Assembly (NCBI GenBank): GCA_014859835.1
Contig: JACZKW010000047.1
Span: 68,794 to 132,793, forward strand
Reading direction: 5' to 3'
Source: Thermoplasmata archaeon
GTDB taxonomy: Archaea > Thermoplasmatota > Thermoplasmata > UBA10834
DNA: 64,000 nt
This document shows positions 1 through 64,000 of the stretch, piece after piece. The notes below the pieces were generated by a model. It ran no database searches. It was not told where the DNA came from and worked only from the letters and a program-made list of their open reading frames with translations. The position numbers were made by a program, and so were the translations under genes. Position 1 is the stretch's first letter, and the number at the start of each line of letters is the position of its first letter.

Positions 1-1070
1 TCAAACGGTGCTTCGATGCCATGAACGGTTGCGATTCCGATGATATCATGGCATCTCATGAGTTGAACGAGACCGCCGAATCTAGATGTGTCGGTCTCAC
101 CGTTGAGACACGGCCGGATTGGTTCAACAAGGAACAGTTGGACCGGTCCATGCACTTCGGTGCAACCAAGGTCGAATTCGGCGTTCAGATCCTCGATGAT
201 GATGTGTTGGCCGGGGTCAAGAGAGGCCACGGTGTTCGCGAGGTCGTCGACGCCACGGAAAGGGCGAGGAATGCAGGTCTCAAGATATGCTATCACATGA
301 TGCCTGGCCTCCCGGGAAGCACCTTCGAGAAGGACCTCGAATCGTTCACGCGTTTGTTCGAGGACGACAGGTTCAGACCGGATATGCTGAAGATCTACCC
401 GACTCTGGTCGTCAAAGGGACAGACCTGTATGAGCTATGGACCGCGGGTGGATATTCGCCGTTTTCGGTCGAGGATGGTACAAGGATGCTCTCCGAGGTG
501 AAGAAGCAGATTCCTCCATGGGTGAGGATCCTGAGGATTCAACGAGACATACCAGTCCAGCTGATAGAGGCCGGGATAAGGAAGAGCCATCTCAGGGAAC
601 TCGTTCACGAGAGACTCGCCTCAGAAGATTCGCGGTGTCGGTGTATCAGATGTCGGGAGATAGGCCACGTCAACATGCGAGGGCAGGCTACCACCGCCGA
701 CACTCCAGAACTCAGAAAGATCGAATATTCCGCGTCGCGAGGCAAGGAGTTCTTCATATCATATGAGCTGCCGTCCATAGATGCTCTGATCGGCTATGCC
801 CGGCTGAGATTCCCATCCGACGGATCTGGTAATCATGCCCTCGTAAGAGAACTCCATGTCTATGGCCAGATGGTGCCCATCGGTATGGGGTCGGGAGGTC
901 AATGGCAGCACAGAGGGTTGGGCGAGAGCCTTCTTCGAGAATGTGAGATGATCGCATCTGGAAGCGGGTACGACGAGCTGCTCGTAACGAGCGGAGTCGG
1001 TGCCAGAGGATATTACAGAGGGCTCGGATACGATCGGAAAGGGCATTATATGTCTAAGCCATTGTGCTGA
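1..1070 (+). CDS. elp3: Elongator/tRNA-modification protein ELP3 (radical-SAM + GNAT), 3' portion; reading frame is open to the window edge, so the N-terminus lies off-window
   Basis: Translation matches the ELP3 radical-SAM C-terminal region and the HAT/GNAT domain (…KIYPTLVVKGTDLYELW…, …ELHVYGQMVPIG…). The frame stays open upstream of the ATG at 21. Confidence 0.8.
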   Translation, partial: KRCFDAMNGCDSDDIMASHELNETAESRCVGLTVETRPDWFNKEQLDRSMHFGATKVEFGVQILDDDVLAGVKRGHGVREVVDATERARNAGLKICYHMMPGLPGSTFEKDLESFTRLFEDDRFRPDMLKIYPTLVVKGTDLYELWTAGGYSPFSVEDGTRMLSEVKKQIPPWVRILRIQRDIPVQLIEAGIRKSHLRELVHERLASEDSRCRCIRCREIGHVNMRGQATTADTPELRKIEYSASRGKEFFISYELPSIDALIGYARLRFPSDGSGNHALVRELHVYGQMVPIGMGSGGQWQHRGLGESLLRECEMIASGSGYDELLVTSGVGARGYYRGLGYDRKGHYMSKPLC

Positions 1071-1138
1071 ATGCAGATGAATGCGAGAACGTTATGATTA
1101 TATCACCGGACCCGTATCGCATAATGAGGAGGTAACGC

Positions 1139-3013
1139 GTGGCTTGTCTCAGATGTGGTTGCATGTGCGAGGAGGGGCCGCTCCTCTGTGATGCATGCGC
1201 CGACGCTTCTTTCGAAGACCCGCGGTTCTTTCTGAACCCATCATTAATTGGCCGGAGTGTTTTTCAGAGGATGCGCTCGGAAGGGTCTGCCACAATGCTT
1301 CTCGGCCCCACTTCTTGTTCAGACACGATGTGTATCCCTTCAGTCGATTTGCAGAAGATGGTTTCGGAGACCGGTGTCAACGGCATGACTCCGGAGGAGC
1401 TCAAAGGGTTCTACGAACAATGCAACACGATACTGGCACATCTAGGCGTTCCTCTCAAATTCGACCTGCCTTTCATATTGATCACTGAAGATGCTGCGCA
1501 GACCATAACAACCATAATACAGAAAGTGGAGCAGGCGGAGCAACTCTATCCCAACGAGGGCATGAGTGACTTGTACTTGCGAATGGGTCTCGTCTACTGG
1601 TACGCTTTTCACGGGATATTGATGAGGACAGCATCCAAAGACTGGGCCAATGCGAAGAAGAAGCTGCTCAGGTCGAGAGCGAGGGATTACATGGCCCGGG
1701 TCACCCAGACCGACGACCTCAGCTCAATAGCGACCTACAACATGGGTATGCTGGCGGTCGATGCTGGGGACTGGGCGGACGCTGAGATGCATCTCTCAAA
1801 CGCCCTCAAGCATTTCCCCAACGATAGGAAGATCATCGAATCCCTGGCCAAGTCTCAACTCGAACTAGGGAACCCGATGGATGCCATGGCACGGATAGAC
1901 GACGCTTTGGCGCTGGAGGAGACTCAGAGACTATGGGTCCTTAAAGGCCGGGTCCTTAGAGACCTGAACAAGCCCCAGGAGGCGCTCGATTGCTTCAGCA
2001 GGTCGCTTTCTCTGGACTCAAGATTCATCGAAGCTTACGATCACATCATCGTCGTTCTGCACGAGCTGGGCAGGACCGAGGACGCCTCAGTGGCCGAGCG
2101 TCAGAGGGCCATGGCGAGGACGCCGGACCTGGACCAGAAAGTGACGGATCTGATCAGCGAATTGAAGAAGGCATCCGCCGAGACAACGGTAGGAGCGCCT
2201 CCGAGACATTTCATACACATCGCTGAGGAACCCAAAGTGGAGGTCCAAGTCGAATCCTATCCTGCCGAGCTTGCTCGGGAAGCGCTCAGATCGGGGAACT
2301 ACGATTCGGCGATACAGATGGCCGAGCACATTCTTCGGGAGGAGCCCGGTTCTGTGGATGCACAATTGACACTGATCGAATCTCTTGTGAAGACAAATGA
2401 CCTGGCCCGAGCAGACCATGTCGCACACACCTTCTACGAGAACAACAGGAGCGATCCTCGTTCCTGGTATTGGCGGGGCGTATTGGCTGAAAATGAGGGT
2501 AAATGGGGAGCTTCTGTTCAGTACTTCAGCAAGGCTGTATCACTCGATCCGAGGCAAATCGACGCATGGGTGTTGATGGGTGACGCGCTGCTCAAGAACG
2601 GCAAGGTCAGCGGTGCCGACGAGAGCTACTCCAGAGCCCTGCAGATCAATGGCAACTATCCCCGAGCATGGCTCGGAAAGGCCAAGGCGATGCGCGAGCT
2701 GGGCCGTTGGGGGGCCGCGATCCAATGCCTGGATAAGTATAACATGCTGGAGCCGCGCGATAAGGATTCATGGCTGTTGAAAGCAGACATCCTGTTCGAG
2801 AAGGAAAAGCATCGCAGGGCGGTGGAGGCATACGACAGGTTCCTGGAACTTGACCAAGACGATTCCCACGCTCTCGGCAGAAAAGGGATTGCATTGAACG
2901 CCATCGGTATGCAGGACGAGGCACGCAAGTGTCTCGAGGAGGCCGTGAGGCTGGATTCGACTAACAGGGACGCTGCGAAGTGGCTGAAAACCCTGGACGG
3001 AGGGGATGAGTGA
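1139..3013 (+). CDS. TPR-repeat protein with an N-terminal Cys-rich zinc-ribbon-like motif
   Basis: N-terminus reads CLRCGCMCEEGPLLCDAC, followed by multiple 34-aa TPR-like repeats (W/L/G/Y/A/F/A/P pattern). It overlaps the next gene by 4 nt (ATGA). Confidence 0.6.
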   Translation: MACLRCGCMCEEGPLLCDACADASFEDPRFFLNPSLIGRSVFQRMRSEGSATMLLGPTSCSDTMCIPSVDLQKMVSETGVNGMTPEELKGFYEQCNTILAHLGVPLKFDLPFILITEDAAQTITTIIQKVEQAEQLYPNEGMSDLYLRMGLVYWYAFHGILMRTASKDWANAKKKLLRSRARDYMARVTQTDDLSSIATYNMGMLAVDAGDWADAEMHLSNALKHFPNDRKIIESLAKSQLELGNPMDAMARIDDALALEETQRLWVLKGRVLRDLNKPQEALDCFSRSLSLDSRFIEAYDHIIVVLHELGRTEDASVAERQRAMARTPDLDQKVTDLISELKKASAETTVGAPPRHFIHIAEEPKVEVQVESYPAELAREALRSGNYDSAIQMAEHILREEPGSVDAQLTLIESLVKTNDLARADHVAHTFYENNRSDPRSWYWRGVLAENEGKWGASVQYFSKAVSLDPRQIDAWVLMGDALLKNGKVSGADESYSRALQINGNYPRAWLGKAKAMRELGRWGAAIQCLDKYNMLEPRDKDSWLLKADILFEKEKHRRAVEAYDRFLELDQDDSHALGRKGIALNAIGMQDEARKCLEEAVRLDSTNRDAAKWLKTLDGGDE

Positions 3014-5595
3014 TGGTCGAACTAGATAAGATCCTTGACGAGCGCTCAGATGACCGGATCATCGGCGCGGTCCTCAACCTCCCTGACCCGGAGTTCAGCA
3101 ACTTGGTGGAGAAGGTCCTTGGATATCTGGAGCTGAAGATGTCCAGGAGTCGACTCAGGGAGACTTTCGTGATCGCAGATTGCATCCACCGATCCGATGA
3201 CACCAGATATGCCATCCTGTTCTCGAGGCGGGAGCAGCCGTTGGGAAGAGGCGATGTCGAGAGTTTGATCTCATACATGGAGAAGACAGGGGCGTCATCC
3301 GCCCTAGTGTTTACAACTGCTCCCATTCTTGACGAGGCTGTCGAACTCATGTGTGAGCATTCAATCGGCTTCGCGGACGGAAAGAAACTCATCGCCATCC
3401 TCCGCAGATTCGACCTGGACAAGGAGGTCTTACAGATCACGTCCATGATGCCCGAAGTGGTCGTGGCCGAACACCCAGCTATCTCCGGAGAAAGGCTCGA
3501 GGATGCGATGAAGGCGGGATACGACGCCCTTGCGAGCAAGGATTTCATGCGCGCTCTTGAGGCGTTCGACCTCGCCATATTGGTTGATGAGAACTACGAT
3601 GTGCCCTGGCGACTCAAGGGAGTGGTCCTGGATGAGATGGGATACCACGAGCAGGCGCTCGAGTGTTATAAGCACGCTCTCGAACTCCTGCCAGAGAGCG
3701 ATGATACATGGTTCGCTCTCGGCAACTGTTTCTTCGCACTTTCCAGATACACCGAGGAGATAATGTGCTATGACAAGGCCCTGTTCTACAACCCTATGAT
3801 GCAGAAGGCCTTGATCAATAAAGGATCCACCCTGCACAGACTGGGACGATACCAGGAGGCACTGCTCACATACGACAAGGTGCTCAAGATCAACTATCGC
3901 CTGGAGAAGGTCCATAACAATAAGGGGGCCACTCTTCACGCACTCAACAGGCAGATGGAAGCGCTGGAATCTTACGATCGTGCGATAGAGCTCAAACATG
4001 ATTATGTCGAGGCATGGATCAACAAAGGCAACCTGCTGTACATGATAGGACGATACGAGGAAGCCCTCGAATCATTCACCCAAGTCACGAGATTCCGGCC
4101 GGAGTACCCCAAGGGCTGGTATCTCCGAGGGATGGTCTCCAAGAAGCTCGGCAAGGTCACACAGGCCAACTCTGTATTCGAGCAGGCCCTTCAGCTCGAT
4201 CCGGACTATGTCGATGCAAGGAAGGCACTCGGGGAAGTGAAGCAGATGATCGCTGAGCAGTTCGTCGAAGTGCCCAGGATCGTTGAAGACATCTTCTTGA
4301 CTGCTCCAGATGCCCCTGCCAAGGCCGAACCCGAGACGCCTACACCCGTCATGGCCGAGGATGTGGTCGTTCGTGTCCAGGAACCAACGGTCGAACAGCT
4401 TGCGGGCGAGCTCTACGGCGACCGTGCCCAGCTCCTCCTGCTTCTTGGCAGGCATGATGAGGCGTTCGAATTCCTGGGCAAGTCCCTAAGGTTGGAGGGC
4501 GAGGATCCGAGCCTGCTCACCGCCGCTGGGAACGTCCTCTTCCGACAGGGGAAGATCGAGGCGGCGATAAGATCCTACGAACACGCCTTATCGATCGACG
4601 GGTCACACGTCCCTGCCTTGATGAATCTGCACAACGCGCTGATGGAGATGGGCGAATGGGAGAAGGCCCACGGACTCGGTGAGGCGCTTCGGGACTCTTC
4701 CGCCGGGTGGCAGGGCCATGCATTGGCGGCCATCGAAGCCCGTCACAGGGGCGACCCTGCAGGAGCGACAGAGGAAATCGATGATGCCCTTGCCACTGAG
4801 AACCTCGCGATGCTGCTCAACTATCGCGGCCTGACCAAACTAGAATGTGATGATCTGGACGGCGCTGCCGAAGCGTTCGAGCGCGCCGTCGCGTTGCCTT
4901 TGGATAGGTCGGAGGCGTGCAACAACCTGGGAGTCGTCATATTGAAGAAGGGCGAGTTCGAGAAGGCGAGCCTAGAGGTTGACCGGGCCATAAGGCACAG
5001 GAAGAGCAACCCGGCTGCTTGGAACAACAGGGGTTGCATACTCTACAAGAGGGACAGGATGAGGGAGGCGATCGCATGCTTCGACGAATCATTGCTCATA
5101 GCCCCTTCTACTGTCGCGATGACGAACAAAGGGTTCGTGCAGTTGACATTGGACATGCTTCCGGAGGCCCTCAGCTCGTTCGAGCAATCGATCAGATTGG
5201 CCGAGACTCCTGAGGGATACAACAACAAAGGTATCGTGCTCATGCGCATGTCCAAGATGGACGACGCCCGGGTCTCCCTGAAGGACGCGTTGAGGTTGGC
5301 TCCAAAGTTCGGAGACGCATCCTCGAACCTCAAGAGAGCTGAGTCGGCACCACCTGGGCTGGGCAACACATCGACCGCGACCGAGGATCTAACTCGATCT
5401 CCGCGACTGGAAGTTGTCGGAGGTAACGATGCATCTTCTCTGGACATGGACGAGCTGACACCGAAGAACCTCCGAAAGAAGCGCAAAGCCGAATTGGAGG
5501 CCATATGCGACGCGTTCGGGGTAAGCTCCAGAGGGACCAAGTCCGAACTGATATCGCGTATCTTGCGCTCGAAGAGGCAGGCTTCGAAGAAGTGA
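3010..5595 (+). CDS. Multidomain protein: Mrr-like restriction-endonuclease-fold N-domain, long TPR array and C-terminal SAP-like motif
   Basis: The N-terminal ~140 aa align to the Mrr_cat pattern (LPDPEFSNLVEKVLGYLEL…VIADCIH…GRGDVESLISYM…ALVFTTAPILDEAVEL…GFADGKKLIAIL). Many TPR repeats follow. The C-terminus (ELEAICDAFGVSSRGTKSELISRILRSKR) is SAP-like. Confidence 0.55.
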   Translation: MMVELDKILDERSDDRIIGAVLNLPDPEFSNLVEKVLGYLELKMSRSRLRETFVIADCIHRSDDTRYAILFSRREQPLGRGDVESLISYMEKTGASSALVFTTAPILDEAVELMCEHSIGFADGKKLIAILRRFDLDKEVLQITSMMPEVVVAEHPAISGERLEDAMKAGYDALASKDFMRALEAFDLAILVDENYDVPWRLKGVVLDEMGYHEQALECYKHALELLPESDDTWFALGNCFFALSRYTEEIMCYDKALFYNPMMQKALINKGSTLHRLGRYQEALLTYDKVLKINYRLEKVHNNKGATLHALNRQMEALESYDRAIELKHDYVEAWINKGNLLYMIGRYEEALESFTQVTRFRPEYPKGWYLRGMVSKKLGKVTQANSVFEQALQLDPDYVDARKALGEVKQMIAEQFVEVPRIVEDIFLTAPDAPAKAEPETPTPVMAEDVVVRVQEPTVEQLAGELYGDRAQLLLLLGRHDEAFEFLGKSLRLEGEDPSLLTAAGNVLFRQGKIEAAIRSYEHALSIDGSHVPALMNLHNALMEMGEWEKAHGLGEALRDSSAGWQGHALAAIEARHRGDPAGATEEIDDALATENLAMLLNYRGLTKLECDDLDGAAEAFERAVALPLDRSEACNNLGVVILKKGEFEKASLEVDRAIRHRKSNPAAWNNRGCILYKRDRMREAIACFDESLLIAPSTVAMTNKGFVQLTLDMLPEALSSFEQSIRLAETPEGYNNKGIVLMRMSKMDDARVSLKDALRLAPKFGDASSNLKRAESAPPGLGNTSTATEDLTRSPRLEVVGGNDASSLDMDELTPKNLRKKRKAELEAICDAFGVSSRGTKSELISRILRSKRQASKK

Positions 5596-5656
5596 CTTCA
5601 GCGCCTCCGCTGAGCCTTCAAGATCCTCTCAGTCGACTCCTCCGATCAGAAATCGC

Positions 5657-5902
5657 TCACGCGATGTTCATCACGACGACATCGCGGACAGCTTTCATCT
5701 CGCTGAACGGAAGCACGAGTCTTCCCTGGGCATCGGTCTTGAACAATCTCGGTTCGATCTCTTCAGCAGGGATCACGAGAACATTCTGAAGCTCACCAGT
5801 CTTCGTGTCTATCATGAAGTTCTCAATCATGCCGAGTATCTGGCCGTCGTTTGTCATTACCGTTTTGCCCTTAAGCTCGGTTATGAATTTGCGCATCTGC
5901 AT
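5657..5902 (-). CDS. PRC-barrel domain protein
   Basis: Small protein (81 aa) with a PRC-barrel-like sequence (…LKGKTVMTNDGQILGMIENFMIDTKTGELQNVLV…). It lies immediately upstream of CDC48 on the same strand. Confidence 0.5.
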   Translation of the reverse strand: MQMRKFITELKGKTVMTNDGQILGMIENFMIDTKTGELQNVLVIPAEEIEPRLFKTDAQGRLVLPFSEMKAVRDVVVMNIA

Positions 5903-5913
5903 CCCATCTCCGA

Positions 5914-8136
5914 CTATCTGTAGTAGCCAAGCCCATTATCATCTTTGCGCTTCTTAGAGATTGCGGTCTTTATTTCCAGGACCTGCGACTCATAGAACTT
6001 GACCGTCTCTGGGCCGGTCGACGCCCTAACTATGCTCAACGCCTTCTCGAAGTGTTCGAAGCGGACCTTGTCCGCTTTCTTGTTCTCCCGGAGCGCAATG
6101 AGTGCCGCTTCCCTGCAGAGGTTCTCGATATCCGCGCCTACGAAACCTTCCAAACGCTTCGCGAGAGGGGCCAGGTCGACGCCCTCGAGAGGCATCTTCT
6201 TCGTATGGACATCGAGGATCTTTCTCCGGGCCTTTTCATCCGGTATCGGGATCAGGAGCAGTTTGTCGAACCTGCCCGGCCTCAGGAGCGCGGGGTCAAT
6301 CATGTCCGGCCGGTTGGTCGCTCCTATGACGAAGACGTTCTCCATATCCTCCAGCCCGTCCATGGATGTGAGCAATTGGTTCACGATTCTCTCAGTGGCT
6401 CCTGAATCGTTATGGCTTCCTCTCCTCGGAGCGATCGCATCGATCTCGTCGAAGAATACGATGCTCGGCGAGACCTGCTTCGCCTTCTTGAATATCATCC
6501 TCACGGCCTTTTCGCTCTCACCGACCCATTTGGACATGACCTCTGGACCTTTTATGGATATGAAATTCGTGTTAGACATGTTCGCGATCGCACGTGCGAT
6601 CAGAGTCTTTCCGGTTCCTGGAGCACCGAACAGCAGCACCCCTTTCGGTGGTCTGATGCCCAATCTCTTGAATGACTCAGGATCTTCGATGGGCAGCTCG
6701 ATGGCCTCGTGCAGCTCCTTCTTCACATCATCTAGTCCCCCGACATCCTCCCAAGTGACGTTCGGTACCTCGATCAACACTTCGCGCATGGCACTGGGCT
6801 CGATGTCTCGTTTAGCATCCGCGAAATCCTGTCCCGTTACCTTCATCTTCTCTAGTATGTCTGCGGGAATAGGCTTTCCCAGATCGATATCGGGCAGGTA
6901 TCTCCGCAGAGATCGCATTGCAGCTTCGCGAGCAAGTGCGGCCAGGTCCGCGCCTGCAAAGCCATGGGTTATCTCTCCGATGTGATCCAGATTGACAGTC
7001 TCATCGATTGGCATTCCTCTTGTATGGATCTGCATTATCTCCTGGCGTCCAGCGGTGGAAGGTACCCCAATCTCAATCTCTCTATCGAACCTTCCAGGCC
7101 TTCTCAGGGCAGGATCGATAGCTTCCTCCCTGTTTGTCGCTGCGATAACTATGACATTACCCCTGCTCGTGAGCCCATCCATCAAGGTGAGGAGCTGAGC
7201 GACGACTCTCCTCTCGACCTCTCCTTGGACCTCGTCCCTCCTAGGGGCGATCGAATCCAGCTCGTCGATGAAGATCACGGATGGGGCGTTCTTCTCCGCC
7301 TCAGCGAATATCTCTCTGAGTTTCTCTTCGCTCTGGCCATAGAATTTGGACATTATCTCCGGTCCCTGTATCGAGAAGAAGTTGGCCCCCGCCTCATTCG
7401 CTACGGCTCTTGCGATTAATGTCTTGCCAGTGCCTGGCGGTCCATAGAGGAGCACTCCTTTCGGCGGGTCGATGCCCAGCCTCGTGAATATCTCTGGGTG
7501 TTTCAGCGGGAGCTCGATCATCTCCCGGATCCTCTCCAATTCCCCTTCCAACCCTCCTATGTCCTCATAGGTGACGGAGGGGCGGGCAAGGTCGGTGATC
7601 TCTATCGGCTCGGTTTTCACAGACAGTTCCGTCTGCTCGGTCACTTGGACTATCCCATTGGGTGCCGTAGATGCGACCATGAAAGGAAGAAACCCCCCCA
7701 TCAGAGCGATGTTGGGGATGATGATTTCGTCACCCTTGATCACGGCCCTGTTGAGCAATCCCTTCTTGAACAATCCCTCGACACCTTGACCGAATCTGAC
7801 GCGCTTTCCGTGAGGTATCTTGGGAGCGACCACTATCTTCTGGGCCGGCTGAGCATCGGCTTTCTGCACAACGACGTTCTCGCCTATGGATACCGCAGCG
7901 TTCCCTCGTATCATGCCATCGATTCTGATGATCCCTTTGCCCTCGTCCTCATGAGCTGCCCTGAACACCTTCGCCGCCGTCCTCTTCTTGCCAACGATCT
8001 CGATGATTTCACCAACATCGACTGAGAGATCCTTCCTTGTCGAGGTGTCTATTCGAGCTCTTCCGAGGCCCACTTCGGATTGGTGATGCGCTCTCGCGAC
8101 CCGAAGGGTGATCCCATCCGCTTTCTTCTTCACCAT
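5914..8136 (-). CDS. cdc48: CDC48/VAT AAA+ ATPase with two AAA domains
   Basis: Two Walker A motifs (GPPGTGKT and GAPGTGKT), two SRH regions, an N-terminal double-psi barrel region and a C-terminal tail ending GYYR. Length is 740 aa. Confidence 0.9.
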
Positions 8137-8369
8137 CTACCGGCAAATCCCCTCCTAGCTCAAAAAAGGTTTGGGTTCCAAGCGACTTAATGCGTTTTCG
8201 CCGGCGCGCTTCTCGATAAACTCGATTTTCGACATTTGAACGATGGCATTCTCTGACATCTGTGTTTTGCTCATAAACCAGCGTTTATGGACGCTTTTCA
8301 GAGCCATTAGGGGTTGCTCAGAAAGCCTTAAAATAGGTCCAATCATTCAAACAGGTGCGAGGCTCAAGG

Positions 8370-9254
8370 ATGTACGAGGTACGATTCCATGGCCGTGGCG
8401 GCCAGGGCGCTGTCATGGCTGCGCAAGCACTCGCGAGCGCCGCTCACCAGGAAAGCGGGTATGCAACCGCCTTCCCATTTTTCGGGGCTGAAAGAAGGGG
8501 TGCCCCGGTGCTCGCGTTTACGAGAATTGATAAGACGCGGATTTACAGGAAGACGCAGGTACACGAACCCGACTTCGTCGTCGTTCTCGACGAATCTCTG
8601 ATCGATTCGGTCAACGTGGTCGACGGTCTGAAGAAGGGCGGCATCGTGATAGTTAACACTGCTAGGAAGCCTGAAGAGGTCGATGTGGGTATCGATGTCA
8701 AGATGGCCACTATCGATGCCACCTCTGTCGCGTTGGAAGTATTGAAACAACCCGCGACGAACTCATCGATCCTGGGTGCTTTGTCGAAAGCGACAGGTCT
8801 TGTCTCGATCGAATCCATCGAGAAGGGGATCATGGAGGTGTTCGGTGACAGGCTCGGCCCGAAGATCGGTGAGAAGAACGCTAAGGCGGCCAGGGTCGCC
8901 TATGAGCGCACTATCGTGGGCGAATCGCACGGTCACAGACCTCTGAAGGCCGCTAAGAAGTGGCTCCCCGATGTCAATGAACTGCCACTGGGCGCCGCTG
9001 GCATCGTGAAGAAGACCGAAGCGGGCATGGTAGGTCCAGGTTCGTTCACAGAGAACAAGACTGGTAGCTGGAAGGTTTTCAGGCCAGAGTATGATATCGA
9101 AAAGTGCACTATGTGCAACTTCTGCTGGTTCTACTGCCCCGAGGGATGCATATACAGAAAGGGCGAGAAGATGGAATTCGACATGGATTACTGCAAGGGC
9201 TGCGGGATATGCGCCAACGAGTGCCCCGTTGAAGCCATAAAGATGGTGAGGTGA
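8370..9254 (+). CDS. porG: Pyruvate/2-oxoacid:ferredoxin oxidoreductase gamma-delta fusion; alternative GTG start at 8355
   Basis: …[11 protein letters not shown]… is the gamma-subunit signature. The C-terminus has two 4Fe-4S motifs ([12 protein letters not shown] and [12 protein letters not shown]) typical of the delta subunit. Confidence 0.8.
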
Positions 9255-9260
9255 AGAGGC

Positions 9261-10439
9261 ATGGCTCACAAGATTGTCACGGGTAACTATGCAGCCGCGT
9301 ACGGCGCTATGAGGAGCAGAGTCAGAACGGTGGCAGCATATCCGATCACTCCTCAGACGTTCATAGTCGAGCACTTGTCCGAGTTCATCAACAACGGTGA
9401 GTTGGACTCAGAATACATCGAAGTGGAGAGCGAACACTCGGCCATGAGTGCATGCGTCTCTGCGAGCGCGACTGGCGTGCGCACATTCACTGCAACTTCT
9501 TCCCAAGGATTGGCATTGATGCACGAGATTCTGCCCATCGCGAGCGGGCTGAGATTGCCTATCGTGATGTCAGTCGTCAACCGTGCGATCGCTGCCCCGA
9601 TAAACATCTGGGTGGAGCACAACGATATCATGCCCGAGCGGGATTCCGGCTGGCTGCAGGTCTTCTGCGACCACAATCAGGAAGTCCAGGACATGATCCT
9701 GCAAGCATTCAGGATTGCCGAGGACAAGCGCGTCGCGCTACCGGTGGCTGTCTGTCTGGACGCGTTCATCCTATCGCATACGGTCGAGCCAGTTGATCTG
9801 ATGTGCCAGGAGGATGCCGATAGGTTCCTCCCGAAATACAGCCCGCCAAGCCCGATACTCGACCCCAATAATCCGACGGCCGTCGGTGTATTCGTTCCAC
9901 CGGAATATATGATGGAGTGCCGGTGGCAGATGGACAATGCGATGCGCCAGGCACCCAAGGTGATCGAAGAGGTCAACAAGGCGTTCGCCAAGGAGTTCGG
10001 CAGGGATTATGGCGGGATGATAGACCCGTACATGTGTGATGATGCCGATGTGGTTCTGATCACTCTGGGCACTGTTGGGTCCACGACTCATGAGGTCGTA
10101 GATGTTATGCGAGCAGAGGGCAAGAAAGTGGGCATGGTCAAGCTCAGGTTCTGGAGACCATATCCTGCGGCGCAGTTGCGAAAGATCGCGGAGAAGGTGA
10201 AAGCCGTCGGGGTCTTCGACCGTGCGGTTTCGTACGGGGTCGCTGGGCCATCCTTCATTGAGTTCAGAAACGCTGCATATGGTCTCGATGTGCCAACGAT
10301 GAACGTCATCGGCGGTCTCGGTGGCAACGATGTCTCTCTGGCGGATATCCGTTCGATATTCGATAAACTGCTGGAGATCGCAAAGACCGGAGTGGTCAAG
10401 AGGGAGATAGTCTGGCTCAACACAAGGGGGGTGGAGTGA
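9261..10439 (+). CDS. porA: Pyruvate:ferredoxin oxidoreductase alpha subunit
   Basis: …YPITPQTFIVEHLSE…SEHSAMSACVSASATGVRTFTATSSQGL… is conserved PorA sequence. Confidence 0.85.
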   Translation: MAHKIVTGNYAAAYGAMRSRVRTVAAYPITPQTFIVEHLSEFINNGELDSEYIEVESEHSAMSACVSASATGVRTFTATSSQGLALMHEILPIASGLRLPIVMSVVNRAIAAPINIWVEHNDIMPERDSGWLQVFCDHNQEVQDMILQAFRIAEDKRVALPVAVCLDAFILSHTVEPVDLMCQEDADRFLPKYSPPSPILDPNNPTAVGVFVPPEYMMECRWQMDNAMRQAPKVIEEVNKAFAKEFGRDYGGMIDPYMCDDADVVLITLGTVGSTTHEVVDVMRAEGKKVGMVKLRFWRPYPAAQLRKIAEKVKAVGVFDRAVSYGVAGPSFIEFRNAAYGLDVPTMNVIGGLGGNDVSLADIRSIFDKLLEIAKTGVVKREIVWLNTRGVE

Positions 10440-11329
10440 TGAAACTCAAGGAACTCCCAGATGAAGAACTGTTCACCCGGGGACATACCGCATGCGCTGG
10501 TTGCGGAGGGGCAGTGGCTGTCAGGAATCTGATGAAGATACTCGGAAAGAACACCGTAGTGGTCAACCCTGCATGTTGTCTGCTCATATTCGGAGCAACA
10601 TACCCCAACATCGCCTGGAAGGTTCCGTTCCACCATGTCGCATTCGAGAACACAGCGGCATGCGCGACAGGCATAAAGCGCGCCCTGAAAGTGCGTGGAA
10701 TGGATGACACCCTCGTGATGGGTATCGCCGGTGACGGCGGAACTGCGGATATCGGGATGCAGGCGTTGTCCGGTGCGGCCGAGAGGAACGAGGACATACT
10801 CTATGTGATGTACGATAACGAAGCGTACATGAACACTGGTATCCAGAGGTCCAGTTCCACACCTTATGGTGCATGGACGACCACGACGCCGGTCGGATCT
10901 GTCAAGTCTGGGAAGGAGAACTTCAAGAAGGACATGCCGCAGATAATGATGGCACACAACGTGCCATATGTCGCGACCGCGTCCATAGGTCATATCCAGG
11001 ACTTCATCAACAAGTTCGAGAAGGCCAAGAAGATCAAGGGATTCAGGTACATCCAGATCTTTACCCCGTGCCCCACAGGATGGAGGCACGACACTGCAAA
11101 GACGATCGAGATATGCAAGCTCGCAGTCGATACGGGCATGTGGACGCTCTACGAGTCGGAGAACGGCAAGGTCACCATAAACCGGAAGCCGAAGATGACT
11201 CCGGTGACCGAATACCTAAAGCCACAGGGAAGGTTCAGACACCTGACCGAGGACGACATCAAGAAGATTCAGGATTGGGTCAATAAGAAATGGGCGGCCG
11301 ACGAGAAGTACGCTCAGTGCAAACAGTGA
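10436..11329 (+). CDS. porB: Pyruvate:ferredoxin oxidoreductase beta subunit (TPP-binding)
   Basis: CAGCG motif and a GDGG…TPP-binding region. Overlaps porA by 4 nt. Confidence 0.85.
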   Translation: MMKLKELPDEELFTRGHTACAGCGGAVAVRNLMKILGKNTVVVNPACCLLIFGATYPNIAWKVPFHHVAFENTAACATGIKRALKVRGMDDTLVMGIAGDGGTADIGMQALSGAAERNEDILYVMYDNEAYMNTGIQRSSSTPYGAWTTTTPVGSVKSGKENFKKDMPQIMMAHNVPYVATASIGHIQDFINKFEKAKKIKGFRYIQIFTPCPTGWRHDTAKTIEICKLAVDTGMWTLYESENGKVTINRKPKMTPVTEYLKPQGRFRHLTEDDIKKIQDWVNKKWAADEKYAQCKQ

Positions 11330-11352
11330 GGATCTCGAGCACCCTCACTATC

Positions 11353-11392
11353 CCTTCGTTTTCTTCATCAAAACCATTTGTGTTTCGTTTTC
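11353..11392. terminator. T-rich intergenic tract between convergent porB and GNAT genes (archaeal oligo-T terminator candidate)
   Basis: The tract CCTTCGTTTTCTTCATC…GTGTTTCGTTTTCCCG lies in the convergent gap. Confidence 0.3.
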
Positions 11393-11419
11393 CCGCCCCT
11401 GATCGGGTAGGGTGATTTT

Positions 11420-12271
11420 TCAAAGACCCTTGCACATCTCGGCCTGTTTCAGGGTCACATGGAAATCGAACTTGTCCAGCAATCGTTGCACTGGCAGCTC
11501 GTCATTGACGTTGTATAGGCCAGTCGTGAACACGCCCATCTCGAAGAGCCTGTTCAGAGCGAACTTCATCAGCCCTGTCCCTATTCCTTGACCGCGTTTT
11601 TCCGGGACGACACCGAGGTACGGGATGAATCCGCTGTTCTCGACTCTTCGGACAATGACGAATCCGCCCTTGACCTTGTAGCATTCGGAATTTCTGGCAG
11701 TCATCATGAGACCGTGGATTTTTCTCCTCTGCCAGCAACTATTCTCATATGATCTCTCGTGGAGGTCCATGAGGTCCTGAAGCGTTGCCTTCTCGGGCGC
11801 TATCCCGAAACCCGAGGACTGCTGGGGTTTGCCATCGGCGCATAGATAGACATTGCTCTGCTGGTATCCCATCGACCTGTAGAGCTCCTCTGCCTTCTCA
11901 TTTCCCTGGATCACTTCCAGGCTGATCTCCTTGGCTCCCCTCTTGCGGGAGAATTCCTCAGCTGCGAGCATCAGTTTCCGGCCGAGACCCCTGCGTCTGA
12001 ATTCTGGGACAACCCCAACTCCACCGACCCATGCTTCCTCTCCGTCGATCACCGGGTTGACATATCCTATTATGCTGCCCTTGTCGACGGCAACCAATAC
12101 ATTCGCAGAGTCTCCTCCGACGGACCTGATGAAATCCATCCAGAACTCCTTGCTCGACTTCATGGGGACGATGTAGTCCGCGAATATCTCGTTCTGCGCG
12201 TCGATCAGTTCGTCCAGCTCTGTTCTGTCCATGTGTCTAATCAATGTACCCTGCAAAGCCATTCGTGTCAC
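11420..12271 (-). CDS. Tandem GNAT-domain N-acetyltransferase
   Basis: Two acetyl-CoA-binding-like motifs (…VPEFRRRGLGRKLM… and …PEKRGQGIGTGLM…). Confidence 0.6.
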   Translation of the reverse strand: MTRMALQGTLIRHMDRTELDELIDAQNEIFADYIVPMKSSKEFWMDFIRSVGGDSANVLVAVDKGSIIGYVNPVIDGEEAWVGGVGVVPEFRRRGLGRKLMLAAEEFSRKRGAKEISLEVIQGNEKAEELYRSMGYQQSNVYLCADGKPQQSSGFGIAPEKATLQDLMDLHERSYENSCWQRRKIHGLMMTARNSECYKVKGGFVIVRRVENSGFIPYLGVVPEKRGQGIGTGLMKFALNRLFEMGVFTTGLYNVNDELPVQRLLDKFDFHVTLKQAEMCKGL

Positions 12272-12273
12272 TT

Positions 12274-13758
12274 CTACATGGTTTCTGGTTTCATGTGCGG
12301 GAACAGTATGACTTCCTTTATCGAGGGGGCATTCGTCAATATCATTGCGAGTCGATCGACGCCTATGCCGAGACCTCCTGTCGGCGGGAGACCGTATTCT
12401 AGCGCCCGGATGTAATCTGAGTCGATCGGATGTGCCTCCTCGTCCCCTTCCTTACGACGCCTGTCCTGTTCCATGAATCTCTGTTCCTGTTCCTCTGGAT
12501 CGTTGAGTTCTGAGAATGCGTTGGCGAATTCCCATCCGTTTATGAAGAGTTCGAACCTCTCGACGAGGTCAGGATTCCCGCGCTTCCGCTTTGCCAACGG
12601 GGATACTTCCACAGGATGATCTATTACGAATGTCGGGTTCATCAGATGTGGCTGTGCCTTCTGGTCGAATATTTCGGCGACGATCTTGCCTATGTTCTGA
12701 CAGTCAGCTATGTCCCTCACGCCGATCTTCATGGCGACATCTCGAGCCTCTTCGACCGATCCGAATGATGATATGTCGATTCCCGTGTGCTCCTTGACTG
12801 CATCGTGCATCGTTATCCGGAGCCAGGGTTTCGAGAAATCCAGCACTTTATCTCCGTATGGAATCTTGTTCGTCCCCGTTATATGCATCGCAGTGTCGCA
12901 GATGAGTGATTCTGTCAGGTCCATTATGTCCTCATAGTCTGCATATGCCTGATAGAGCTCAATCGACGTGTATTCTGGATAATGCTGCGCATCTATGTCC
13001 TCGTTCCTGAAGTTCTTGCCAATCTCGTAGACTTTCTCCAGGTTGCCGACTATGCATCTCTTGTGATAGAGCTCAGGGGCTATCCTGAGGTATAGATCCA
13101 TGTCTAGGTAGTTGTGGTGTGTCACGAAAGGCTTCGCCAGAGCGCCTCCGTAAAGGGGTTGTAGTATCGGTGTCTCGATTTCCAGAAAGTCTCTCTTGTT
13201 CAACCACTCCCTGAAGTAGGCGACCATCTTGCTCCTGTTTATGAATCTCTTTCTGACATCATCGTTGATTGCGAGGTCGAGGTACCTCTGTCTATACCTT
13301 GTCTGCACATCCTGCAGCCCATGAAATTTCTCTGGGAATGGTATTAGCGCTTTCGATAGGACTTCAAGGGTGCTGACCGCGATGGTCACCTCACCCATCT
13401 TGGTCCTGAAGACCTTACCTTTTACTCCGATTATGTCGCCGCGATCTAGCGATGTGAAAATGTCCCAGACATCTTGGCCAATGTCGTTCAGTTTGAAATA
13501 GAGCTGTATCTTGCCATCTCTGTCCACGAGATCGGCAAAGCCCGCCTTTCCATGGACACGGACAGCCATGGCTCTACCAGCAGTCGATACCTCCACGGAG
13601 CTTTTCTCCGCGCCAATATCCCCGAACTCCCGCTTCACACCCTCGCTGCTATGGGTGCGAATGAACCTGTACTTCTGGTACGGATCAAGCCCCTTACTCT
13701 TCAGGACTTCGAGCTTGCTCCTCATCTGAGCCCTCAAATCGCTCTCCTGTTCCGCCAT
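12274..13758 (-). CDS. lysS: Lysyl-tRNA synthetase, class II
   Basis: N-terminal OB anticodon-binding region and class-II motifs (…FLEIETPIL…, …FRNEDIDAQHYPEYTSIELYQAY…, …GLGIGVDRLAMILT…). Confidence 0.85.
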   Translation of the reverse strand: MAEQESDLRAQMRSKLEVLKSKGLDPYQKYRFIRTHSSEGVKREFGDIGAEKSSVEVSTAGRAMAVRVHGKAGFADLVDRDGKIQLYFKLNDIGQDVWDIFTSLDRGDIIGVKGKVFRTKMGEVTIAVSTLEVLSKALIPFPEKFHGLQDVQTRYRQRYLDLAINDDVRKRFINRSKMVAYFREWLNKRDFLEIETPILQPLYGGALAKPFVTHHNYLDMDLYLRIAPELYHKRCIVGNLEKVYEIGKNFRNEDIDAQHYPEYTSIELYQAYADYEDIMDLTESLICDTAMHITGTNKIPYGDKVLDFSKPWLRITMHDAVKEHTGIDISSFGSVEEARDVAMKIGVRDIADCQNIGKIVAEIFDQKAQPHLMNPTFVIDHPVEVSPLAKRKRGNPDLVERFELFINGWEFANAFSELNDPEEQEQRFMEQDRRRKEGDEEAHPIDSDYIRALEYGLPPTGGLGIGVDRLAMILTNAPSIKEVILFPHMKPETM

Positions 13759-13910
13759 CAGGCATCCCTCTCCAAGGGTGCGTTCTCATAGCCGAAGGTC
13801 GTACTTAAAAGTAAGCGACTCCCAGTCAGGGCCATTCTCCCGCTCTTGTTCCCACTCGCTCTCATGCAATTCACCTCGGTCGAAGCCCGCAATAAGTAAA
13901 GCGCGCTCCG

Positions 13911-14279
13911 CTACTGCTTCTTGCCTTTTTCCGCCTCTGCGATTGCCACCAGAAGCTCCTCTATCCGGAATGGTTTGAGAAGGAATCCTTTGGCTCCTGC
14001 AGCGAGAGCTTCCTTCTCTATATGAAGGTCCGCGCTCCCGAAGAATATTGTCGCGCTGGGGTCCATCTTGAGGATCTCTTGTGTCGCACTGACCCCATCC
14101 TTTATGGGCATCCTCTGGTCCATGATTATGACCACAGGTTTCTCTGCCATCTCCTTGTATTTCCTGACGGCCTCCTCGCCGTCCGAAGCGACGGCGACGA
14201 CGGAATGTCCGTTCGCTTCAAGGATGTCTCGGTACAGGTCGACGATGAACTTCTCATCATCGACGAGGAATACTGTAAC
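13911..14279 (-). CDS. Stand-alone response-regulator receiver (CheY-like) domain protein; start codon unresolved
   Basis: The track ORF (M at 14150) contains only the C-terminal half. Extending the frame upstream gives VTVFLVDDEKFIVDLYRDILEANGHSVVAVASDGEEAVRKYKEMAEKPVVIIMDQRMP…K, a full receiver with the DD, D and K residues. There is no ATG/GTG/TTG between the upstream in-frame TGA (about 14290) and the DD motif. A GGAGGT motif precedes an ATA codon. Confidence 0.5.
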   Translation of the reverse strand, partial: VTVFLVDDEKFIVDLYRDILEANGHSVVAVASDGEEAVRKYKEMAEKPVVIIMDQRMPIKDGVSATQEILKMDPSATIFFGSADLHIEKEALAAGAKGFLLKPFRIEELLVAIAEAEKGKKQ

Positions 14280-14505
14280 TATATTACAACCTCCGACTCC
14301 GTGGCATCAATCGCACTTCGAGATGCGCACTTGCCCTATCATCAGGTCCGAAGAGTATCAAGCCAGATGGGGTTGTGTCAATTATCTTGCACGTTATATA
14401 ATGCTTTTCGTTACGGCGAGAACCCTCGAAAGTCATCCGAATGGCATCATCCGATGCCGGTAAACTCTTATATAGTGAACCTTTCAATAGGCCTTGACGA
14501 GGCCT

Positions 14506-14673
14506 ATGGCAAAGAACAAGAAAGGCGAGGGGTTTCACTCCGCGGCCGGTCTGATCAGATATTTCGATTCCGAGGATGACAAGGCGCTCAAGGTACATCC
14601 TTGGCTTGTAGTGGCCCTCTGCATAGCTGCATCCGCCATAGTCCTGGTGTTCGGGGCGCTATATCCGACATGA
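14506..14673 (+). CDS. Preprotein translocase subunit Sec61beta (archaeal SecG), 55 aa
   Basis: MAKNKKGEGFHSAAGLIRYFDSEDDKALKVHPWLVVALCIAASAIVLVFGALYPT. The conserved AGL(I/M)RY motif plus a single C-terminal TM helix match archaeal Sec61beta. Too short for the ORF track. An AT-rich TATA-like element (CTTATATAG) lies about 30 nt upstream. Confidence 0.6.
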   Translation: MAKNKKGEGFHSAAGLIRYFDSEDDKALKVHPWLVVALCIAASAIVLVFGALYPT

Positions 14674-14988
14674 TTTTCTGTGTCGAACGAGAATACTCTC
14701 CATATTGAGGGGACACGGCGCCAGACCAATGAACCAGTTCCATTCTCTATGTACATTCATGTGCAGCCCGAGTCTCATTCTCGACGGAACACATAAATAT
14801 CGTTGCAGTCTTCGAGAATCTGCTCGAGGCGAAAGGACATGGCCACATCAAGAGTCGTGTATGGTAGTCTTCACGCGTGATGACACACGCCCCAGCCAGA
14901 ACTCAAGACATGGTTTTTACATGAATATATGGCCCAGTTTGAGCTTTCCTTCCGATCGACGAAATCATGGACCCGAGGTGGATTTGGC

Positions 14989-15855
14989 ATGAGTGCACTC
15001 AGGATCGCCCTCCCGAACAAGGGAAGATTGAACGGCAGCGCAGTCAGATTGATGAACAGGATCGGTTTCTCGGTCCCCGACTCGAGCAGCAGGACACTGC
15101 TGGCCGAGTTTAGCAAGGGTAGGTATCAGGTTCTGATGGCACGCGCCCTGGATATTCCCGAATTCGTCGAGATGGGAGCTGCCGACCTTGGTATCACCGG
15201 TCTCGATATCCTTCTTGAGACGAAGAGGAGTGTGGAGCGGATGATGGACCTCGACTTCGGGAGATGCCGATTGGTCGTCGCGGTTCCTGACGAATCATCT
15301 ATTCAGAACGTGTCTGATGTCAAGGATGGAGCCACCGTAGCAACATCCTTCCCAAACCTGACAAAGGAATTCTTCCAGGGACTCGGGAAGAAGGTCGAGA
15401 CCGCTGAGGTCTCGGGGGCAACGGAAGTCGCGCCCAGGATAGGCCTGGCGGAGATAATAACGGATCTGACAGAGACCGGGTCGACCTTGAAGTTGAATCA
15501 CCTGAAGGAGATAGGCGTCGTATTGGAGTCGGTCGCAGTCCTCATAGCGAACCCGAAAGCCATCGAGGAGAAGAAGATCAGGATGGATGAGATCACAAGC
15601 GCTATGGCGAGTGTCATGAACGCTTCGAGGAAGCGCTACCTGATGGCCAATGTCCCAAAGGACAAGCTGACCAGCCTCGACACGCTTCTGCCAGGCGTCT
15701 CCGGACCGACGGTCATGAACATCATAGGTCGGGATGACGTCGTGGCGATACACGCGGTTGCGAACGAGGATGAGGTCAATGGAGTCATCGCGATGCTGAA
15801 GGGCATCGGAGCGACGGGGATCCTAGTGATGCCGATAGACAGGATGGTACTGTGA
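14989..15855 (+). CDS. hisG: ATP phosphoribosyltransferase (long form); track ORF begins at 14929 but the HisG-like N-terminus MSALRIALPNKGRL starts at 14989
   Basis: …RIALPNKGRL…, …LDFGRCRLVVAVP… and a C-terminal regulatory domain. Confidence 0.85.
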   Translation: MSALRIALPNKGRLNGSAVRLMNRIGFSVPDSSSRTLLAEFSKGRYQVLMARALDIPEFVEMGAADLGITGLDILLETKRSVERMMDLDFGRCRLVVAVPDESSIQNVSDVKDGATVATSFPNLTKEFFQGLGKKVETAEVSGATEVAPRIGLAEIITDLTETGSTLKLNHLKEIGVVLESVAVLIANPKAIEEKKIRMDEITSAMASVMNASRKRYLMANVPKDKLTSLDTLLPGVSGPTVMNIIGRDDVVAIHAVANEDEVNGVIAMLKGIGATGILVMPIDRMVL

Positions 15856-15856
15856 T

Positions 15857-17143
15857 ATGCTGAAATACACATTGTCCCGGATGACCTCCAAGGAGTTGCG
15901 GTCGGTCTTAGAGAGAGAGGATGTGGACCTGACATCAGCCCTTTCATCCGCCATGGACATAATAGATCAAGTCCGTGCGAATGGAGACGAGGCGCTTTTG
16001 AGGTTCTCAGAACAATTCGAGGGGTTTCGAAGCAATGCGATGCGAATTCCTGAATCCGAGTTGGTCTCAGCTCAGAGGAGACTTCCCAAACTCCTTCTTC
16101 AGGCTATTAAGAGATCGAAGGCTAGGATTGAGAAGTTCCATTCCAAACAGACAATCCGGCCGTTCGAATACGAGGATGATTGCGGCATCATTGGACAGCG
16201 TGTGGTCCCTCTCGAGCGGGTCGGTGTTTATGTTCCAGGCGGAACCGCAAGCTACGCCTCTTCCGTGCTGATGGCGTGTATCCCTGCAAAGATCTCCGGT
16301 GTCAAGGAGATAGCAGTGTGTACTCCTGGTAGAAGCGGGAAGGTGGCCGATTCGATCCTGGCAGCTGCTGGAATATGCGGTATAAACGAAGTATATTCTG
16401 TCGGTGGAGCACAAGCGGTGGCCGCCATGGCCTACGGCACTGAAACGATACGACGGGTGCAGAAGATCGTTGGACCTGGCGGCGCATTTGTCACAGCAGC
16501 GAAGTTGCTCGTGAGAAATGATTGCGAGATTGATTTCCTTGCGGGGCCCTCTGAAGTGCTGCTGATCGCAGACGATCATGCCGACCCAAGATTCATCGCA
16601 ATGGAGATGCTGGCACAGCTCGAGCACGACCCTCTGGCTAGGGCGGTGCTGGTGACCGACTCGAAAAAGATGATCGAGTCATCGTCGAGGATCCTTGGCG
16701 ACCTGATATCGACCGCTGCTCGGAAAGAGATCGTGGATCGGTCATCGTCATGTGGAGCCATCTTCATCAAGGTCAAGAGTGTGAATTCCGCGGTTGAATT
16801 CTCCAACAGTTACGCTCCCGAACACTTGGTGATAGATGTCCGGAATCCAAAGAAGGTTCTGAAATCCATATACAACGCAGGATCAGTATTCCTGGGCCCT
16901 TATTCATCAGTCGCATTCGGTGATTACTGCACAGGGACGAATCACATATTGCCAACGAAAGGTGTCGCGGCGATGAAGTCCTCCTTGTCGACCTATGATT
17001 TCGTCAAGATAGTCCCGTACCAGATGTTGACCCGGAAGGGAGCGTCCAAGCTATCTGAGACGGTTCGACTGATGGCTCTATCCGAGGGACTGCCCGCGCA
17101 CGCCGACGCGGCGTGCGCACGTGCGGGGAGGGTGAGGAGATGA
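15857..17143 (+). CDS. hisD: Histidinol dehydrogenase
   Basis: …[18 protein letters not shown]…, …[13 protein letters not shown]…, …[21 protein letters not shown]…. Confidence 0.9.
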
Positions 17144-18204
17144 CATCGGTCGGAGAACTCAGACGGAGGACCCTGGAGACACTCTCCAGGCCGTCCTATT
17201 CGATTGCTAAGAAGGACATGGTCCTTCTGAACGACAATGCCAACCTGTTTGGCGTGAACCCCGCCGTGATGGATGTGGCAGAAGAATTCGACTTTTCCAG
17301 GTTATGGGCATATCCCAGCGAGAACTCGGACGCTCTTCGGGATCGTATCGCATCCGAATACGGTCTATCCCCTAAGGAAGTGATAGTCGGTAACGGGTCC
17401 GATGAATTGCTGGATATCGTCTCAAAGACTTTCATCAACCCTGGGGACAGGTTCTGCTCGCCATCGCCGACTTTCGGGATGTACAGATTCTATGCACGAG
17501 TCAATCTTGCCACAATATGCGAGGTGCCCCTCCGACCTGATTTTTCAATGGATGTTGACCGGATTCTCGCTCAGAATGCGAAACTGACGGCGATATGTCA
17601 GCCGAACAATCCCACTGCCAACCTCTTCGAAACAGATGCCATCAGGAGGATATTGACCGAATCCAAGGGCGTGGTCATGGTGGACGAGGCGTATAGCGAT
17701 TTCAGCGGGACCAGCATGGTCGAAGATATCATGACGAGTCCATCAGCGCTCGACATCCGCACATTCTCGAAGGCATATGGCCTGGCCGGGTTGAGGGCGG
17801 GTTTCGCGCTCGCACGTGAGGAGACGATCAACGAGTTGAGACGGGTTCGGACACCGTTCGGCCTCAATTCATTCACCGAGGCTGTCGCCATCAAGGCCAT
17901 AGACAATAGTGATTGGGTGAGATCGATGGTCGATGAGATGAAGTCTCAGAGGGCTTACCTTGACGGTAAGCTCAGAGCGATGGGTTTCGAGACATACCCC
18001 TCCGTATGCAATTTCGTCATAGCAAAATGCCCGGTCGAGGGCACCCCTTTGGTCTCGGCCCTGGGGGATCTAGGGATAGCGATCAGGGACTGCAGTTCGT
18101 TCCCGATGATGAAGGATCACATCAGGGTGACCGTAGGGCCCAGGGCTCTTTTGGATCGATTCCTTGAAGCGCTCGATCAACTGATTACGGTGAGGATCGA
18201 ATGA
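17113..18204 (+). CDS. hisC: Histidinol-phosphate aminotransferase
   Basis: Class-II aminotransferase pattern (…VDEAYSDF…, …RTFSKAYGLAGLRAGFA…). Position is in the his operon. Confidence 0.85.
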   Translation: MRTCGEGEEMTSVGELRRRTLETLSRPSYSIAKKDMVLLNDNANLFGVNPAVMDVAEEFDFSRLWAYPSENSDALRDRIASEYGLSPKEVIVGNGSDELLDIVSKTFINPGDRFCSPSPTFGMYRFYARVNLATICEVPLRPDFSMDVDRILAQNAKLTAICQPNNPTANLFETDAIRRILTESKGVVMVDEAYSDFSGTSMVEDIMTSPSALDIRTFSKAYGLAGLRAGFALAREETINELRRVRTPFGLNSFTEAVAIKAIDNSDWVRSMVDEMKSQRAYLDGKLRAMGFETYPSVCNFVIAKCPVEGTPLVSALGDLGIAIRDCSSFPMMKDHIRVTVGPRALLDRFLEALDQLITVRIE

Positions 18205-18800
18205 GAGTCAGCATAGTGGATTATGGTGTAGGCAACCTTCACAGCATCTCCAAAGGGATTGAGAGAGCAGGCGCGAGAGTAGAGGTTATCCGTGATTTCT
18301 CCAAGCTTCCAGAGGCGGAATGCATAGTGTTCCCGGGAGTTGGTGCGTTCGGGGCCGCAATGGAGCAGCTTCGTCCGGTCAGCGACGAGGTGAGAGGTGC
18401 CATATTATCTGGAACCCCTACGCTGGGTGTGTGTCTGGGCATGCAGATTCTGTTCGATAGGAGCGATGAGTCCGCTGGCCCCGGTCTCTCCATCCTAAGA
18501 GGCGATGTTCGGAGGCTGAAGGGTGATAGAATACCCCACATGGGCTGGAACGATGTCCAGCACTCTGGCGACCCTCTATTCGATGGCGTTCCTCAGGGAA
18601 GTAAATTTTATTATGCGAACTCCTTTGTCTGCCATCCCATGGGAAAAATCGGAATATCCGAGACGCACTACGGTGAGACGTTCGTATCCGCGGTCAGGAA
18701 GGGGACACTGTGCGGGGTGCAGTTCCACCCTGAGAAGAGCGGATCGATAGGTCTGAAATTGCTTTCGAATTTCGTCAGGATTGCGGAGGAATCGGCATGA
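18201..18800 (+). CDS. hisH: Imidazole glycerol phosphate synthase glutamine amidotransferase subunit
   Basis: …DYGVGNLHSISKGIERAGA…, GVCLGMQ catalytic Cys, …QFHPEKSG…. Confidence 0.85.
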   Translation: MRVSIVDYGVGNLHSISKGIERAGARVEVIRDFSKLPEAECIVFPGVGAFGAAMEQLRPVSDEVRGAILSGTPTLGVCLGMQILFDRSDESAGPGLSILRGDVRRLKGDRIPHMGWNDVQHSGDPLFDGVPQGSKFYYANSFVCHPMGKIGISETHYGETFVSAVRKGTLCGVQFHPEKSGSIGLKLLSNFVRIAEESA

Positions 18801-19507
18801 TCATAGTGCCTGCGGTTGATATCAAGGGTGGCAAATGCGTGCAACTGGTAGGTGGAAAGCCAGGTACGGAGAGAGTGAGCATAGAAGACGTCGTCGGCGT
18901 CGCGAGGAAGTGGCAGGAGCAGGGAGCCGAGATGCTCCATGTTATCGATCTGGACTCCGCACTCGGAACAGGCAACAATGAGAGCCTGATCGAGATGATA
19001 GTCGCGGATCTCGCCATCCCTGTCCAAGTCGGTGGAGGCATAAGGACCGATGAGAAGGTGTATCGGCTATTCGAAATCGGTTGCGAGCGCGTGATCATCG
19101 GAACAAGAGCCGTCGAAGACCGACAGTTCGTGGAACGCCTGGCGAGCAAATATACTGACGGAATCGTGGTGGCTCTGGACTCCTCCTCTAAGGAGATACT
19201 TGTCAGAGGTTGGCAGGAGGGTTCAGGAAAGGTCATGCGCGATGTTGCGAAGGACCTCGAGGATCTGCCGTTCTGGGGATTCCTCTACACCAACGTGGAT
19301 GTAGAGGGGAAGCTCCAGGGTATAGATCCGCTCCCGATCAGGAGTCTGATAGAGGCTACGAAGAAGCATGTCATCGTATCGGGGGGTATCACGACCAGAA
19401 GCGATTTGGATACCCTCCGGAACATGGGTGTCGATTCCGTGGTCCTGGGCATGTCCATATACACTGGCACGATCGATTTCAAGAAAGTCGTGAGGGAGTT
19501 CAGGTGA
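18797..19507 (+). CDS. hisA: ProFAR isomerase
   Basis: MIIVPAVDIKGGKCVQLVGG…, …LHVIDLDSALGTGNN…. Confidence 0.85.
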   Translation: MIIVPAVDIKGGKCVQLVGGKPGTERVSIEDVVGVARKWQEQGAEMLHVIDLDSALGTGNNESLIEMIVADLAIPVQVGGGIRTDEKVYRLFEIGCERVIIGTRAVEDRQFVERLASKYTDGIVVALDSSSKEILVRGWQEGSGKVMRDVAKDLEDLPFWGFLYTNVDVEGKLQGIDPLPIRSLIEATKKHVIVSGGITTRSDLDTLRNMGVDSVVLGMSIYTGTIDFKKVVREFR

Positions 19508-20067
19508 AGACGGAGGAAAGGCAGAGGATTGCCGAGATATCCCGAAAGACCAGGGAGACAACAATCTTCGTGAAGCTCAGCATAGATGGTTCGGGGGAGT
19601 GTAAGTGCATCATTCCAGACGAATTCCTGCGACACATGGTGGAGACTTTGACCAAGTATTCCGGGGTCGACATGGACATGACCGCTGAGGGCGACATGGA
19701 GCACCACCTCGTGGAGGATGTGGCAATCACCATTGGGAAAGCATATAGGAAGGCCATTGGCGAAGGTGCGGTGAAGCGCATAGCCAGCTCGACGGTTCCC
19801 ATGGATGAGGCGCTGGTTCAGGTCTCGGTCGATCTGATCGACAGGCCATATGTGCACTTGGAAATGCCCGATATCATGTACGAACACTTCATTCGCTCTT
19901 TCGCGATGGAACTAAGGGCGACGATCCACTCTGTCGTCATCAGGGGGAAGGACGAGCATCACATAATCGAGGCGACATTCAAGGCGTTGGGGATTGCGCT
20001 GAGGACAGCGATGACCCCCGTATCTTCAGCTCTGTCGACCAAGTCCTCCGTCGTCTGGGGGGAATGA
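19504..20067 (+). CDS. hisB: Imidazoleglycerol-phosphate dehydratase; GTG start overlapping the hisA stop, track ORF begins upstream at 19210 inside hisA
   Basis: …RKTRETTIFVKLSIDGSG…, …HHLVEDVAITIGKA…, …DEHHIIEATFKALGIALR… (the two IGPD signature regions). Confidence 0.8.
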   Translation: MKTEERQRIAEISRKTRETTIFVKLSIDGSGECKCIIPDEFLRHMVETLTKYSGVDMDMTAEGDMEHHLVEDVAITIGKAYRKAIGEGAVKRIASSTVPMDEALVQVSVDLIDRPYVHLEMPDIMYEHFIRSFAMELRATIHSVVIRGKDEHHIIEATFKALGIALRTAMTPVSSALSTKSSVVWGE

Positions 20068-20076
20068 ACCACGACA

Positions 20077-20835
20077 TTGACCAAGAGGATAATCCCCTGT
20101 CTGGATGTCCGAAACGGATATGTTGTCAAAGGTGTCTGTTTCAAGAACCTCAAGGAGGTCGGCGACCCTCCCACACTCGCAGTCGAATATCAACTCCAGG
20201 GAGCCGATGAGATCGTGTTCCTAGACGTCAACGCCTCGGTATCCGGGACGAAGACACTTCATGATGCAGTGAGGAAGACCGCGGAGCAGCTGTTCGTTCC
20301 TCTGACCGTTGGGGGCGGGATACGGTCGTTCAGCGATGTCAGGAAGACTCTTGAAGTAGGCGCCGACAAGACATCAATCAACTCTGCGGCGGTCATCGAT
20401 CCTACGCTGATCAACAAATGCGCCAAGTCTTTTGGAAGCCAATGCATCGTGCTGGCATTGGATGCCAAGAGGGTGGACGACTCTTGGGAGGTCTACACGC
20501 ATTCGGGGACGAATGCCACCGGCCTTGACGCCATAGAGTGGGCGAAGGAGGCTTGCGAGCGCGGTGCCGGCGAGATATTGCTGACGAGCATGGATGCGGA
20601 CGGCACAAAGAAAGGTTACGACATCGAACTCACCAGAGCAGTTGTGAGGGCGGTCAATGTGCCCGTCATCGCATCCGGTGGTTGTGGCACGATCGAGCAC
20701 ATGGTCGAAGTACTGACTGCCGGAGAGGCAGATGCGGCCCTGGCAGCCTCCATATTCCACTTTGGCCAACACACTGTCGCGGAGGTCAAACACGCCTTGG
20801 AGTCGAAAGGCGTCCCAGTGAGGTGGGGCTCTTGA
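20077..20835 (+). CDS. hisF: Imidazole glycerol phosphate synthase cyclase subunit
   Basis: …[16 protein letters not shown]…, …[11 protein letters not shown]…, …VGGGIRS…, …ASGGCGT…. Confidence 0.9.
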
Positions 20836-21416
20836 GCGAGGATAAGAAAGGAGAACTGATTCCGGTCGTTGTCCAGGATATATGCAATAACAATGTCCTG
20901 ATGTTGGCATACATGAACGACGAGGCGATGGAGCTCACTCGAAAGACTGGATTCATGCATTATTGGAGCAGATCCAGAAACGCGATCTGGAAGAAGGGAG
21001 AGACCTCTGGCAACGTCCAGAAGGTAATCGAGCTGCTGATGGATTGCGACAACGACGCCATGCTGGCCCGGGTGGAGCAGACGGGAGTCGCATGCCATAC
21101 CGGGACCTATTCGTGCTTCTGCAAGGAACCGCTGCCGCAGAACGATATCTTCTCCCAACTCTGGCAGGTGTTCGAGGAGCGAAAGACGACCGGCTGTGAG
21201 TCATCATACACCTGCAAGTTGCTTAAGAACAGGAATCTACTGCTGAAGAAGATCGGCGAGGAGAGTTCAGAGGTCATCATAGCAGCCAAGGACAAGCAGA
21301 AAGGGGAAGTCGTATACGAGGCCGCTGATCTCATCTATCATCTGATGGTTCTGCTCTATGACGAAGGTATCACTCTGGACGATATCAAGAAGGAACTCGG
21401 GGAGAGGAGAAAATGA
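20832..21416 (+). CDS. hisI: Bifunctional phosphoribosyl-AMP cyclohydrolase / phosphoribosyl-ATP pyrophosphatase; TTG start overlapping the hisF stop, track ORF begins at 20538 inside hisF
   Basis: …[23 protein letters not shown]… and …[15 protein letters not shown]…CHTGTYSCF… match HisI. The C-terminus (…YTCKLL…[11 protein letters not shown]…[13 protein letters not shown]…) matches HisE. Confidence 0.75.
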
Positions 21417-22084
21417 ATAATGGGAAACGCTGTGATTTTCACACGCACACGATATTGAGCGATGGCGAACTCCTTCCTATGGAGTTGATCCGCCGGGCCG
21501 CGGCAACGGAACACAGGGCCATCGCATTGACAGATCATGCATCCTTCTCAAACATCGAGAGCACAATCGAGAGCGTTGCAAGGGATTGCGAGAAGGCGGA
21601 TGCCTGGGGTATCCAAGCCATACCTGGGGTCGAACTCACTCATGTGCCCGTCAGATATCTCGACGATGCCATCCGTCGTTCGCGCAAGGCAGGCGCGGAG
21701 ATAATCGTCGTTCACGGGGAGACGCCCGTCGAACCAGTGGAACCGGGGACGAACCATGTGGCCGTACTCAACCCAGAGGTGGACATACTCGCCCATCCTG
21801 GGATGATCTCCCTCGACGACATAGAGCTGGCCGCCAAGAACGGAATATTCGTCGAAGTGACATGTAGGCGGGGGCACTCTCTCACCAACGGTCATGTTGT
21901 CGCTTTGGCGAGAACAGCCAAAGCCAAGCTCTTGGTCAATACCGATACCCACTCTCCAAGTGATCTCAGTTCGATGGAATTCGCCAGGACGGTTGCGCTG
22001 GGGGCGGGATTGGGGTCAGATGAGGCGATACGCGCCCTCGTTACCAACCCTGAGGATCTGCTTCGAAAGCTGGGTCGGCTTTGA
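21413..22084 (+). CDS. PHP-domain phosphoesterase, probable histidinol-phosphatase (HisJ/HisK-type) completing the his operon
   Basis: [11 protein letters not shown] metal-binding motif at the N-terminus and …LTDHASF…. It overlaps the hisIE stop and is on the same strand. Confidence 0.55.
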
Positions 22085-22167
22085 TCATTACGCTATTCGT
22101 ATTAATTTGAGCAGTCGTTCTTAATAAAGCCCATATAGACAATCGGCGATTCAGTATCGGTAGTCGC

Positions 22168-22563
22168 ATGACAATAATCAGCATGTCTGTGGATGATGGC
22201 CTCATCGAGAAATTCGACCAGATATCTGGAGTCAAAGGGTTCAGGTCCCGTTCGGACGCCATGCGAGAGGCGATGCGCTCGTTCGTGGATGAAGCTGAGT
22301 GGGACAATCAAACGGGGGAGAACCAGATAGTCATTACCCTAGTCTATGACGAGATGGGTCCGAGGGGTGAACTCTCAGTACTTCAGCATAGGTTCGAAGA
22401 GATACAGATGATGCTTCACTTGCATCTCGAGAAGGGCCAATGCATGGAGGTCTTCATCGCTCGCGGACAGAATGCAGCCCTGAGGGAAATCCTTCGTAGG
22501 ATTCGCAGTATCAAAGGTGTCAGATCGATACGGTTCATCTCGACATCGAGTGGGACCGAGTGA
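22168..22563 (+). CDS. nikR: NikR-like nickel-responsive transcriptional regulator (RHH + ACT-like metal-binding domain)
   Basis: N-terminal ribbon-helix-helix (IISMSVDDGLIEKFDQI…RSDAMREAMRSF). The C-domain carries H-x-H-x5-C (MMLHLHLEKGQCMEV) plus a His about 10 residues upstream, the same spacing as the NikR high-affinity Ni site. Confidence 0.7.
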   Translation: MTIISMSVDDGLIEKFDQISGVKGFRSRSDAMREAMRSFVDEAEWDNQTGENQIVITLVYDEMGPRGELSVLQHRFEEIQMMLHLHLEKGQCMEVFIARGQNAALREILRRIRSIKGVRSIRFISTSSGTE

Positions 22564-22643
22564 TGCCACCTGTCTCATAGACGAACCCAGCTCACGCTAG
22601 CGCTACGCAACATGTCTGTCTGGCATATCAACGCGATACTGCC

Positions 22644-23849
22644 TTAGGCGGCCACCCAGCCACAGGTCATCTCGTTGTACAGGATGAGGAAATTCCCCCA
22701 ACCACTGTCCTGTGCGAATGCGAGCGTACTGTAGAGTTCGTACTGAGTTCTCCATGCATCATTGTGTGAACCCCACCAAACGGATATTCCGCCTGCCGCT
22801 GCAGACCGATCTGGATTGTAGACATCTATGACCGCGAGCTCCATCGCGTCCACCATCGTTTGCAGGGCAACCATCATGGTGGCATCAGCAGATAGTACGG
22901 GATCCGCCATTAGGTGTCTTCCGAGATCAATCAGATCGACCTGATAATGCGATCCACACGATACATAGTAGCTGTCTCTGACAGCGGCTCTGTAATTGCT
23001 CGCATAATCCGCCAGTCCTTCGGTCATCGCGTCGGTCCATGCGGACATCGCGATGATTGATTGTGATACGACCTTCAAGTCCACGATGCCGAGTGTGCAG
23101 TACCATGCCCAGCTGATCGGCTCGTATGATTCCTTCCAGCCTGCCAACATATCCGTCGCTACCTGCTGCGGCGTCCTGATGGAATCCAAAGCGACCGGTG
23201 TGAACATCAGATCATATGGGAAACCATCTCCAGCAACCAGGTCTTCCGATGCGACCAAGAGTTCCACGAGACCAGTCCTCGCAGCCTGATATGCCAGCTC
23301 CATGCTGGAGCAAGCACAGGCGTCGAAGGCAAGGATGTCGATATATACACCCGCTTCAATGATTGCATTCTCCATCTCTTCAAGGGATATCTTGTCACCG
23401 CCAGATGTCTGATCTGTGCAGAACCCTTTCCACGCGCTGCCATGATCCCACGGTATCACAACAAGATGGTCAGATTGATAGTGTTCATCGACCTCGGACA
23501 GGAACCAGCCGAAGGTTTCGCCGTCACCGAAATTCATCTCCGGGTAGGTTTCGACCACCTGCCACAAATCGCCCGATATCTCTATTCTCTCGGTCCCTTC
23601 GGTGCTCAATCTGTCGACCATCGCGACTATCTTCAGCCCATCGCTCGCTGGAATTTGGAGCAGATACTCGAGGCTGGGGCTGTCCCAATACATCTCGAGG
23701 TTGTTATCCGCATCAACGTAAATCGCAAGGGTCCATGTCCCTTCAGACAATACTGGTTTTTCCTGCTGTTTCGCGACTGTGATTCCAGGGACCATCAAGG
23801 TGCCTGCAAGCACAATGCTAACCAGAAGACTAAAGCTGCGCATTCTCAT
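22644..23849 (-). CDS. Secreted clostripain-like cysteine peptidase (family C11)
   Basis: N-terminal signal peptide/TM (MRMRSFSLLVSIVLAGTLMV). The catalytic dyad context (…VVIPWDHGSAW… and …ILAFDACACSS…) is typical of C11. Confidence 0.6.
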   Translation of the reverse strand: MRMRSFSLLVSIVLAGTLMVPGITVAKQQEKPVLSEGTWTLAIYVDADNNLEMYWDSPSLEYLLQIPASDGLKIVAMVDRLSTEGTERIEISGDLWQVVETYPEMNFGDGETFGWFLSEVDEHYQSDHLVVIPWDHGSAWKGFCTDQTSGGDKISLEEMENAIIEAGVYIDILAFDACACSSMELAYQAARTGLVELLVASEDLVAGDGFPYDLMFTPVALDSIRTPQQVATDMLAGWKESYEPISWAWYCTLGIVDLKVVSQSIIAMSAWTDAMTEGLADYASNYRAAVRDSYYVSCGSHYQVDLIDLGRHLMADPVLSADATMMVALQTMVDAMELAVIDVYNPDRSAAAGGISVWWGSHNDAWRTQYELYSTLAFAQDSGWGNFLILYNEMTCGWVAA

Positions 23850-24000
23850 CTCTTTCCCCCTATTGAAGCCTCTAAATCCCCCAATCAGGCTTCAGCCAGG
23901 AATGTGGGTGGCAGTACAAAATAGCTTCTCAGGACACGGCGCATGTCTCATTTGATCGGCGGAATGAGTGATTACCTGGGATTCACTATATATGAAAGAA

Positions 24001-24007
24001 CGAAAAA
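24001..24007 (-). terminator. Oligo-T (TTTTTCG on the minus strand) directly after the tRNA-Glu 3' end
   Basis: The plus-strand sequence cgaaaaa immediately abuts the encoded CCA. Confidence 0.35.
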
Positions 24008-24110
24008 TGGCGCTCCCGCCGGGATTTGAACCCGGGTATCGAACTATCGCCGGCCATCCTTGCGGATGACCACGAGAGGCTCGAATGATTGGCCACTACA
24101 CTACAGGAGC
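24008..24110 (-). tRNA. tRNA-Glu(CUC), intron-containing (about 27-nt intron at 37/38, window 24046-24072), genomically encoded CCA
   Basis: Reverse complement reads GCTCCTG-TA-GTGTAGTGGCCAATCAT-T-CGAGC-CTCTCG[TGGTCATCCGCAAGGATGGCCGGCGAT]A-GTTCG-ATAC-CCGGG-TTCAAAT-CCCGG-CGGGAGC-G-CCA. There is a 7-bp acceptor stem (one GU pair), a T-arm GGTTCAAATCC, and the anticodon loop CUCUCGA after intron removal. The intron can form a hairpin (CATCC GCAA GGATG). Confidence 0.75.
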
Positions 24111-24136
24111 TCAGTAGGTCCAAGCAAACCTAAAGT

Positions 24137-24146
24137 CTTACATAAA
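24137..24146 (-). promoter_or_regulatory. TATA-like element (minus strand TTTATGTAAG) about 27-36 nt upstream of the tRNA-Glu 5' end
   Basis: AT-rich box at the expected distance for an archaeal TATA/BRE. Confidence 0.25.
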
Positions 24147-24383
24147 CGTTTGGGACCCTCTATTCAGGCCTTCAAAACTCACTGGCTAGCAAGATTCCAT
24201 CGTCTATCCCCACAACCCCCTTCACTATCTGTTTGCTTATCGAATCCTATCGATAGTATGGGTGTGATGAATGCATCATGCTCGAAATTCTCCAATGCAG
24301 GAATTCGCAGGCTGGATAGATTGGAGACAAAGATGGCCATTCCGAAGCGGCACATCCGATTCATATAGGACGGTAGCGCTAAG

Positions 24384-25202
24384 TCAGATGTCCTCATCGC
24401 CCTCTCGCCAGTCTAGGCCAGGAGTCCTAATGCCCACCTTCACGACGGGCGGTAACTTCCGTTTGTGGGATGAGAGCCTGATTGTCCTTTCTATGCGGAG
24501 CACCTCTTTCACAGTGGTCTCGGCGTTCTCGGCTATAGTCTTATCACTCTGCCCCAATTCGATTCCGTGGAGTATCGAGTCGAGCCGTTCATAGGTAATT
24601 CCCATCTCTTTCTCATCTGTTTGTCCTTTCCATAGACCCGCAGAGGGCGCCTTCTTTCTGACCCCTTCTGGCACGCCCAGTTTCTCGGCGAGCTGACGCA
24701 CCTCGGTCTTGTACAGGTCTCCGATGGGTTCGAGGTCCGCACCACCATCCCCGAACTTGGTGAAGTATCCGACAAGCAGCTCGCTTTTGTTGCTGGTCCC
24801 TAGGACCAGCCTTGATTCTGCTCTCGCATAATGGTACAGGATGGTCATCCTGCACCTCGCCTTGACATTGGCGAGGGCCTTCTTATCTGCCTTCTCTAGC
24901 ACAGATGCGTATTCATCGACGATCTTCGTGATATCGATGGTCCTGTGCTTCACACCCTCAGCTTTGCACAGATCCTCGGCATCTCTGACATCGTCCTTGG
25001 AGGAATCACGCTCCGGCATCAGAATCCCAAGAACCTTCTCTTTTCCAACCGCTCTCACGGCGAGTTTGAGAACGACTGCTGAATCAATGCCTCCACTGAC
25101 TCCTACTGCGAAGCCTTTTGCTCCTATCTTCCTTAGCTTTTCTGCCAGGAACCGTTCGATGATCCTCTCAGTTCCTTCCTTGAGCTGTGGGGTCTTCATC
25201 AC
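24384..25202 (-). CDS. nadE: NH3-dependent NAD+ synthetase
   Basis: PP-loop SGGIDS (…GFAVGVSGGIDSAVV…), …GTSNKSELLVGYFTKFGDGGADLEPIGDLYKTEV…. Confidence 0.85.
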   Translation of the reverse strand: MMKTPQLKEGTERIIERFLAEKLRKIGAKGFAVGVSGGIDSAVVLKLAVRAVGKEKVLGILMPERDSSKDDVRDAEDLCKAEGVKHRTIDITKIVDEYASVLEKADKKALANVKARCRMTILYHYARAESRLVLGTSNKSELLVGYFTKFGDGGADLEPIGDLYKTEVRQLAEKLGVPEGVRKKAPSAGLWKGQTDEKEMGITYERLDSILHGIELGQSDKTIAENAETTVKEVLRIERTIRLSSHKRKLPPVVKVGIRTPGLDWREGDEDI

Positions 25203-25275
25203 CGCTCTGATGGCATGGTTCGGATATAGCCGTTATGGTTCGGAAATGACGATTGTCAGCCGTAAAATCTAATCT

Positions 25276-26130
25276 ATGGGTATCTCGATGCCGAACAGTA
25301 TGACTCGCACAACCGTGACTCTCGCTCAGATCACATGTCAACTGCACGACAAATCGGCTAACCTCAAGCGTATGAGTTCCGTCGTTCGGAGGACGAAGGG
25401 GCGAGTCGTCATATTTCCTGAGACTTCTCTGACTGGCTATCTTCCGAGGGACGATCTCTTCAAGCAAGCAGAGCCAATGGACGGTCCCAGCATAAGAGCG
25501 ATGGCTTCTCTCGCAAAGGAAACTAAGAAAGATATCGTCTTTGGAGCGCCCATAAGGGACGAGCGAATACATGGTTTGATTTACAACTCAAGCATCCTCG
25601 CGACTGGCCATGGCAAGCTGTTCAGATATGACAAGATGTACCTCCCGACATTCGGGCCATTCGAGGAACGAGTATTTTTCACTCCTGGCAATGACGCGGT
25701 CGTAGCACAGGGCATGCACGCAAGAATCGGTCTGATGGTATGCTATGACATGTTTTTCCCAGAACTCGCCAAGCTCGAATCGCTCATGGGCGCCCAGCTG
25801 CTCATAAACATATCCGCCGCCCCGACGACCTCTAGGCCGAGTTTCGAGAAGGTCATGCCTGCTCGAGCTGCTGAGAATAGCGTATTTCTGGCCTATACGA
25901 ACCTTGTTGGGGTACACGGTTCCCTAGTGTTCGGAGGCGGAAGTGTACTTTATGGTCCTCGGGGGGACGAGATCATCAAGGCCAAGGAACTCGAGGAGGA
26001 TATCGTCACGCATGAGATTGACTTCGAGGATCTGGACGCTGCTCGCAGATTCAGACCACTTCTCAGGGACAGTCGGCCGGAGCTATTCGATCGAATAGGG
26101 ACGATACTCCGGGGAAACACGAAGGAATGA
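25276..26130 (+). CDS. Carbon-nitrogen hydrolase (nitrilase superfamily)
   Basis: …VVIFPETSLTGY…, …GLMVCYDMFFPE… (catalytic Cys context) and an upstream Lys region. It is divergent from nadE. Confidence 0.75.
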   Translation: MGISMPNSMTRTTVTLAQITCQLHDKSANLKRMSSVVRRTKGRVVIFPETSLTGYLPRDDLFKQAEPMDGPSIRAMASLAKETKKDIVFGAPIRDERIHGLIYNSSILATGHGKLFRYDKMYLPTFGPFEERVFFTPGNDAVVAQGMHARIGLMVCYDMFFPELAKLESLMGAQLLINISAAPTTSRPSFEKVMPARAAENSVFLAYTNLVGVHGSLVFGGGSVLYGPRGDEIIKAKELEEDIVTHEIDFEDLDAARRFRPLLRDSRPELFDRIGTILRGNTKE

Positions 26131-26196
26131 ATAGGGCTCTTATCCGTCGAATGTGCGTCGGCCCTTAATGGCTGCACCCGTTGATTGCGCATATTC

Positions 26197-26204
26197 TTAA
26201 ATAT
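26197..26204 (+). promoter_or_regulatory. TATA box (TTAAATAT) 25 nt upstream of the tRNA-Ser 5' end
   Basis: Canonical archaeal TATA-like octamer at about -26 relative to the tRNA start. Confidence 0.35.
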
Positions 26205-26228
26205 GGCCACCTTTTTGGTGGTTAGAAA

Positions 26229-26334
26229 GCTGAGGTGGCCCAGCCCGGTAAGGCGCGAGTCTGGAAACTCCGCTATAAGCGGCCGGTTAGCTCGTGGCGT
26301 TCGCGCCTCGGGAGTTCAAATCTCCCCCTCAGCG
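26229..26334 (+). tRNA. tRNA-Ser(GGA), intron-containing (about 22-nt intron at 37/38, window 26267-26288), no encoded CCA
   Basis: GCTGAGG-TG-GCC-CAGCCCGGTAA-GGC-G-CGAGT-CTGGAA[ACTCCGCTATAAGCGGCCGGTT]A-GCTCG-TGGCGTTCGCGCCTC(long variable arm)-GGGAG-TTCAAAT-CTCCC-CCTCAGC-G. It has the 3-bp D-stem, long variable arm and G73 typical of tRNA-Ser. Confidence 0.8.
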
Positions 26335-26340
26335 CTCATA

Positions 26341-26360
26341 TTCCTTTTGCCTTCCTTTTC
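26341..26360 (+). terminator. T-rich tract downstream of tRNA-Ser (TTCCTTTTGCCTTCCTTTTC)
   Basis: Oligo-T runs immediately 3' of the tRNA. Confidence 0.3.
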
Positions 26361-26479
26361 ATCTCTCCAGGTTTCATTGTATAGGCAACGTCTGCAGAAC
26401 GGCAGAAACTAAATACGCTCAATGACAATGAGTGAGTTCGCGACTGGTTCGCAATCTCGAGGTGGGTGGTACCTTGCAG

Positions 26480-27652
26480 ATGAAGATTCTACTCGTCGAT
26501 GACGACCCAGCTTATCTTGAAGTCTTGAAGTTCTTCCTTGAGCGAGATGGAGTCTTCGTTGCGGATGTGGCGACTTCTGCGAGGAAAGCTCTTGATATCC
26601 TTGCGAAGAGCAGAGAGCACGAAGCAGTCGTATCCGATTTCATGATGCCTGATATTGATGGCCTCGAATTCCTTAAGATACTCCGGGCTCAGGGGATCAT
26701 GATCCCTTTCATCATGTTGACTGGCCGTGGCAGGGAAGATGTCGCTATCCATGCATTGAACGGCGGAGCGGATTTTTACATCGCTAAGGGTGGCGACCCA
26801 AAGACACAATATCCCGAGCTATCGAATATGCTGACCAAGAGCATCAAACAGAAGCGTTCCGAGCGCGAAGTATTTGAGAGCGAGAGATTCCTGTCGAGCA
26901 TATTCGACAGCATTCAGGATGGAATAAGCGTGCTCGATGCCAATTACAACATCATTCGGGTGAACGGGGCCATGGAACGATGGTACCCTCACTCTCTGCC
27001 TTTGGTGGGCAAGAAGTGCTACGAGGCGTACCACGGACGATCCATCCCCTGCGAGATTTGTCCAACCAATCATACACTGGCTCATGGAGTCGCCCACAGG
27101 GAAGTTGTGCCAAAGACAGACAAATCCGGGGCAACAGTTGGATGGTTCGAACTCTACAGTTTCCCCATGAGCAATAGGGATACGGGCGAGGTTGAACGGG
27201 TTATCGAATATGTGCGGGACATCAGCGATAACGAGCGCGCTCGCGTGGCATTACTAGAGAGCGAAGAGAGGTACCGTCAGTTGGTCGAACTCGCGAACAT
27301 CGGCATCATGATGGTGGATGGAAGCGGCGAGATTACCTTCGCGAACCCGCGAATCGCCCACATGCTAGGGCGTCCAGGGGAGAAGCTCGATGGGCTGTCG
27401 TTGTACTCCTTCCTGGATTCACCCTGGTCAGAAATGGTCAGAGCCGATCTTCAAAGGCGACGGTCTTCCGGAGAGCAACAGGAATCCGAGTTCCTGAGAT
27501 CCGATGGCTCACGGCTGCAGGTTCTGTTGGGTGCATCCTCGATCATTGATTCCGGAGGCAAGCATCTCGGCGCATTGATTGTCGCTTCTGAGTTGACTGA
27601 AACCAAGAAGATGATGGAATCGCTCGTGAAATCCTCAGCATCACTGGAATAA
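26480..27652 (+). CDS. Response regulator with N-terminal receiver and two PAS domains (no obvious output enzyme or DNA-binding domain); track ORF begins at 26432
   Basis: MKILLVDDDPAYLEVL…SDFMMPDIDGLEF…LTGRG…AKG… is the receiver. Two PAS-like segments follow (…SIFDSIQDGISVLDANYNIIRVNGAMERWY… and …LVELANIGIMMVDGSGEITFANPRIAHMLG…). Confidence 0.7.
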   Translation: MKILLVDDDPAYLEVLKFFLERDGVFVADVATSARKALDILAKSREHEAVVSDFMMPDIDGLEFLKILRAQGIMIPFIMLTGRGREDVAIHALNGGADFYIAKGGDPKTQYPELSNMLTKSIKQKRSEREVFESERFLSSIFDSIQDGISVLDANYNIIRVNGAMERWYPHSLPLVGKKCYEAYHGRSIPCEICPTNHTLAHGVAHREVVPKTDKSGATVGWFELYSFPMSNRDTGEVERVIEYVRDISDNERARVALLESEERYRQLVELANIGIMMVDGSGEITFANPRIAHMLGRPGEKLDGLSLYSFLDSPWSEMVRADLQRRRSSGEQQESEFLRSDGSRLQVLLGASSIIDSGGKHLGALIVASELTETKKMMESLVKSSASLE

Positions 27653-27799
27653 ATATAAATGAGACTGGAAAGCACGGCGAGGGTGCGAGATTCGAGATCC
27701 ACGTGCCAAAGGGTGCATATAGGTTAGAGACCCGTGAGGTTCGTTGATGCCATGTGAAGCAGCACACCCGTTGGCGCATCATGCAGAGTGTAGATAACC

Positions 27800-28471
27800 G
27801 TGAACGATGATGGACAGAATGACGGAGTGAAGACACTCCTGGAGAATTCACGGCGGATCATAGAAGCCGAGATTTCTTGGATATCGTGTCTGCTCTTGTT
27901 CTTTGCGACCGTCTATTCCGTAGTAAGACTGGACCTCCTCTGGGCGGCATTCGGGATATTCGCTCTTTCATTGTACGTACTCCCGATAATCATGACGAGG
28001 GATCCTTTCAGGGCAGTCCCGTGGGAGATGACCCTGCTTCTATCCATACCGATGCTGTTGCACATATCCGATGGTTCAGAGATCTTCAGCGAAAACATCG
28101 CATGGTGGGATGATATGACCTCACTCGCCATGGCGTTCTCGCTCTCCACGCTCGGCCTCCTGTTGACAATAGAATTGGAGATGTTCACCGAGGTCAGGAT
28201 GAACAGACCATTATCGATTTTTTTCGTCTTCATGTTCACCCTAGCCATATCTGGCTTCTGGTATCTAGGGGAATTCATCGGTGATTCGTTGTTCGGGACA
28301 GACAACCTGACCACCAATGATGCTGTCATGGATGGGCTGCTCTGGACGATGATCGGCGGTGTTCTGATGGGTATCGTCTATGGCGCTTACACGAAAACGA
28401 TGTCGAAGGAGAGGCGCCAAGCTCTTGGCATGATCCATCTATGGGAGGTGAGGCTCTGGAGGAAAGATTGA
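27800..28471 (+). CDS. Multi-pass membrane protein, uncharacterised (paralog A)
   Basis: About 5-6 hydrophobic helices. Shares motifs with the next gene (…WWDDMTSLAMAFSLSTLGLL…, …FWYLGEFIGDSLFG…, …GIVYGAYTKT…). Confidence 0.5.
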   Translation: MNDDGQNDGVKTLLENSRRIIEAEISWISCLLLFFATVYSVVRLDLLWAAFGIFALSLYVLPIIMTRDPFRAVPWEMTLLLSIPMLLHISDGSEIFSENIAWWDDMTSLAMAFSLSTLGLLLTIELEMFTEVRMNRPLSIFFVFMFTLAISGFWYLGEFIGDSLFGTDNLTTNDAVMDGLLWTMIGGVLMGIVYGAYTKTMSKERRQALGMIHLWEVRLWRKD

Positions 28472-29100
28472 AATTCTTATCCAGAATCATGCAGACGGGC
28501 ATGGTTGCCATTGCCTTGGTAGGTATTATAACTGCTAACTATACCTGGGTTCCTGCGGCACTCATCTCCCTCGCGATCAGCACAATCCCCGCGATCCTGC
28601 GAAAGGATTTGCGGCTAGTCCTACCATTAGAGCTGAACTTCTGGATAGTAATAGCTCTGTTCCTGCACGTTGCCGGAGGATTCTCAGGCTTCTACGATTC
28701 CGTTCCTGGTTGGGATCACCTGACTCATGCTATGTCCTCTTCCCTGATAGCTGCGTTGGCTTTCGTGGTTGTCGTCGCGTTGGATAAATACAGTGATCGC
28801 ATCTTCTTGCCCAGGCCATTCTTAGCCATGTTCATCTCGATGTTCACCATGGCAATCGGCGTCGTATGGGAACTCATGGAATATGCAAATGATAAGCTGT
28901 CGGGGAGCCACCTCCAATACTCACTTTCGGATACTATGGTGGATTTGTTCTTCGATGCCTTGGCAGGGCTGATAGTCGCAATCGTCGGTGCATATTACCT
29001 GACATATACGAGTAAAGAGCATTTTATCGATGCCATGCAGATAGACCAGGCCAAGGAGAAGATGGACCAGATCCTAGGTAGTGTGCGCCAGAGAAAATGA
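28441..29100 (+). CDS. Multi-pass membrane protein, uncharacterised (paralog B); alternative ATG at 28489 removes the overlap with paralog A
   Basis: Motifs collinear with paralog A (…GWDHLTHAMSSSLIAALAFVV…, …VVWELMEYANDKLSG…, …AIVGAYYLTYT…). Confidence 0.5.
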   Translation: MGGEALEERLKFLSRIMQTGMVAIALVGIITANYTWVPAALISLAISTIPAILRKDLRLVLPLELNFWIVIALFLHVAGGFSGFYDSVPGWDHLTHAMSSSLIAALAFVVVVALDKYSDRIFLPRPFLAMFISMFTMAIGVVWELMEYANDKLSGSHLQYSLSDTMVDLFFDALAGLIVAIVGAYYLTYTSKEHFIDAMQIDQAKEKMDQILGSVRQRK

Positions 29101-29718
29101 CGACTTTTCGAGGTCGCTCTCTGCCAATATCATCTCCGCCTTCCGGAAATCATCTGGAGAGTTGAGATTCCAGAAGCTGGACAATTCTCGATCGACCTCG
29201 CGTATGCGTTTCTCCTGAACGAATCTTAGGTCCATCGATTGGAACATCTCTGATACTCGGAATCCTCCTCGTTCGACGACCTTCGTGCATGCTCTCTCGA
29301 CGGCGTTCCTGTTATAGATCGCATGGAGCGGTTCAGGGAAACCCCTAATGATGGGAACCGCGCCCTCTGTGTCCTCGGATTCCTCGAGGAGGAGTTTGTA
29401 TATCTTGGCGCGCACGAAAGGCGTGTCACAAGGACAGATTGCCACAAGATCGCTGTTGGACGAAGACACTGCCGCTCTGATTCCTTCTAGCGGACCAAAA
29501 TCGTCTTTCGAATCCTCTGTTATGCGCGCTTTTCCAGCGAAAATAGGTTCGTAATCACCCTTTCTGCCCACACCGACCGAGACAACCATCTCATCCACGA
29601 TTCCAGACATCTCTTCCAGGACATGGAGTACCATGGGCTTCTGTCCGAGCTTGAGGAGTCCCTTGTCTCTGCCCATCCTCGTGCTGTGCCCCCCTGTGAG
29701 AAGTATCCCTGTCAGCAT
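29074..29718 (-). CDS. mobA: Molybdenum cofactor guanylyltransferase (MobA-like NTP transferase)
   Basis: N-terminal MLTGILLTGGHSTRMGRDKGLL is the MobA signature. Confidence 0.7.
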   Translation of the reverse strand: MLTGILLTGGHSTRMGRDKGLLKLGQKPMVLHVLEEMSGIVDEMVVSVGVGRKGDYEPIFAGKARITEDSKDDFGPLEGIRAAVSSSNSDLVAICPCDTPFVRAKIYKLLLEESEDTEGAVPIIRGFPEPLHAIYNRNAVERACTKVVERGGFRVSEMFQSMDLRFVQEKRIREVDRELSSFWNLNSPDDFRKAEMILAESDLEKSSFSLAHTT

Positions 29719-29834
29719 CCTAACACCTGAACCAGTACGCCTGTTATCAATCTATTCCTGCAATGGTGTCTATGCCAGTATGCCGAAAGCATTATTACCG
29801 GGATGACTCTTCGAACAATCATTGTGAGTATTGT

Positions 29835-30881
29835 ATGGTCAAGATCACGATGGCACATGGAGCCGGAGGGGAGCGGATGCAGGAATTCATCCGCAAATTC
29901 GTTATTGAGGAATTGGACCACGACTTCGGCGAGATACCTCTATCCGCGTTGGATGACGCGGCCATAGTGGATGGGATTGCATTCACGACGGACTCCTACA
30001 CGGTCAAACCACTCTTCTTTCCAGGGGGAGATATCGGTGTTCTCTCCGTTGCAGGCACCGTGAATGATATCTGTGTCATGGGCGCAAAGCCACTTGCCCT
30101 TTCATGCGCCATGATTATCGAGGAGGGTTTCTCTGAGGCGGATCTTCAGAGGATCGTCAAGAGTATCAGCTTGACAGCGAAATCGGCAGATGTCAGGATT
30201 GTCACGGGTGATACGAAAGTGGTCGAGAATGGCGCAGCCGATGGATTATTCATCAACACCAGCGGCATCGGGAGGCGGTCCGACCATCTCGATCATAATA
30301 TCCAGATGGTGCGCCGATCCAGGGAGTTCAAACCTAATTGGCCGAACGATTCATCGGTGGGCCCTGGAGATACGATCATCGCGTCCGGATCAATCGGAAA
30401 CCATGGGATCGCGCTGCTCTCGTTCAGGGAAGGATACGGTTTCGATACGGTCGTACACAGCGACGCCAAACCTCTGAATTCTCTGATCGAAGATGCGCTC
30501 AAGATCGGTGGCATCACCGCAATGAAAGACCCCACAAGGGGTGGAGTGGCGAACCTTCTTAACGAGTGGGCCGAGAAATCTCATGTGGGTATCAAGATCT
30601 CCGAGGAGGCCCTTCCCATAGATGACGAGGTCTTGGCGGCATGCGAGATGCTTGGCATCGATCCCCTTGAGATAGGGAACGAGGGAAAGGTCTTGATGGC
30701 GGTCGTGCCATCCATGGCTAACGAAGTCCTCTCCACCATACGCTCCAGACCCGAGGGAAGGAACGCCGCCATAATCGGTGAGGTGTCAAAAGAGTTCTCG
30801 GGCGTCATGATGGAGACGCACACGGGTGGCAAACGGGTCATAGAACCCCCCGTTGGCGACCCTGTACCTCGAATATGCTGA
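29835..30881 (+). CDS. hypE: [NiFe]-hydrogenase maturation protein HypE; track ORF begins upstream at 29763
   Basis: …KITMAHGAGGE…, AIR-synthase-like domains, and a C-terminal …PRIC (the HypE PRIC Cys motif). Confidence 0.85.
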   Translation: MVKITMAHGAGGERMQEFIRKFVIEELDHDFGEIPLSALDDAAIVDGIAFTTDSYTVKPLFFPGGDIGVLSVAGTVNDICVMGAKPLALSCAMIIEEGFSEADLQRIVKSISLTAKSADVRIVTGDTKVVENGAADGLFINTSGIGRRSDHLDHNIQMVRRSREFKPNWPNDSSVGPGDTIIASGSIGNHGIALLSFREGYGFDTVVHSDAKPLNSLIEDALKIGGITAMKDPTRGGVANLLNEWAEKSHVGIKISEEALPIDDEVLAACEMLGIDPLEIGNEGKVLMAVVPSMANEVLSTIRSRPEGRNAAIIGEVSKEFSGVMMETHTGGKRVIEPPVGDPVPRIC

Positions 30882-30885
30882 CGTG

Positions 30886-31404
30886 TCACGCTTCAGTCGA
30901 TCTTGTCGCTAGCCCATTCGCGGTCTCAACGACGAACTTGACGATGCTCGGTAGGGCCTTGGAGACCGTATCAGTCAGCTCCTCGCTCACATTTACGAGG
31001 TCGTCCGCTTCGATTGCGATGAAGATGACCTCCTTAGGCATCTTATCGGGCACTACCTTCCTTCCCAGCGCGAATGCAGTGGCGACATTTATTCCGTGCG
31101 GGGAAGCCCCGTGTACCGTATTCTCGAAGTCCTCTTCACGGAGTGCATAGAATTCTCCAGGGCGACCGCCCTCGGTCTTGATCGCGTCCACGACTATCAC
31201 TTGGTCATAGCCGATGATCATGTCGAGGAGTTCCAGTCCACTCGCGGCGAGCTCCTCCACATCTATCGATGGCATGGACATCTCCCTTAGCTTCCTGGCG
31301 ACATGTATGCCAACGCCGTCATCCGACAATATAGGGTTGCCCAGACCTATCACCAAGGTTCTCATGCCATCCGCAACGGTTTCCGCCATATTTATCCTGT
31401 CCAC
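30886..31404 (-). CDS. Hydrogenase maturation endopeptidase (HycI/FrhD/HybD family); start ambiguous (M at 31404, 31389 or 31368)
   Basis: …RTLVIGLGNPILSDDGVGIHVA… with the Asp/His metal ligands typical of hydrogenase C-terminal proteases. It lies directly downstream of mvhA. Confidence 0.75.
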   Translation of the reverse strand: MDRINMAETVADGMRTLVIGLGNPILSDDGVGIHVARKLREMSMPSIDVEELAASGLELLDMIIGYDQVIVVDAIKTEGGRPGEFYALREEDFENTVHGASPHGINVATAFALGRKVVPDKMPKEVIFIAIEADDLVNVSEELTDTVSKALPSIVKFVVETANGLATRSTEA

Positions 31405-31461
31405 ACTAATCTCTGAATGAATGAAAAACTGGAATTCGGAGGGTTTCCCCTCCAGAGTTTC

Positions 31462-32985
31462 TCAAAAGTTTCTTACCGTCTCGACGATGGAACCGTCCTT
31501 TCTGTGGACCTTCACTTCGAGCGCAGGGCCGCCGTTCAGAGCATGTGTCCCGCACGAGTTGCAGGGGTCATAGCATCTGAATGCCATCTCAACTTTGTTG
31601 AGCAGTCCTGGCGAGACCTCGCCGTTCTTGATCAGGGCCTTGGCCGCCTGCTTCACGCTCGTGTTGATCGCAGCGTAGTTGTTGGTCGTCGCGACTATCA
31701 TGTTGATCTTAGTGCAGATGCCGTCCTTGTCCGAGGCGTAGTGGTGTATGAGCGTGCCTCTTGGGGCCTCGCAGATACCGACACCCTCCGTCGGCGGGTT
31801 GAACGCTCCTCTGATATCGTCGCTTGTGATGCTCTTGTCATTCGCGAGCTCGAGCATCCGTTCCCCGGCGTACTGCAGCTCGATCACCCTTGCCCAGTGA
31901 TACGCGAGCGTGTGGTGTACCGGACCTTTCACCCCGAGGTCCTTCATGGTCTTCGCGAGCACTTCGTACTCGGCCTGAGCCAGAGGTGTGGTGTATCCTT
32001 CGCACACGTTTATCCTGCCCAGAGGACCGACACGGTAGATGCCGCTCGATGGACCGACCTCGAAGCCCTTCCATCCGACGCTCTTCAGGTAGGGCATCTT
32101 CATGTAGGTCCATGGTTCGACATGCTCGGCGATTATGTCCAGGTACTCGCTAGGCTTGAACTTGACGACCTGTTTGCCGGTCTGGTCGACTACACGGATG
32201 TCACCATCGTAGAAGTTGCTCTTGTTGTTCTTGTCGACCATACCCATATAGTAGGTCTCGAGGTAGTATGCGTCCTGGTTCAGGATGAGGCCGAGGTAGT
32301 CCTTGTTGGCGAGCACGACATCGTGAAACAGCTTTATCGTGAACTTGCCGAACTCGACACACGACTTCGCCATCTCCACCATCTGCAGGCGCTCCTCCTC
32401 ACTGATTTGCTTGGAGACCCCGCCGGGGAGGCCGAATACTGGGTGCGTCGCCCTTCCGCCGATTATCTCCTGGACCTTCTGACCGTAAGACCTGTGCTTT
32501 ATCACTTCGGCACCGATCGGGACGCCTACCGCGTCCACTACCCCCAGCACGTTCCTCTTGCTGGCCGGGGCCGATGGTCCAAGGACGAAGTCCGGGGCCG
32601 CGAGGGCGTAGAAGTGCGCTATGTGGCTGTGGGTGTACTGTCCCATGTAGAACAGCTCCCTGAGCTTCTTGGCGGTCTCGGTCGGCTCGGCATTGAACAC
32701 TGCGTCCAAAGCCTTCGTCGATGCTATGTGGTGCGCAGCTGGACAGACACCGCAGAGCCTGTTCGTCAGCACGGGCAGCTCCTGCACGTGGCGGCCGATG
32801 CAGAATCTCTCGAATCCTCTGAGTTCCGGGACCTGGAGGTATGCGTTCGCGACGTTCCCGGCATCGTCCAGGAATATCTCGATCTTGCCATGCCCCTCCA
32901 GTCTCGTGATAGGGTCTATCGTGATTTTCTTCTCCTTCGTCTTCACCGTTGCATCGTTGATGATAGGTCCTGTCATTGCAATCAC
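31462..32985 (-). CDS. mvhA: [NiFe] hydrogenase large subunit, F420-non-reducing (Mvh/Vhu-type)
   Basis: N-terminal RLEGHG and …CGVCP… (RxCGxC). C-terminal DPCNSCGTH followed by a cleavable extension. Confidence 0.85.
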   Translation of the reverse strand: MIAMTGPIINDATVKTKEKKITIDPITRLEGHGKIEIFLDDAGNVANAYLQVPELRGFERFCIGRHVQELPVLTNRLCGVCPAAHHIASTKALDAVFNAEPTETAKKLRELFYMGQYTHSHIAHFYALAAPDFVLGPSAPASKRNVLGVVDAVGVPIGAEVIKHRSYGQKVQEIIGGRATHPVFGLPGGVSKQISEEERLQMVEMAKSCVEFGKFTIKLFHDVVLANKDYLGLILNQDAYYLETYYMGMVDKNNKSNFYDGDIRVVDQTGKQVVKFKPSEYLDIIAEHVEPWTYMKMPYLKSVGWKGFEVGPSSGIYRVGPLGRINVCEGYTTPLAQAEYEVLAKTMKDLGVKGPVHHTLAYHWARVIELQYAGERMLELANDKSITSDDIRGAFNPPTEGVGICEAPRGTLIHHYASDKDGICTKINMIVATTNNYAAINTSVKQAAKALIKNGEVSPGLLNKVEMAFRCYDPCNSCGTHALNGGPALEVKVHRKDGSIVETVRNF

Positions 32986-33995
32986 CCCTTCTTGTTGCGC
33001 TCCTTGACAATCCTTCTAAGCGGGGACTTCGGCAGCGTGAACGCGTAGAACGTGCCGAGCGGGTCCTTGACCTGCATCATCATTTCCATTATCTGCTCCT
33101 CACTTAAGGTTGACTCCGAATCTGTGATGTTCAGGAGCGAGGACACGGCACTCAACATGCTCGCGCCCTGGTCGATGACCGCCTTGGTCGGGCCCATGCA
33201 TCCCCTGCAGGGCATGTTCGCGTTGGGGCACATCGCGCCGCAACCGGCCCTGGTGGCAGGTCCTATGCAGATTATGCCTTGGTCAAGCAGGCACTTCTTG
33301 GGGTCTGGCTTGATCTCGTAGGCCTGATAGATCTTGTCTATCCTCCTGTTCTTCTCGACCCTCTCCTTCTTACACTCGTCACACAGAGTCTTGTCACTGG
33401 CGATTACAGTGCCCTTCGGGGGCAACGGCGCGCCCTTCGTCACATGCTGGACGACGGCATCGACTGCCAATGCGATCAGGTTGACCGTCGGTGGGCAGCC
33501 GGGCATGAAGTAGTCGACGTCTATCACTTCGTCGAGCGTCTTCACATCGTTGTAGAACTTCGGCAGTTCCAGCTCACCCTCGGGGACCTTGGTTATCTCC
33601 TGTGGGTAGATCCCGTTGGGGTTGTCCGTGGACTGCGTCTTCTTGTAGACGGTCTCGAAGACCTCTTCCCTGTTGGTCACATTGCCCAGGCCAGGCGTCC
33701 CACCGAAGCAGGCGCAGGATCCGAAGCTTATCATTATCACCGATTTCGCCCTGAGCAGCTTGGCCACATGCTCGTTCTCGGAGTTCCTTATGGCCCCGTT
33801 GTAGAACGATACCGTGATAGACTTGTCAGGCATTTTCTCGATATCTTCCAGCTTGCCATCGAACCCGATGGGCCAGAACACGACCTCGGCTATCGCATGT
33901 ATGTCCAGTATCTTCGCATCTATGTCCAGGAGTGCTACGTCACATCCGCCGCAGCCTGCTCCCCAGTACTGCGCGATCTTGATCTTCTCAGCCAT
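32982..33995 (-). CDS. mvhG: [NiFe] hydrogenase small subunit (Mvh/Vhu-type)
   Basis: …AQYWGAGCGGCDVAL…, …GSCACFGG…, and distal Fe-S cluster Cys motifs. Confidence 0.85.
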   Translation of the reverse strand: MAEKIKIAQYWGAGCGGCDVALLDIDAKILDIHAIAEVVFWPIGFDGKLEDIEKMPDKSITVSFYNGAIRNSENEHVAKLLRAKSVIMISFGSCACFGGTPGLGNVTNREEVFETVYKKTQSTDNPNGIYPQEITKVPEGELELPKFYNDVKTLDEVIDVDYFMPGCPPTVNLIALAVDAVVQHVTKGAPLPPKGTVIASDKTLCDECKKERVEKNRRIDKIYQAYEIKPDPKKCLLDQGIICIGPATRAGCGAMCPNANMPCRGCMGPTKAVIDQGASMLSAVSSLLNITDSESTLSEEQIMEMMMQVKDPLGTFYAFTLPKSPLRRIVKERNKKG

Positions 33996-33996
33996 T

Positions 33997-34386
33997 TCAG
34001 CTCACCTCTCCTATGTCCGATTGCTTACTGGGAACTGCCGAGTACTGAGGCGCCTGCCCTTTCATGCCGGTCTGTTCGACCAGCCTCCACTTCTTCAGGG
34101 CGATTATGTGCCTGACGATCTCCGGCTTCGCTATGCCCGTGAAGTCGTGCAGCTCGTGCACGGTCCTGGGCCCCTTCTCCATCTGTGACAGGAGCAGGTT
34201 CCTCTCCAGCTCCACCGCCGCAGCCTTCTGCACGATGAAGCTGTACCTCGCATCCGTGATCTTCTCGCCGAACACATTTCCTACCGTCGTGAGCTGCCCC
34301 TTCTTCCCAAGGAGCCACCTTATGCGCTCGCCCTCGACGGTCCTTCTAGCCGCCTCGATCCTGGCCTTTCTTCCAGTCATCGTCAT
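33997..34386 (-). CDS. Small winged-helix-like protein, homologous to the C-terminal extension of the MvhD-fusion at 37873-38706
   Basis: 129 aa (…GKKGQLTTVGNVFGEKI…LERNLLLSQMEKGPRTVHELHDFTGIAKPEIVRHIIALKKWRLVEQTGMKG…). It overlaps both mvhD upstream and mvhG downstream by 4 nt. The aligned module in the other gene reads …GKELNLVGKGNVYDNKL…FERSLILELSRTKARSVKELGEMMEVPTDKVLRHIVLLRQNSLIAMEHPEG…. Confidence 0.5.
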   Translation of the reverse strand: MTMTGRKARIEAARRTVEGERIRWLLGKKGQLTTVGNVFGEKITDARYSFIVQKAAAVELERNLLLSQMEKGPRTVHELHDFTGIAKPEIVRHIIALKKWRLVEQTGMKGQAPQYSAVPSKQSDIGEVS

Positions 34387-34838
34387 TCACCACCTCTGAT
34401 CGGAGATGGTCCAAGCTCGTTTATCGTGTTCGTGAATTCGGTCATGGTCTTCTGGAACTTCTCGCCCTCACCGGCCGAGATCCATTCCAACTGCAGTCTG
34501 TCCGTGTCATAACCGAACTGCTGTATGAGCATCTTCAGCAAGGCTATCCTCCTGCGGGTCCTGTAATTTCCACCTATGTAGTGGCAGTCCGCTGGGTGAC
34601 AGCCTGCGACCAGGATGCCGTCCGCGCCCCTCTCGAACGCCCTGAGGACGAACTCGGGGTCGACCCTGGCGGAGCACATGACCCTGATGACCCTGAAATG
34701 AGGTGGCATCTGGAGCCTGCTGACTCCTGCCAGGTCCGCTCCTGCGTACGAGCACCAGTTGCAGCAGAACACTATGATCTTCGGCTCGAATCCGTGGTCC
34801 GTCCCGGTCTTCTGGTGGTTGTGAGCATCTGAACTCAT
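34383..34838 (-). CDS. mvhD: MvhD (methyl-viologen-reducing hydrogenase delta subunit), [2Fe-2S] carrier
   Basis: …KIIVFCCNWCSYAGADLAGVSRLQMP…RVMCSARVDP…GCHPADCHYIGGN…. Confidence 0.85.
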   Translation of the reverse strand: MSSDAHNHQKTGTDHGFEPKIIVFCCNWCSYAGADLAGVSRLQMPPHFRVIRVMCSARVDPEFVLRAFERGADGILVAGCHPADCHYIGGNYRTRRRIALLKMLIQQFGYDTDRLQLEWISAGEGEKFQKTMTEFTNTINELGPSPIRGGE

Positions 34839-37800
34839 TGCTTCACCTCCTGCTTCTTCGGTTCCTCAACAAGCGCAGCATCGATCATAGCGAGGATCTG
34901 CTCATCCCTGAAACCCTTCTGGGTGAGTGCGCCAGCGGGACATGCTCCCACACAGGCGCCGCAACCCTTGCACAGACCGACATTGACATCGACGATCTTC
35001 TTGTCCTTGATCTTCTTGTTATCGATGATCTCGAGCGCCTTGTACTCGCATGTGGGCACGCAGATGCCGCAACCGTCGCAATATTGCTCGTCGACGCTCG
35101 CGACTATCCCCTCGGCTTCCAGCGTGGTCTTGGATAAGATCGTCATGGCCCTGGCGACTGCGCCAAGTGCTTGGGCGATGCTCTCATCCACGAACTTCGG
35201 CGAATGAGCTATACCGGCGAGATAGACGCCTTCGGTGGCGAAGTCGATCGGCCTCAGCTTCATGTGCGCCTCCAGGAAGAAACCTTCCTTGGTTATAGGG
35301 ACCTTCAGCATGGGCGCGAGTTCCTCGGAGCCTTCCTCTGGCCTGGTCCCAGATGCGAGGACAAGGCAGTCTGGCCTCAGAACGACCTCCTTGCCGGTGT
35401 CCTCGTCTATCAATCTCACTTCGATCTTGCCGCCCTTGTCCTCTACGACGGGCTTCTTCTCATCGTCGAACCGTATGAAGGTCACGCCCTTCTGCGCGGC
35501 CTCCTTGTAGTACTTCTCTCTGAAGCCATAGGTCCTGATGTCCCTGTAGAGCACGTACACCTTCGCGTTCGGGTCCTTGTCCTTGATCTTATTGGCCGCG
35601 GTCATAGTGCCCGTGCAACAGACGCGGGAACAGTTCGGGAACTTGTCCTCCCTGGACCCGACGCACTGTATGAACACATAGGAATCGCCCTTGACCTCTC
35701 CCTTCTTCATCTTGCCCTTGAACTCGAGGAGCGTCATCACGTTGGCGTTCTTGCCATATAGGTACTCTCCCTCGGGCTTGTACTCCCGTCCGCCGACGGC
35801 GACTACGACGACTCCATGCTCCATCTCGGAGCCGTCCGTGAGCTGCGTCTTGAAGTTGCCGACATATCCGTCGATGGTCTTTACGGTCGTTCCAAGGTGT
35901 AGCGTGATGTTCTTGTTCGCCCTGATCTCCTGATCGACCTTCTTGAGGTACTCGTCAGGGTCGTCCCCGGACGGGAGATAATGAAGCTTCCTCAGGTTTC
36001 CTCCGAGTTCCTTCTCCCTCTCCACCAGGTGCACCTTGATGCCCTGCTTGGCGAGTTCTAGAGCGGATACCATGCCGCTCACTCCACCACCTATGACGAG
36101 AGCGTCCTGGTTCACGTTAATTATGAGGTTCTCGAGCGGTTCCAGCAACCTCGACTTCGCAAGAGCCATCCGCACAAGGGCCTTGGCCTTCTTCGTGGCG
36201 GCCTTAGGCTCGTGCATGTGTATCCAAGAGCACTGGTCCCTGATGTTCGCCATCTCGAAAAGGTACGCGTTGAGGCCAGCCTCCCTGATGGTGTTCTGGA
36301 ATAGTGGTTCATGCGTCCTCGGAGTGCAGCTCGCGACGACCACTCTGTTCAGGTCGTGCTCCTTGACCTTCTCCTTGATCTTCTCCTGAGCATCGGCGGA
36401 ACACGTGTACAAGTTCTGTTCGGCGTACACCACGTTGGGCAGGGTCTTCGCGTATTCCATGACCTCTGGCACATTGACGACGCCGCCGATGTTGATGCCA
36501 CAGTGGCAGATGAACACACCTACCCTGGGCTCCTTGCCGACCACATCGATCTCCTTCGGGTACACCTTTTTGGTGATCAAGGTGTTCCTTGAGGCCGTTA
36601 TCTCTGTGCCCGCCTTGGCCGCGGCACCGCTCGCTTCGGCCACGGTCATCGGGATATCCTTCGGTGACGAGAACGCGCCGCTGACGAATATGCCCGGTCT
36701 GGATGTCTCGACAGGTGAGAACGCGCCTGTCTGGCAGAACCCGTCGTCGTTCAGCCTGAACTTCATGACACGGCTCAGATTCTCCGCGTCCGCGGGCGGT
36801 GTCAGACCGACAGCCAGCACGACCAGGCCGAACTCCTCTTCCTTCGGTTCGCCGTTCTCGACGTACTTGATCATCAGATTCTTCGTCTTCGGGTTCTCGA
36901 CGACCGCCGCTGCCCTGGATCGGACGAATCTTATGCCGTATTCGTTCTTGGCGCGGTTGTAGTAATCATCGAACTCCTTTCCGAAGGCCCTCATGTCCAT
37001 GAAGAATATCGAGGGCTTGATGTTCCCTCCGTGTTCCTTGGCTATGATCGCCTCCTTGATCGAGTACATGCAACATACGCTGGAGCAGTACTCGTTCCCG
37101 CAGTGCTCGTCCCTGGAGCCGACGCACTGTATGAACGCGATCTTCTCGGGTATGTCACCGTCCGATGGCCTGAGCACGGTCCCGAAGTACGGGCCGGTCG
37201 CGCTCAGCATCCTCTCGAACTCTATGCTCGTGACGACGTTCGGGTACACGCCATAACCATACTCTGGCTTCAGGCGCGCGTTGAACTCGTCGAAGCCGGG
37301 AGATACGATGATCGACCCGACCTTGATCTCGAAGACCTTCTCCTTCTGATCGTAATCGACTGCCTTGGCCTTGCACTCCTCTGCGCAGATCCCGCAACCT
37401 ATGCACTTCTCGGGGTCTATCGAGTAGATCAGAGGTACGGCCTGCGGGTATGCGACATAGATCGCCTTCCTGATCTTCGTTCCCTCGTTGTACTCGTCCA
37501 CGGCCTCGATCGGACATTTCTGGGCGCAGCTTCCGCAGCCAGTACACTTCGTAGGATCGACCCTGAAAGCCCTCTGCCTCACCGTGACGGTGAAGTTGCC
37601 CGCCTGGCCATCCACGATGGCGATGTCCGCGTTCGTGATCAACTGTATGTTGTGGTGCCTGCCCGCGGCGACCAGCTTGGGCGCCATTATACACATGGCG
37701 CAGTCGTTCGTCGGGAAGGTCTTATCGAGCTGGGCCATGGTGCCGCCTATGCTCGCCTTCTTCTCAACCAGATATACTCTGTATCCGGAATCGGCAAGGT

Positions 37801-37876
37801 CCAATGCGGACTGGAGACCTGATATGCCTCCTCCTACAACCATGACCGCGCCGACCTTGTCAGTAGTAGCCATCAC
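34835..37876 (-). CDS. hdrA: Long (1013 aa) tandem-fused HdrA: N-terminally truncated HdrA-like FAD/ferredoxin unit fused to a complete HdrA
   Basis: Two Rossmann motifs (VMVVGGGISGLQSALDLA and ALVIGGGVSGMVSALELA). There is an internal HdrA N-domain Cys cluster (…VGVFICHCGINIGG…ASCTPRTHEP…DQCSWIH…), multiple 4Fe-4S motifs and a C-terminal 2x[4Fe-4S]. Confidence 0.85.
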   Translation of the reverse strand: MMATTDKVGAVMVVGGGISGLQSALDLADSGYRVYLVEKKASIGGTMAQLDKTFPTNDCAMCIMAPKLVAAGRHHNIQLITNADIAIVDGQAGNFTVTVRQRAFRVDPTKCTGCGSCAQKCPIEAVDEYNEGTKIRKAIYVAYPQAVPLIYSIDPEKCIGCGICAEECKAKAVDYDQKEKVFEIKVGSIIVSPGFDEFNARLKPEYGYGVYPNVVTSIEFERMLSATGPYFGTVLRPSDGDIPEKIAFIQCVGSRDEHCGNEYCSSVCCMYSIKEAIIAKEHGGNIKPSIFFMDMRAFGKEFDDYYNRAKNEYGIRFVRSRAAAVVENPKTKNLMIKYVENGEPKEEEFGLVVLAVGLTPPADAENLSRVMKFRLNDDGFCQTGAFSPVETSRPGIFVSGAFSSPKDIPMTVAEASGAAAKAGTEITASRNTLITKKVYPKEIDVVGKEPRVGVFICHCGINIGGVVNVPEVMEYAKTLPNVVYAEQNLYTCSADAQEKIKEKVKEHDLNRVVVASCTPRTHEPLFQNTIREAGLNAYLFEMANIRDQCSWIHMHEPKAATKKAKALVRMALAKSRLLEPLENLIINVNQDALVIGGGVSGMVSALELAKQGIKVHLVEREKELGGNLRKLHYLPSGDDPDEYLKKVDQEIRANKNITLHLGTTVKTIDGYVGNFKTQLTDGSEMEHGVVVVAVGGREYKPEGEYLYGKNANVMTLLEFKGKMKKGEVKGDSYVFIQCVGSREDKFPNCSRVCCTGTMTAANKIKDKDPNAKVYVLYRDIRTYGFREKYYKEAAQKGVTFIRFDDEKKPVVEDKGGKIEVRLIDEDTGKEVVLRPDCLVLASGTRPEEGSEELAPMLKVPITKEGFFLEAHMKLRPIDFATEGVYLAGIAHSPKFVDESIAQALGAVARAMTILSKTTLEAEGIVASVDEQYCDGCGICVPTCEYKALEIIDNKKIKDKKIVDVNVGLCKGCGACVGACPAGALTQKGFRDEQILAMIDAALVEEPKKQEVKQ

Positions 37877-38706
37877 TGCTCACCTCCGATCTCTATGGTC
37901 TTGTATGTGGGGGTGAATCCCTCCGGGTGTTCCATGGCGATCAGACTGTTTTGCCTGAGCAGGACTATGTGTCTGAGCACCTTGTCCGTAGGGACCTCCA
38001 TCATCTCCCCGAGCTCCTTAACGGACCTCGCTTTGGTCCTGGACAGCTCGAGTATGAGGCTCCTCTCGAACTCATCGGAGGTGGCCTCTGTGATTATCTT
38101 CTCTATCTCCTCCGGGTCCAGCTTGTTGTCGTAGACATTGCCCTTGCCGACAAGGTTCAGTTCCTTGCCCACAAGCGCCTTCAATCTGAATGTCTCGGAC
38201 GCCATGTCCGCGGCCGCGACCCTTGACATCAACCGTTCATCCTTCTTGACCTTGTTCGGTCCCAAGGCCTTCACGGTCTCCGTGAACTCCGTCACGACCT
38301 TCGAGAACTTCTCTCCTTCTGATGCGGACACCCATTCGAGCCTGAGTCTCTCGGGCGCTATGCCACATTCTTTGAGCAGCTTCTTCATGAGGTTCACGCG
38401 CTTCTCCGTGTAGTAGTTCCCGCTGATGTAATGGCAGTCTCCTATGTGGCAGCCGCCGAGCAGGATGCCATCGGCACCAGCCTTGAAGATGTCCAACACC
38501 AGATGCGGACTGATCCTCGTAGAGCACATCACCCTGACCGGGCGTATGTTGGTCGGGTACTGGTACCTGCTCACTCCACACAGGTCCGCTCCTGCATACG
38601 AGCACCAGTTGCAGAGGAACCCGATAATCTTCGGTTCCCACTCGCTGTCATGCTTCTTCTCTAGTGCGTGCGTCTCGTGATGAGTAGTGTGATGCTTTTC
38701 CGTCAT
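37873..38706 (-). CDS. MvhD-domain protein with about 130-aa C-terminal winged-helix-like extension
   Basis: The N-terminus (…KIIGFLCNWCSYAGADLCGVSRYQYP…GCHIGDCHYISGN…) is MvhD. The C-terminal extension is homologous to ORF 33997-34386. Confidence 0.75.
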   Translation of the reverse strand: MTEKHHTTHHETHALEKKHDSEWEPKIIGFLCNWCSYAGADLCGVSRYQYPTNIRPVRVMCSTRISPHLVLDIFKAGADGILLGGCHIGDCHYISGNYYTEKRVNLMKKLLKECGIAPERLRLEWVSASEGEKFSKVVTEFTETVKALGPNKVKKDERLMSRVAAADMASETFRLKALVGKELNLVGKGNVYDNKLDPEEIEKIITEATSDEFERSLILELSRTKARSVKELGEMMEVPTDKVLRHIVLLRQNSLIAMEHPEGFTPTYKTIEIGGEQ

Positions 38707-38709
38707 CTC

Positions 38710-40590
38710 TCACACCTCCTCATCGAGAGCAGCTCTGGCTTCAGCGAGCAGCTGAGCATCAGTGTAATTCGTCATCGTTATCGCACCCTCCGGGCAGGTG
38801 GCGCCGCATGCACCGCAACCCTTGCACGCTGCGGCTATGGCCTCAACCAGGCCTTTGTCGTTCTTTCTCAACGCGCCATACGGGCAGACAGCGATACAAG
38901 TACCACAGCCAGTGCACTTGGTCTCGTCCACGACTGATGTCAGCGCCTCGGCCTGCACATACCCTTTCGCCATCGGTATGGCTGCCCTGGATGCCGCCGC
39001 GGCACCCTGTATGGCGCATTCTGAGATGTCTGCCGGGCCCTTGCAGGTCCCGCAGACATATATGCCATCGGTCGCGAAGTCCACCGGCCTGAGCTTGACA
39101 TGCGCTTCCAGGAAGAACCCTTCCTGGCCCAGCGGGACCTTGAGCAGCTTCGACAGGTCTCCAGCATCGGGCTGAGCGACCAACGGGGTCGACAATATGA
39201 CCATGTCGACCGGCATGGTCCTCTCAAGCTTGAGCGTCTCATGGAAGTAAGTCACCTTCAACTGGTTGTCTTCCATGAACACCTTGGGGAGGTTCTCGGT
39301 CGTGTATCTCACGAACTTGACCCTCTTCTCCCTGGCCTTGTTGTAGTTGAGCTCATGCTCAACTCCGTATGCCATGACGTCCCTGTTGAACACGGTGACC
39401 TCGATCTTCTCGGACGGGCCTAGCTTCACCTCTTCGGCATCGCTCTCGCCCTCGGTTCCTCGGCTGCGTCTCCTGCGCCTGCGCTCGAGGATCTCGTCCG
39501 TCGCCTTCTTCTCGACCGGGATCTTGTCGACTACGGTGCCCTGCTTCTCGGCCAGTCCTAGCATGTTCTCGTAGTTGTCGACGATATTGATCGCGTTCTT
39601 GATCGCCACATTGCAGCAGATCCTGGAGCAGTAGCTGAGCTTCTGTCCCCTTGACCCGACACATTGTACGAACGCGACGCTCTTCAGTTTCGGGAGGGTC
39701 TTCTTCTTGCACAGTATCTCGAACTCAGTCAGGGTGACCACGTTCGGGAACTGGTTGTAGCCGTACAATCCCTCGGGGACGTACTCGAGCGCGCCCGTCG
39801 CCACTATGATCGTGCCGACCTTGATCTTCTTGTCCTCGGCGCCCTTGTGGCCAATCACGACCTCGTAGTTCCCTATGAATCCTTCAACGCTCTTCAGCAT
39901 CGAGTTGGTGTATACTGTTATGTTCTTGTGTTCGCTGACCTTCTTGATCAATGGGACGATCGTCTCCTCGGCTCCCTTGTCTGTGACATAAAGGTTGTTC
40001 AGGAGCTTGACGAACCCTCCGAGTTCGCCGTCCCTCTCGACGAGGTGCACGGGGAATCCCATGTCCGCCATGGACAGGGCAGCGGACATCCCGCTGACTC
40101 CGCCACCCACGACCAGGGCGACCGACTCCACATCGACCCTGACCTCTTCCTGGGGCACGAGCAACCTTGCCCGGGAAACGCCCATCCTTATGAGGTCCTT
40201 GGCCTTGACCGTCGCCTTGTCCTTCTCCTTCATGTGGACCCAGGAACAGTGTTCACGTATGTTCACGAATGTAAACAGGTACTTGTTCAATCCAGCGGAC
40301 TCGCAGGTCGCCTGGAACAGCGGCGCGTGCGTCCTCGGAGTGCAGCTCGCCACTATGACCCTGTTCAGGTTGTGCTTCCTGATGGCCTCCCTTATGCTGC
40401 TGAGGCCGTCCTCGGCACAGGTGTACAGGTTGTCATTCGCGTAGACCACATCGGGCAAGGTCTTCGCGTACTCCGCGACGGTCGGAACATCGACGAACCC
40501 GCCTATGTTCGAACCGCAGTGGCAGACGAACACGCCTATCCTCGGCTTATCACTCTGGATCGCTTCCTTGTTCTCGGCCATCTGAATCAT
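38710..40590 (-). CDS. hdrA: HdrA-like protein (complete-HdrA unit; second half of a split double HdrA)
   Basis: …IGVFVCHCGSNIGGFVD…ASCTPRTHAP…EHCSWVH…, FAD motif ALVVGGGVSGMSAALSMA, C-terminal CTGCGTCIAVCP…CKGCGACGATCP. Contains an Arg-rich/acidic insertion ERRRRRRSRGTEGESDAEE. Confidence 0.8.
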   Translation of the reverse strand: MIQMAENKEAIQSDKPRIGVFVCHCGSNIGGFVDVPTVAEYAKTLPDVVYANDNLYTCAEDGLSSIREAIRKHNLNRVIVASCTPRTHAPLFQATCESAGLNKYLFTFVNIREHCSWVHMKEKDKATVKAKDLIRMGVSRARLLVPQEEVRVDVESVALVVGGGVSGMSAALSMADMGFPVHLVERDGELGGFVKLLNNLYVTDKGAEETIVPLIKKVSEHKNITVYTNSMLKSVEGFIGNYEVVIGHKGAEDKKIKVGTIIVATGALEYVPEGLYGYNQFPNVVTLTEFEILCKKKTLPKLKSVAFVQCVGSRGQKLSYCSRICCNVAIKNAINIVDNYENMLGLAEKQGTVVDKIPVEKKATDEILERRRRRRSRGTEGESDAEEVKLGPSEKIEVTVFNRDVMAYGVEHELNYNKAREKRVKFVRYTTENLPKVFMEDNQLKVTYFHETLKLERTMPVDMVILSTPLVAQPDAGDLSKLLKVPLGQEGFFLEAHVKLRPVDFATDGIYVCGTCKGPADISECAIQGAAAASRAAIPMAKGYVQAEALTSVVDETKCTGCGTCIAVCPYGALRKNDKGLVEAIAAACKGCGACGATCPEGAITMTNYTDAQLLAEARAALDEEV

Positions 40591-41885
40591 CCCCCTCCTG
40601 CCTGCATGAGCGCTTCGACCGCCTTCGCCGCCGCGCTCGAGCCCTGAGCGACCGACTCGGGTATGTCCGCCGGGCCGGCGCAGTATCCTGCCAGGTATAT
40701 CCCAGAGACCACGGTTCTGCCGGGTCCGAGGATCCTGTCAGAGGATTCCAGGAACCCGAATTCGTCCTGCTTCAGGCCCAGTATCTTGGCGAGCTCGGCG
40801 GTCTCCTTCTTCGGCACGAGGGTGGTCGCGAGGACGACTAGGTCGAACTCCTCGGACTGCTGCCTCCCACCGACATCGTACACCACCAATGGGTTATGGG
40901 TGTCAGGGTTCTCCTGGACCGTGGCGTCCGAGTTGATGTATCTGACGCTGTAGTCCCTCTTCGCCCGCTCGACGTATTCGTAGAATCCCTTCGAGCAGGC
41001 CCTCATATCCTTGTAGAATATCGTGGATTCGATATCGTCATAATGCTCCTTGGCGAGCATGGCCTCCTTGGTGGAGTGCATGCAACACACGGAGCAGCAG
41101 TAGGGATGCCCTACCTGCGGGTTGCGTGAGCCGACGCACTGTATGAATCCGATCTTCTTCGGCCTCTCTCCGTCAGACCGCCTCTGTATATGTCCATGTG
41201 TCGGGCCGGCCGCGTTGATCATCCTCTCATATTCCATCGCGGTGAACACGTTGGGGTATCGGCCATACCCGTACTCGGAGGACGGTGTCGGGTCCCAGAC
41301 ATCGAAACCGGTCGCGACTATTATCGAACCGACCTCGAACTCGAGTATCTGGTCCTTCATCTCATAGTTGATGGCCTCTCTCTTGCAGGCCTTCATGCAG
41401 TTACCGCACTTGCCCTTGGTCAGCATGAGACAGTTGTCCTTGTCGATGGTCATCACTCTGGGCACGGCCTGCATGAAGGGGACGTATATCGCCTTCCTCT
41501 TCGTCAGTCCCATCTCCCAGTCGCTCACGACCTTGCTCGGGCACTTCTCGAGGCATTCTCCACAGCCAGTACACTTGGACTCGTCCACGAACCTGGCCTT
41601 CTTGAGCACCTTCACCTTGAAGTCGCCCACGCTTCCTTCCACCCCGATCACTTCAGCGTAAGTTATCACGTTGGTGTTCGGGTGGCTGAAGCAGTCAGCC
41701 ATCTTCGGTGCAAGGATGCAGATCGAGCAGTCGTTCGTCGGGAATGTTTTGTCCAGTTGTGCCATTCTTCCGCCTATGCTGGGCGTCTTCTCAACCAGAT
41801 GGACAATTATTCCCTTGTCCGCGAGGTCCAGAGCCGCCTGTATTCCAGCGACTCCTCCTCCAATCACCATAACAGCCTTTTCCAT
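40587..41885 (-). CDS. hdrA: HdrA-like protein (FAD/ferredoxin unit lacking the HdrA N-domain; first half of a split double HdrA)
   Basis: VMVIGGGVAGIQAALDLA…MAQLDKTFPTNDCSIC… plus 4Fe-4S motifs. Collinear with the N-terminal halves of the 1013- and 1008-aa proteins. Confidence 0.8.
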   Translation of the reverse strand: MEKAVMVIGGGVAGIQAALDLADKGIIVHLVEKTPSIGGRMAQLDKTFPTNDCSICILAPKMADCFSHPNTNVITYAEVIGVEGSVGDFKVKVLKKARFVDESKCTGCGECLEKCPSKVVSDWEMGLTKRKAIYVPFMQAVPRVMTIDKDNCLMLTKGKCGNCMKACKREAINYEMKDQILEFEVGSIIVATGFDVWDPTPSSEYGYGRYPNVFTAMEYERMINAAGPTHGHIQRRSDGERPKKIGFIQCVGSRNPQVGHPYCCSVCCMHSTKEAMLAKEHYDDIESTIFYKDMRACSKGFYEYVERAKRDYSVRYINSDATVQENPDTHNPLVVYDVGGRQQSEEFDLVVLATTLVPKKETAELAKILGLKQDEFGFLESSDRILGPGRTVVSGIYLAGYCAGPADIPESVAQGSSAAAKAVEALMQAGGG

Positions 41886-42096
41886 TCAAAGACCTCCGAG
41901 AGTTTTCTAATACAAATTTCCGTCAACGGGTTCCACCCATCTTCGGCGATTCTTATGCTCCTGAACCTGATTTCGGTATCCGGGCTTTCATCCGTACTCC
42001 CTTCTCAATCTTATCTGTTTCGTTGAATGCGCGACGATTGTAGGCCATACTACTCTTGCATTCGTCCCTTTTTCGTCCCGCACTCGCCGATGTGCG

Positions 42097-42519
42097 CTAC
42101 TTCGCAATCACCTTCTTGACGTCAGCGCCCTTCTCGATCTCGGTCACCTTGACCTTGAATGGGACTTTCTTCTTCGCCTGTGCGTCGGCTCTGGCGAACC
42201 TCTGGCAGTTCGGATACGTGCACGGGGAGCACTTCTCATCCTTGCACGAGAGTTCCACGAGCAGCATCCTCTCTCTGGTGTCCTCCGGCTTCGTAACGGG
42301 CTTCCGGATCTCGAACATCTTGGACATCTTCGTCTCATATGGCTTCTTCTTGGGTTCGTACCTGGCGAACCTCTGACAGTTCGGGTACGTACACGGAGAA
42401 CACTTGGTGTCCTTGCAGGACAGTTCTATCAGCACGAACCTGTCGCCTACGTTCTTCGGCGAGTTCTCTCCCTTGCCCCCCTTCGTATCTGCCTTCTTGG
42501 TCGTGGTTTTTGGAATCAT
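42097..42519 (-). CDS. Small Lys-rich protein with duplicated C-x4-C-x2-C-x4-C motif (putative metal-binding), unknown function
   Basis: Two about 60-aa repeats, each containing L(I/V)ELSCKD(T/E)KCSPCTYPNCQRFAR. The repeats are also recognisable at DNA level with mostly synonymous differences. Confidence 0.5.
   Translation of the reverse strand: MIPKTTTKKADTKGGKGENSPKNVGDRFVLIELSCKDTKCSPCTYPNCQRFARYEPKKKPYETKMSKMFEIRKPVTKPEDTRERMLLVELSCKDEKCSPCTYPNCQRFARADAQAKKKVPFKVKVTEIEKGADVKKVIAK
42191..42425. repeat. Intragenic direct repeat (two about 65-nt copies, 42191-42255 and 42361-42425) encoding the duplicated Cys motif
   Basis: ctggcgaacctctgRcagttcggRtacgtRcacggRgaRcactt…ccttgcaSgaSagttc occurs twice, 170 nt apart. 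Confidence 0.6.
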
Positions 42520-42545
42520 CTTAACATCCCTTGAGATTAAAACCG

Positions 42546-44141
42546 CTACTCGAGCGAGTCAGCGATCGCGACAGTCAGGTCCTTTATCTTTATATCTATC
42601 TGCTCCTTGGGTACCAGGGTCTTGTTCTCCTGGGCGCACTTCAGATGGATGAGGCACTTGTAGCAGCCGGTCACGAGGCACTCGGCCCCCGTCTTCTTCG
42701 CCTCCTTCAGCCTCTCTACCTGCAACCTACGCGAAGTCTCGTCGCAGGTGGCCCACGCGCTCACACCACAGCATAATGCTTTGTCGCGGGTGTTCTCCAT
42801 CTCGACAATCTCGGTACCCTCCGAGGCTTTCAGGGCGTTCCTGGGCTGGTCGTAGATGTCCATGTGCCTTCCGAGCCTACACGAATCCTGGAAGGTCAGC
42901 TTCTGGGCGTTCTTCTTCAGTTTGAGCTTGCCTTCCTTGATCAGGTCGTCTATCAGCTGCGAGATGTGCACCATCTCGAAGTCCGCATCCCCCATCAGCT
43001 CTTGATAGTCGAGGTCGAAGGTGCGCAGGCATTCCGGGCACGAGAAAACGACCTTCTTGGCCCCAGAGGCCTTTATGACCTCGAGGTTCTTCTTCATCAG
43101 CTTCTGCATGGCCGCCTCGTCCCCGGTCCAGTTGAGGTCGTGCCCGCAGCAGACCTCATCGTTACTGACGACCGGGATAATACCCCCCTTATTCATTATC
43201 TTTACTGCAGCCTGGGGTATGCCAGAGAGGTCCAATTCCCGGTCCTTGAATATCGAGTCGAAGTATACCGCGCACCCCGTGAAGAAGAACACGTCACCCT
43301 TCTCGGCGATCTTGATATCATCCGTGACCCATCCCAGCCGGTTCTGCTTGAAGTCTCCGTGGGCCATGACCCGCATGACCCCTTGCATCAATCCGCCCTG
43401 GGAGCATACAGGCACGTTATCCAGCGAGCTCGCCTCGGTCCTCAAGCCCCTGATGAATCCCGAATAATCGACCTTGTACGGGCACATCGAATTGCATTGC
43501 TCACAGGTGACGCAGGTCCAGATGTCCTTGTCCGTCGAGAGCGTCTGCATCTGCCCCTCCGTAGCCTTAAGGACTATGGTCCTGGGCGCGAACTCCGTAT
43601 TGTACTTGGCGACCGGGCATACGGTCGTACACTTGCCGCACTCTACACAGTCGAACGCGCCCGTATCCTCGATCAGAGCATCTATCCTCTGCTTCAGGGT
43701 GATCGGGTCCTTGGTTGCCTTAGGGGCCTTCGGCATCGGGTTCGGCCCGAGCTTCCTGATCTGTTCTGTGAACTCCTTCATGGTCGCAGCGAACTTCTGC
43801 CCCTCTGATGCGGATATCCATTCCAATCGCATCCTGTCCTTGCCGATCCCGAGCCTGTCGAGGAGTTCCTTGACCGATTCCATGCGCTTCTCGGCCTCGA
43901 CGTTCCCGGAGATGTAATGACAATCGCCGATGTGGCATCCCGCAATCAGGATACCATCCGCGCCCAGTTCCAGTGCCCTGAGTATGAAGTATGGTTCAAC
44001 CCTCCCTGAGCACATGACCCTGATGATCCTGGCGTTGGGGGGATACTGCATCCTGCTCACGCCTGCCAGGTCCGCTCCTGCGTACGAGCACCAGTTGCAG
44101 CAGAAGGCCACTATGTTCGGCTCGAACTCCTTGCTGCTCAA
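42546..44141 (-). CDS. MvhD-HdrC-HdrB three-domain fusion (MvhD + HdrD-like)
   Basis: The N-terminus (…NIVAFCCNWCSYAGADLAGVSRMQYP…GCHIGDCHYISGN…) is MvhD. Two 4Fe-4S motifs follow (CVECGKCTTVCP and CVTCEQCNSMCP), then two CCG domains (…FFFTGCAVYF…CCGHDLNW…SCPEC… and …FQDSCRLGRH…LCCGVSAW…GCYKC…). Confidence 0.8.
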   Translation of the reverse strand: MSSKEFEPNIVAFCCNWCSYAGADLAGVSRMQYPPNARIIRVMCSGRVEPYFILRALELGADGILIAGCHIGDCHYISGNVEAEKRMESVKELLDRLGIGKDRMRLEWISASEGQKFAATMKEFTEQIRKLGPNPMPKAPKATKDPITLKQRIDALIEDTGAFDCVECGKCTTVCPVAKYNTEFAPRTIVLKATEGQMQTLSTDKDIWTCVTCEQCNSMCPYKVDYSGFIRGLRTEASSLDNVPVCSQGGLMQGVMRVMAHGDFKQNRLGWVTDDIKIAEKGDVFFFTGCAVYFDSIFKDRELDLSGIPQAAVKIMNKGGIIPVVSNDEVCCGHDLNWTGDEAAMQKLMKKNLEVIKASGAKKVVFSCPECLRTFDLDYQELMGDADFEMVHISQLIDDLIKEGKLKLKKNAQKLTFQDSCRLGRHMDIYDQPRNALKASEGTEIVEMENTRDKALCCGVSAWATCDETSRRLQVERLKEAKKTGAECLVTGCYKCLIHLKCAQENKTLVPKEQIDIKIKDLTVAIADSLE

Positions 44142-47100
44142 ACCTTCACCTCCTCGTCCTTGTCAGTCAAGAGGGCCTCGAGCATGGTCATTATCTGTTC
44201 GGACTTGAAGTGCTTGGGACTGATCGCCCGCGCACAGCATGCGACCGCGCAGGAGCCACAGCCCTTGCAGAGCGCCTCGTTAATCCTGGATTTGATCACT
44301 CCTGGGGATATCTCCTCGAGTCTCGGGGCGCCGTACTCGCACACATCCTCGCATCTGCCGCAGGCTATGCACCTCTCCTCGTTGACGACGCTCACGACCC
44401 CTTCGGCCTCTATGAACGGTTTGGACAGGACGGTGTTCACCCTTGCAGCTGCGGCCAGCGCCTGCGATATGCTCTCGTCGATCAATCTCGGTGAATGCGC
44501 GAGCCCGCAGAGGAAGATCCCGTCCGTCGCGAAATCGACCGGTCTCAGCTTCATGTGTGCCTCCAGGAAGAACCCCTCCTTGGTCAGCGGCACCTTCAGC
44601 AGCTGGGCAAGGTCCTTGTTGTCCGGGTTCGGCCGGACCGCGGCGTTTAGAACGAGATAGTCCGTTTTGATCGTCACGGTCTGCTCTATGAACTGTTCGT
44701 CGATCTCCACGACGATGTCCCCATTCGTCGCAACGACTCTGGGTGGAGATTCGGGATCGTATCGGAGGAAGATGACGCCAAGCCTGGCCGCTTCGTTGTA
44801 ATTCTCCTCTGCGAAACCGTAGGTCCTGATGTCTCTGTAGAGCACGAAGACATTCGTCTCGGGGTGCTCCTTCTTGATCTTCATCGCGTTCGCCATGGCG
44901 GTCGAACAGCATATCCTGGAGCAGTTCGGATACTCGTCGTTCCTCGAACCGACGCACTGGATTATCACGACATTGTCCGCCTTGAAATCTTTCTCGGCAA
45001 GCAGCTCTCCCAGATCCGTCTGCCTGATGACCTTCGGGTTCTTCCCGAACATGTACTCCACCGGCTCGTACTCCACACCACCGGTGGCCACGACGATGGC
45101 GCCGTGCTTGAACTTCTCTCCGCTCTTGAGAGTGGTCTCGAAATTGCCGATATATCCCTTTATCTCCGAGGCGGTCTCGTTGAGGTAGGTCTTGATGTTC
45201 TTGTGTTCTGCTATTTCCTTCTCGAGCTGTTCGAAAGTCTTCTGGGGGTCGACTCCCGAGAGTGTATGATGTATCCGTCTCAGATGCCCACCCAGCTGCT
45301 TCTCCTTTTCCACCAGGTGCACCTCGAAGCCGGAATTCGCTATCTCTAGGGTCGCGGTCATGCCGCTCAGACCTCCGCCGATGACCAGCGCTGACGGTGT
45401 GACGGGTATCTTGGGTTGAGGTAGAGGCTCAAGCATCGCCGCTTTCGCTACCGCCATGCGCACAAGGTCCTTCGCTTTCGCGGTCGCTTTCACCGGTTCC
45501 AACCGGTGCACCCAAGAGCACTGGTCCCTGATGTTGGCCATCTCGAAAAGGTACTTGTTCAGCCCCGCCTCCTTGACCGTGTTCTGGAACAGCGGCTCGT
45601 GAGTCCTCGGCGTACAGCTCGCGACGACCACCCTGTTCAGGTCGTGTTTCTCGACGACCTCCTTGATCTTCTTCTGAGTGTCCTGTGAGCATGTGTAAAG
45701 GTTACGTTCGACGTAGACCACGCCAGGCAAGGTCGCTGCATATTCGACTACCTCCGGCACGTTCACCACAGAACCGATGTTTATGCCGCAATGGCAGACG
45801 AACACGCCTATCCTGGGTTCCTTGCCGGAGACATCCCTCTCCTGTGGATACTCCTTCTTGGTGACCAGCTTGCCCCGCTCATCCGACAGTAACGCTGCCA
45901 CCTTCCCCGCAGCGCCGCTGGCTTGAGCGATCGAGTCTGGAATGTCCTTCGGGCCAGAGAACGCGCCGCACACGAATATCCCGGGGACGGATGTCGACAC
46001 AGGGGTCAGATCGTCAGTCTCGCAGAACCCGAACTTGTTCAGGTTGAGTCCGAATATCTTTGCCATATTGCCAGTGGATTCCGGGGGCCTCGCGCCCGCA
46101 GAGAGCACGACCAGGTCGAACACCTCCTCTCGAATGTCCGGACCCTCGAGATAGCTGAGCATGAGGTTGTTCGTCTCCGGGTCCTCCTGGACCTTTGATA
46201 TACGGTTGTTCCTCAGGACCCTCACGCCGTATTCGTTCTCCGCTCTCATCAGGTATTCCTCGAACTCCTTGCCGAAAGCCCGAGTGTCCATGAAGAATAT
46301 CGCAGTGTCCAGCCCCTGGACATGCTCCTTGCCTATGACCGCCTGCTTCAGGGCGGCCATGCAACAGTATGATGAACAATAGGTATTGGATGTCTGCGCG
46401 TCCCTCGAGCCGACACACTGTATGAACGCGATCTTCTTGGGCACATCCCCATCCGAAGGCCGGATCACGTGTCCCTCCGTCGGACCAGACGCGCTGAGCA
46501 TCCTCTCGAACTCTATGTTCGAGAGCACATTATGGAATACGCCGTGCCCGTACTCGATCTTCTTCGACGAATCGTAGACGTCGTATCCGGGGCTCAGGAT
46601 GATGGCGCCCACCTCGATCATCTCTTCCTTGTCCAGCTCATCGGAGTAATTGATCGCCTTCGCCTCGCAGAATCTGTCACAGACCCCGCATCCGATGCAC
46701 AGTCCCTTGTCTATAGTGTATACTAAGGGCACAGCCTGCGGGAACGGGACATAGATCGCCTTTGCCGGTGCCAAGTCCCTATCAAAGGCGTTGGCCCCTT
46801 CGATCGGGCAGTGTTCGGCGCACACTCCGCAGCCAGTGCACTTCTCTTCGATTATGAACCTGGACCTACGCGATAGCTTGACCTTGAAATCACCCGTTTT
46901 GCCCTCGATGCCCTTGAGCTCCGCGTTGGTGATCATCGTGATGTTCTCATGCCTCCCTGTCGCGACCAGCTTCGGGGAGATGATGCACATCGAGCAATCG
47001 TTCGTGGGGAAGGTCTTGTCCAACTGTGCCATCGTGCCGCCTATGCTGAGCCCGGATTCGAGTATGTACACCTTGAACCCGGAATCGGCCAGATCCAGCG

Positions 47101-47164
47101 CCGCCTGCATCCCTGCGGGACCGCCTCCGACCACGAGCACGGCCCCAACTTTTCTATCTGCCAT
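44138..47164 (-). CDS. hdrA: Long (1008 aa) tandem-fused HdrA, paralog of 34835-37876
   Basis: VLVVGGGPAGMQAALDLA at the N-terminus. An internal HdrA N-domain (…IGVFVCHCGINIGSVVN…ASCTPRTHEP…DQCSWVH…) and a second FAD motif ALVIGGGLSGMTATLEIA. Collinear with the other long HdrA. Confidence 0.85.
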   Translation of the reverse strand: MADRKVGAVLVVGGGPAGMQAALDLADSGFKVYILESGLSIGGTMAQLDKTFPTNDCSMCIISPKLVATGRHENITMITNAELKGIEGKTGDFKVKLSRRSRFIIEEKCTGCGVCAEHCPIEGANAFDRDLAPAKAIYVPFPQAVPLVYTIDKGLCIGCGVCDRFCEAKAINYSDELDKEEMIEVGAIILSPGYDVYDSSKKIEYGHGVFHNVLSNIEFERMLSASGPTEGHVIRPSDGDVPKKIAFIQCVGSRDAQTSNTYCSSYCCMAALKQAVIGKEHVQGLDTAIFFMDTRAFGKEFEEYLMRAENEYGVRVLRNNRISKVQEDPETNNLMLSYLEGPDIREEVFDLVVLSAGARPPESTGNMAKIFGLNLNKFGFCETDDLTPVSTSVPGIFVCGAFSGPKDIPDSIAQASGAAGKVAALLSDERGKLVTKKEYPQERDVSGKEPRIGVFVCHCGINIGSVVNVPEVVEYAATLPGVVYVERNLYTCSQDTQKKIKEVVEKHDLNRVVVASCTPRTHEPLFQNTVKEAGLNKYLFEMANIRDQCSWVHRLEPVKATAKAKDLVRMAVAKAAMLEPLPQPKIPVTPSALVIGGGLSGMTATLEIANSGFEVHLVEKEKQLGGHLRRIHHTLSGVDPQKTFEQLEKEIAEHKNIKTYLNETASEIKGYIGNFETTLKSGEKFKHGAIVVATGGVEYEPVEYMFGKNPKVIRQTDLGELLAEKDFKADNVVIIQCVGSRNDEYPNCSRICCSTAMANAMKIKKEHPETNVFVLYRDIRTYGFAEENYNEAARLGVIFLRYDPESPPRVVATNGDIVVEIDEQFIEQTVTIKTDYLVLNAAVRPNPDNKDLAQLLKVPLTKEGFFLEAHMKLRPVDFATDGIFLCGLAHSPRLIDESISQALAAAARVNTVLSKPFIEAEGVVSVVNEERCIACGRCEDVCEYGAPRLEEISPGVIKSRINEALCKGCGSCAVACCARAISPKHFKSEQIMTMLEALLTDKDEEVKV

Positions 47165-47165
47165 G

Positions 47166-47615
47166 TCAAACGTCCTCCTCGCACAACGGTCCGAGCCTCT
47201 CCAGCTCTGCCACCATCTTCTTTACGACGTCTGCGAACTTCTGTCCCTCTGAGCCAGCGATCCATTCTATTCGGAATCTCTGGTCCTCTATGCCCGCGTC
47301 TTCGAGGAATTCTGACAGGAAGTCTCCTCTCATCGCCGCCTTCTCGTTGCCGTTTATGTAATGGCAATCCGCTGGATGGCATCCTGCGACGATCACACCG
47401 TCCGCACCCAGCTCGAATGCCTTCAGCACGAAGGCCGGATCGACTCTTCCCGAGCACATGACTCTGATTATCCTGACATTTGACGGATACTGCAATCTGC
47501 TCACGCCCGCCAGGTCAGCTCCTGCATACGAGCACCAGTTGCAGCAGAATGCGATGATCTTGGGCTCGTGAGTCTTCTCTGTGCTCTGAGCATCCTTGGT
47601 GACTGGTCCGCTCAT
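47166..47615 (-). CDS. mvhD: MvhD; track ORF extends upstream to 47951 across the hdrB 3' end, but an ATG at 47615 with a GGGGGG SD follows the hdrB stop
   Basis: …KIIAFCCNWCSYAGADLAGVSRLQYP…RVMCSGRVDP…GCHPADCHYINGN…. Confidence 0.8.
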   Translation of the reverse strand: MSGPVTKDAQSTEKTHEPKIIAFCCNWCSYAGADLAGVSRLQYPSNVRIIRVMCSGRVDPAFVLKAFELGADGVIVAGCHPADCHYINGNEKAAMRGDFLSEFLEDAGIEDQRFRIEWIAGSEGQKFADVVKKMVAELERLGPLCEEDV

Positions 47616-47617
47616 GT

Positions 47618-48535
47618 TCACGCCCCCCTGAGCTTCCTCAGCAGTGAATGGGCGGACACGTGATGCGTATCGAAGCCCAGCGAGATCGGGTCTATGCCCA
47701 TCGAGAGTGCCTGGAGCTGTGATACATGCATGACCGGGATGCCATCCTTCGTGAAGGTCTTCTGCGCGTTGTCGAACTGAAGGAGGCAGAACGGGCATCC
47801 AGTGACGATGCAGTCTGCGCCGACTGCCGAAATGTTCTTGCACTTGTCCTCCGTGAGCGAGTTGGCGAGATCGACGACGTGGGATCTCACACCACCTCCC
47901 GCGCCGCAGCAATCCAACTTGTCCTCGTAATCCACGGATGTCGCGCCGCACGCCTCGACGATCTGGTCGAGGAGCACGGGGTTGTTCGGATCATCTATCG
48001 TTTGATTCTCCGTCGGTCGCAGGTAATGACATCCATAATGCACGGCCACGGTGATGTTATTCAGGGGTTTCTTGACCTTGCTGGCTATGGCCTCCAGACC
48101 TATGTCTCTGGCCATCACATCGATATAGTGGCGTACCTTGACTGGTTCGAAAATCTTCCTCCTTCCCTCGGTCTTCCTGGGCACGCCAGTATATTTCTTA
48201 CCTATCTGGGCGAGCACACGGTTCACCCTGCCCATGGCCTTCGGATCCTGGAGGTACTCCGTGGCTTTGAGGAGGGAGGTGAGGCAGCCGTTGCATACGG
48301 TCATGATGTCCCTTCGCTCCTCCTGGGCAAGTACGAGGTTCCTCGCGGCCAGCAGAAGCCATGTGTTCTTGTCGGTGGAGTAGAATATCCCTGGGACCGG
48401 GCAGCAAGAGAACTCTGGCATGTCCATCACGTCGAGGTCGAAGCCCTCTTTTCCACAGACCCACCTCACTGCATATTCGATGCCAGGATATCTGTTCGGT
48501 ATGACGCAACCGAAGAAGTACGCGTAAGGGGTCAT
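47618..48535 (-). CDS. hdrB: Heterodisulfide reductase subunit B
   Basis: Two CCG domains (…FFGCVIP…FSCCPVPG… and …HYGCHYL…LDCCGAGGG…GCPFC…). Confidence 0.9.
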   Translation of the reverse strand: MTPYAYFFGCVIPNRYPGIEYAVRWVCGKEGFDLDVMDMPEFSCCPVPGIFYSTDKNTWLLLAARNLVLAQEERRDIMTVCNGCLTSLLKATEYLQDPKAMGRVNRVLAQIGKKYTGVPRKTEGRRKIFEPVKVRHYIDVMARDIGLEAIASKVKKPLNNITVAVHYGCHYLRPTENQTIDDPNNPVLLDQIVEACGATSVDYEDKLDCCGAGGGVRSHVVDLANSLTEDKCKNISAVGADCIVTGCPFCLLQFDNAQKTFTKDGIPVMHVSQLQALSMGIDPISLGFDTHHVSAHSLLRKLRGA

Positions 48536-49116
48536 GCCTTGACCTCCTCTTCGATGCCTATGAGTTTGTCGTACTTCGACGCGTGTATCAGGACATTGAT
48601 CTCCCGCAATACCTTCTTGTAACTCGGATCGTTCGAATGCACCTGCTCCAGGCCAAGCTCGCTTCGGATCTTGTTGATCTCCTCGTCCGGTTTGACGCTC
48701 TGGCCATACCTCACGAGGTTCGTTGCGGCTACCTTGATGAACGGAGGTATGACTCCTTCCCTGACTGCTATGTGTCTAAGTGCGATCATCACCTCGGCCG
48801 GATTGATGTCGGCCGGGCAATGCTCGTAGCATCTGTAACAGGTCGCGCATACCCATCGGGTGCTGAGGGTGTAGCTCTTGAGTCCGAACTGGCAGTACTT
48901 GATGATGCTCCTTGTCTTGTAATCTATCTTCAGGCTTATCGGGCATACACCAGTGCAGTTTCCGCATTGGAGGCAGGTCATGACGTCCTTTCCGCCGTAC
49001 TTCTTGATTTCCTTCGCGAAATTTCGATCCAGCTGGCTCTCGTCGATGACCTTCTCCTCGACGAGTTTCTCCTTGAGTCCACTAATGAAGGTCTTCTCGA
49101 CTTCTCCGATGATCAC
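48532..49116 (-). CDS. hdrC: Heterodisulfide reductase subunit C
   Basis: CLQCGNCTGVCP and CATCYRCYEHCP (2x[4Fe-4S]). Confidence 0.9.
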   Translation of the reverse strand: MIIGEVEKTFISGLKEKLVEEKVIDESQLDRNFAKEIKKYGGKDVMTCLQCGNCTGVCPISLKIDYKTRSIIKYCQFGLKSYTLSTRWVCATCYRCYEHCPADINPAEVMIALRHIAVREGVIPPFIKVAATNLVRYGQSVKPDEEINKIRSELGLEQVHSNDPSYKKVLREINVLIHASKYDKLIGIEEEVKA

Positions 49117-51206
49117 ACCTCCGTCTCAGCGTTCTTCTTCTGAGGTGGTTTATGCGTCCCACATATTGGCGTCCATGCCGCCATGATCTCCGAATTTATC
49201 TGATCGTCAGTGAACTGCTTTGCGGTTATGGCCTTCTGTGGACACGATGCAGCACAAGTACCGCATCCATGGCATAGGGCCTCTATGATGCGCACTTTCG
49301 TGCCTCCCTTCTCGGATTCGTAGAGCTCGGGAGCACCATATGGGCAAAGTTCTGCGCAAAGGCCACAGCCGACGCATAGGTCTTCGTCGATCGATACCGT
49401 GAGCGGTTCTATCCTCACCTTTCCAGTCAGCATGAGCACTGCAGCGGACGAGGCCGCTGCCTTGGCCTGGGCGACGGAGTCCGGGATATCCTTAGGAGCC
49501 TGCGCGCAACCCGCGACAAAGATCCCGTCGGCAGCCGTGTCGACTGGTCTCAGCTTCGGATGCGCTTCCATGAAGAACCCGTCGGGGCTCGTCGTGATGC
49601 TCAGTATCTTCCCTATGCGCTTGCTCCCCTCGGATGGCACCAGGCCTGTCGACAGAACCACAAGATCGAATTCCCTCTCGGTGATCTTGTTGAGCAGCGT
49701 CTCCTCAGCCCTGATCGTGATGACCTTTGTCTCAGGGTCCTCGCTCAGCTTGGCTGGCCTGCCCCTGAAGAATTCGACTCCGTACTCTTCTCTGACACGG
49801 TGATAGAGTTCTTCGAACCCTTTCCCGAAAGCTCGTATGTCATTGTAATACACCGCGATTTCGGTGTCCGGCTCATGTTCCTTGATTATCTGCGCATTCT
49901 TTATCGCGTACATGCAGCAGACGCGTGAGCAATAGTTGTTGCCGATCTTCTTGTTTCTGGAACCGACACATTGGATGAATGCCACGCGTTTCGGTGTGAC
50001 TTTGTCCGAAGGCCTTATCAGATGCCCGCCGGTCGGACCCGAAGCGTTCAACAGCCTCTCGAGTTCGAGGGCCGATATCACGTTCTCATATTCCCAGTAC
50101 TTGTAGACGCCCTTCCTCATGGGCACATAGGTCTCGGATCCAGTCGCGATGATTATCGTCCCGACCTTGAAATCGAGCACCTCGTCCTCCATCTTATGGT
50201 CGATCGCGTTGTTCGTGCACGCCTTGACGCAGAGCTGGCACTTCCCGCTCTTGAAATGCAGACAGTTCTCCTTGTCTACAGTGTATTTCAGCGGGACGGC
50301 CTGCGGGAACGGGACGTATATCGCCTTCCTCTTCCCAAAGCCCATGTCGAACTCGTTATCCACCTTGACTGGACAGACATCGGCACATACACCGCATCCT
50401 ACGCACTTGTCCTCGTGGACGAACCGCGCCTTCCGCCTTACCTTCACATCATAATTGCCGATGTACCCCTTGACTTCCTCGACCTCTGAGTATGACAGCA
50501 GCTCGATGTTTGGGTTACGCGATAGCTCGACCATCTTCGGCGCGAGTATGCATATCGCACAGTCCCCTGTCGGGAATGTCTTGTCAAGCTGTGCCATCAC
50601 TCCGCCGATGCTCGGTTTGCTCTCGACCAAGTACACTTTGAATCCCATGTTGGCGAGGTCGAGTGATGACTGTATCCCGGTGACCCCTCCTCCGACCACG
50701 AGCGCAGCTCTTTCGACTGGGACCTCCCTTGCCTCCAACGGTTCCAGCCTGGCCACCTTGGAGACCCCCATCCTCACGAGGTCGATCGCCTTCTGAGTCG
50801 CGTTATCCTTCTCATGTGAATGGACCCACGAGCACTGCTCGCGGATGTTGACCATGTGTAATACGTACGGATTCAGCCCCGCCCTCTGTATGCATGTCCT
50901 GAATGTCGGTTCATGCAGTCTCGGAGAACACGAAGCTATGACCACTCTGTTGACATTCCATTCCTTGATCGCCTTCAGGATCTCTTCCTGACCAACGTCG
51001 GAGCAAGTGTATTTATTGTCCCGAGCGACCACAACGCCCGGCAGCTCTTCAGCTGCATCTCTCACTTTGACGCAATCGACCACGCCCGCGATATTGCTAC
51101 CGCAGTGGCATACGAAAACTCCTATACGTGGTTCGGTCGCGTCGCTTGTCCCTTGTGACGGCGTTCTTTCAACAGAGTCCTTTTCCAGAGGTTCGGGCGA
51201 GCCCAT
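49113..51206 (-). CDS. hdrA: Heterodisulfide reductase subunit A (canonical length, 697 aa)
   Basis: N-domain Cys cluster (…IGVFVCHCGSNIAGVVD…ASCSPRLHEP…EQCSWVH…), FAD motif ALVVGGGVTGIQSSLDLA, inserted and C-terminal ferredoxin motifs. A GGAGGGGGGA SD lies directly upstream. Confidence 0.9.
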   Translation of the reverse strand: MGSPEPLEKDSVERTPSQGTSDATEPRIGVFVCHCGSNIAGVVDCVKVRDAAEELPGVVVARDNKYTCSDVGQEEILKAIKEWNVNRVVIASCSPRLHEPTFRTCIQRAGLNPYVLHMVNIREQCSWVHSHEKDNATQKAIDLVRMGVSKVARLEPLEAREVPVERAALVVGGGVTGIQSSLDLANMGFKVYLVESKPSIGGVMAQLDKTFPTGDCAICILAPKMVELSRNPNIELLSYSEVEEVKGYIGNYDVKVRRKARFVHEDKCVGCGVCADVCPVKVDNEFDMGFGKRKAIYVPFPQAVPLKYTVDKENCLHFKSGKCQLCVKACTNNAIDHKMEDEVLDFKVGTIIIATGSETYVPMRKGVYKYWEYENVISALELERLLNASGPTGGHLIRPSDKVTPKRVAFIQCVGSRNKKIGNNYCSRVCCMYAIKNAQIIKEHEPDTEIAVYYNDIRAFGKGFEELYHRVREEYGVEFFRGRPAKLSEDPETKVITIRAEETLLNKITEREFDLVVLSTGLVPSEGSKRIGKILSITTSPDGFFMEAHPKLRPVDTAADGIFVAGCAQAPKDIPDSVAQAKAAASSAAVLMLTGKVRIEPLTVSIDEDLCVGCGLCAELCPYGAPELYESEKGGTKVRIIEALCHGCGTCAASCPQKAITAKQFTDDQINSEIMAAWTPICGTHKPPQKKNAETEV

Positions 51207-51675
51207 CGTCCCCCCTCCTCGACCTGAGCGTGTCGAAGTTATCCGGCCGAATGACCCCGCGAATGCACCATTTCCTGCAGACTGGCGCTTCCACTCGGCC
51301 TAAGTGTCTGACGGATTTGGATAACTGACAAGTGGTTAATATAGGTTTCGACGGACCCATTTCGAAAAACGCAGGTGTCGAGGCGATAATCGTTAAAGCG
51401 TGTCCCAGGGGTTGCAGTTTCTATTTCATAAATGGGGTCACAAATTCGAAAATCGTTTAATTGATGGTTCTCGATACTATAGGTGGCTACGAACCAGCAG
51501 ATTCCTGTCCGAACCGAAGGCCCGTAAAGTCGAAATCTCGACGAACATACCGTCACGAGGACGTCTCGTCTCGAAGTCCATCGCATCCCCTCATCGTCTT
51601 GGTCCTATTTGCAGTGTGTCCTCATCATTTTGGTGCTTGAGAACACGGCCATGAATGAGGTGACCCTGCGCATAT

Positions 51676-52764
51676 TCACTTAGCTGCTTGCTTCTTTCTG
51701 TATCTATATGATATGTGGCAACTACCCTCTCTTGAGACCATGCATGGACCGAGAGGGTTCGCAGGTGTGCATCCGGTTGAGAACAAGGGGCATTCCTCGC
51801 TGGTCAGGATGCCTCTCAACATCTCCCCACATCTGCATCCCTCGACCTCGGAGAACTCCTTCTCATGCACAGGGGCGAGGAGGTCAGAATATCTGCTTCT
51901 CGCGTCGTGAGTTTCAAATCTCTTTCTGATGGAGAGTCCGCTTCCATTGATCACAGGGAAACCTCTCCATAACACGTCGGATGGTTCGAACACATCCTCA
52001 AGCACCTTCATGGCGGTCAGGTTGCCCTCCCTGTGGACGACTCTGGAGTATTCGTTCTCCACCTCGGCTCTTCCATCCCTCACTTGATTCGCCAGCATGT
52101 ACACTCCCATCATCAGGTCGAGAGGTTCGAATCCAGCCACGACCTGCGGCATCTTGTACTTCTCAGAGAGGAACTCGTACGGTCTGGTCCCAATCATGGT
52201 GCTAACATGGCCCGGCTGTATCATCCCATGGAGACGGATCTCGCCCATCTCTGCTATGGCTGCCAGTGCTGGAGGTACCATCCTATGGCAGCTGAGGACA
52301 CTGAAGTTGGCGGGCGGGTCGTTCCGGATCGCAGCTGCTATAGTGGGAGATGTCGTCTCGAAGCCTATACCCATGAATACGACCTCCTTCTGATTGTTCT
52401 GGGCGAGGGCCACGGCATCATCGACCCCGAGGACGATTCTGACATCCGCTCCATCCGCCTTCGCGTCGTTCAGGGAACCTTTCTCACCTGGGACCTTCAT
52501 CATATCCCCGAAAACAGCCACGGTCACGCCTGCACGCGCGATGGCCAATATCTCCTCGATCTCTCCTGGTGGTGTGACACATACCGGGCATCCAGGTCCC
52601 TGCCGTATGTCTATCCCGATCCTTTTGAACTCGCTGTCCAAGCCGAACCTGACGAGGGTATCCTGATGGGTCCCGCAGACATGCATCAATGTGAGGTCGA
52701 GGCTCATGCGTTCGAGTTTATCGATTATCTTCCTCGACATCTCCCTGTCTCTCAATCTAAACAT
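51676..52764 (-). CDS. hypD: [NiFe]-hydrogenase maturation protein HypD; track ORF begins at 52809, with internal starts at 52764 and 52740 equally plausible
   Basis: …LMHVCGTHQ…, …GPGCPVCVTP…, …CRCGEML… are the HypD CGxH and CPVC motifs. Confidence 0.85.
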   Translation of the reverse strand: MFRLRDREMSRKIIDKLERMSLDLTLMHVCGTHQDTLVRFGLDSEFKRIGIDIRQGPGCPVCVTPPGEIEEILAIARAGVTVAVFGDMMKVPGEKGSLNDAKADGADVRIVLGVDDAVALAQNNQKEVVFMGIGFETTSPTIAAAIRNDPPANFSVLSCHRMVPPALAAIAEMGEIRLHGMIQPGHVSTMIGTRPYEFLSEKYKMPQVVAGFEPLDLMMGVYMLANQVRDGRAEVENEYSRVVHREGNLTAMKVLEDVFEPSDVLWRGFPVINGSGLSIRKRFETHDARSRYSDLLAPVHEKEFSEVEGCRCGEMLRGILTSEECPLFSTGCTPANPLGPCMVSREGSCHISYRYRKKQAAK

Positions 52765-53131
52765 CCGGGACCACCAACCGCAAGTTCTTGATAGTGCATT
52801 CTCGACCATTGACGATCCTGGCAGGCCCTCTGCACTTGGGGCACTCTAGAATCGGCACGATCCTATGTGGGGAATCCTCGGACGGTGACATCTCTCCCTT
52901 GAATCCGCAATCACACTCGATCGTGCCCTTGACATGGTTTATTGTCAGAGTGGAACCCTGAAGAATTGTGTCCTTCGAGAGGATCTCGTAGGAGAACTTC
53001 AATTGCTCCTCACCGAGCATCGTGAAATCGCCGAGATCCAGGAACACTTCCTCCACCTTGACGGCATTCCATTTCTTGGATTCCTCGATAAGCCCATCGA
53101 TGATCTGACTCATCACGGAGAATTCGTGCAT
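52757..53131 (-). CDS. hypA: Hydrogenase nickel-insertion protein HypA
   Basis: MHEFSVMSQIIDGL… (N-terminal MHE Ni-binding motif) and zinc-finger CDCG…CPKC. Confidence 0.8.
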   Translation of the reverse strand: MHEFSVMSQIIDGLIEESKKWNAVKVEEVFLDLGDFTMLGEEQLKFSYEILSKDTILQGSTLTINHVKGTIECDCGFKGEMSPSEDSPHRIVPILECPKCRGPARIVNGRECTIKNLRLVVPDV

Positions 53132-53134
53132 GGT

Positions 53135-53362
53135 CTATGCCCCTGCATTCTCCTGCTCTAGCATCTCGCGGAAGAGTTCGAGGGTCTTCTCGGCCTCTTC
53201 TTTGTCGAGGAGTTGGATGGCATAACCAGCATGGACGATGACATAGTCTCCTATCTTTGCGTCGACAAGACTGATGTTAGCGGTCCTGGAGACTCCTCCG
53301 AAATCGACGGTGGCCATCATCCCGTCGATCGACTTGACCTCGGCTGGAACTGCTAAGCACAT
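53135..53362 (-). CDS. hypC: Hydrogenase assembly chaperone HypC (75 aa); the track 216-aa ORF is an upstream in-frame artefact overlapping hypF
   Basis: MCLAVPAEV… has the invariant N-terminal MC(L/I)A(I/V)P. Its size is typical of HypC/HupF. Confidence 0.8.
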   Translation of the reverse strand: MCLAVPAEVKSIDGMMATVDFGGVSRTANISLVDAKIGDYVIVHAGYAIQLLDKEEAEKTLELFREMLEQENAGA

Positions 53363-53397
53363 CTGGCGGTCAGTATGCGGGGTCCGTTGATAAAGTT

Positions 53398-55605
53398 TTA
53401 GCCAAGCCTGGCTCCGACGATCGCGTTCTGCCCGGTCGATATGCCCCCGTCTCCGTTGCAGATGCGTCTGTGACCAACGAATGTCAATCCTTTCGACGTC
53501 ACGGTCTCCCTGACCCATGCGGTTATCGGGCCATTGTACGAGACCCCTCCAGTGAGGCCAAGCTGTTTCAACCCCTTCTTCTCGGCCATCTCGCACGCCC
53601 TCTCCGTCAGACCGACCACCAGGGTCTTGACGAAGGACGAGGCGGCATCTGCCTTTTCCTGATCGGATACGAGTTTCATGTCCAGGAGTGTATCGAACAT
53701 GGGTGCGGTCTTGGCAATCTCCAACTTTCCAGATCGCTCGAACCCCAAGTCGAACTCTAACCGAGGCTCGCCTACATCGAGCCATCTCTCAAGTTTTATC
53801 GCGGGCTCTCCTTCGTAGGTCCTTCTGCAGCTTATGCCGAGTATGCACGACACCGCATCCAGCACCCGTCCCATGCTGGACGCCTTCACGCTCTTAGCCA
53901 TCATCTTGGAGAATAAATCGCTGGTCTTGCTGTCTACCATGGTCGTCTCCCTCTCCAGCATGAGCTGTATGGCGGATACGACCCTCTTCGGATCGACGAC
54001 CGCCTTGTCTCCTCCTAGAAGCGGTATGCCTTCCATCGTCCCGATCCTTTCGTATCCCGAGTAATCCGCGAGAAGCGTCTCACCTCCCCACGAAGTGCCA
54101 TCATCGCCGAAACCGGTCCCGTCCCATGTCAGGCATACGAGCGGCCCATCGATCTTCCTATCTATCATCAACGAGGCAGCGTGGGCGTGATAGTGCTGTG
54201 TTTCGATCATCTCGCAATCGAACTCGTTCGCCAACCTCTTCGCCACGATCCTGGTCGAATATCTCGGATGTCTGTCTAATCCTATCGCGTCGATCTCTTT
54301 CACTCCGAGCAGTCTTGCGAGATGGTGTATGGTCTCATCTAGGTACTGCAAGGTCGGGTGCTGTTGCGATTCTCCAACATACTGCGTGAGGAATATCTCG
54401 CCGTTCCTCGTGACCGATCCAGTGACGTCCCATTGGGCGCCGACACCTATCACTGCGTGCGTGTGGTTCGCTTCGACTGGTACAGGGACGAACCCTCTTG
54501 ATTTTCTCAGGAAGTTCATCCCGTCCGAGTTGATCTTGACCACACTATCATCGCATCGATGGATTATCCTCCTGTTGTGCATCAGATACACGTCGAGCCC
54601 AAGGTCGAACGCCTTTTCGCTGTCGATGACCATCGGCTCACCCGGTGGGTTCGCGGAGGTCATGATCACGCCATCTTGCTTGAGATGTCTGAATAGAAGC
54701 AAGTGAGCTGCTGAATATGGAAGCATGACTCCAAGATTGTTCAGACCGGGCGACACTCCTTCGAGTTCTTCGAAATGCCTCTCAACCTTTTTCATCAGAA
54801 CGATTGGTCTCTGAGGTGATGTCAGGAGTTCCCTTTCGTCATCATCCATCGACACGTATTTCATGGTCGTTTCTAGGTCACGCATCATGACCGCGTAGGG
54901 TTTCTCCCCCCGTCTGTAGATGCTCCGAAGTTTCGGCGCGTTCTCGAAGGAACAGACAATGTGCATCCCGCCCCAGCCTTTGAGAATGCCGACGGAATCC
55001 TCATCTATCCTCTTGGCGAATTCAGCGAAGGGATCACCGCCTATTTCCTTCCCTTCTCTTTCGAACAGGCGATATTTCGGACCACATTCTGGGCATGAGA
55101 TCGTCTGTGCATGGAATCGTCTATCTTCCGGAGAAGCGTATTCATTGTTGCACGAGGGGCACATAGGGAAATCCGACATGCTCGTTCTGGCGCGGTCGAA
55201 TGGCAAGTCCGCGATGACCGTGAACCTCGCTCCGCATTCCGTGCAGTTCGTGAATGGGAACATGTGCCTTTTGTTCCCTCTAATTGAAAAATCATCCATA
55301 CACTGTGCGCAAATGGCCGTGTCCGTTGGTATCAAGGAGACTCTGACACCATCTGTGCTCTGGGATATCGCGAACTCTCCAAGCACCTCGTCGGATTCGG
55401 AGATATCAGCTCTATCTATTCTGGCAAGAGATGGCAAAGCCTCTTCGAGCCTCTTCAGGAACTCATCTGCGTCCCTATCCACATGGATCACGACATTGGA
55501 GCCATTGTTCAGGACGTAGCCGCGAAGCCCCATCGCTTTCGCGACCCTGTACACCGTCGGCCTGAAACCGACGCCCTGGACTATGCCATAGACCGTTATC
55601 TTCAT
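53398..55605 (-). CDS. hypF: Carbamoyltransferase HypF
   Basis: N-terminal acylphosphatase (…VQGVGFRPTVY…), two Zn-finger-like CxxC pairs, YrdC-like and Kae1-like C-terminal domains. Confidence 0.9.
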   Translation of the reverse strand: MKITVYGIVQGVGFRPTVYRVAKAMGLRGYVLNNGSNVVIHVDRDADEFLKRLEEALPSLARIDRADISESDEVLGEFAISQSTDGVRVSLIPTDTAICAQCMDDFSIRGNKRHMFPFTNCTECGARFTVIADLPFDRARTSMSDFPMCPSCNNEYASPEDRRFHAQTISCPECGPKYRLFEREGKEIGGDPFAEFAKRIDEDSVGILKGWGGMHIVCSFENAPKLRSIYRRGEKPYAVMMRDLETTMKYVSMDDDERELLTSPQRPIVLMKKVERHFEELEGVSPGLNNLGVMLPYSAAHLLLFRHLKQDGVIMTSANPPGEPMVIDSEKAFDLGLDVYLMHNRRIIHRCDDSVVKINSDGMNFLRKSRGFVPVPVEANHTHAVIGVGAQWDVTGSVTRNGEIFLTQYVGESQQHPTLQYLDETIHHLARLLGVKEIDAIGLDRHPRYSTRIVAKRLANEFDCEMIETQHYHAHAASLMIDRKIDGPLVCLTWDGTGFGDDGTSWGGETLLADYSGYERIGTMEGIPLLGGDKAVVDPKRVVSAIQLMLERETTMVDSKTSDLFSKMMAKSVKASSMGRVLDAVSCILGISCRRTYEGEPAIKLERWLDVGEPRLEFDLGFERSGKLEIAKTAPMFDTLLDMKLVSDQEKADAASSFVKTLVVGLTERACEMAEKKGLKQLGLTGGVSYNGPITAWVRETVTSKGLTFVGHRRICNGDGGISTGQNAIVGARLG

Positions 55606-55615
55606 CAGTTATCCT

Positions 55616-56266
55616 CTAGAGTCCCAACGCGGTGACCAGGTCATCCAACCCGTTCCCGTGCCTTGCGTCCATCTTGACGATCTTCGCGCCTGGGTTTATT
55701 CTTCGGGCATCCCTCTCGAGTATCCTCGGATCGACCTGCATGGCTTCGGCCAGGTCGATCTTATTGATCACTATGACATCCGAGAACGCGAATATCGCAG
55801 GATGCTTCCTGACCATATCGTCACCTTCTGTGACGCTGATCACGACCACCCTAACATGAGACCCGAGCGGGAAATCCACCGGGCATACGAGGTTCCCGAC
55901 GTTCTCGATGAACAGATAGTCTATCTTATCCAGTGGCAGATCCTCCAATGCGTGGTCGACCAGATGGGCGTCCAGGTGACACTCCTTTCCGGTGCTTATG
56001 TTGGCTGCTGGTATGCCGTGGGCCACTAGCCTCTGATAATCGTCATCGCCGGAAACATCTCCCGCGATTGCGGCGCTCTCTTTGCCCTTGGACTTCAGAT
56101 GGTCGACCAACTTCTCGATGATCAGGGTCTTCCCAGAACCTATCGCACCGAGGAAGTCGAACGCCCTTATGTCATGCTCTTCAAGAAGGGAGCGGTTCTC
56201 GTCCGCCAACCGGCGATTCTCCGCGAGAATATCTTTCTCCATGTCCACGGTGACGACTTTGTGCAT
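55616..56266 (-). CDS. hypB: Hydrogenase nickel-incorporation GTPase HypB
   Basis: Walker A GAIGSGKT and …NVGNLVCP… (CH motif region) and …NKIDL…. Confidence 0.85.
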   Translation of the reverse strand: MHKVVTVDMEKDILAENRRLADENRSLLEEHDIRAFDFLGAIGSGKTLIIEKLVDHLKSKGKESAAIAGDVSGDDDYQRLVAHGIPAANISTGKECHLDAHLVDHALEDLPLDKIDYLFIENVGNLVCPVDFPLGSHVRVVVISVTEGDDMVRKHPAIFAFSDVIVINKIDLAEAMQVDPRILERDARRINPGAKIVKMDARHGNGLDDLVTALGL

Positions 56267-56398
56267 GCTCGTGAATCCGAGCTTTCGCTTTAATATTTTG
56301 GCCCAGACAATAGCCGAATTCTAAGACCTCATTGCATATTCTGGATCGAAACGGTCCATGATTGAGATCATAAAAAAGAGAAGATCGAGGCGCAGTGT

Positions 56399-56674
56399 CT
56401 ACTGCTTGCCCCTCTCCTTGGGGTTTACGGATTCGGGCTCGAGTGCCGGCTCGTCCGCGACCACTTTCATCTTGGCGGCCTCCGACTTGAGATCCTTGTT
56501 CTCCTCGAGGACTCCCGTCAGGACCCCCATGATGTCCTTACCGTCGTTCAGATCTCTATACGCGCTGTCCAGATCCTCAATCGTCAGGACGGTGATCTTG
56601 TCCCCCTTCGCCTTGTCCCCGGGGATCAATTCCTCTACAGAGTATGTCCTCTTGCGGTCTGTGCTCTGTCTCAC
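56399..56674 (-). CDS. Small acidic hypothetical protein (91 aa)
   Basis: ORF only. No recognisable motif and the codon usage is unremarkable. Confidence 0.3.
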   Translation of the reverse strand: MRQSTDRKRTYSVEELIPGDKAKGDKITVLTIEDLDSAYRDLNDGKDIMGVLTGVLEENKDLKSEAAKMKVVADEPALEPESVNPKERGKQ

Positions 56675-56891
56675 GTTCTCACTTCCCCCGCACCCTTGTG
56701 CGTTGTGAGCGGAAAGAACAGAGTTCCTCCGCTTCTTAACCCACCATTACGCAATTATGGATTAATAAGCCAGTGGCTTGGAATTCCAATGATTTCTTAG
56801 AATATGTCCTCGGAGCCATTCGCGGTTTCATGGACCTGCATCAAAACATGGATTATGCTCTTGTCCCATTCCTGATCGTGTGCGTTGAGGT

Positions 56892-57905
56892 GTGACGGGT
56901 GATTGGATGAAACCGTTTGCTGATAGGATTATGGATGCTATTGATGGAAAACAGAATCCAACCTGCGTAGGACTCGACCCGCGCTTTGACATGATGCCTG
57001 GATTCTTGAAAGAAGAATGTCAGGCCAAGTATGGCGAGAATTTCGAAGCGATTGGAGAGTGTTTCCTCGAATTCAATCGAGCAATCATCGACGCTGTCAA
57101 GGACCATGTTGCTGTGGTGAAACCGCAAGCAGCATATTACGAAGCATATGGAGCTGCTGGGATTGGAGCGCTTCAAGAGACCGTTGAATACGCTATGAAT
57201 AAAGGATTGCTTGTCATCATCGATGCGAAGAGAAATGACATCGGCCCCACAGCTGAGATGTATTCCCGAACATATCTTGGCAAGGTGGATTCATGGTCTG
57301 GACCGACTCCATGTTTCGACGTTGATGCATTGACTGTGAGTCCTTATCTGGGTAGAGATGGAATTGATCCGTTCATCAATGATTGTATGGCCTATGGAAA
57401 GGGCATCTTCGTACTTGTCAAGACATCTAACCCTTCCTCTATTGACTTCCAAGATATCCCTACGATATTCGAGCATCCTGATAACGATACCATCGTTGCG
57501 GATCAGGCGGCCGCTCCTGCATATGTCGGGGTTGCCGAGAGAGTCCGTTCATGGGGGAAAGAAGTCATGGGGGACAGAAATTACAGCAGCATTGGAGCCG
57601 TGGTCGGCGCGACATTTCCGCACGAGGCCGAAAAGCTCCGCAAGCTGATGCCGGCTTCTTTCTTCCTGGTCCCAGGATATGGTGCTCAGGGGGGCACCGC
57701 ATCGGATGTCATGAATTGCTTCGATGAGGATGGTTTCGGGGCGATTGTGAGTTCCTCAAGAGGTATAATCTATGCAGACCGATCCGACAAATGCGCGGGT
57801 CGATATGCTGAAGGGGATTACAGCCTAGCAGCTGCCGATGCAGCGATCGCCATGCGGAACGATATCATCAACGCGATGCGATCTTGCGGCAAGTATCCAT
57901 GGTAG
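56892..57905 (+). CDS. pyrF: Orotidine-5'-phosphate decarboxylase, type 2 (long form); alternative ATG at 56907
   Basis: …CVGLDP…, …VKPQAAYYE…, …IDAKRNDIGPTAE…, …VVGATFPHE… match type-2 OMPDC. Confidence 0.8.
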   Translation: MTGDWMKPFADRIMDAIDGKQNPTCVGLDPRFDMMPGFLKEECQAKYGENFEAIGECFLEFNRAIIDAVKDHVAVVKPQAAYYEAYGAAGIGALQETVEYAMNKGLLVIIDAKRNDIGPTAEMYSRTYLGKVDSWSGPTPCFDVDALTVSPYLGRDGIDPFINDCMAYGKGIFVLVKTSNPSSIDFQDIPTIFEHPDNDTIVADQAAAPAYVGVAERVRSWGKEVMGDRNYSSIGAVVGATFPHEAEKLRKLMPASFFLVPGYGAQGGTASDVMNCFDEDGFGAIVSSSRGIIYADRSDKCAGRYAEGDYSLAAADAAIAMRNDIINAMRSCGKYPW

Positions 57906-57962
57906 AAGAATGCCGGAACAAACCTTTTCCTCTTCAATCGCTGGAATCATGAACGATGGTCC

Positions 57963-58256
57963 TCAGGTCGGAGCCCTATTGTGTATGACTTCGTTGATCC
58001 AATTTATCAGCTTTGCATATGCCTGCTCGCCTTTCTGAGTCAGCACGACTCTCTCATGCCCATCATCGGAGTCCTCGATCCTCACCAGGCCATGCTCAGT
58101 CATCCAGACCAGGTACTTCTTGAAGACATCATAATTGATATTCGAAGCCACTTGAAGCCTTGTCTTGAGCATTGGACCATTCTGTCTCCAGAGCCGGTCC
58201 AGCAGCCTGGACACTACGTAGAGGTCTGGTTTTTCCATGACATGATGGTCCGCCAT
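57963..58256 (-). CDS. Small winged-helix DNA-binding protein
   Basis: …NINYDVFKKYLVWMTEHGLVRIEDSDDGHERVVLTQKGEQAY… is wHTH-like. It overlaps the upstream membrane-protein gene (the preceding gene on the minus strand). Confidence 0.45.
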   Translation of the reverse strand: MADHHVMEKPDLYVVSRLLDRLWRQNGPMLKTRLQVASNINYDVFKKYLVWMTEHGLVRIEDSDDGHERVVLTQKGEQAYAKLINWINEVIHNRAPT

Positions 58257-58259
58257 CGG

Positions 58260-59519
58260 TCACACATCCCGGAGGAAGTCTTCCATGTCCTTCTTGAGTG
58301 TCTTGCACCGCGTTGTCCAGACCGCTAGAGTGCTCTTGTCCTCCTCCTTCTGCCGAGTCCTCCATCTATGATATACGAATACGGACAAGGCTATGGTTGC
58401 ACCACCCAGGATCAATAGGATCATCGGGATTATCGAATGATTGTCATATAGTCCTATGATTCCCCATATGAGGAATATCACTCCCATATACCCCAACAAA
58501 ACGATCACCATCCAATCTCCTGGTGAACGGAACATGCCACTCTTGTGAAGAACGCCGACCCAGTCGGGCACTCGTCTGCACGATTCGGAGATCAACTCAA
58601 ATGAATCCATTTCTCTGGAGGGTTCCGTTTCCTCATTCGCTTCTCTGGACAGAGCTCTCTCAAGCCTTGCAGCCCAGACACGCATCTCGTCCAGCTTCGG
58701 CTTGATTCTCCTCGCACTGATTCTCCATGATGCGAGAAGGAACACCACCATTGCTAGCAAGCCCAAGAGTGCCGAAATCGTTCCATTTTCGACCGTATGC
58801 AAGGTCAATCCAAGCACGGTCAGAAATGCAACCATGCTGAGAATTGCTAGAATCAGTAACCGATCCTGGTAATTTGATCTGGCGGATTCGTATGATTCGG
58901 ACGCGAGTCGATATCCCTCTGATAGACTATCAATAAGGAGTGCCCTGATGTTGGATGTGCGCGATTCTGATGTTGGAATGGGTAACCTTGATAATCTGGG
59001 GTAAATCCGCTCGCTTGCAAACACCACTGATTTATAGAATATTGATAAGGCGAATCCGATCGCCACCGGAAACATACCCGCAATGAAGAACGTGATGAGT
59101 ATGATGCTCCAACCCGCGGGTGTTGCATCTGCCTTATAACTCACAACAGTCCCTTCCGGTGTCTTGATTATCCTGATCTTAATTGACGACAAACTCGATA
59201 CATGCACGGATATGTGATCTTGCTTCTCTGTAACTCTATACCTTGAAACGCGAAGTCGGTGGACTAGATCCGCGGATACAGATGCTGGATCATCTGGGAT
59301 AGTGCATAGCTTGAAGCGCAACAGAACGCAGATTGAAAGAACAACCACGGTTGGTATCAGGAAATTGAGTGGTCCCAAGGTGTTCAACAGGGAATAGACA
59401 CTGATTGAAAGATCGTGGCCAAACAGAACATCGATCATGAATCGGAGCGCCATCGGAACTCCGATTCCAACTATCGCAATGAGAATTACCCAAAGGCGCG
59501 CCTTCTTTCGCTCCATCAT
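58260..59519 (-). CDS. Multi-pass membrane protein, uncharacterised
   Basis: At least 8 hydrophobic helices in two clusters separated by a soluble loop. Confidence 0.5.
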   Translation of the reverse strand: MMERKKARLWVILIAIVGIGVPMALRFMIDVLFGHDLSISVYSLLNTLGPLNFLIPTVVVLSICVLLRFKLCTIPDDPASVSADLVHRLRVSRYRVTEKQDHISVHVSSLSSIKIRIIKTPEGTVVSYKADATPAGWSIILITFFIAGMFPVAIGFALSIFYKSVVFASERIYPRLSRLPIPTSESRTSNIRALLIDSLSEGYRLASESYESARSNYQDRLLILAILSMVAFLTVLGLTLHTVENGTISALLGLLAMVVFLLASWRISARRIKPKLDEMRVWAARLERALSREANEETEPSREMDSFELISESCRRVPDWVGVLHKSGMFRSPGDWMVIVLLGYMGVIFLIWGIIGLYDNHSIIPMILLILGGATIALSVFVYHRWRTRQKEEDKSTLAVWTTRCKTLKKDMEDFLRDV

Positions 59520-59736
59520 TTCCCCCTGACTCAGATGCTCCTTGCATGAAATAAGGGTTACTCCACCACGATACGCTTTATGGTGGTTGCATAATTCAGC
59601 CCCTTCAGAATTGTGCGTTCCGCACTCCGCGCACGCTGAACTGCATCAAGCTTACAGTCCAGTAATTGATGCATTGATTCGAACCAGCTATCCAGAGTTT
59701 GTCAGGCACCCCGAAAATGAAATTCTTGCCGTGATG

Positions 59737-60147
59737 TCACAGAGTTGCCCCGCAAGACACGCATTTCAGGTCCGTCTGTTCGTTCAAAGTGCCACAGTAG
59801 CGGCACTTGAGCTTCGCGTTGATCTGTTGGTGATATCTTTCTTCGTGCTTCTTGTTGGTCCTTGTCAGATACACTCCAGCTCCGACCATGGCAAGTCCAG
59901 CAACGACCATGAGCAACGCGCCGATCCAGAGACCCATGAACATTGGAGCCAGGGCGAAGAAGAGCATCATGAAAGCGAGACCGAACAGCATCATTGGGAG
60001 AAAGCTGTCGTCGGTATCATCAGTCTGTCCTGTCACAACGCCAGTTGGAGACTGGATGATCTTGCCACAGCTCAGACAGAATCGTGAGACTTCGGGTATA
60101 TCGGCACTGCAGTGAGGGCACTTCAGCGGACCACACTCTGCTCTCAA
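59737..60147 (-). CDS. Membrane protein flanked by N- and C-terminal zinc-ribbon motifs
   Basis: CPHCS…CLSCG at the N-terminus, CRYCG…CVSCG at the C-terminus, and 2 TM helices between. Confidence 0.5.
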   Translation of the reverse strand: MRAECGPLKCPHCSADIPEVSRFCLSCGKIIQSPTGVVTGQTDDTDDSFLPMMLFGLAFMMLFFALAPMFMGLWIGALLMVVAGLAMVGAGVYLTRTNKKHEERYHQQINAKLKCRYCGTLNEQTDLKCVSCGATL

Positions 60148-60400
60148 GACCCTTATGAAGGCTCATATTGGTTACTTCGAGATTATCGATATCGATAATG
60201 GTCATGTCCTGTTCTCTCTTTTCACTCTCTTCAGATGTACGAGCACCACGTTGTCAACCGTCGGCTTATTGATAGCCTGTATGTGCTCAATATTGGCCTT
60301 CGGAGTGGGTACTATATAACACTGATTATTCCTGCAAAATCGGATTCGCGTTGTGAATCACATCGTTATATATATTTGACTTTCTATAAAGGAATCCCTT

Positions 60401-61867
60401 ATGCGTGAACTGTCTGGCAGTGGCATATATGGAAACCGTATCCCCAAATCTGGTAGCTCCCGCGCTGAACCGCCAAGAATCACTCGTGAGAAGACCCCCT
60501 TCCGGACCCGTAGGTTTGCCGTATCTCCATCGCTATCGCTCCTGATAGTCTTGGTCTGCACTGCTTGTCTTGTTCTGGCGCTATCTATCGGCGGCTCACC
60601 TATTGGCAGCGAGTTGCAGGTCAATGTCACCACAGCCGCTGACCAGGGCGCTCCTTCAGTCGCTATGACCTCTGGAGGAGAGTTCGCGGTCGTATGGGAA
60701 TCATATGGCCAGGACGGGGATGGCTATGACATCTATGCGCGACAGTATGACAGCACTGGAACGCCAATAGCGACCGAGTTCGGCGTCAACATCAATACCA
60801 CCGGCGATCAGAGATATCCATGCGCGGATACAGACTCTGACAGTAACCTGATGATCGTGTGGCAGTCGCCTGGAGATTATTGGGACGGCGTAGGGTATTC
60901 CACGCTGGGCGTGTACATCCTCAGATTCGACAGTTCTGGCACTTCGTGGAACCCCTCAGAGCAGCTGGCTAATGATCAGATGGCTGGGGATCAATTCGAG
61001 CCTGTCATTGCTGTCGCATCCAATTCGAAACACGTTGCTGTCTGGACCGACTCCGGACAGGATGGAAGTGGAAACGGGGTATTCGGCAAGCTGTTCAATC
61101 AGATGGGCGGAAGGATACTGAACTTCCAGGCCAACACATACATTACTGGATCTCAGTCCCAGCCTGCGATCGCCATGAGCGACGCTGGCGATTTCGTTGT
61201 GATGTGGAATTCATATGCTCAGGACGGAGACGAGGGAGGAATATGCGGGCAACGTTTCTCCAGCGGTGGCTCAGTAAGAGGTTCAGAGTTCCTTGTGAAC
61301 ACTCATACTTCTGATGACCAGAATTCTCCTGCAGTGGCCATTCATTCCTCTGGTACATTCATGGCCGCCTGGTCGTCTTACGGTCAAGACGGCGATGGCT
61401 ACGGGATATTCGGACAACGCTACGATGACGCCGGGACGCGCTTGGGATCGGAGTTTCAAGTGAACACTCATATCATTGGCGACCAGGTGAAGCCCAGTGT
61501 CTCTCCAGGTTCGAACGGATCCTTCCTGGCGACTTGGAGCTCCCAGGGTCCTGGCGGGAATGGTTTCGATGTATATGCTCAGCAATTCGATTCTGATGGC
61601 TCTCCGATCGGTTCTGAGTTCAAGGTCAACTCGTACGTATCGGGAGACCAGATGGATGCGGTGATATCTGCAGACTCCTTGGGCAACTATGTAATCGCAT
61701 GGTCGTCAGCAGATCAGGACGGCGACGGCCTCGGTATTTTCTGTCAGAGGTATGATACGGTTGCAATCCCTGAATTTGGGGAGGCACTCGTTCCCGTAAC
61801 AGTGACCCTTCTAGTGTTCGTCGTCCTCATGAAGCGTCGCAGCAAGAAGGGGAAGACCGAATCATAG
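60401..61867 (+). CDS. Secreted/cell-surface protein with seven about 55-aa repeats and a PEF-CTERM-like archaeosortase-type anchor
   Basis: N-terminal TM/signal (LSLLIVLVCTACLVLALSI). Repeats follow the pattern (S/T)EFxVNT…GDQ…P(S/A)VA…G(D/T)FVV(A/M)WxSxxQDGDGxGIFGQR(Y/F)D. The C-terminus (IPEFGEALVPVTVTLLVFVVLMKRRSKKGK) is PEF + TM + basic tail. Strong TATA-like tracts (TATATATTTGACTTTCTATAAAGG) lie 10-35 nt upstream. Confidence 0.6.
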   Translation: MRELSGSGIYGNRIPKSGSSRAEPPRITREKTPFRTRRFAVSPSLSLLIVLVCTACLVLALSIGGSPIGSELQVNVTTAADQGAPSVAMTSGGEFAVVWESYGQDGDGYDIYARQYDSTGTPIATEFGVNINTTGDQRYPCADTDSDSNLMIVWQSPGDYWDGVGYSTLGVYILRFDSSGTSWNPSEQLANDQMAGDQFEPVIAVASNSKHVAVWTDSGQDGSGNGVFGKLFNQMGGRILNFQANTYITGSQSQPAIAMSDAGDFVVMWNSYAQDGDEGGICGQRFSSGGSVRGSEFLVNTHTSDDQNSPAVAIHSSGTFMAAWSSYGQDGDGYGIFGQRYDDAGTRLGSEFQVNTHIIGDQVKPSVSPGSNGSFLATWSSQGPGGNGFDVYAQQFDSDGSPIGSEFKVNSYVSGDQMDAVISADSLGNYVIAWSSADQDGDGLGIFCQRYDTVAIPEFGEALVPVTVTLLVFVVLMKRRSKKGKTES

Positions 61868-61883
61868 GACGCAGGTCACTCTT

Positions 61884-62906
61884 CTATGCGATAGGTTTGC
61901 GGTACCATGTGTAATGCTTGATGACTGTGAAGCCCATGCCTTCATACAGTCTAATGGGATCGTGCGGGTTCTCGATTTCCATGCCCAACGTGGCATCGTC
62001 CATCCCGTGGTCTTTGAGGACATGGAAGCTACTCGCCAGAAGGGCACGTGCCAGTCCTTTGCCCCTGTACTGCTCTCGGACGAAGACGTGTTCAGTATGT
62101 CCGCATTTTCTTTCGGCTCGCTTATTCTCCTCGTCCACTATATAATTAAGAACCATCCCTGCCAGAGTGTCTCCTTTCCATGCCACCTGCCACAAATCTG
62201 GCTGGAATCCACTCGTCTTCTTGAAAGCCTCGAAATGCTCGTCGTCCCAAATATTATCGGAGTAATCCCATTCCTTCTGCTTGGATTCCTTGCACGCCTC
62301 CCATATCTTGCGATGGTGCTCAGGGCTGACCGGGCGTATCTCGAAGCCGTCGGGAAGCGGCATTTTCGGAATATCATCCAGACTCCTGACCATATCTATG
62401 ACGTGCTGGACCTCTCGATATCCATTATTCACAATGATGGATCTCCATTCGTTGTCCGTGTCGTTAGCCCAAAGCTCCAGGTGCCCTGCTCCTCCTTCGT
62501 CGTCCATCTTCGCGATTCTCAAAATGTGCCTCTCATTGTGCAGGAACAGTGCCTCTCTGATGCCTTGACCGCGCCATTCTTTCAGGAGCTCTGCCGAGTG
62601 ACGGTAACTCTTCTTGCCATCCGCTCTCTTCTCCCATGTGACTCTCGCCAGTCCCACCATATCCCCCTCGATTTCGGCAATGAGGATGTCCGACTTCGGA
62701 TCGAAATCGAGAGGATTGCTGAAGTCTGCTACGATGTCTCCCTCGGTTGTGATGAAGTCGACGCCGTCGGCTGCTCTGCTATGGTTTATCACTGCGACCA
62801 TCGCAGGGATATCCCCCTTCCCTTGATAGCGACGGAGAGTCAGCCCACGAATCGCTGGGAAGTCTTCGGCCTCGATATTCTCCATCTGTTTCTCGTTGCC
62901 GGTCAT
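61884..62906 (-). CDS. Tandem GNAT-domain acetyltransferase
   Basis: Two GNAT cores (…WRGQGIREALF… and …RGKGLARALL…). Confidence 0.6.
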   Translation of the reverse strand: MTGNEKQMENIEAEDFPAIRGLTLRRYQGKGDIPAMVAVINHSRAADGVDFITTEGDIVADFSNPLDFDPKSDILIAEIEGDMVGLARVTWEKRADGKKSYRHSAELLKEWRGQGIREALFLHNERHILRIAKMDDEGGAGHLELWANDTDNEWRSIIVNNGYREVQHVIDMVRSLDDIPKMPLPDGFEIRPVSPEHHRKIWEACKESKQKEWDYSDNIWDDEHFEAFKKTSGFQPDLWQVAWKGDTLAGMVLNYIVDEENKRAERKCGHTEHVFVREQYRGKGLARALLASSFHVLKDHGMDDATLGMEIENPHDPIRLYEGMGFTVIKHYTWYRKPIA

Positions 62907-63297
62907 TCACATACGCCCTCGTCAGATGCTCAGGACACGATGGTGTATCTGGCCTGAGGCAAGGATTGACAAGACTCCAGACACTATCAATCTTCGGGCG
63001 ATTTCTCTAACCGAGTACCACGTTAGTTGCGCCTGGGTGCGAATCCCTGAGTGAGCGAAGACGAATCAGTTCGTCAAGGATCCAACGGTTGCCTTTCAGA
63101 CACGAATCCTGACCATGACGCAAAGATCGAATCAGGAGTTCTCTGCCGATTACCGAGTACTCGGGCCGATTCGTGGTAGTTTTGCTCAGTTAAAGCACGA
63201 CATGTTTATTATATGGTCCGAGGCGTTTCGAGAGAGGTCAGTGCGTCAACGAGGTGTCGTGACGTCACTCTGAGTTTGGGGGGATTGAACAGTGACG

Positions 63298-64000
63298 ATG
63301 GTAGGGGGCCGGTGCAAGAGCGCGTCGATTGTCTTGGTTGCAATTCTGTTCGTCGTATCGATGGCGGCGTCGGGTTTTAGCATCGCGGAGAATGCGAATC
63401 AGTCGCTTCCTGCGGACGAAGCGAGGGCATACACAGTATTCGCAGTTGGCGATATAGGGCTCGATCAGTTGCCGAGGGCGAACACGAACAGGTACCAATA
63501 CGACAAGGTCGCGCAGTTGATATTCGACAATTCACCTGACGCTTTCCTCACGCTGGGGGATGCTCAACACAACGACGGCGAGCTCGAGGATTATCTGACC
63601 TACTACGACACATATTTCAACAAATTGAAGGACATCACCTATCCCGTGCCAGGGAACCACGATTACTACTTGACCGATTATGCCGAGGGATACTTCGACT
63701 ACTTCGGGAGCCCGGAATATTGTGGCAATTCGGAGCTCGTTCTGCAACAGGAGGATGCAGAGGGTCACTCGCTGGGGTACTATTCCTTTGATATCGGAAC
63801 TTGGCACATTGTCGCGTTGAATTCATATCTTACGCATCAATGCGAACTGACGGAGGACCTGCTCCCGGTTGAGGGATCAACTGCTTGGCAGCAGTACGAA
63901 TGGTTGAAAGCCGACCTCGCTGCTCATCAGGACGGATACACGGGCACGATTGCGACGATGCATCACCCGTTATACGACTGGGAGCTGTACTATAAGTGCG
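63298..64000 (+). CDS. Secreted calcineurin-like metallophosphoesterase, 5' part (runs off the window; not in the ORF track)
   Basis: ATG at 63298, N-terminal TM/signal (IVLVAILFVVSMAASG), phosphoesterase motifs GD(I/A)…GDAQHND…GNHDY…. A TATA-like GTTTATTATATGG lies about 85 nt upstream. Confidence 0.65.
   Translation, partial: MVGGRCKSASIVLVAILFVVSMAASGFSIAENANQSLPADEARAYTVFAVGDIGLDQLPRANTNRYQYDKVAQLIFDNSPDAFLTLGDAQHNDGELEDYLTYYDTYFNKLKDITYPVPGNHDYYLTDYAEGYFDYFGSPEYCGNSELVLQQEDAEGHSLGYYSFDIGTWHIVALNSYLTHQCELTEDLLPVEGSTAWQQYEWLKADLAAHQDGYTGTIATMHHPLYDWELYYKC

What the first reader, a model, noticed from the sequence alone, without database searches (positions are those of the whole stretch)
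42546..44141. MvhD fused to an HdrC-HdrB (HdrD-like) module in a single polypeptide
Sequence evidence: an N-terminal MvhD domain (CCNWCSYAGADLAGV…GCHIGDCHY), then 2x[4Fe-4S] (CVECGKCTTVCP and CVTCEQCNSMCP), then two CCG domains (CCGHDLNW and LCCGVSAW). Established: HdrD is an HdrC+HdrB fusion and normally pairs with membrane HdrE, while MvhD normally docks to HdrA. Inference: a direct MvhD-HdrD fusion would bring the disulfide-reducing active site and the [2Fe-2S] conduit into one chain. Together with the upstream long HdrA, it may form a two-subunit bifurcating heterodisulfide reductase.
Basis: partly seen in the sequence, partly recalled or inferred. Interest (0 to 1): 0.6.

Follow-up and report, generated by a model that had tools for sequence, protein, structure and literature searches.

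The report
MvhD fused to HdrD-like reductase
One gene of an uncultured, probably non-methanogenic Thermoplasmata archaeon joins a small iron-sulfur adaptor (MvhD) to an HdrD-like iron-sulfur module; the fusion is real and common in metagenomes, most likely a partner of the flavoprotein encoded just upstream, and a modest variation on known heterodisulfide-reductase machinery.

Summary
Window 42546-44141 (-) is one uninterrupted 531-codon ORF with a full MvhD/FlpD domain, two ferredoxin-type [4Fe-4S] motifs and two complete CCG motifs. Independent assemblies and more than 100 homologues of the same length rule out a missed stop.

The fusion is not rare. It fills two Thermoplasmata clades and recurs in Actinomycetota and Chloroflexota. 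In Syntrophobacterales, Dehalococcoidia and WOR-3 the same two parts are adjacent separate genes downstream of an hdrA.

The gene is translationally coupled to a 1008-aa tandem HdrA. Only the N-terminal half of that HdrA keeps the Lys/Glu residues that mark the bifurcating flavin site, plus the inserted ferredoxin domain. Its C-terminal half carries the domains through which MvhD feeds electrons in solved complexes. One MvhD and one HdrD per HdrA therefore fits, as in BamDEF of class II benzoyl-CoA reductase.

A pairing with the upstream HdrA is likely. "Two-subunit" and "heterodisulfide" are unproven: the operon also encodes HdrACB, further HdrA/MvhD copies and MvhAG. The related order UBA10834 is reported as non-methanogenic, and the closest solved relative of the C-terminal module is mycobacterial EtfD.

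This is a new variant of a known kind, of modest interest.

The parts
42546..44141 (-). mvhD::hdrD fusion gene, 531 aa, TTG start overlapping the stop of the upstream hdrA
43734..44132 (-). MvhD/FlpD domain (aa 4-136). All six Cys of the solved MvhD are kept: C14, C15, C18, C44, C69, C74.
   Evidence: Pfam FlpD E 1.1e-57. 5odc_D E 1.6e-54 with a residue-by-residue alignment. Foldseek shows 62% identity and TM 0.83-0.88 normalised to MvhD.
43470..43652 (-). HdrC-like ferredoxin domain (aa 164-224) with two CX2CX2CX3C motifs at 165-175 and 210-220
   Evidence: Pfam Fer4_8/17. HdrC chains 5odc_C and 8rvu_c at E 5e-10 to 8e-13. Motif scan.
43029..43274 (-). First CCG unit (aa 290-371): C290, C331, C332, C368, C371
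   Evidence: Pfam CCG, motif scan. Four of the Cys are invariant in 55 homologues; C371 is at least 90% conserved.
42654..42881 (-). Second CCG unit (aa 421-496): C421, C457, C458, C493, C496
   Evidence: Pfam CCG best stretch 416-501, motif scan. All five Cys are invariant in 55 homologues.
44138..47164 (-). Tandem (type II) HdrA, 1008 aa. The N-half holds a TrxR-like domain with an inserted 2x[4Fe-4S] ferredoxin domain, NDCSMC, E220 and K272. [quoted passage not shown]
42097..42519 (-). orf140: small Lys-rich protein with two repeats of ELSCKDxKCxPCTYPNCQRF (8 invariant Cys). It lies 26 nt downstream of the fusion.
   Evidence: The Pfam PF04060 'FeS' hit is weak (E 0.0028).
47166..47615 (-). 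Stand-alone mvhD (about 149 aa counted from the internal Met), between hdrB and the tandem hdrA
   Evidence: Pfam FlpD E 1.6e-54; translation
47618..48535 (-). hdrB, near-canonical (TIGR03288 328.8 bits against a cut-off of 345)
48532..49116 (-). hdrC
49113..51206 (-). hdrA, single-unit form, 697 aa
40587..41885 (-). HdrA-like, 432 aa. It resembles the N-half of the tandem form (NDCSIC, CCMHSTK).
38710..40590 (-). HdrA-like, 626 aa. It resembles the C-half: N-terminal cluster domain plus C-terminal ferredoxin domain.
37873..38706 (-). Long MvhD, 277 aa (FlpD at 27-149 plus an extension of about 125 aa with no Pfam match)
34835..37876 (-). Second tandem HdrA, 1013 aa
34383..34838 (-). mvhD, 151 aa
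31462..33995 (-). mvhG (32982-33995) and mvhA (31462-32985), small and large subunits of a [NiFe] hydrogenase
   Evidence: homologues in related loci
30886..31404 (-). HycI-type hydrogenase maturation protease
51676..56266 (-). hypB, hypF, hypC and hypD hydrogenase maturation genes upstream of the hdr operon

Best explanation
The gene encodes one polypeptide that combines two normally separate partners of HdrA. The first is the [2Fe-2S] adaptor MvhD. In solved complexes MvhD docks on HdrA and passes electrons in from a donor module. The second is a soluble HdrD-type module: an HdrC-like part with two cubane [4Fe-4S] clusters, and an HdrB-like part with two CCG sites for non-cubane [4Fe-4S] clusters. 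In HdrABC this module takes the high-potential electron and reduces a disulfide.

The proposed partner is the tandem HdrA encoded immediately upstream. That HdrA is an asymmetric fused pseudo-dimer with one bifurcating-type flavin site. It would therefore have one input port (the C-terminal ferredoxin domain), one low-potential exit (the inserted ferredoxin domain) and one high-potential exit.

One MvhD and one HdrD per HdrA is therefore the expected stoichiometry, and the fusion fixes it. The resulting core would resemble BamD-BamE-BamF of class II benzoyl-CoA reductase.

In this organism the likely electron donor is H2, through the MvhAG hydrogenase encoded downstream. The acceptors would be ferredoxin and an unidentified disulfide or protein partner.

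Shown: the domain content, the intact cluster-binding cysteines, the gene coupling, the conserved synteny, the split and fused forms, and the asymmetry of the HdrA. Inferred: physical complex formation, the electron path, bifurcation, the H2 donor and the acceptor.
For: - Domains and ligands. All ten CCG cysteines and both ferredoxin motifs are conserved in 55 homologues.
- Coupling: the fusion's TTG start overlaps the hdrA stop.
- Synteny: the order hdrA -> mvhD -> hdrD recurs in archaea and several bacterial phyla. The parts are true fusions in Thermoplasmata, Actinomycetota (L017, L037) and Chloroflexota (L035). They are adjacent genes with 4-nt overlaps in Dehalococcoidia and Syntrophobacterales. 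This split/fused pattern argues that the two parts act in one complex.
- A neighbour-joining tree of the HdrD part places the fused forms in at least three separate groups.
- In Thermoplasmata clade 2, hdrA plus the fusion form a stand-alone pair.
- The N-half of the tandem HdrA keeps NDCSMC (the Cys197 equivalent), E220, K272 and the inserted ferredoxin domain. [quoted passage not shown]
- The same 'complementary loss' is described for tandem HdrA of ANME archaea (PMC9012536) and for BamE. In BamE only TrxR1 bifurcates, BamD takes the high-potential electron and BamF is the MvhD-like adaptor, at 1:1:1 (bioRxiv 10.64898/2026.04.10.717634).
- Each HdrA unit in the cluster is followed by an mvhD, and MvhG/MvhA plus hyp genes flank it.
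Against: - No complex was modelled or measured. The tools return no coordinates, so the distance from the [2Fe-2S] site to any HdrA or HdrC-like cluster is unknown.
- The fusion is nearly end-to-end. MvhD aligns to aa 4-136 and HdrC residue 33 aligns to aa 164. The tether is therefore short, and I could not check whether it spans the MvhD and HdrC sites as arranged in 5ODC.
- The AF2 monomer has pTM 0.85. That hints that the MvhD domain packs on the HdrD module, which could mean a direct MvhD-to-HdrC path instead.
- The partner HdrA in clade 2 has Gly at the Lys site and no inserted ferredoxin domain. Bifurcation is thus not a general property of HdrA plus fusion pairs.
- The operon holds a second complete Hdr set, so partner assignment from gene order alone is not certain.
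- The substrate is unknown.
Confidence: 0.5

Rival explanations
1. The partner (tandem HdrA) is the same, but the HdrD-like module is not a disulfide reductase. It would be an electron-transfer port that hands the high-potential electron to a protein carrier. Candidates are an ETF-like protein or the small eight-cysteine protein orf140 encoded just downstream. BamD does this with ETF, and EtfD works the same way in the opposite direction.
For: - The nearest solved relative of aa 194-510 is M. smegmatis EtfD (9ojn): E 3.5e-31 by sequence, 2.9e-41 by profile, 1.3e-15 by fold. HdrB chains reach only E 0.002-0.05 by profile.
- The BCRII preprint reports that BamD has a blocked heterodisulfide site and passes electrons to ETF.
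- The order of the closest named relatives is reported to lack mcr and most methanogenesis markers.
- orf140 is strictly conserved next to the fusion in clade 1.
Against: - Both CCG motifs are complete and conserved here. By contrast, the distal cluster is reported as disrupted in most BamD homologues.
- The best NCBIfam match is TfrB, a thiol-dependent enzyme, although below its cut-off.
- No ETF genes lie in the window.
- orf140 is absent from clade 2 and from the bacterial loci.
Confidence: 0.25
2. The enzyme is a non-bifurcating short circuit. The MvhD domain takes electrons from MvhAG (or another donor) and passes them within the same chain to the HdrC-like clusters and the CCG site. HdrA flavin chemistry plays no part, giving a simple H2:disulfide oxidoreductase.
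For: - The AF2 monomer has pTM 0.85, and the junction scores pLDDT 70-79 rather than being disordered. That is compatible with a packed two-module protein.
- The clade-2 partner HdrA lacks the Lys hallmark and the inserted ferredoxin domain.
- MvhG/MvhA are encoded in the cluster.
Against: - The gene always follows an hdrA, here with a 4-nt overlap.
- The upstream tandem HdrA keeps the bifurcation hallmarks.
- In every solved complex found here, MvhD is a subunit of an HdrA-containing assembly. That MvhD docks on HdrA itself comes from the literature.
- mvhG/mvhA sit about 8.5 kb away, directly behind a different mvhD.
Confidence: 0.12
3. The fusion is an artefact: a frameshift or assembly error merged separate mvhD and hdrD genes.
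For: Split forms exist in relatives. At least one long-read MAG locus (L014) looks like compensating frameshifts that mimic a fusion.
Against: An identical protein is called on an independent assembly, and a 98% identical copy on another. More than 100 homologues of 530-550 aa come from NCBI, JGI, ENA and Logan sources. About 20 clusters at the 50% identity level show single end-to-end alignments.
Confidence: 0.01

Closest known systems
MvhAGD-HdrABC H2:heterodisulfide/ferredoxin oxidoreductase of methanogens (PDB 5ODC; also 8RVU, 7BKB, 9SW2)
   Same: The MvhD domain is 62% identical over the Foldseek alignment to 5odc_D and keeps all six Cys. The HdrC-like ferredoxin domain and the HdrB-like fold are present (TM 0.65-0.69 normalised to HdrB). 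HdrA, MvhG and MvhA are encoded nearby.
   Different: MvhD, HdrC and HdrB are three chains there and one chain here. The partner HdrA here is a 1008-aa fused pseudo-dimer rather than a homodimer of about 650-aa chains. Sequence similarity to HdrB is marginal (E 0.002-0.05 by profile). The organism probably has no CoM-S-S-CoB.
BamD-BamE-BamF module of class II benzoyl-CoA reductase (Geobacter metallireducens; bioRxiv 10.64898/2026.04.10.717634)
   Same: Both have a tandem HdrA with a single bifurcating flavin in the N-terminal TrxR domain, one HdrD-like subunit taking the high-potential electron, and one MvhD-like adaptor, at 1:1:1.
   Different: No BamB/BamC tungsten module and no BamGHI genes lie in the window. 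The gene order differs (bamD-E-F there, hdrA-mvhD::hdrD here). BamD and BamF are separate chains. BamD's distal cluster is degenerate, whereas both CCG motifs are intact here. No sequence comparison with Bam proteins could be run, because none are in the PDB copy searched.
HdrD of HdrDE (Methanosarcina) and soluble HdrD-like proteins in hdrA clusters (ANME, Desulfobacterium autotrophicum HdrD1-4)
   Same: The HdrC and HdrB parts are fused in one chain with two ferredoxin motifs and two CCG units. Soluble HdrD-like genes next to tandem hdrA and mvhD are already described (PMC9012536, PMC12054007, PMC2702500).
   Different: No HdrE or cytochrome b gene is in the window. The N-terminal MvhD domain is not part of any HdrD described in the papers I could search.
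HdrA2 / type Ia HdrA (HdrA::MvhD fusion, Methanosarcina acetivorans, Archaeoglobus)
   Same: Both fuse MvhD covalently to another Hdr subunit. The MvhD domain here scores best against the MvhD part of the NCBIfam HdrA2 model (E 3.8e-60, model positions 644-774).
   Different: There MvhD is fused to the C-terminus of HdrA. Here it is fused to the N-terminus of the HdrCB module.
EtfD of Mycobacterium smegmatis (PDB 9OJN)
   Same: EtfD is the closest solved structure and sequence for aa ~194-510.
   Different: The deposited EtfD sequence is 1042 aa (742 residues in the solved chain) and has no MvhD domain. Its membrane anchoring and its role as an ETF:menaquinone oxidoreductase are from my own knowledge and were not tested here. 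Identity is only 25%.

Membership tests
MvhD / FlpD (PF02662) | Full-length match to the family profile above the curated cut-off | tested here: met
   193.8 bits against 22.3, profile positions 1-123 of 123
MvhD / FlpD (PF02662) | Conserved cysteine set around the [2Fe-2S] site | tested here: met
   C14, C15, C18, C44, C69 and C74 align with the cysteines of 5odc_D. C15, C18, C44, C69 and C74 are invariant in 55 homologues.
MvhD / FlpD (PF02662) | MvhD fold | tested here: met
   Foldseek TM 0.83-0.88 normalised to MvhD chains, rmsd 2.7 A; model pLDDT 81.9
MvhD / FlpD (PF02662) | Binds a [2Fe-2S] cluster and docks on HdrA | not testable with these tools
   Only gene adjacency to hdrA is shown
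HdrD (fused HdrC+HdrB) of the CCG superfamily | Two CX2CX2CX3C ferredoxin motifs followed by two CCG units, each C-Xn-CCG-Xm-C-X2-C | tested here: met
   conserved in homologues
HdrD (fused HdrC+HdrB) of the CCG superfamily | HdrB-like fold of the C-terminal part | tested here: met
   5odc_B and 8rwn_B at E 1.5e-7 to 5e-7, TM 0.65-0.69 normalised to HdrB; EtfD at E 1.3e-15
HdrDE membrane heterodisulfide reductase | Adjacent hdrE (membrane cytochrome b) partner | tested here: not met
   None of the ORFs of 150 aa or more scanned across the window has a cytochrome b or NarI-like domain; several gave no Pfam match
HdrDE / HdrABC CoM-S-S-CoB reductase (function) | Reduces CoM-S-S-CoB; the organism makes CoM and CoB and has Mcr | not testable with these tools
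   No mcr is in the window. The order of the closest named relatives is reported as non-methanogenic. The rest of the genome was not available.
NCBIfam equivalogs TfrB, LdhH, GlpC, GlcF, HdrC, DsrK, TmcB | Score at or above the curated cut-off | tested here: not met
   The best is TfrB at 133.9 bits against 385. All others are also below their cut-offs.
Bifurcating HdrA-type complex (partner test on the upstream HdrA) | FAD-site Lys409 and Glu356 equivalents, Cys197 equivalent, inserted and C-terminal ferredoxin domains | tested here: met
   The N-half has K272, E220, C60 and the inserted ferredoxin domain. The C-half has the N-terminal and C-terminal domains but Ala at the Lys site.
Class II benzoyl-CoA reductase (BamBCDEFGHI) | BamB tungsten AOR-type subunit and BamGHI NADH module in the cluster | tested here: not met
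   No such domains appear among the cluster genes. Only the BamDEF-like logic is shared.

The most novel reading that the evidence does not exclude
The fusion would mark a minimal 1:1 bifurcating core: an asymmetric tandem HdrA plus MvhD::HdrD. In non-methanogenic Thermoplasmata this core would work without CoM-S-S-CoB. It would use H2 through MvhAG to reduce ferredoxin while delivering the high-potential electron to a lineage-specific acceptor. That acceptor could be the eight-cysteine protein orf140 encoded next to it. The core might act inside a multi-HdrA super-complex that chains two bifurcation steps, as proposed for ANME clusters and shown for class II benzoyl-CoA reductase.
Probability: 0.15. 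Interest if true: 0.65.

Novelty: new variant of a known kind. Interest (0 to 1): 0.35.

Why it matters
Hdr-type electron bifurcation outside methanogens is widespread, but its substrates and subunit wiring are mostly unknown.

A covalent MvhD-HdrD link is natural split/fused-gene evidence that the input adaptor and the high-potential output module sit on the same HdrA unit at 1:1. This matches what the recent benzoyl-CoA reductase structure shows for BamDEF.

The system offers a simpler two-gene target for biochemistry, namely the stand-alone hdrA + fusion pairs of clade 2. It also supplies a candidate partner protein (orf140) for testing what these enzymes reduce in archaea that make no methane.

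It does not change the picture of how Hdr enzymes work. The architecture is already abundant in public databases under generic names.

Tried and rejected
- Literature: searches for 'MvhD-HdrD', 'HdrD-MvhD', 'MvhD-HdrCB' and similar strings found nothing. Broader searches and seven papers read gave no explicit description of this fusion. The archaeal fusion/fission survey mentions Hdr subunit fusions only in general, and its supplements do not list MvhD. The BBA review by Appel et al. 2021 is not held. The library is incomplete, so absence is weak evidence.
- Bacterial 'full-length' tblastn hits looked at first like a very wide spread of the fusion. Reading the frames showed that most are adjacent separate genes. 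L014, an apparent Sec-containing fusion, shows a garbled stretch consistent with compensating frameshifts, so I discounted it.
- Desulfobacterium autotrophicum 'HdrF' was checked as a remembered candidate for this architecture. It is a membrane HdrD-like protein, not an MvhD fusion.
- The afdb50 fold library was unavailable, so I could not look for cultured organisms with the architecture.
- The tRNA scan of the window found none and did not help identify the organism.
- A complex model of HdrA plus the fusion could not be run. The tool takes single chains only and has a 1200-aa limit. No coordinates are returned, so domain packing in the AF2 model could not be measured.
Full report
**1. Observation**

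Window 42546-44141 on the minus strand is one ORF of 531 codons. It starts at a TTG that overlaps the TGA stop of the upstream gene (TTGA) and is preceded by GGAGGTGA.

Pfam finds three kinds of domain:
- a complete FlpD/MvhD domain at aa 10-132 (E 1.1e-57);
- a dicluster ferredoxin domain at aa 164-225;
- two CCG stretches (E 2.4e-24).

A motif scan gives two CX2CX2CX3C motifs (165-175, 210-220). It also gives two full C-Xn-CCG-Xm-C-X2-C units (290-371, 421-496).

The ORF is not an assembly artefact:
- The identical 531-aa protein is called on an independent NCBI assembly (L001).
- A 98% identical copy lies on a third contig (L002).
- The 120 best database hits (56-100% identity) mostly span 530-550 aa (three shorter, partial hits) and all share the architecture. 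They come from NCBI, JGI, ENA and Logan.

**2. Source and setting**

Named relatives are all Thermoplasmata MAGs. They include the isolate UBA10834 (80% identity, L012) and RBG_16_62_10 (P0117, 58%). Both MAGs belong to the order UBA10834. A comparative study found that order to lack mcr and most methanogenesis markers while 'retaining hdrABCD' (bioRxiv 10.1101/2020.03.09.984617).

The fusion sits in a long minus-strand cluster. In order of transcription:
- hypB, hypF, hypC, hypD;
- hdrA (697 aa), hdrC, hdrB, mvhD;
- tandem hdrA (1008 aa), mvhD::hdrD, orf140;
- a 211-nt gap;
- hdrA-like (432 aa), hdrA-like (626 aa), long mvhD (277 aa);
- tandem hdrA (1013 aa), mvhD (151 aa);
- a 387-nt gap;
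- mvhG, mvhA, hycI-type protease.

From hdrA697 to orf140 the genes overlap or are at most 26 nt apart. Each HdrA unit is followed by an mvhD. No cytochrome b/HdrE-like gene, mcr or ETF gene is in the window.

**3. What the parts are**

The MvhD domain:
- It aligns end to end with solved MvhD chains (5odc_D, E 1.6e-54) and keeps all six cysteines.
- In an AlphaFold2 model (pLDDT 81.9, pTM 0.85), Foldseek finds 62% identity to 5odc_D. It superposes on MvhD chains at TM 0.83-0.88.

The C-terminal 370 residues:
- They contain an HdrC-like ferredoxin domain (HdrC chains E 5e-10 to 8e-13).
- They have an HdrB-like fold (TM 0.65-0.69 normalised to HdrB).
- Sequence similarity to methanogen HdrB is marginal (profile E 0.002-0.05).
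- The closest solved relative is M. smegmatis EtfD (9ojn; E 3.5e-31 by sequence, 2.9e-41 by profile, 1.3e-15 by fold).

No NCBIfam equivalog cut-off is reached. The best is TfrB at 133.9 bits against 385. The module therefore belongs to the broad HdrD/TfrB/GlpC/EtfD group of CCG proteins. Its substrate cannot be read from homology.

Of the ten CCG cysteines, nine are invariant in 55 homologues and C371 is at least 90% conserved. This differs from BamD, whose distal cluster is reported as degenerate in most homologues.

**4. Distribution, and fused versus split forms**

- Among cluster representatives at 50% identity, about 20 give single end-to-end alignments to the fusion. Many more are stand-alone HdrD-like proteins of 370-400 aa at 35-58% identity. 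A few are larger fusions, for example P0199 of 1146 aa.
- A scan of one genome per species found the pair in Thermoplasmata and 'Methanomassiliicoccales' MAGs. It also found it in Syntrophobacterales, Dehalococcoidia/Chloroflexota, Actinomycetota and WOR-3.
- Reading the frames shows true fusions in the two Thermoplasmata clades, in Actinomycetota (L017, L037) and in one Chloroflexota locus (L035).
- The parts are adjacent separate genes in Syntrophobacterales, Dehalococcoidia, WOR-3 and some 'Methanomassiliicoccales' MAGs. Where the junction was read (Dehalococcoidia, Syntrophobacterales) they overlap by 4 nt.
- A rough neighbour-joining tree of the HdrD part places the fused forms in at least three separate groups.

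The pair mvhD-hdrD downstream of an hdrA is thus an old, conserved unit that has been fused or split repeatedly. This is classical evidence that the two products act in one complex.

**5. The partner**

The upstream 1008-aa protein is a tandem ('type II') HdrA.

Alignment to solved HdrA chains and of its two halves to each other shows:
- N-half: a TrxR-like domain with the inserted 2x[4Fe-4S] ferredoxin domain. It has NDCSMC (equivalent to Cys194/Cys197 of the 5ODC HdrA), E220 (Glu356) and K272 (Lys409).
- C-half: the HdrA N-terminal cluster domain (442-603). [quoted passage not shown]

Two earlier descriptions match this layout:
- The 'complementary loss' described for tandem HdrA of ANME archaea (PMC9012536).
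- BamE, where only the N-terminal TrxR domain bifurcates. BamD takes the high-potential electron, the inserted ferredoxin domain carries the low-potential one, and the MvhD-like BamF is the input adaptor, at 1:1:1 (bioRxiv 10.64898/2026.04.10.717634).

One MvhD and one HdrD per tandem HdrA is therefore the expected stoichiometry, and a fusion fixes it.

**6. Support and limits for the two-subunit idea**

In a second Thermoplasmata clade (about 58% identical; L005-L011) the fusion follows a 593-aa HdrA-like gene. In the loci whose neighbours I annotated (L006, L009), the flanking genes are unrelated: aminotransferase, flavodoxin, CBS proteins, amidohydrolase. A self-contained HdrA + MvhD::HdrD enzyme is thus plausible in principle.

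That HdrA, however, has Gly at the Lys site, no inserted ferredoxin domain and no CxCGxNI motif. It is unlikely to bifurcate.

In the window itself the fusion shares an operon with a near-canonical HdrACB-MvhD set (HdrB reaches 328.8 bits against the TIGR03288 cut-off of 345). It also lies next to three more HdrA-like genes. A larger assembly is at least as likely as a heterodimer.

**7. Mechanism proposed**

- Electrons from H2 would enter through MvhAG and the MvhD [2Fe-2S] site.
- They would pass to the C-terminal ferredoxin domain of the tandem HdrA and reach the single bifurcating-type FAD.
- The other would pass through the HdrC-like clusters of the same fusion chain to the two non-cubane clusters.

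Steps shown: the domains, the ligands, the gene coupling, the synteny and the HdrA asymmetry. Steps inferred: the physical complex, the path, bifurcation, the donor and the acceptor. I put this explanation at about 0.5.

**8. Rivals**

- (a) Same complex, but the HdrD-like module is a port to a protein carrier rather than a disulfide reductase. EtfD being the closest structure, BamD passing electrons to ETF, the non-methanogenic lineage and the conserved orf140 favour this. The intact CCG motifs and the lack of ETF genes nearby count against it. About 0.25.
- (b) A non-bifurcating short circuit from MvhD to HdrC within one chain. The high pTM of the monomer model is compatible with it. Constant adjacency to hdrA counts against it. 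About 0.12.
- (c) An artefact. Rejected.

**9. Novelty**

Covalent fusions of Hdr subunits are documented: HdrA::MvhD, tandem HdrA and HdrC::HdrB (PMC12054007, PMC11237513, PMC9012536, PMC2702500). HdrD-like genes in hdrA clusters are also documented.

I found no paper that describes MvhD fused to HdrD, but the library is incomplete. Automatic annotation already labels these proteins 'Fe-S oxidoreductase/coenzyme F420-reducing hydrogenase delta subunit', 'heterodisulfide reductase subunit D' or 'hydrogenase iron-sulfur subunit'.

The finding is therefore a real, common, uncharacterised domain arrangement of known parts: a new variant of a known kind. Its main value is as evidence on subunit wiring and as a lead to the unknown acceptor. 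Interest 0.35.

Noticed in passing
window 42097-42519 (-): orf140 is a 140-aa Lys-rich protein made of two repeats of ELSCKDxKCxPCTYPNCQRF (CX4CX2CX4C; eight invariant Cys). It lies 26 nt downstream of the fusion. Its family has 189 clusters, all 'hypothetical', and all named ones are Thermoplasmata. The only family hint is a weak Pfam PF04060 'FeS' hit. It is conserved after the fusion in clade-1 loci (L002-4, L012, L015, L016, L018) and absent from clade 2 and from bacteria. It could be a small two-cluster carrier or a thiol/disulfide partner.
   Followed up: partly
L013, L014, L021, L023-L028 (around locus position 10200 in those with the match at 10001): Desulfobacterota and related mvhD genes upstream of hdrD carry an in-frame TGA exactly at the position of Cys69 (G*HIGDCHY). 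This implies selenocysteine at that site.
   Followed up: partly
window 44138-47164 (-) and 34835-37876 (-): Both tandem HdrA proteins are asymmetric. The Lys409-equivalent is kept only in the N-half (CCMAALK, CCMYSIK). The C-half has Ala or Thr (CCSTAMA, CCTGTMT). A 2025 survey of methane-metabolising archaea states that both halves of type II HdrA keep the key residues, so these Thermoplasmata copies differ.
   Followed up: partly
window 37873-38706 (-): This is a long MvhD of 277 aa, with a FlpD domain at 27-149 plus about 125 residues that have no Pfam match. The trio HdrA432-HdrA626-long MvhD is conserved in Thermoplasmata and in Syntrophobacterales loci (MvhD of about 235 aa). It recalls the extended MvhD-like BamF.
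   Followed up: no
L005-L011 (e.g. L006 8221-11623): A second Thermoplasmata clade carries a stand-alone bicistron of hdrA-like (593 aa) plus the mvhD::hdrD fusion. In L006 and L009, whose neighbours were annotated, the flanking genes are unrelated. This HdrA has Gly at the Lys409 site, no inserted ferredoxin domain and no CxCGxNI motif. The MvhD domain of this clade reads TCTWC and GCLIDNCHY instead of CCNWC and GCHIGDCHY.
   Followed up: partly
proteins P0199 (1146 aa), P0134 (864 aa), P0180 (947 aa): These are larger proteins in which the MvhD-HdrD or HdrD part is the C-terminal segment of a longer chain. P0199 aligns to query 35-525 at its residues 640-1138 and may be an HdrA-MvhD-HdrD triple fusion.
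   Followed up: no
protein P0078 (alignment A1): This homologue has CPEG in place of the CPEC of the first CCG unit, and so lacks one of the ten CCG cysteines.
   Followed up: no
window 40587-41885 and 38710-40590 (-): HdrA432 looks like the N-half of a tandem HdrA and HdrA626 like the C-half. The pair may be a split version of the tandem form. They overlap by 4 nt.
   Followed up: no
window 51239-51586 (-): This 115-aa ORF lies between hypD and hdrA697 and has no Pfam or NCBIfam match. It may not be a real gene.
   Followed up: no
window 1-30881 and 56892-62957: The rest of the window is housekeeping. It holds two large TPR proteins (1139-5595), a Cdc48-type AAA ATPase (5914-8136), 2-oxoacid:ferredoxin oxidoreductase subunits (8355-11329) and a class II (Asp/Lys/Asn-type) tRNA synthetase (12274-13758). 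It also holds a histidine biosynthesis operon (14929-21416), NAD synthase, a response-regulator/PAS protein and a hypE-like AIRS protein (29763-30881, + strand) next to the hydrogenase protease.
   Followed up: no
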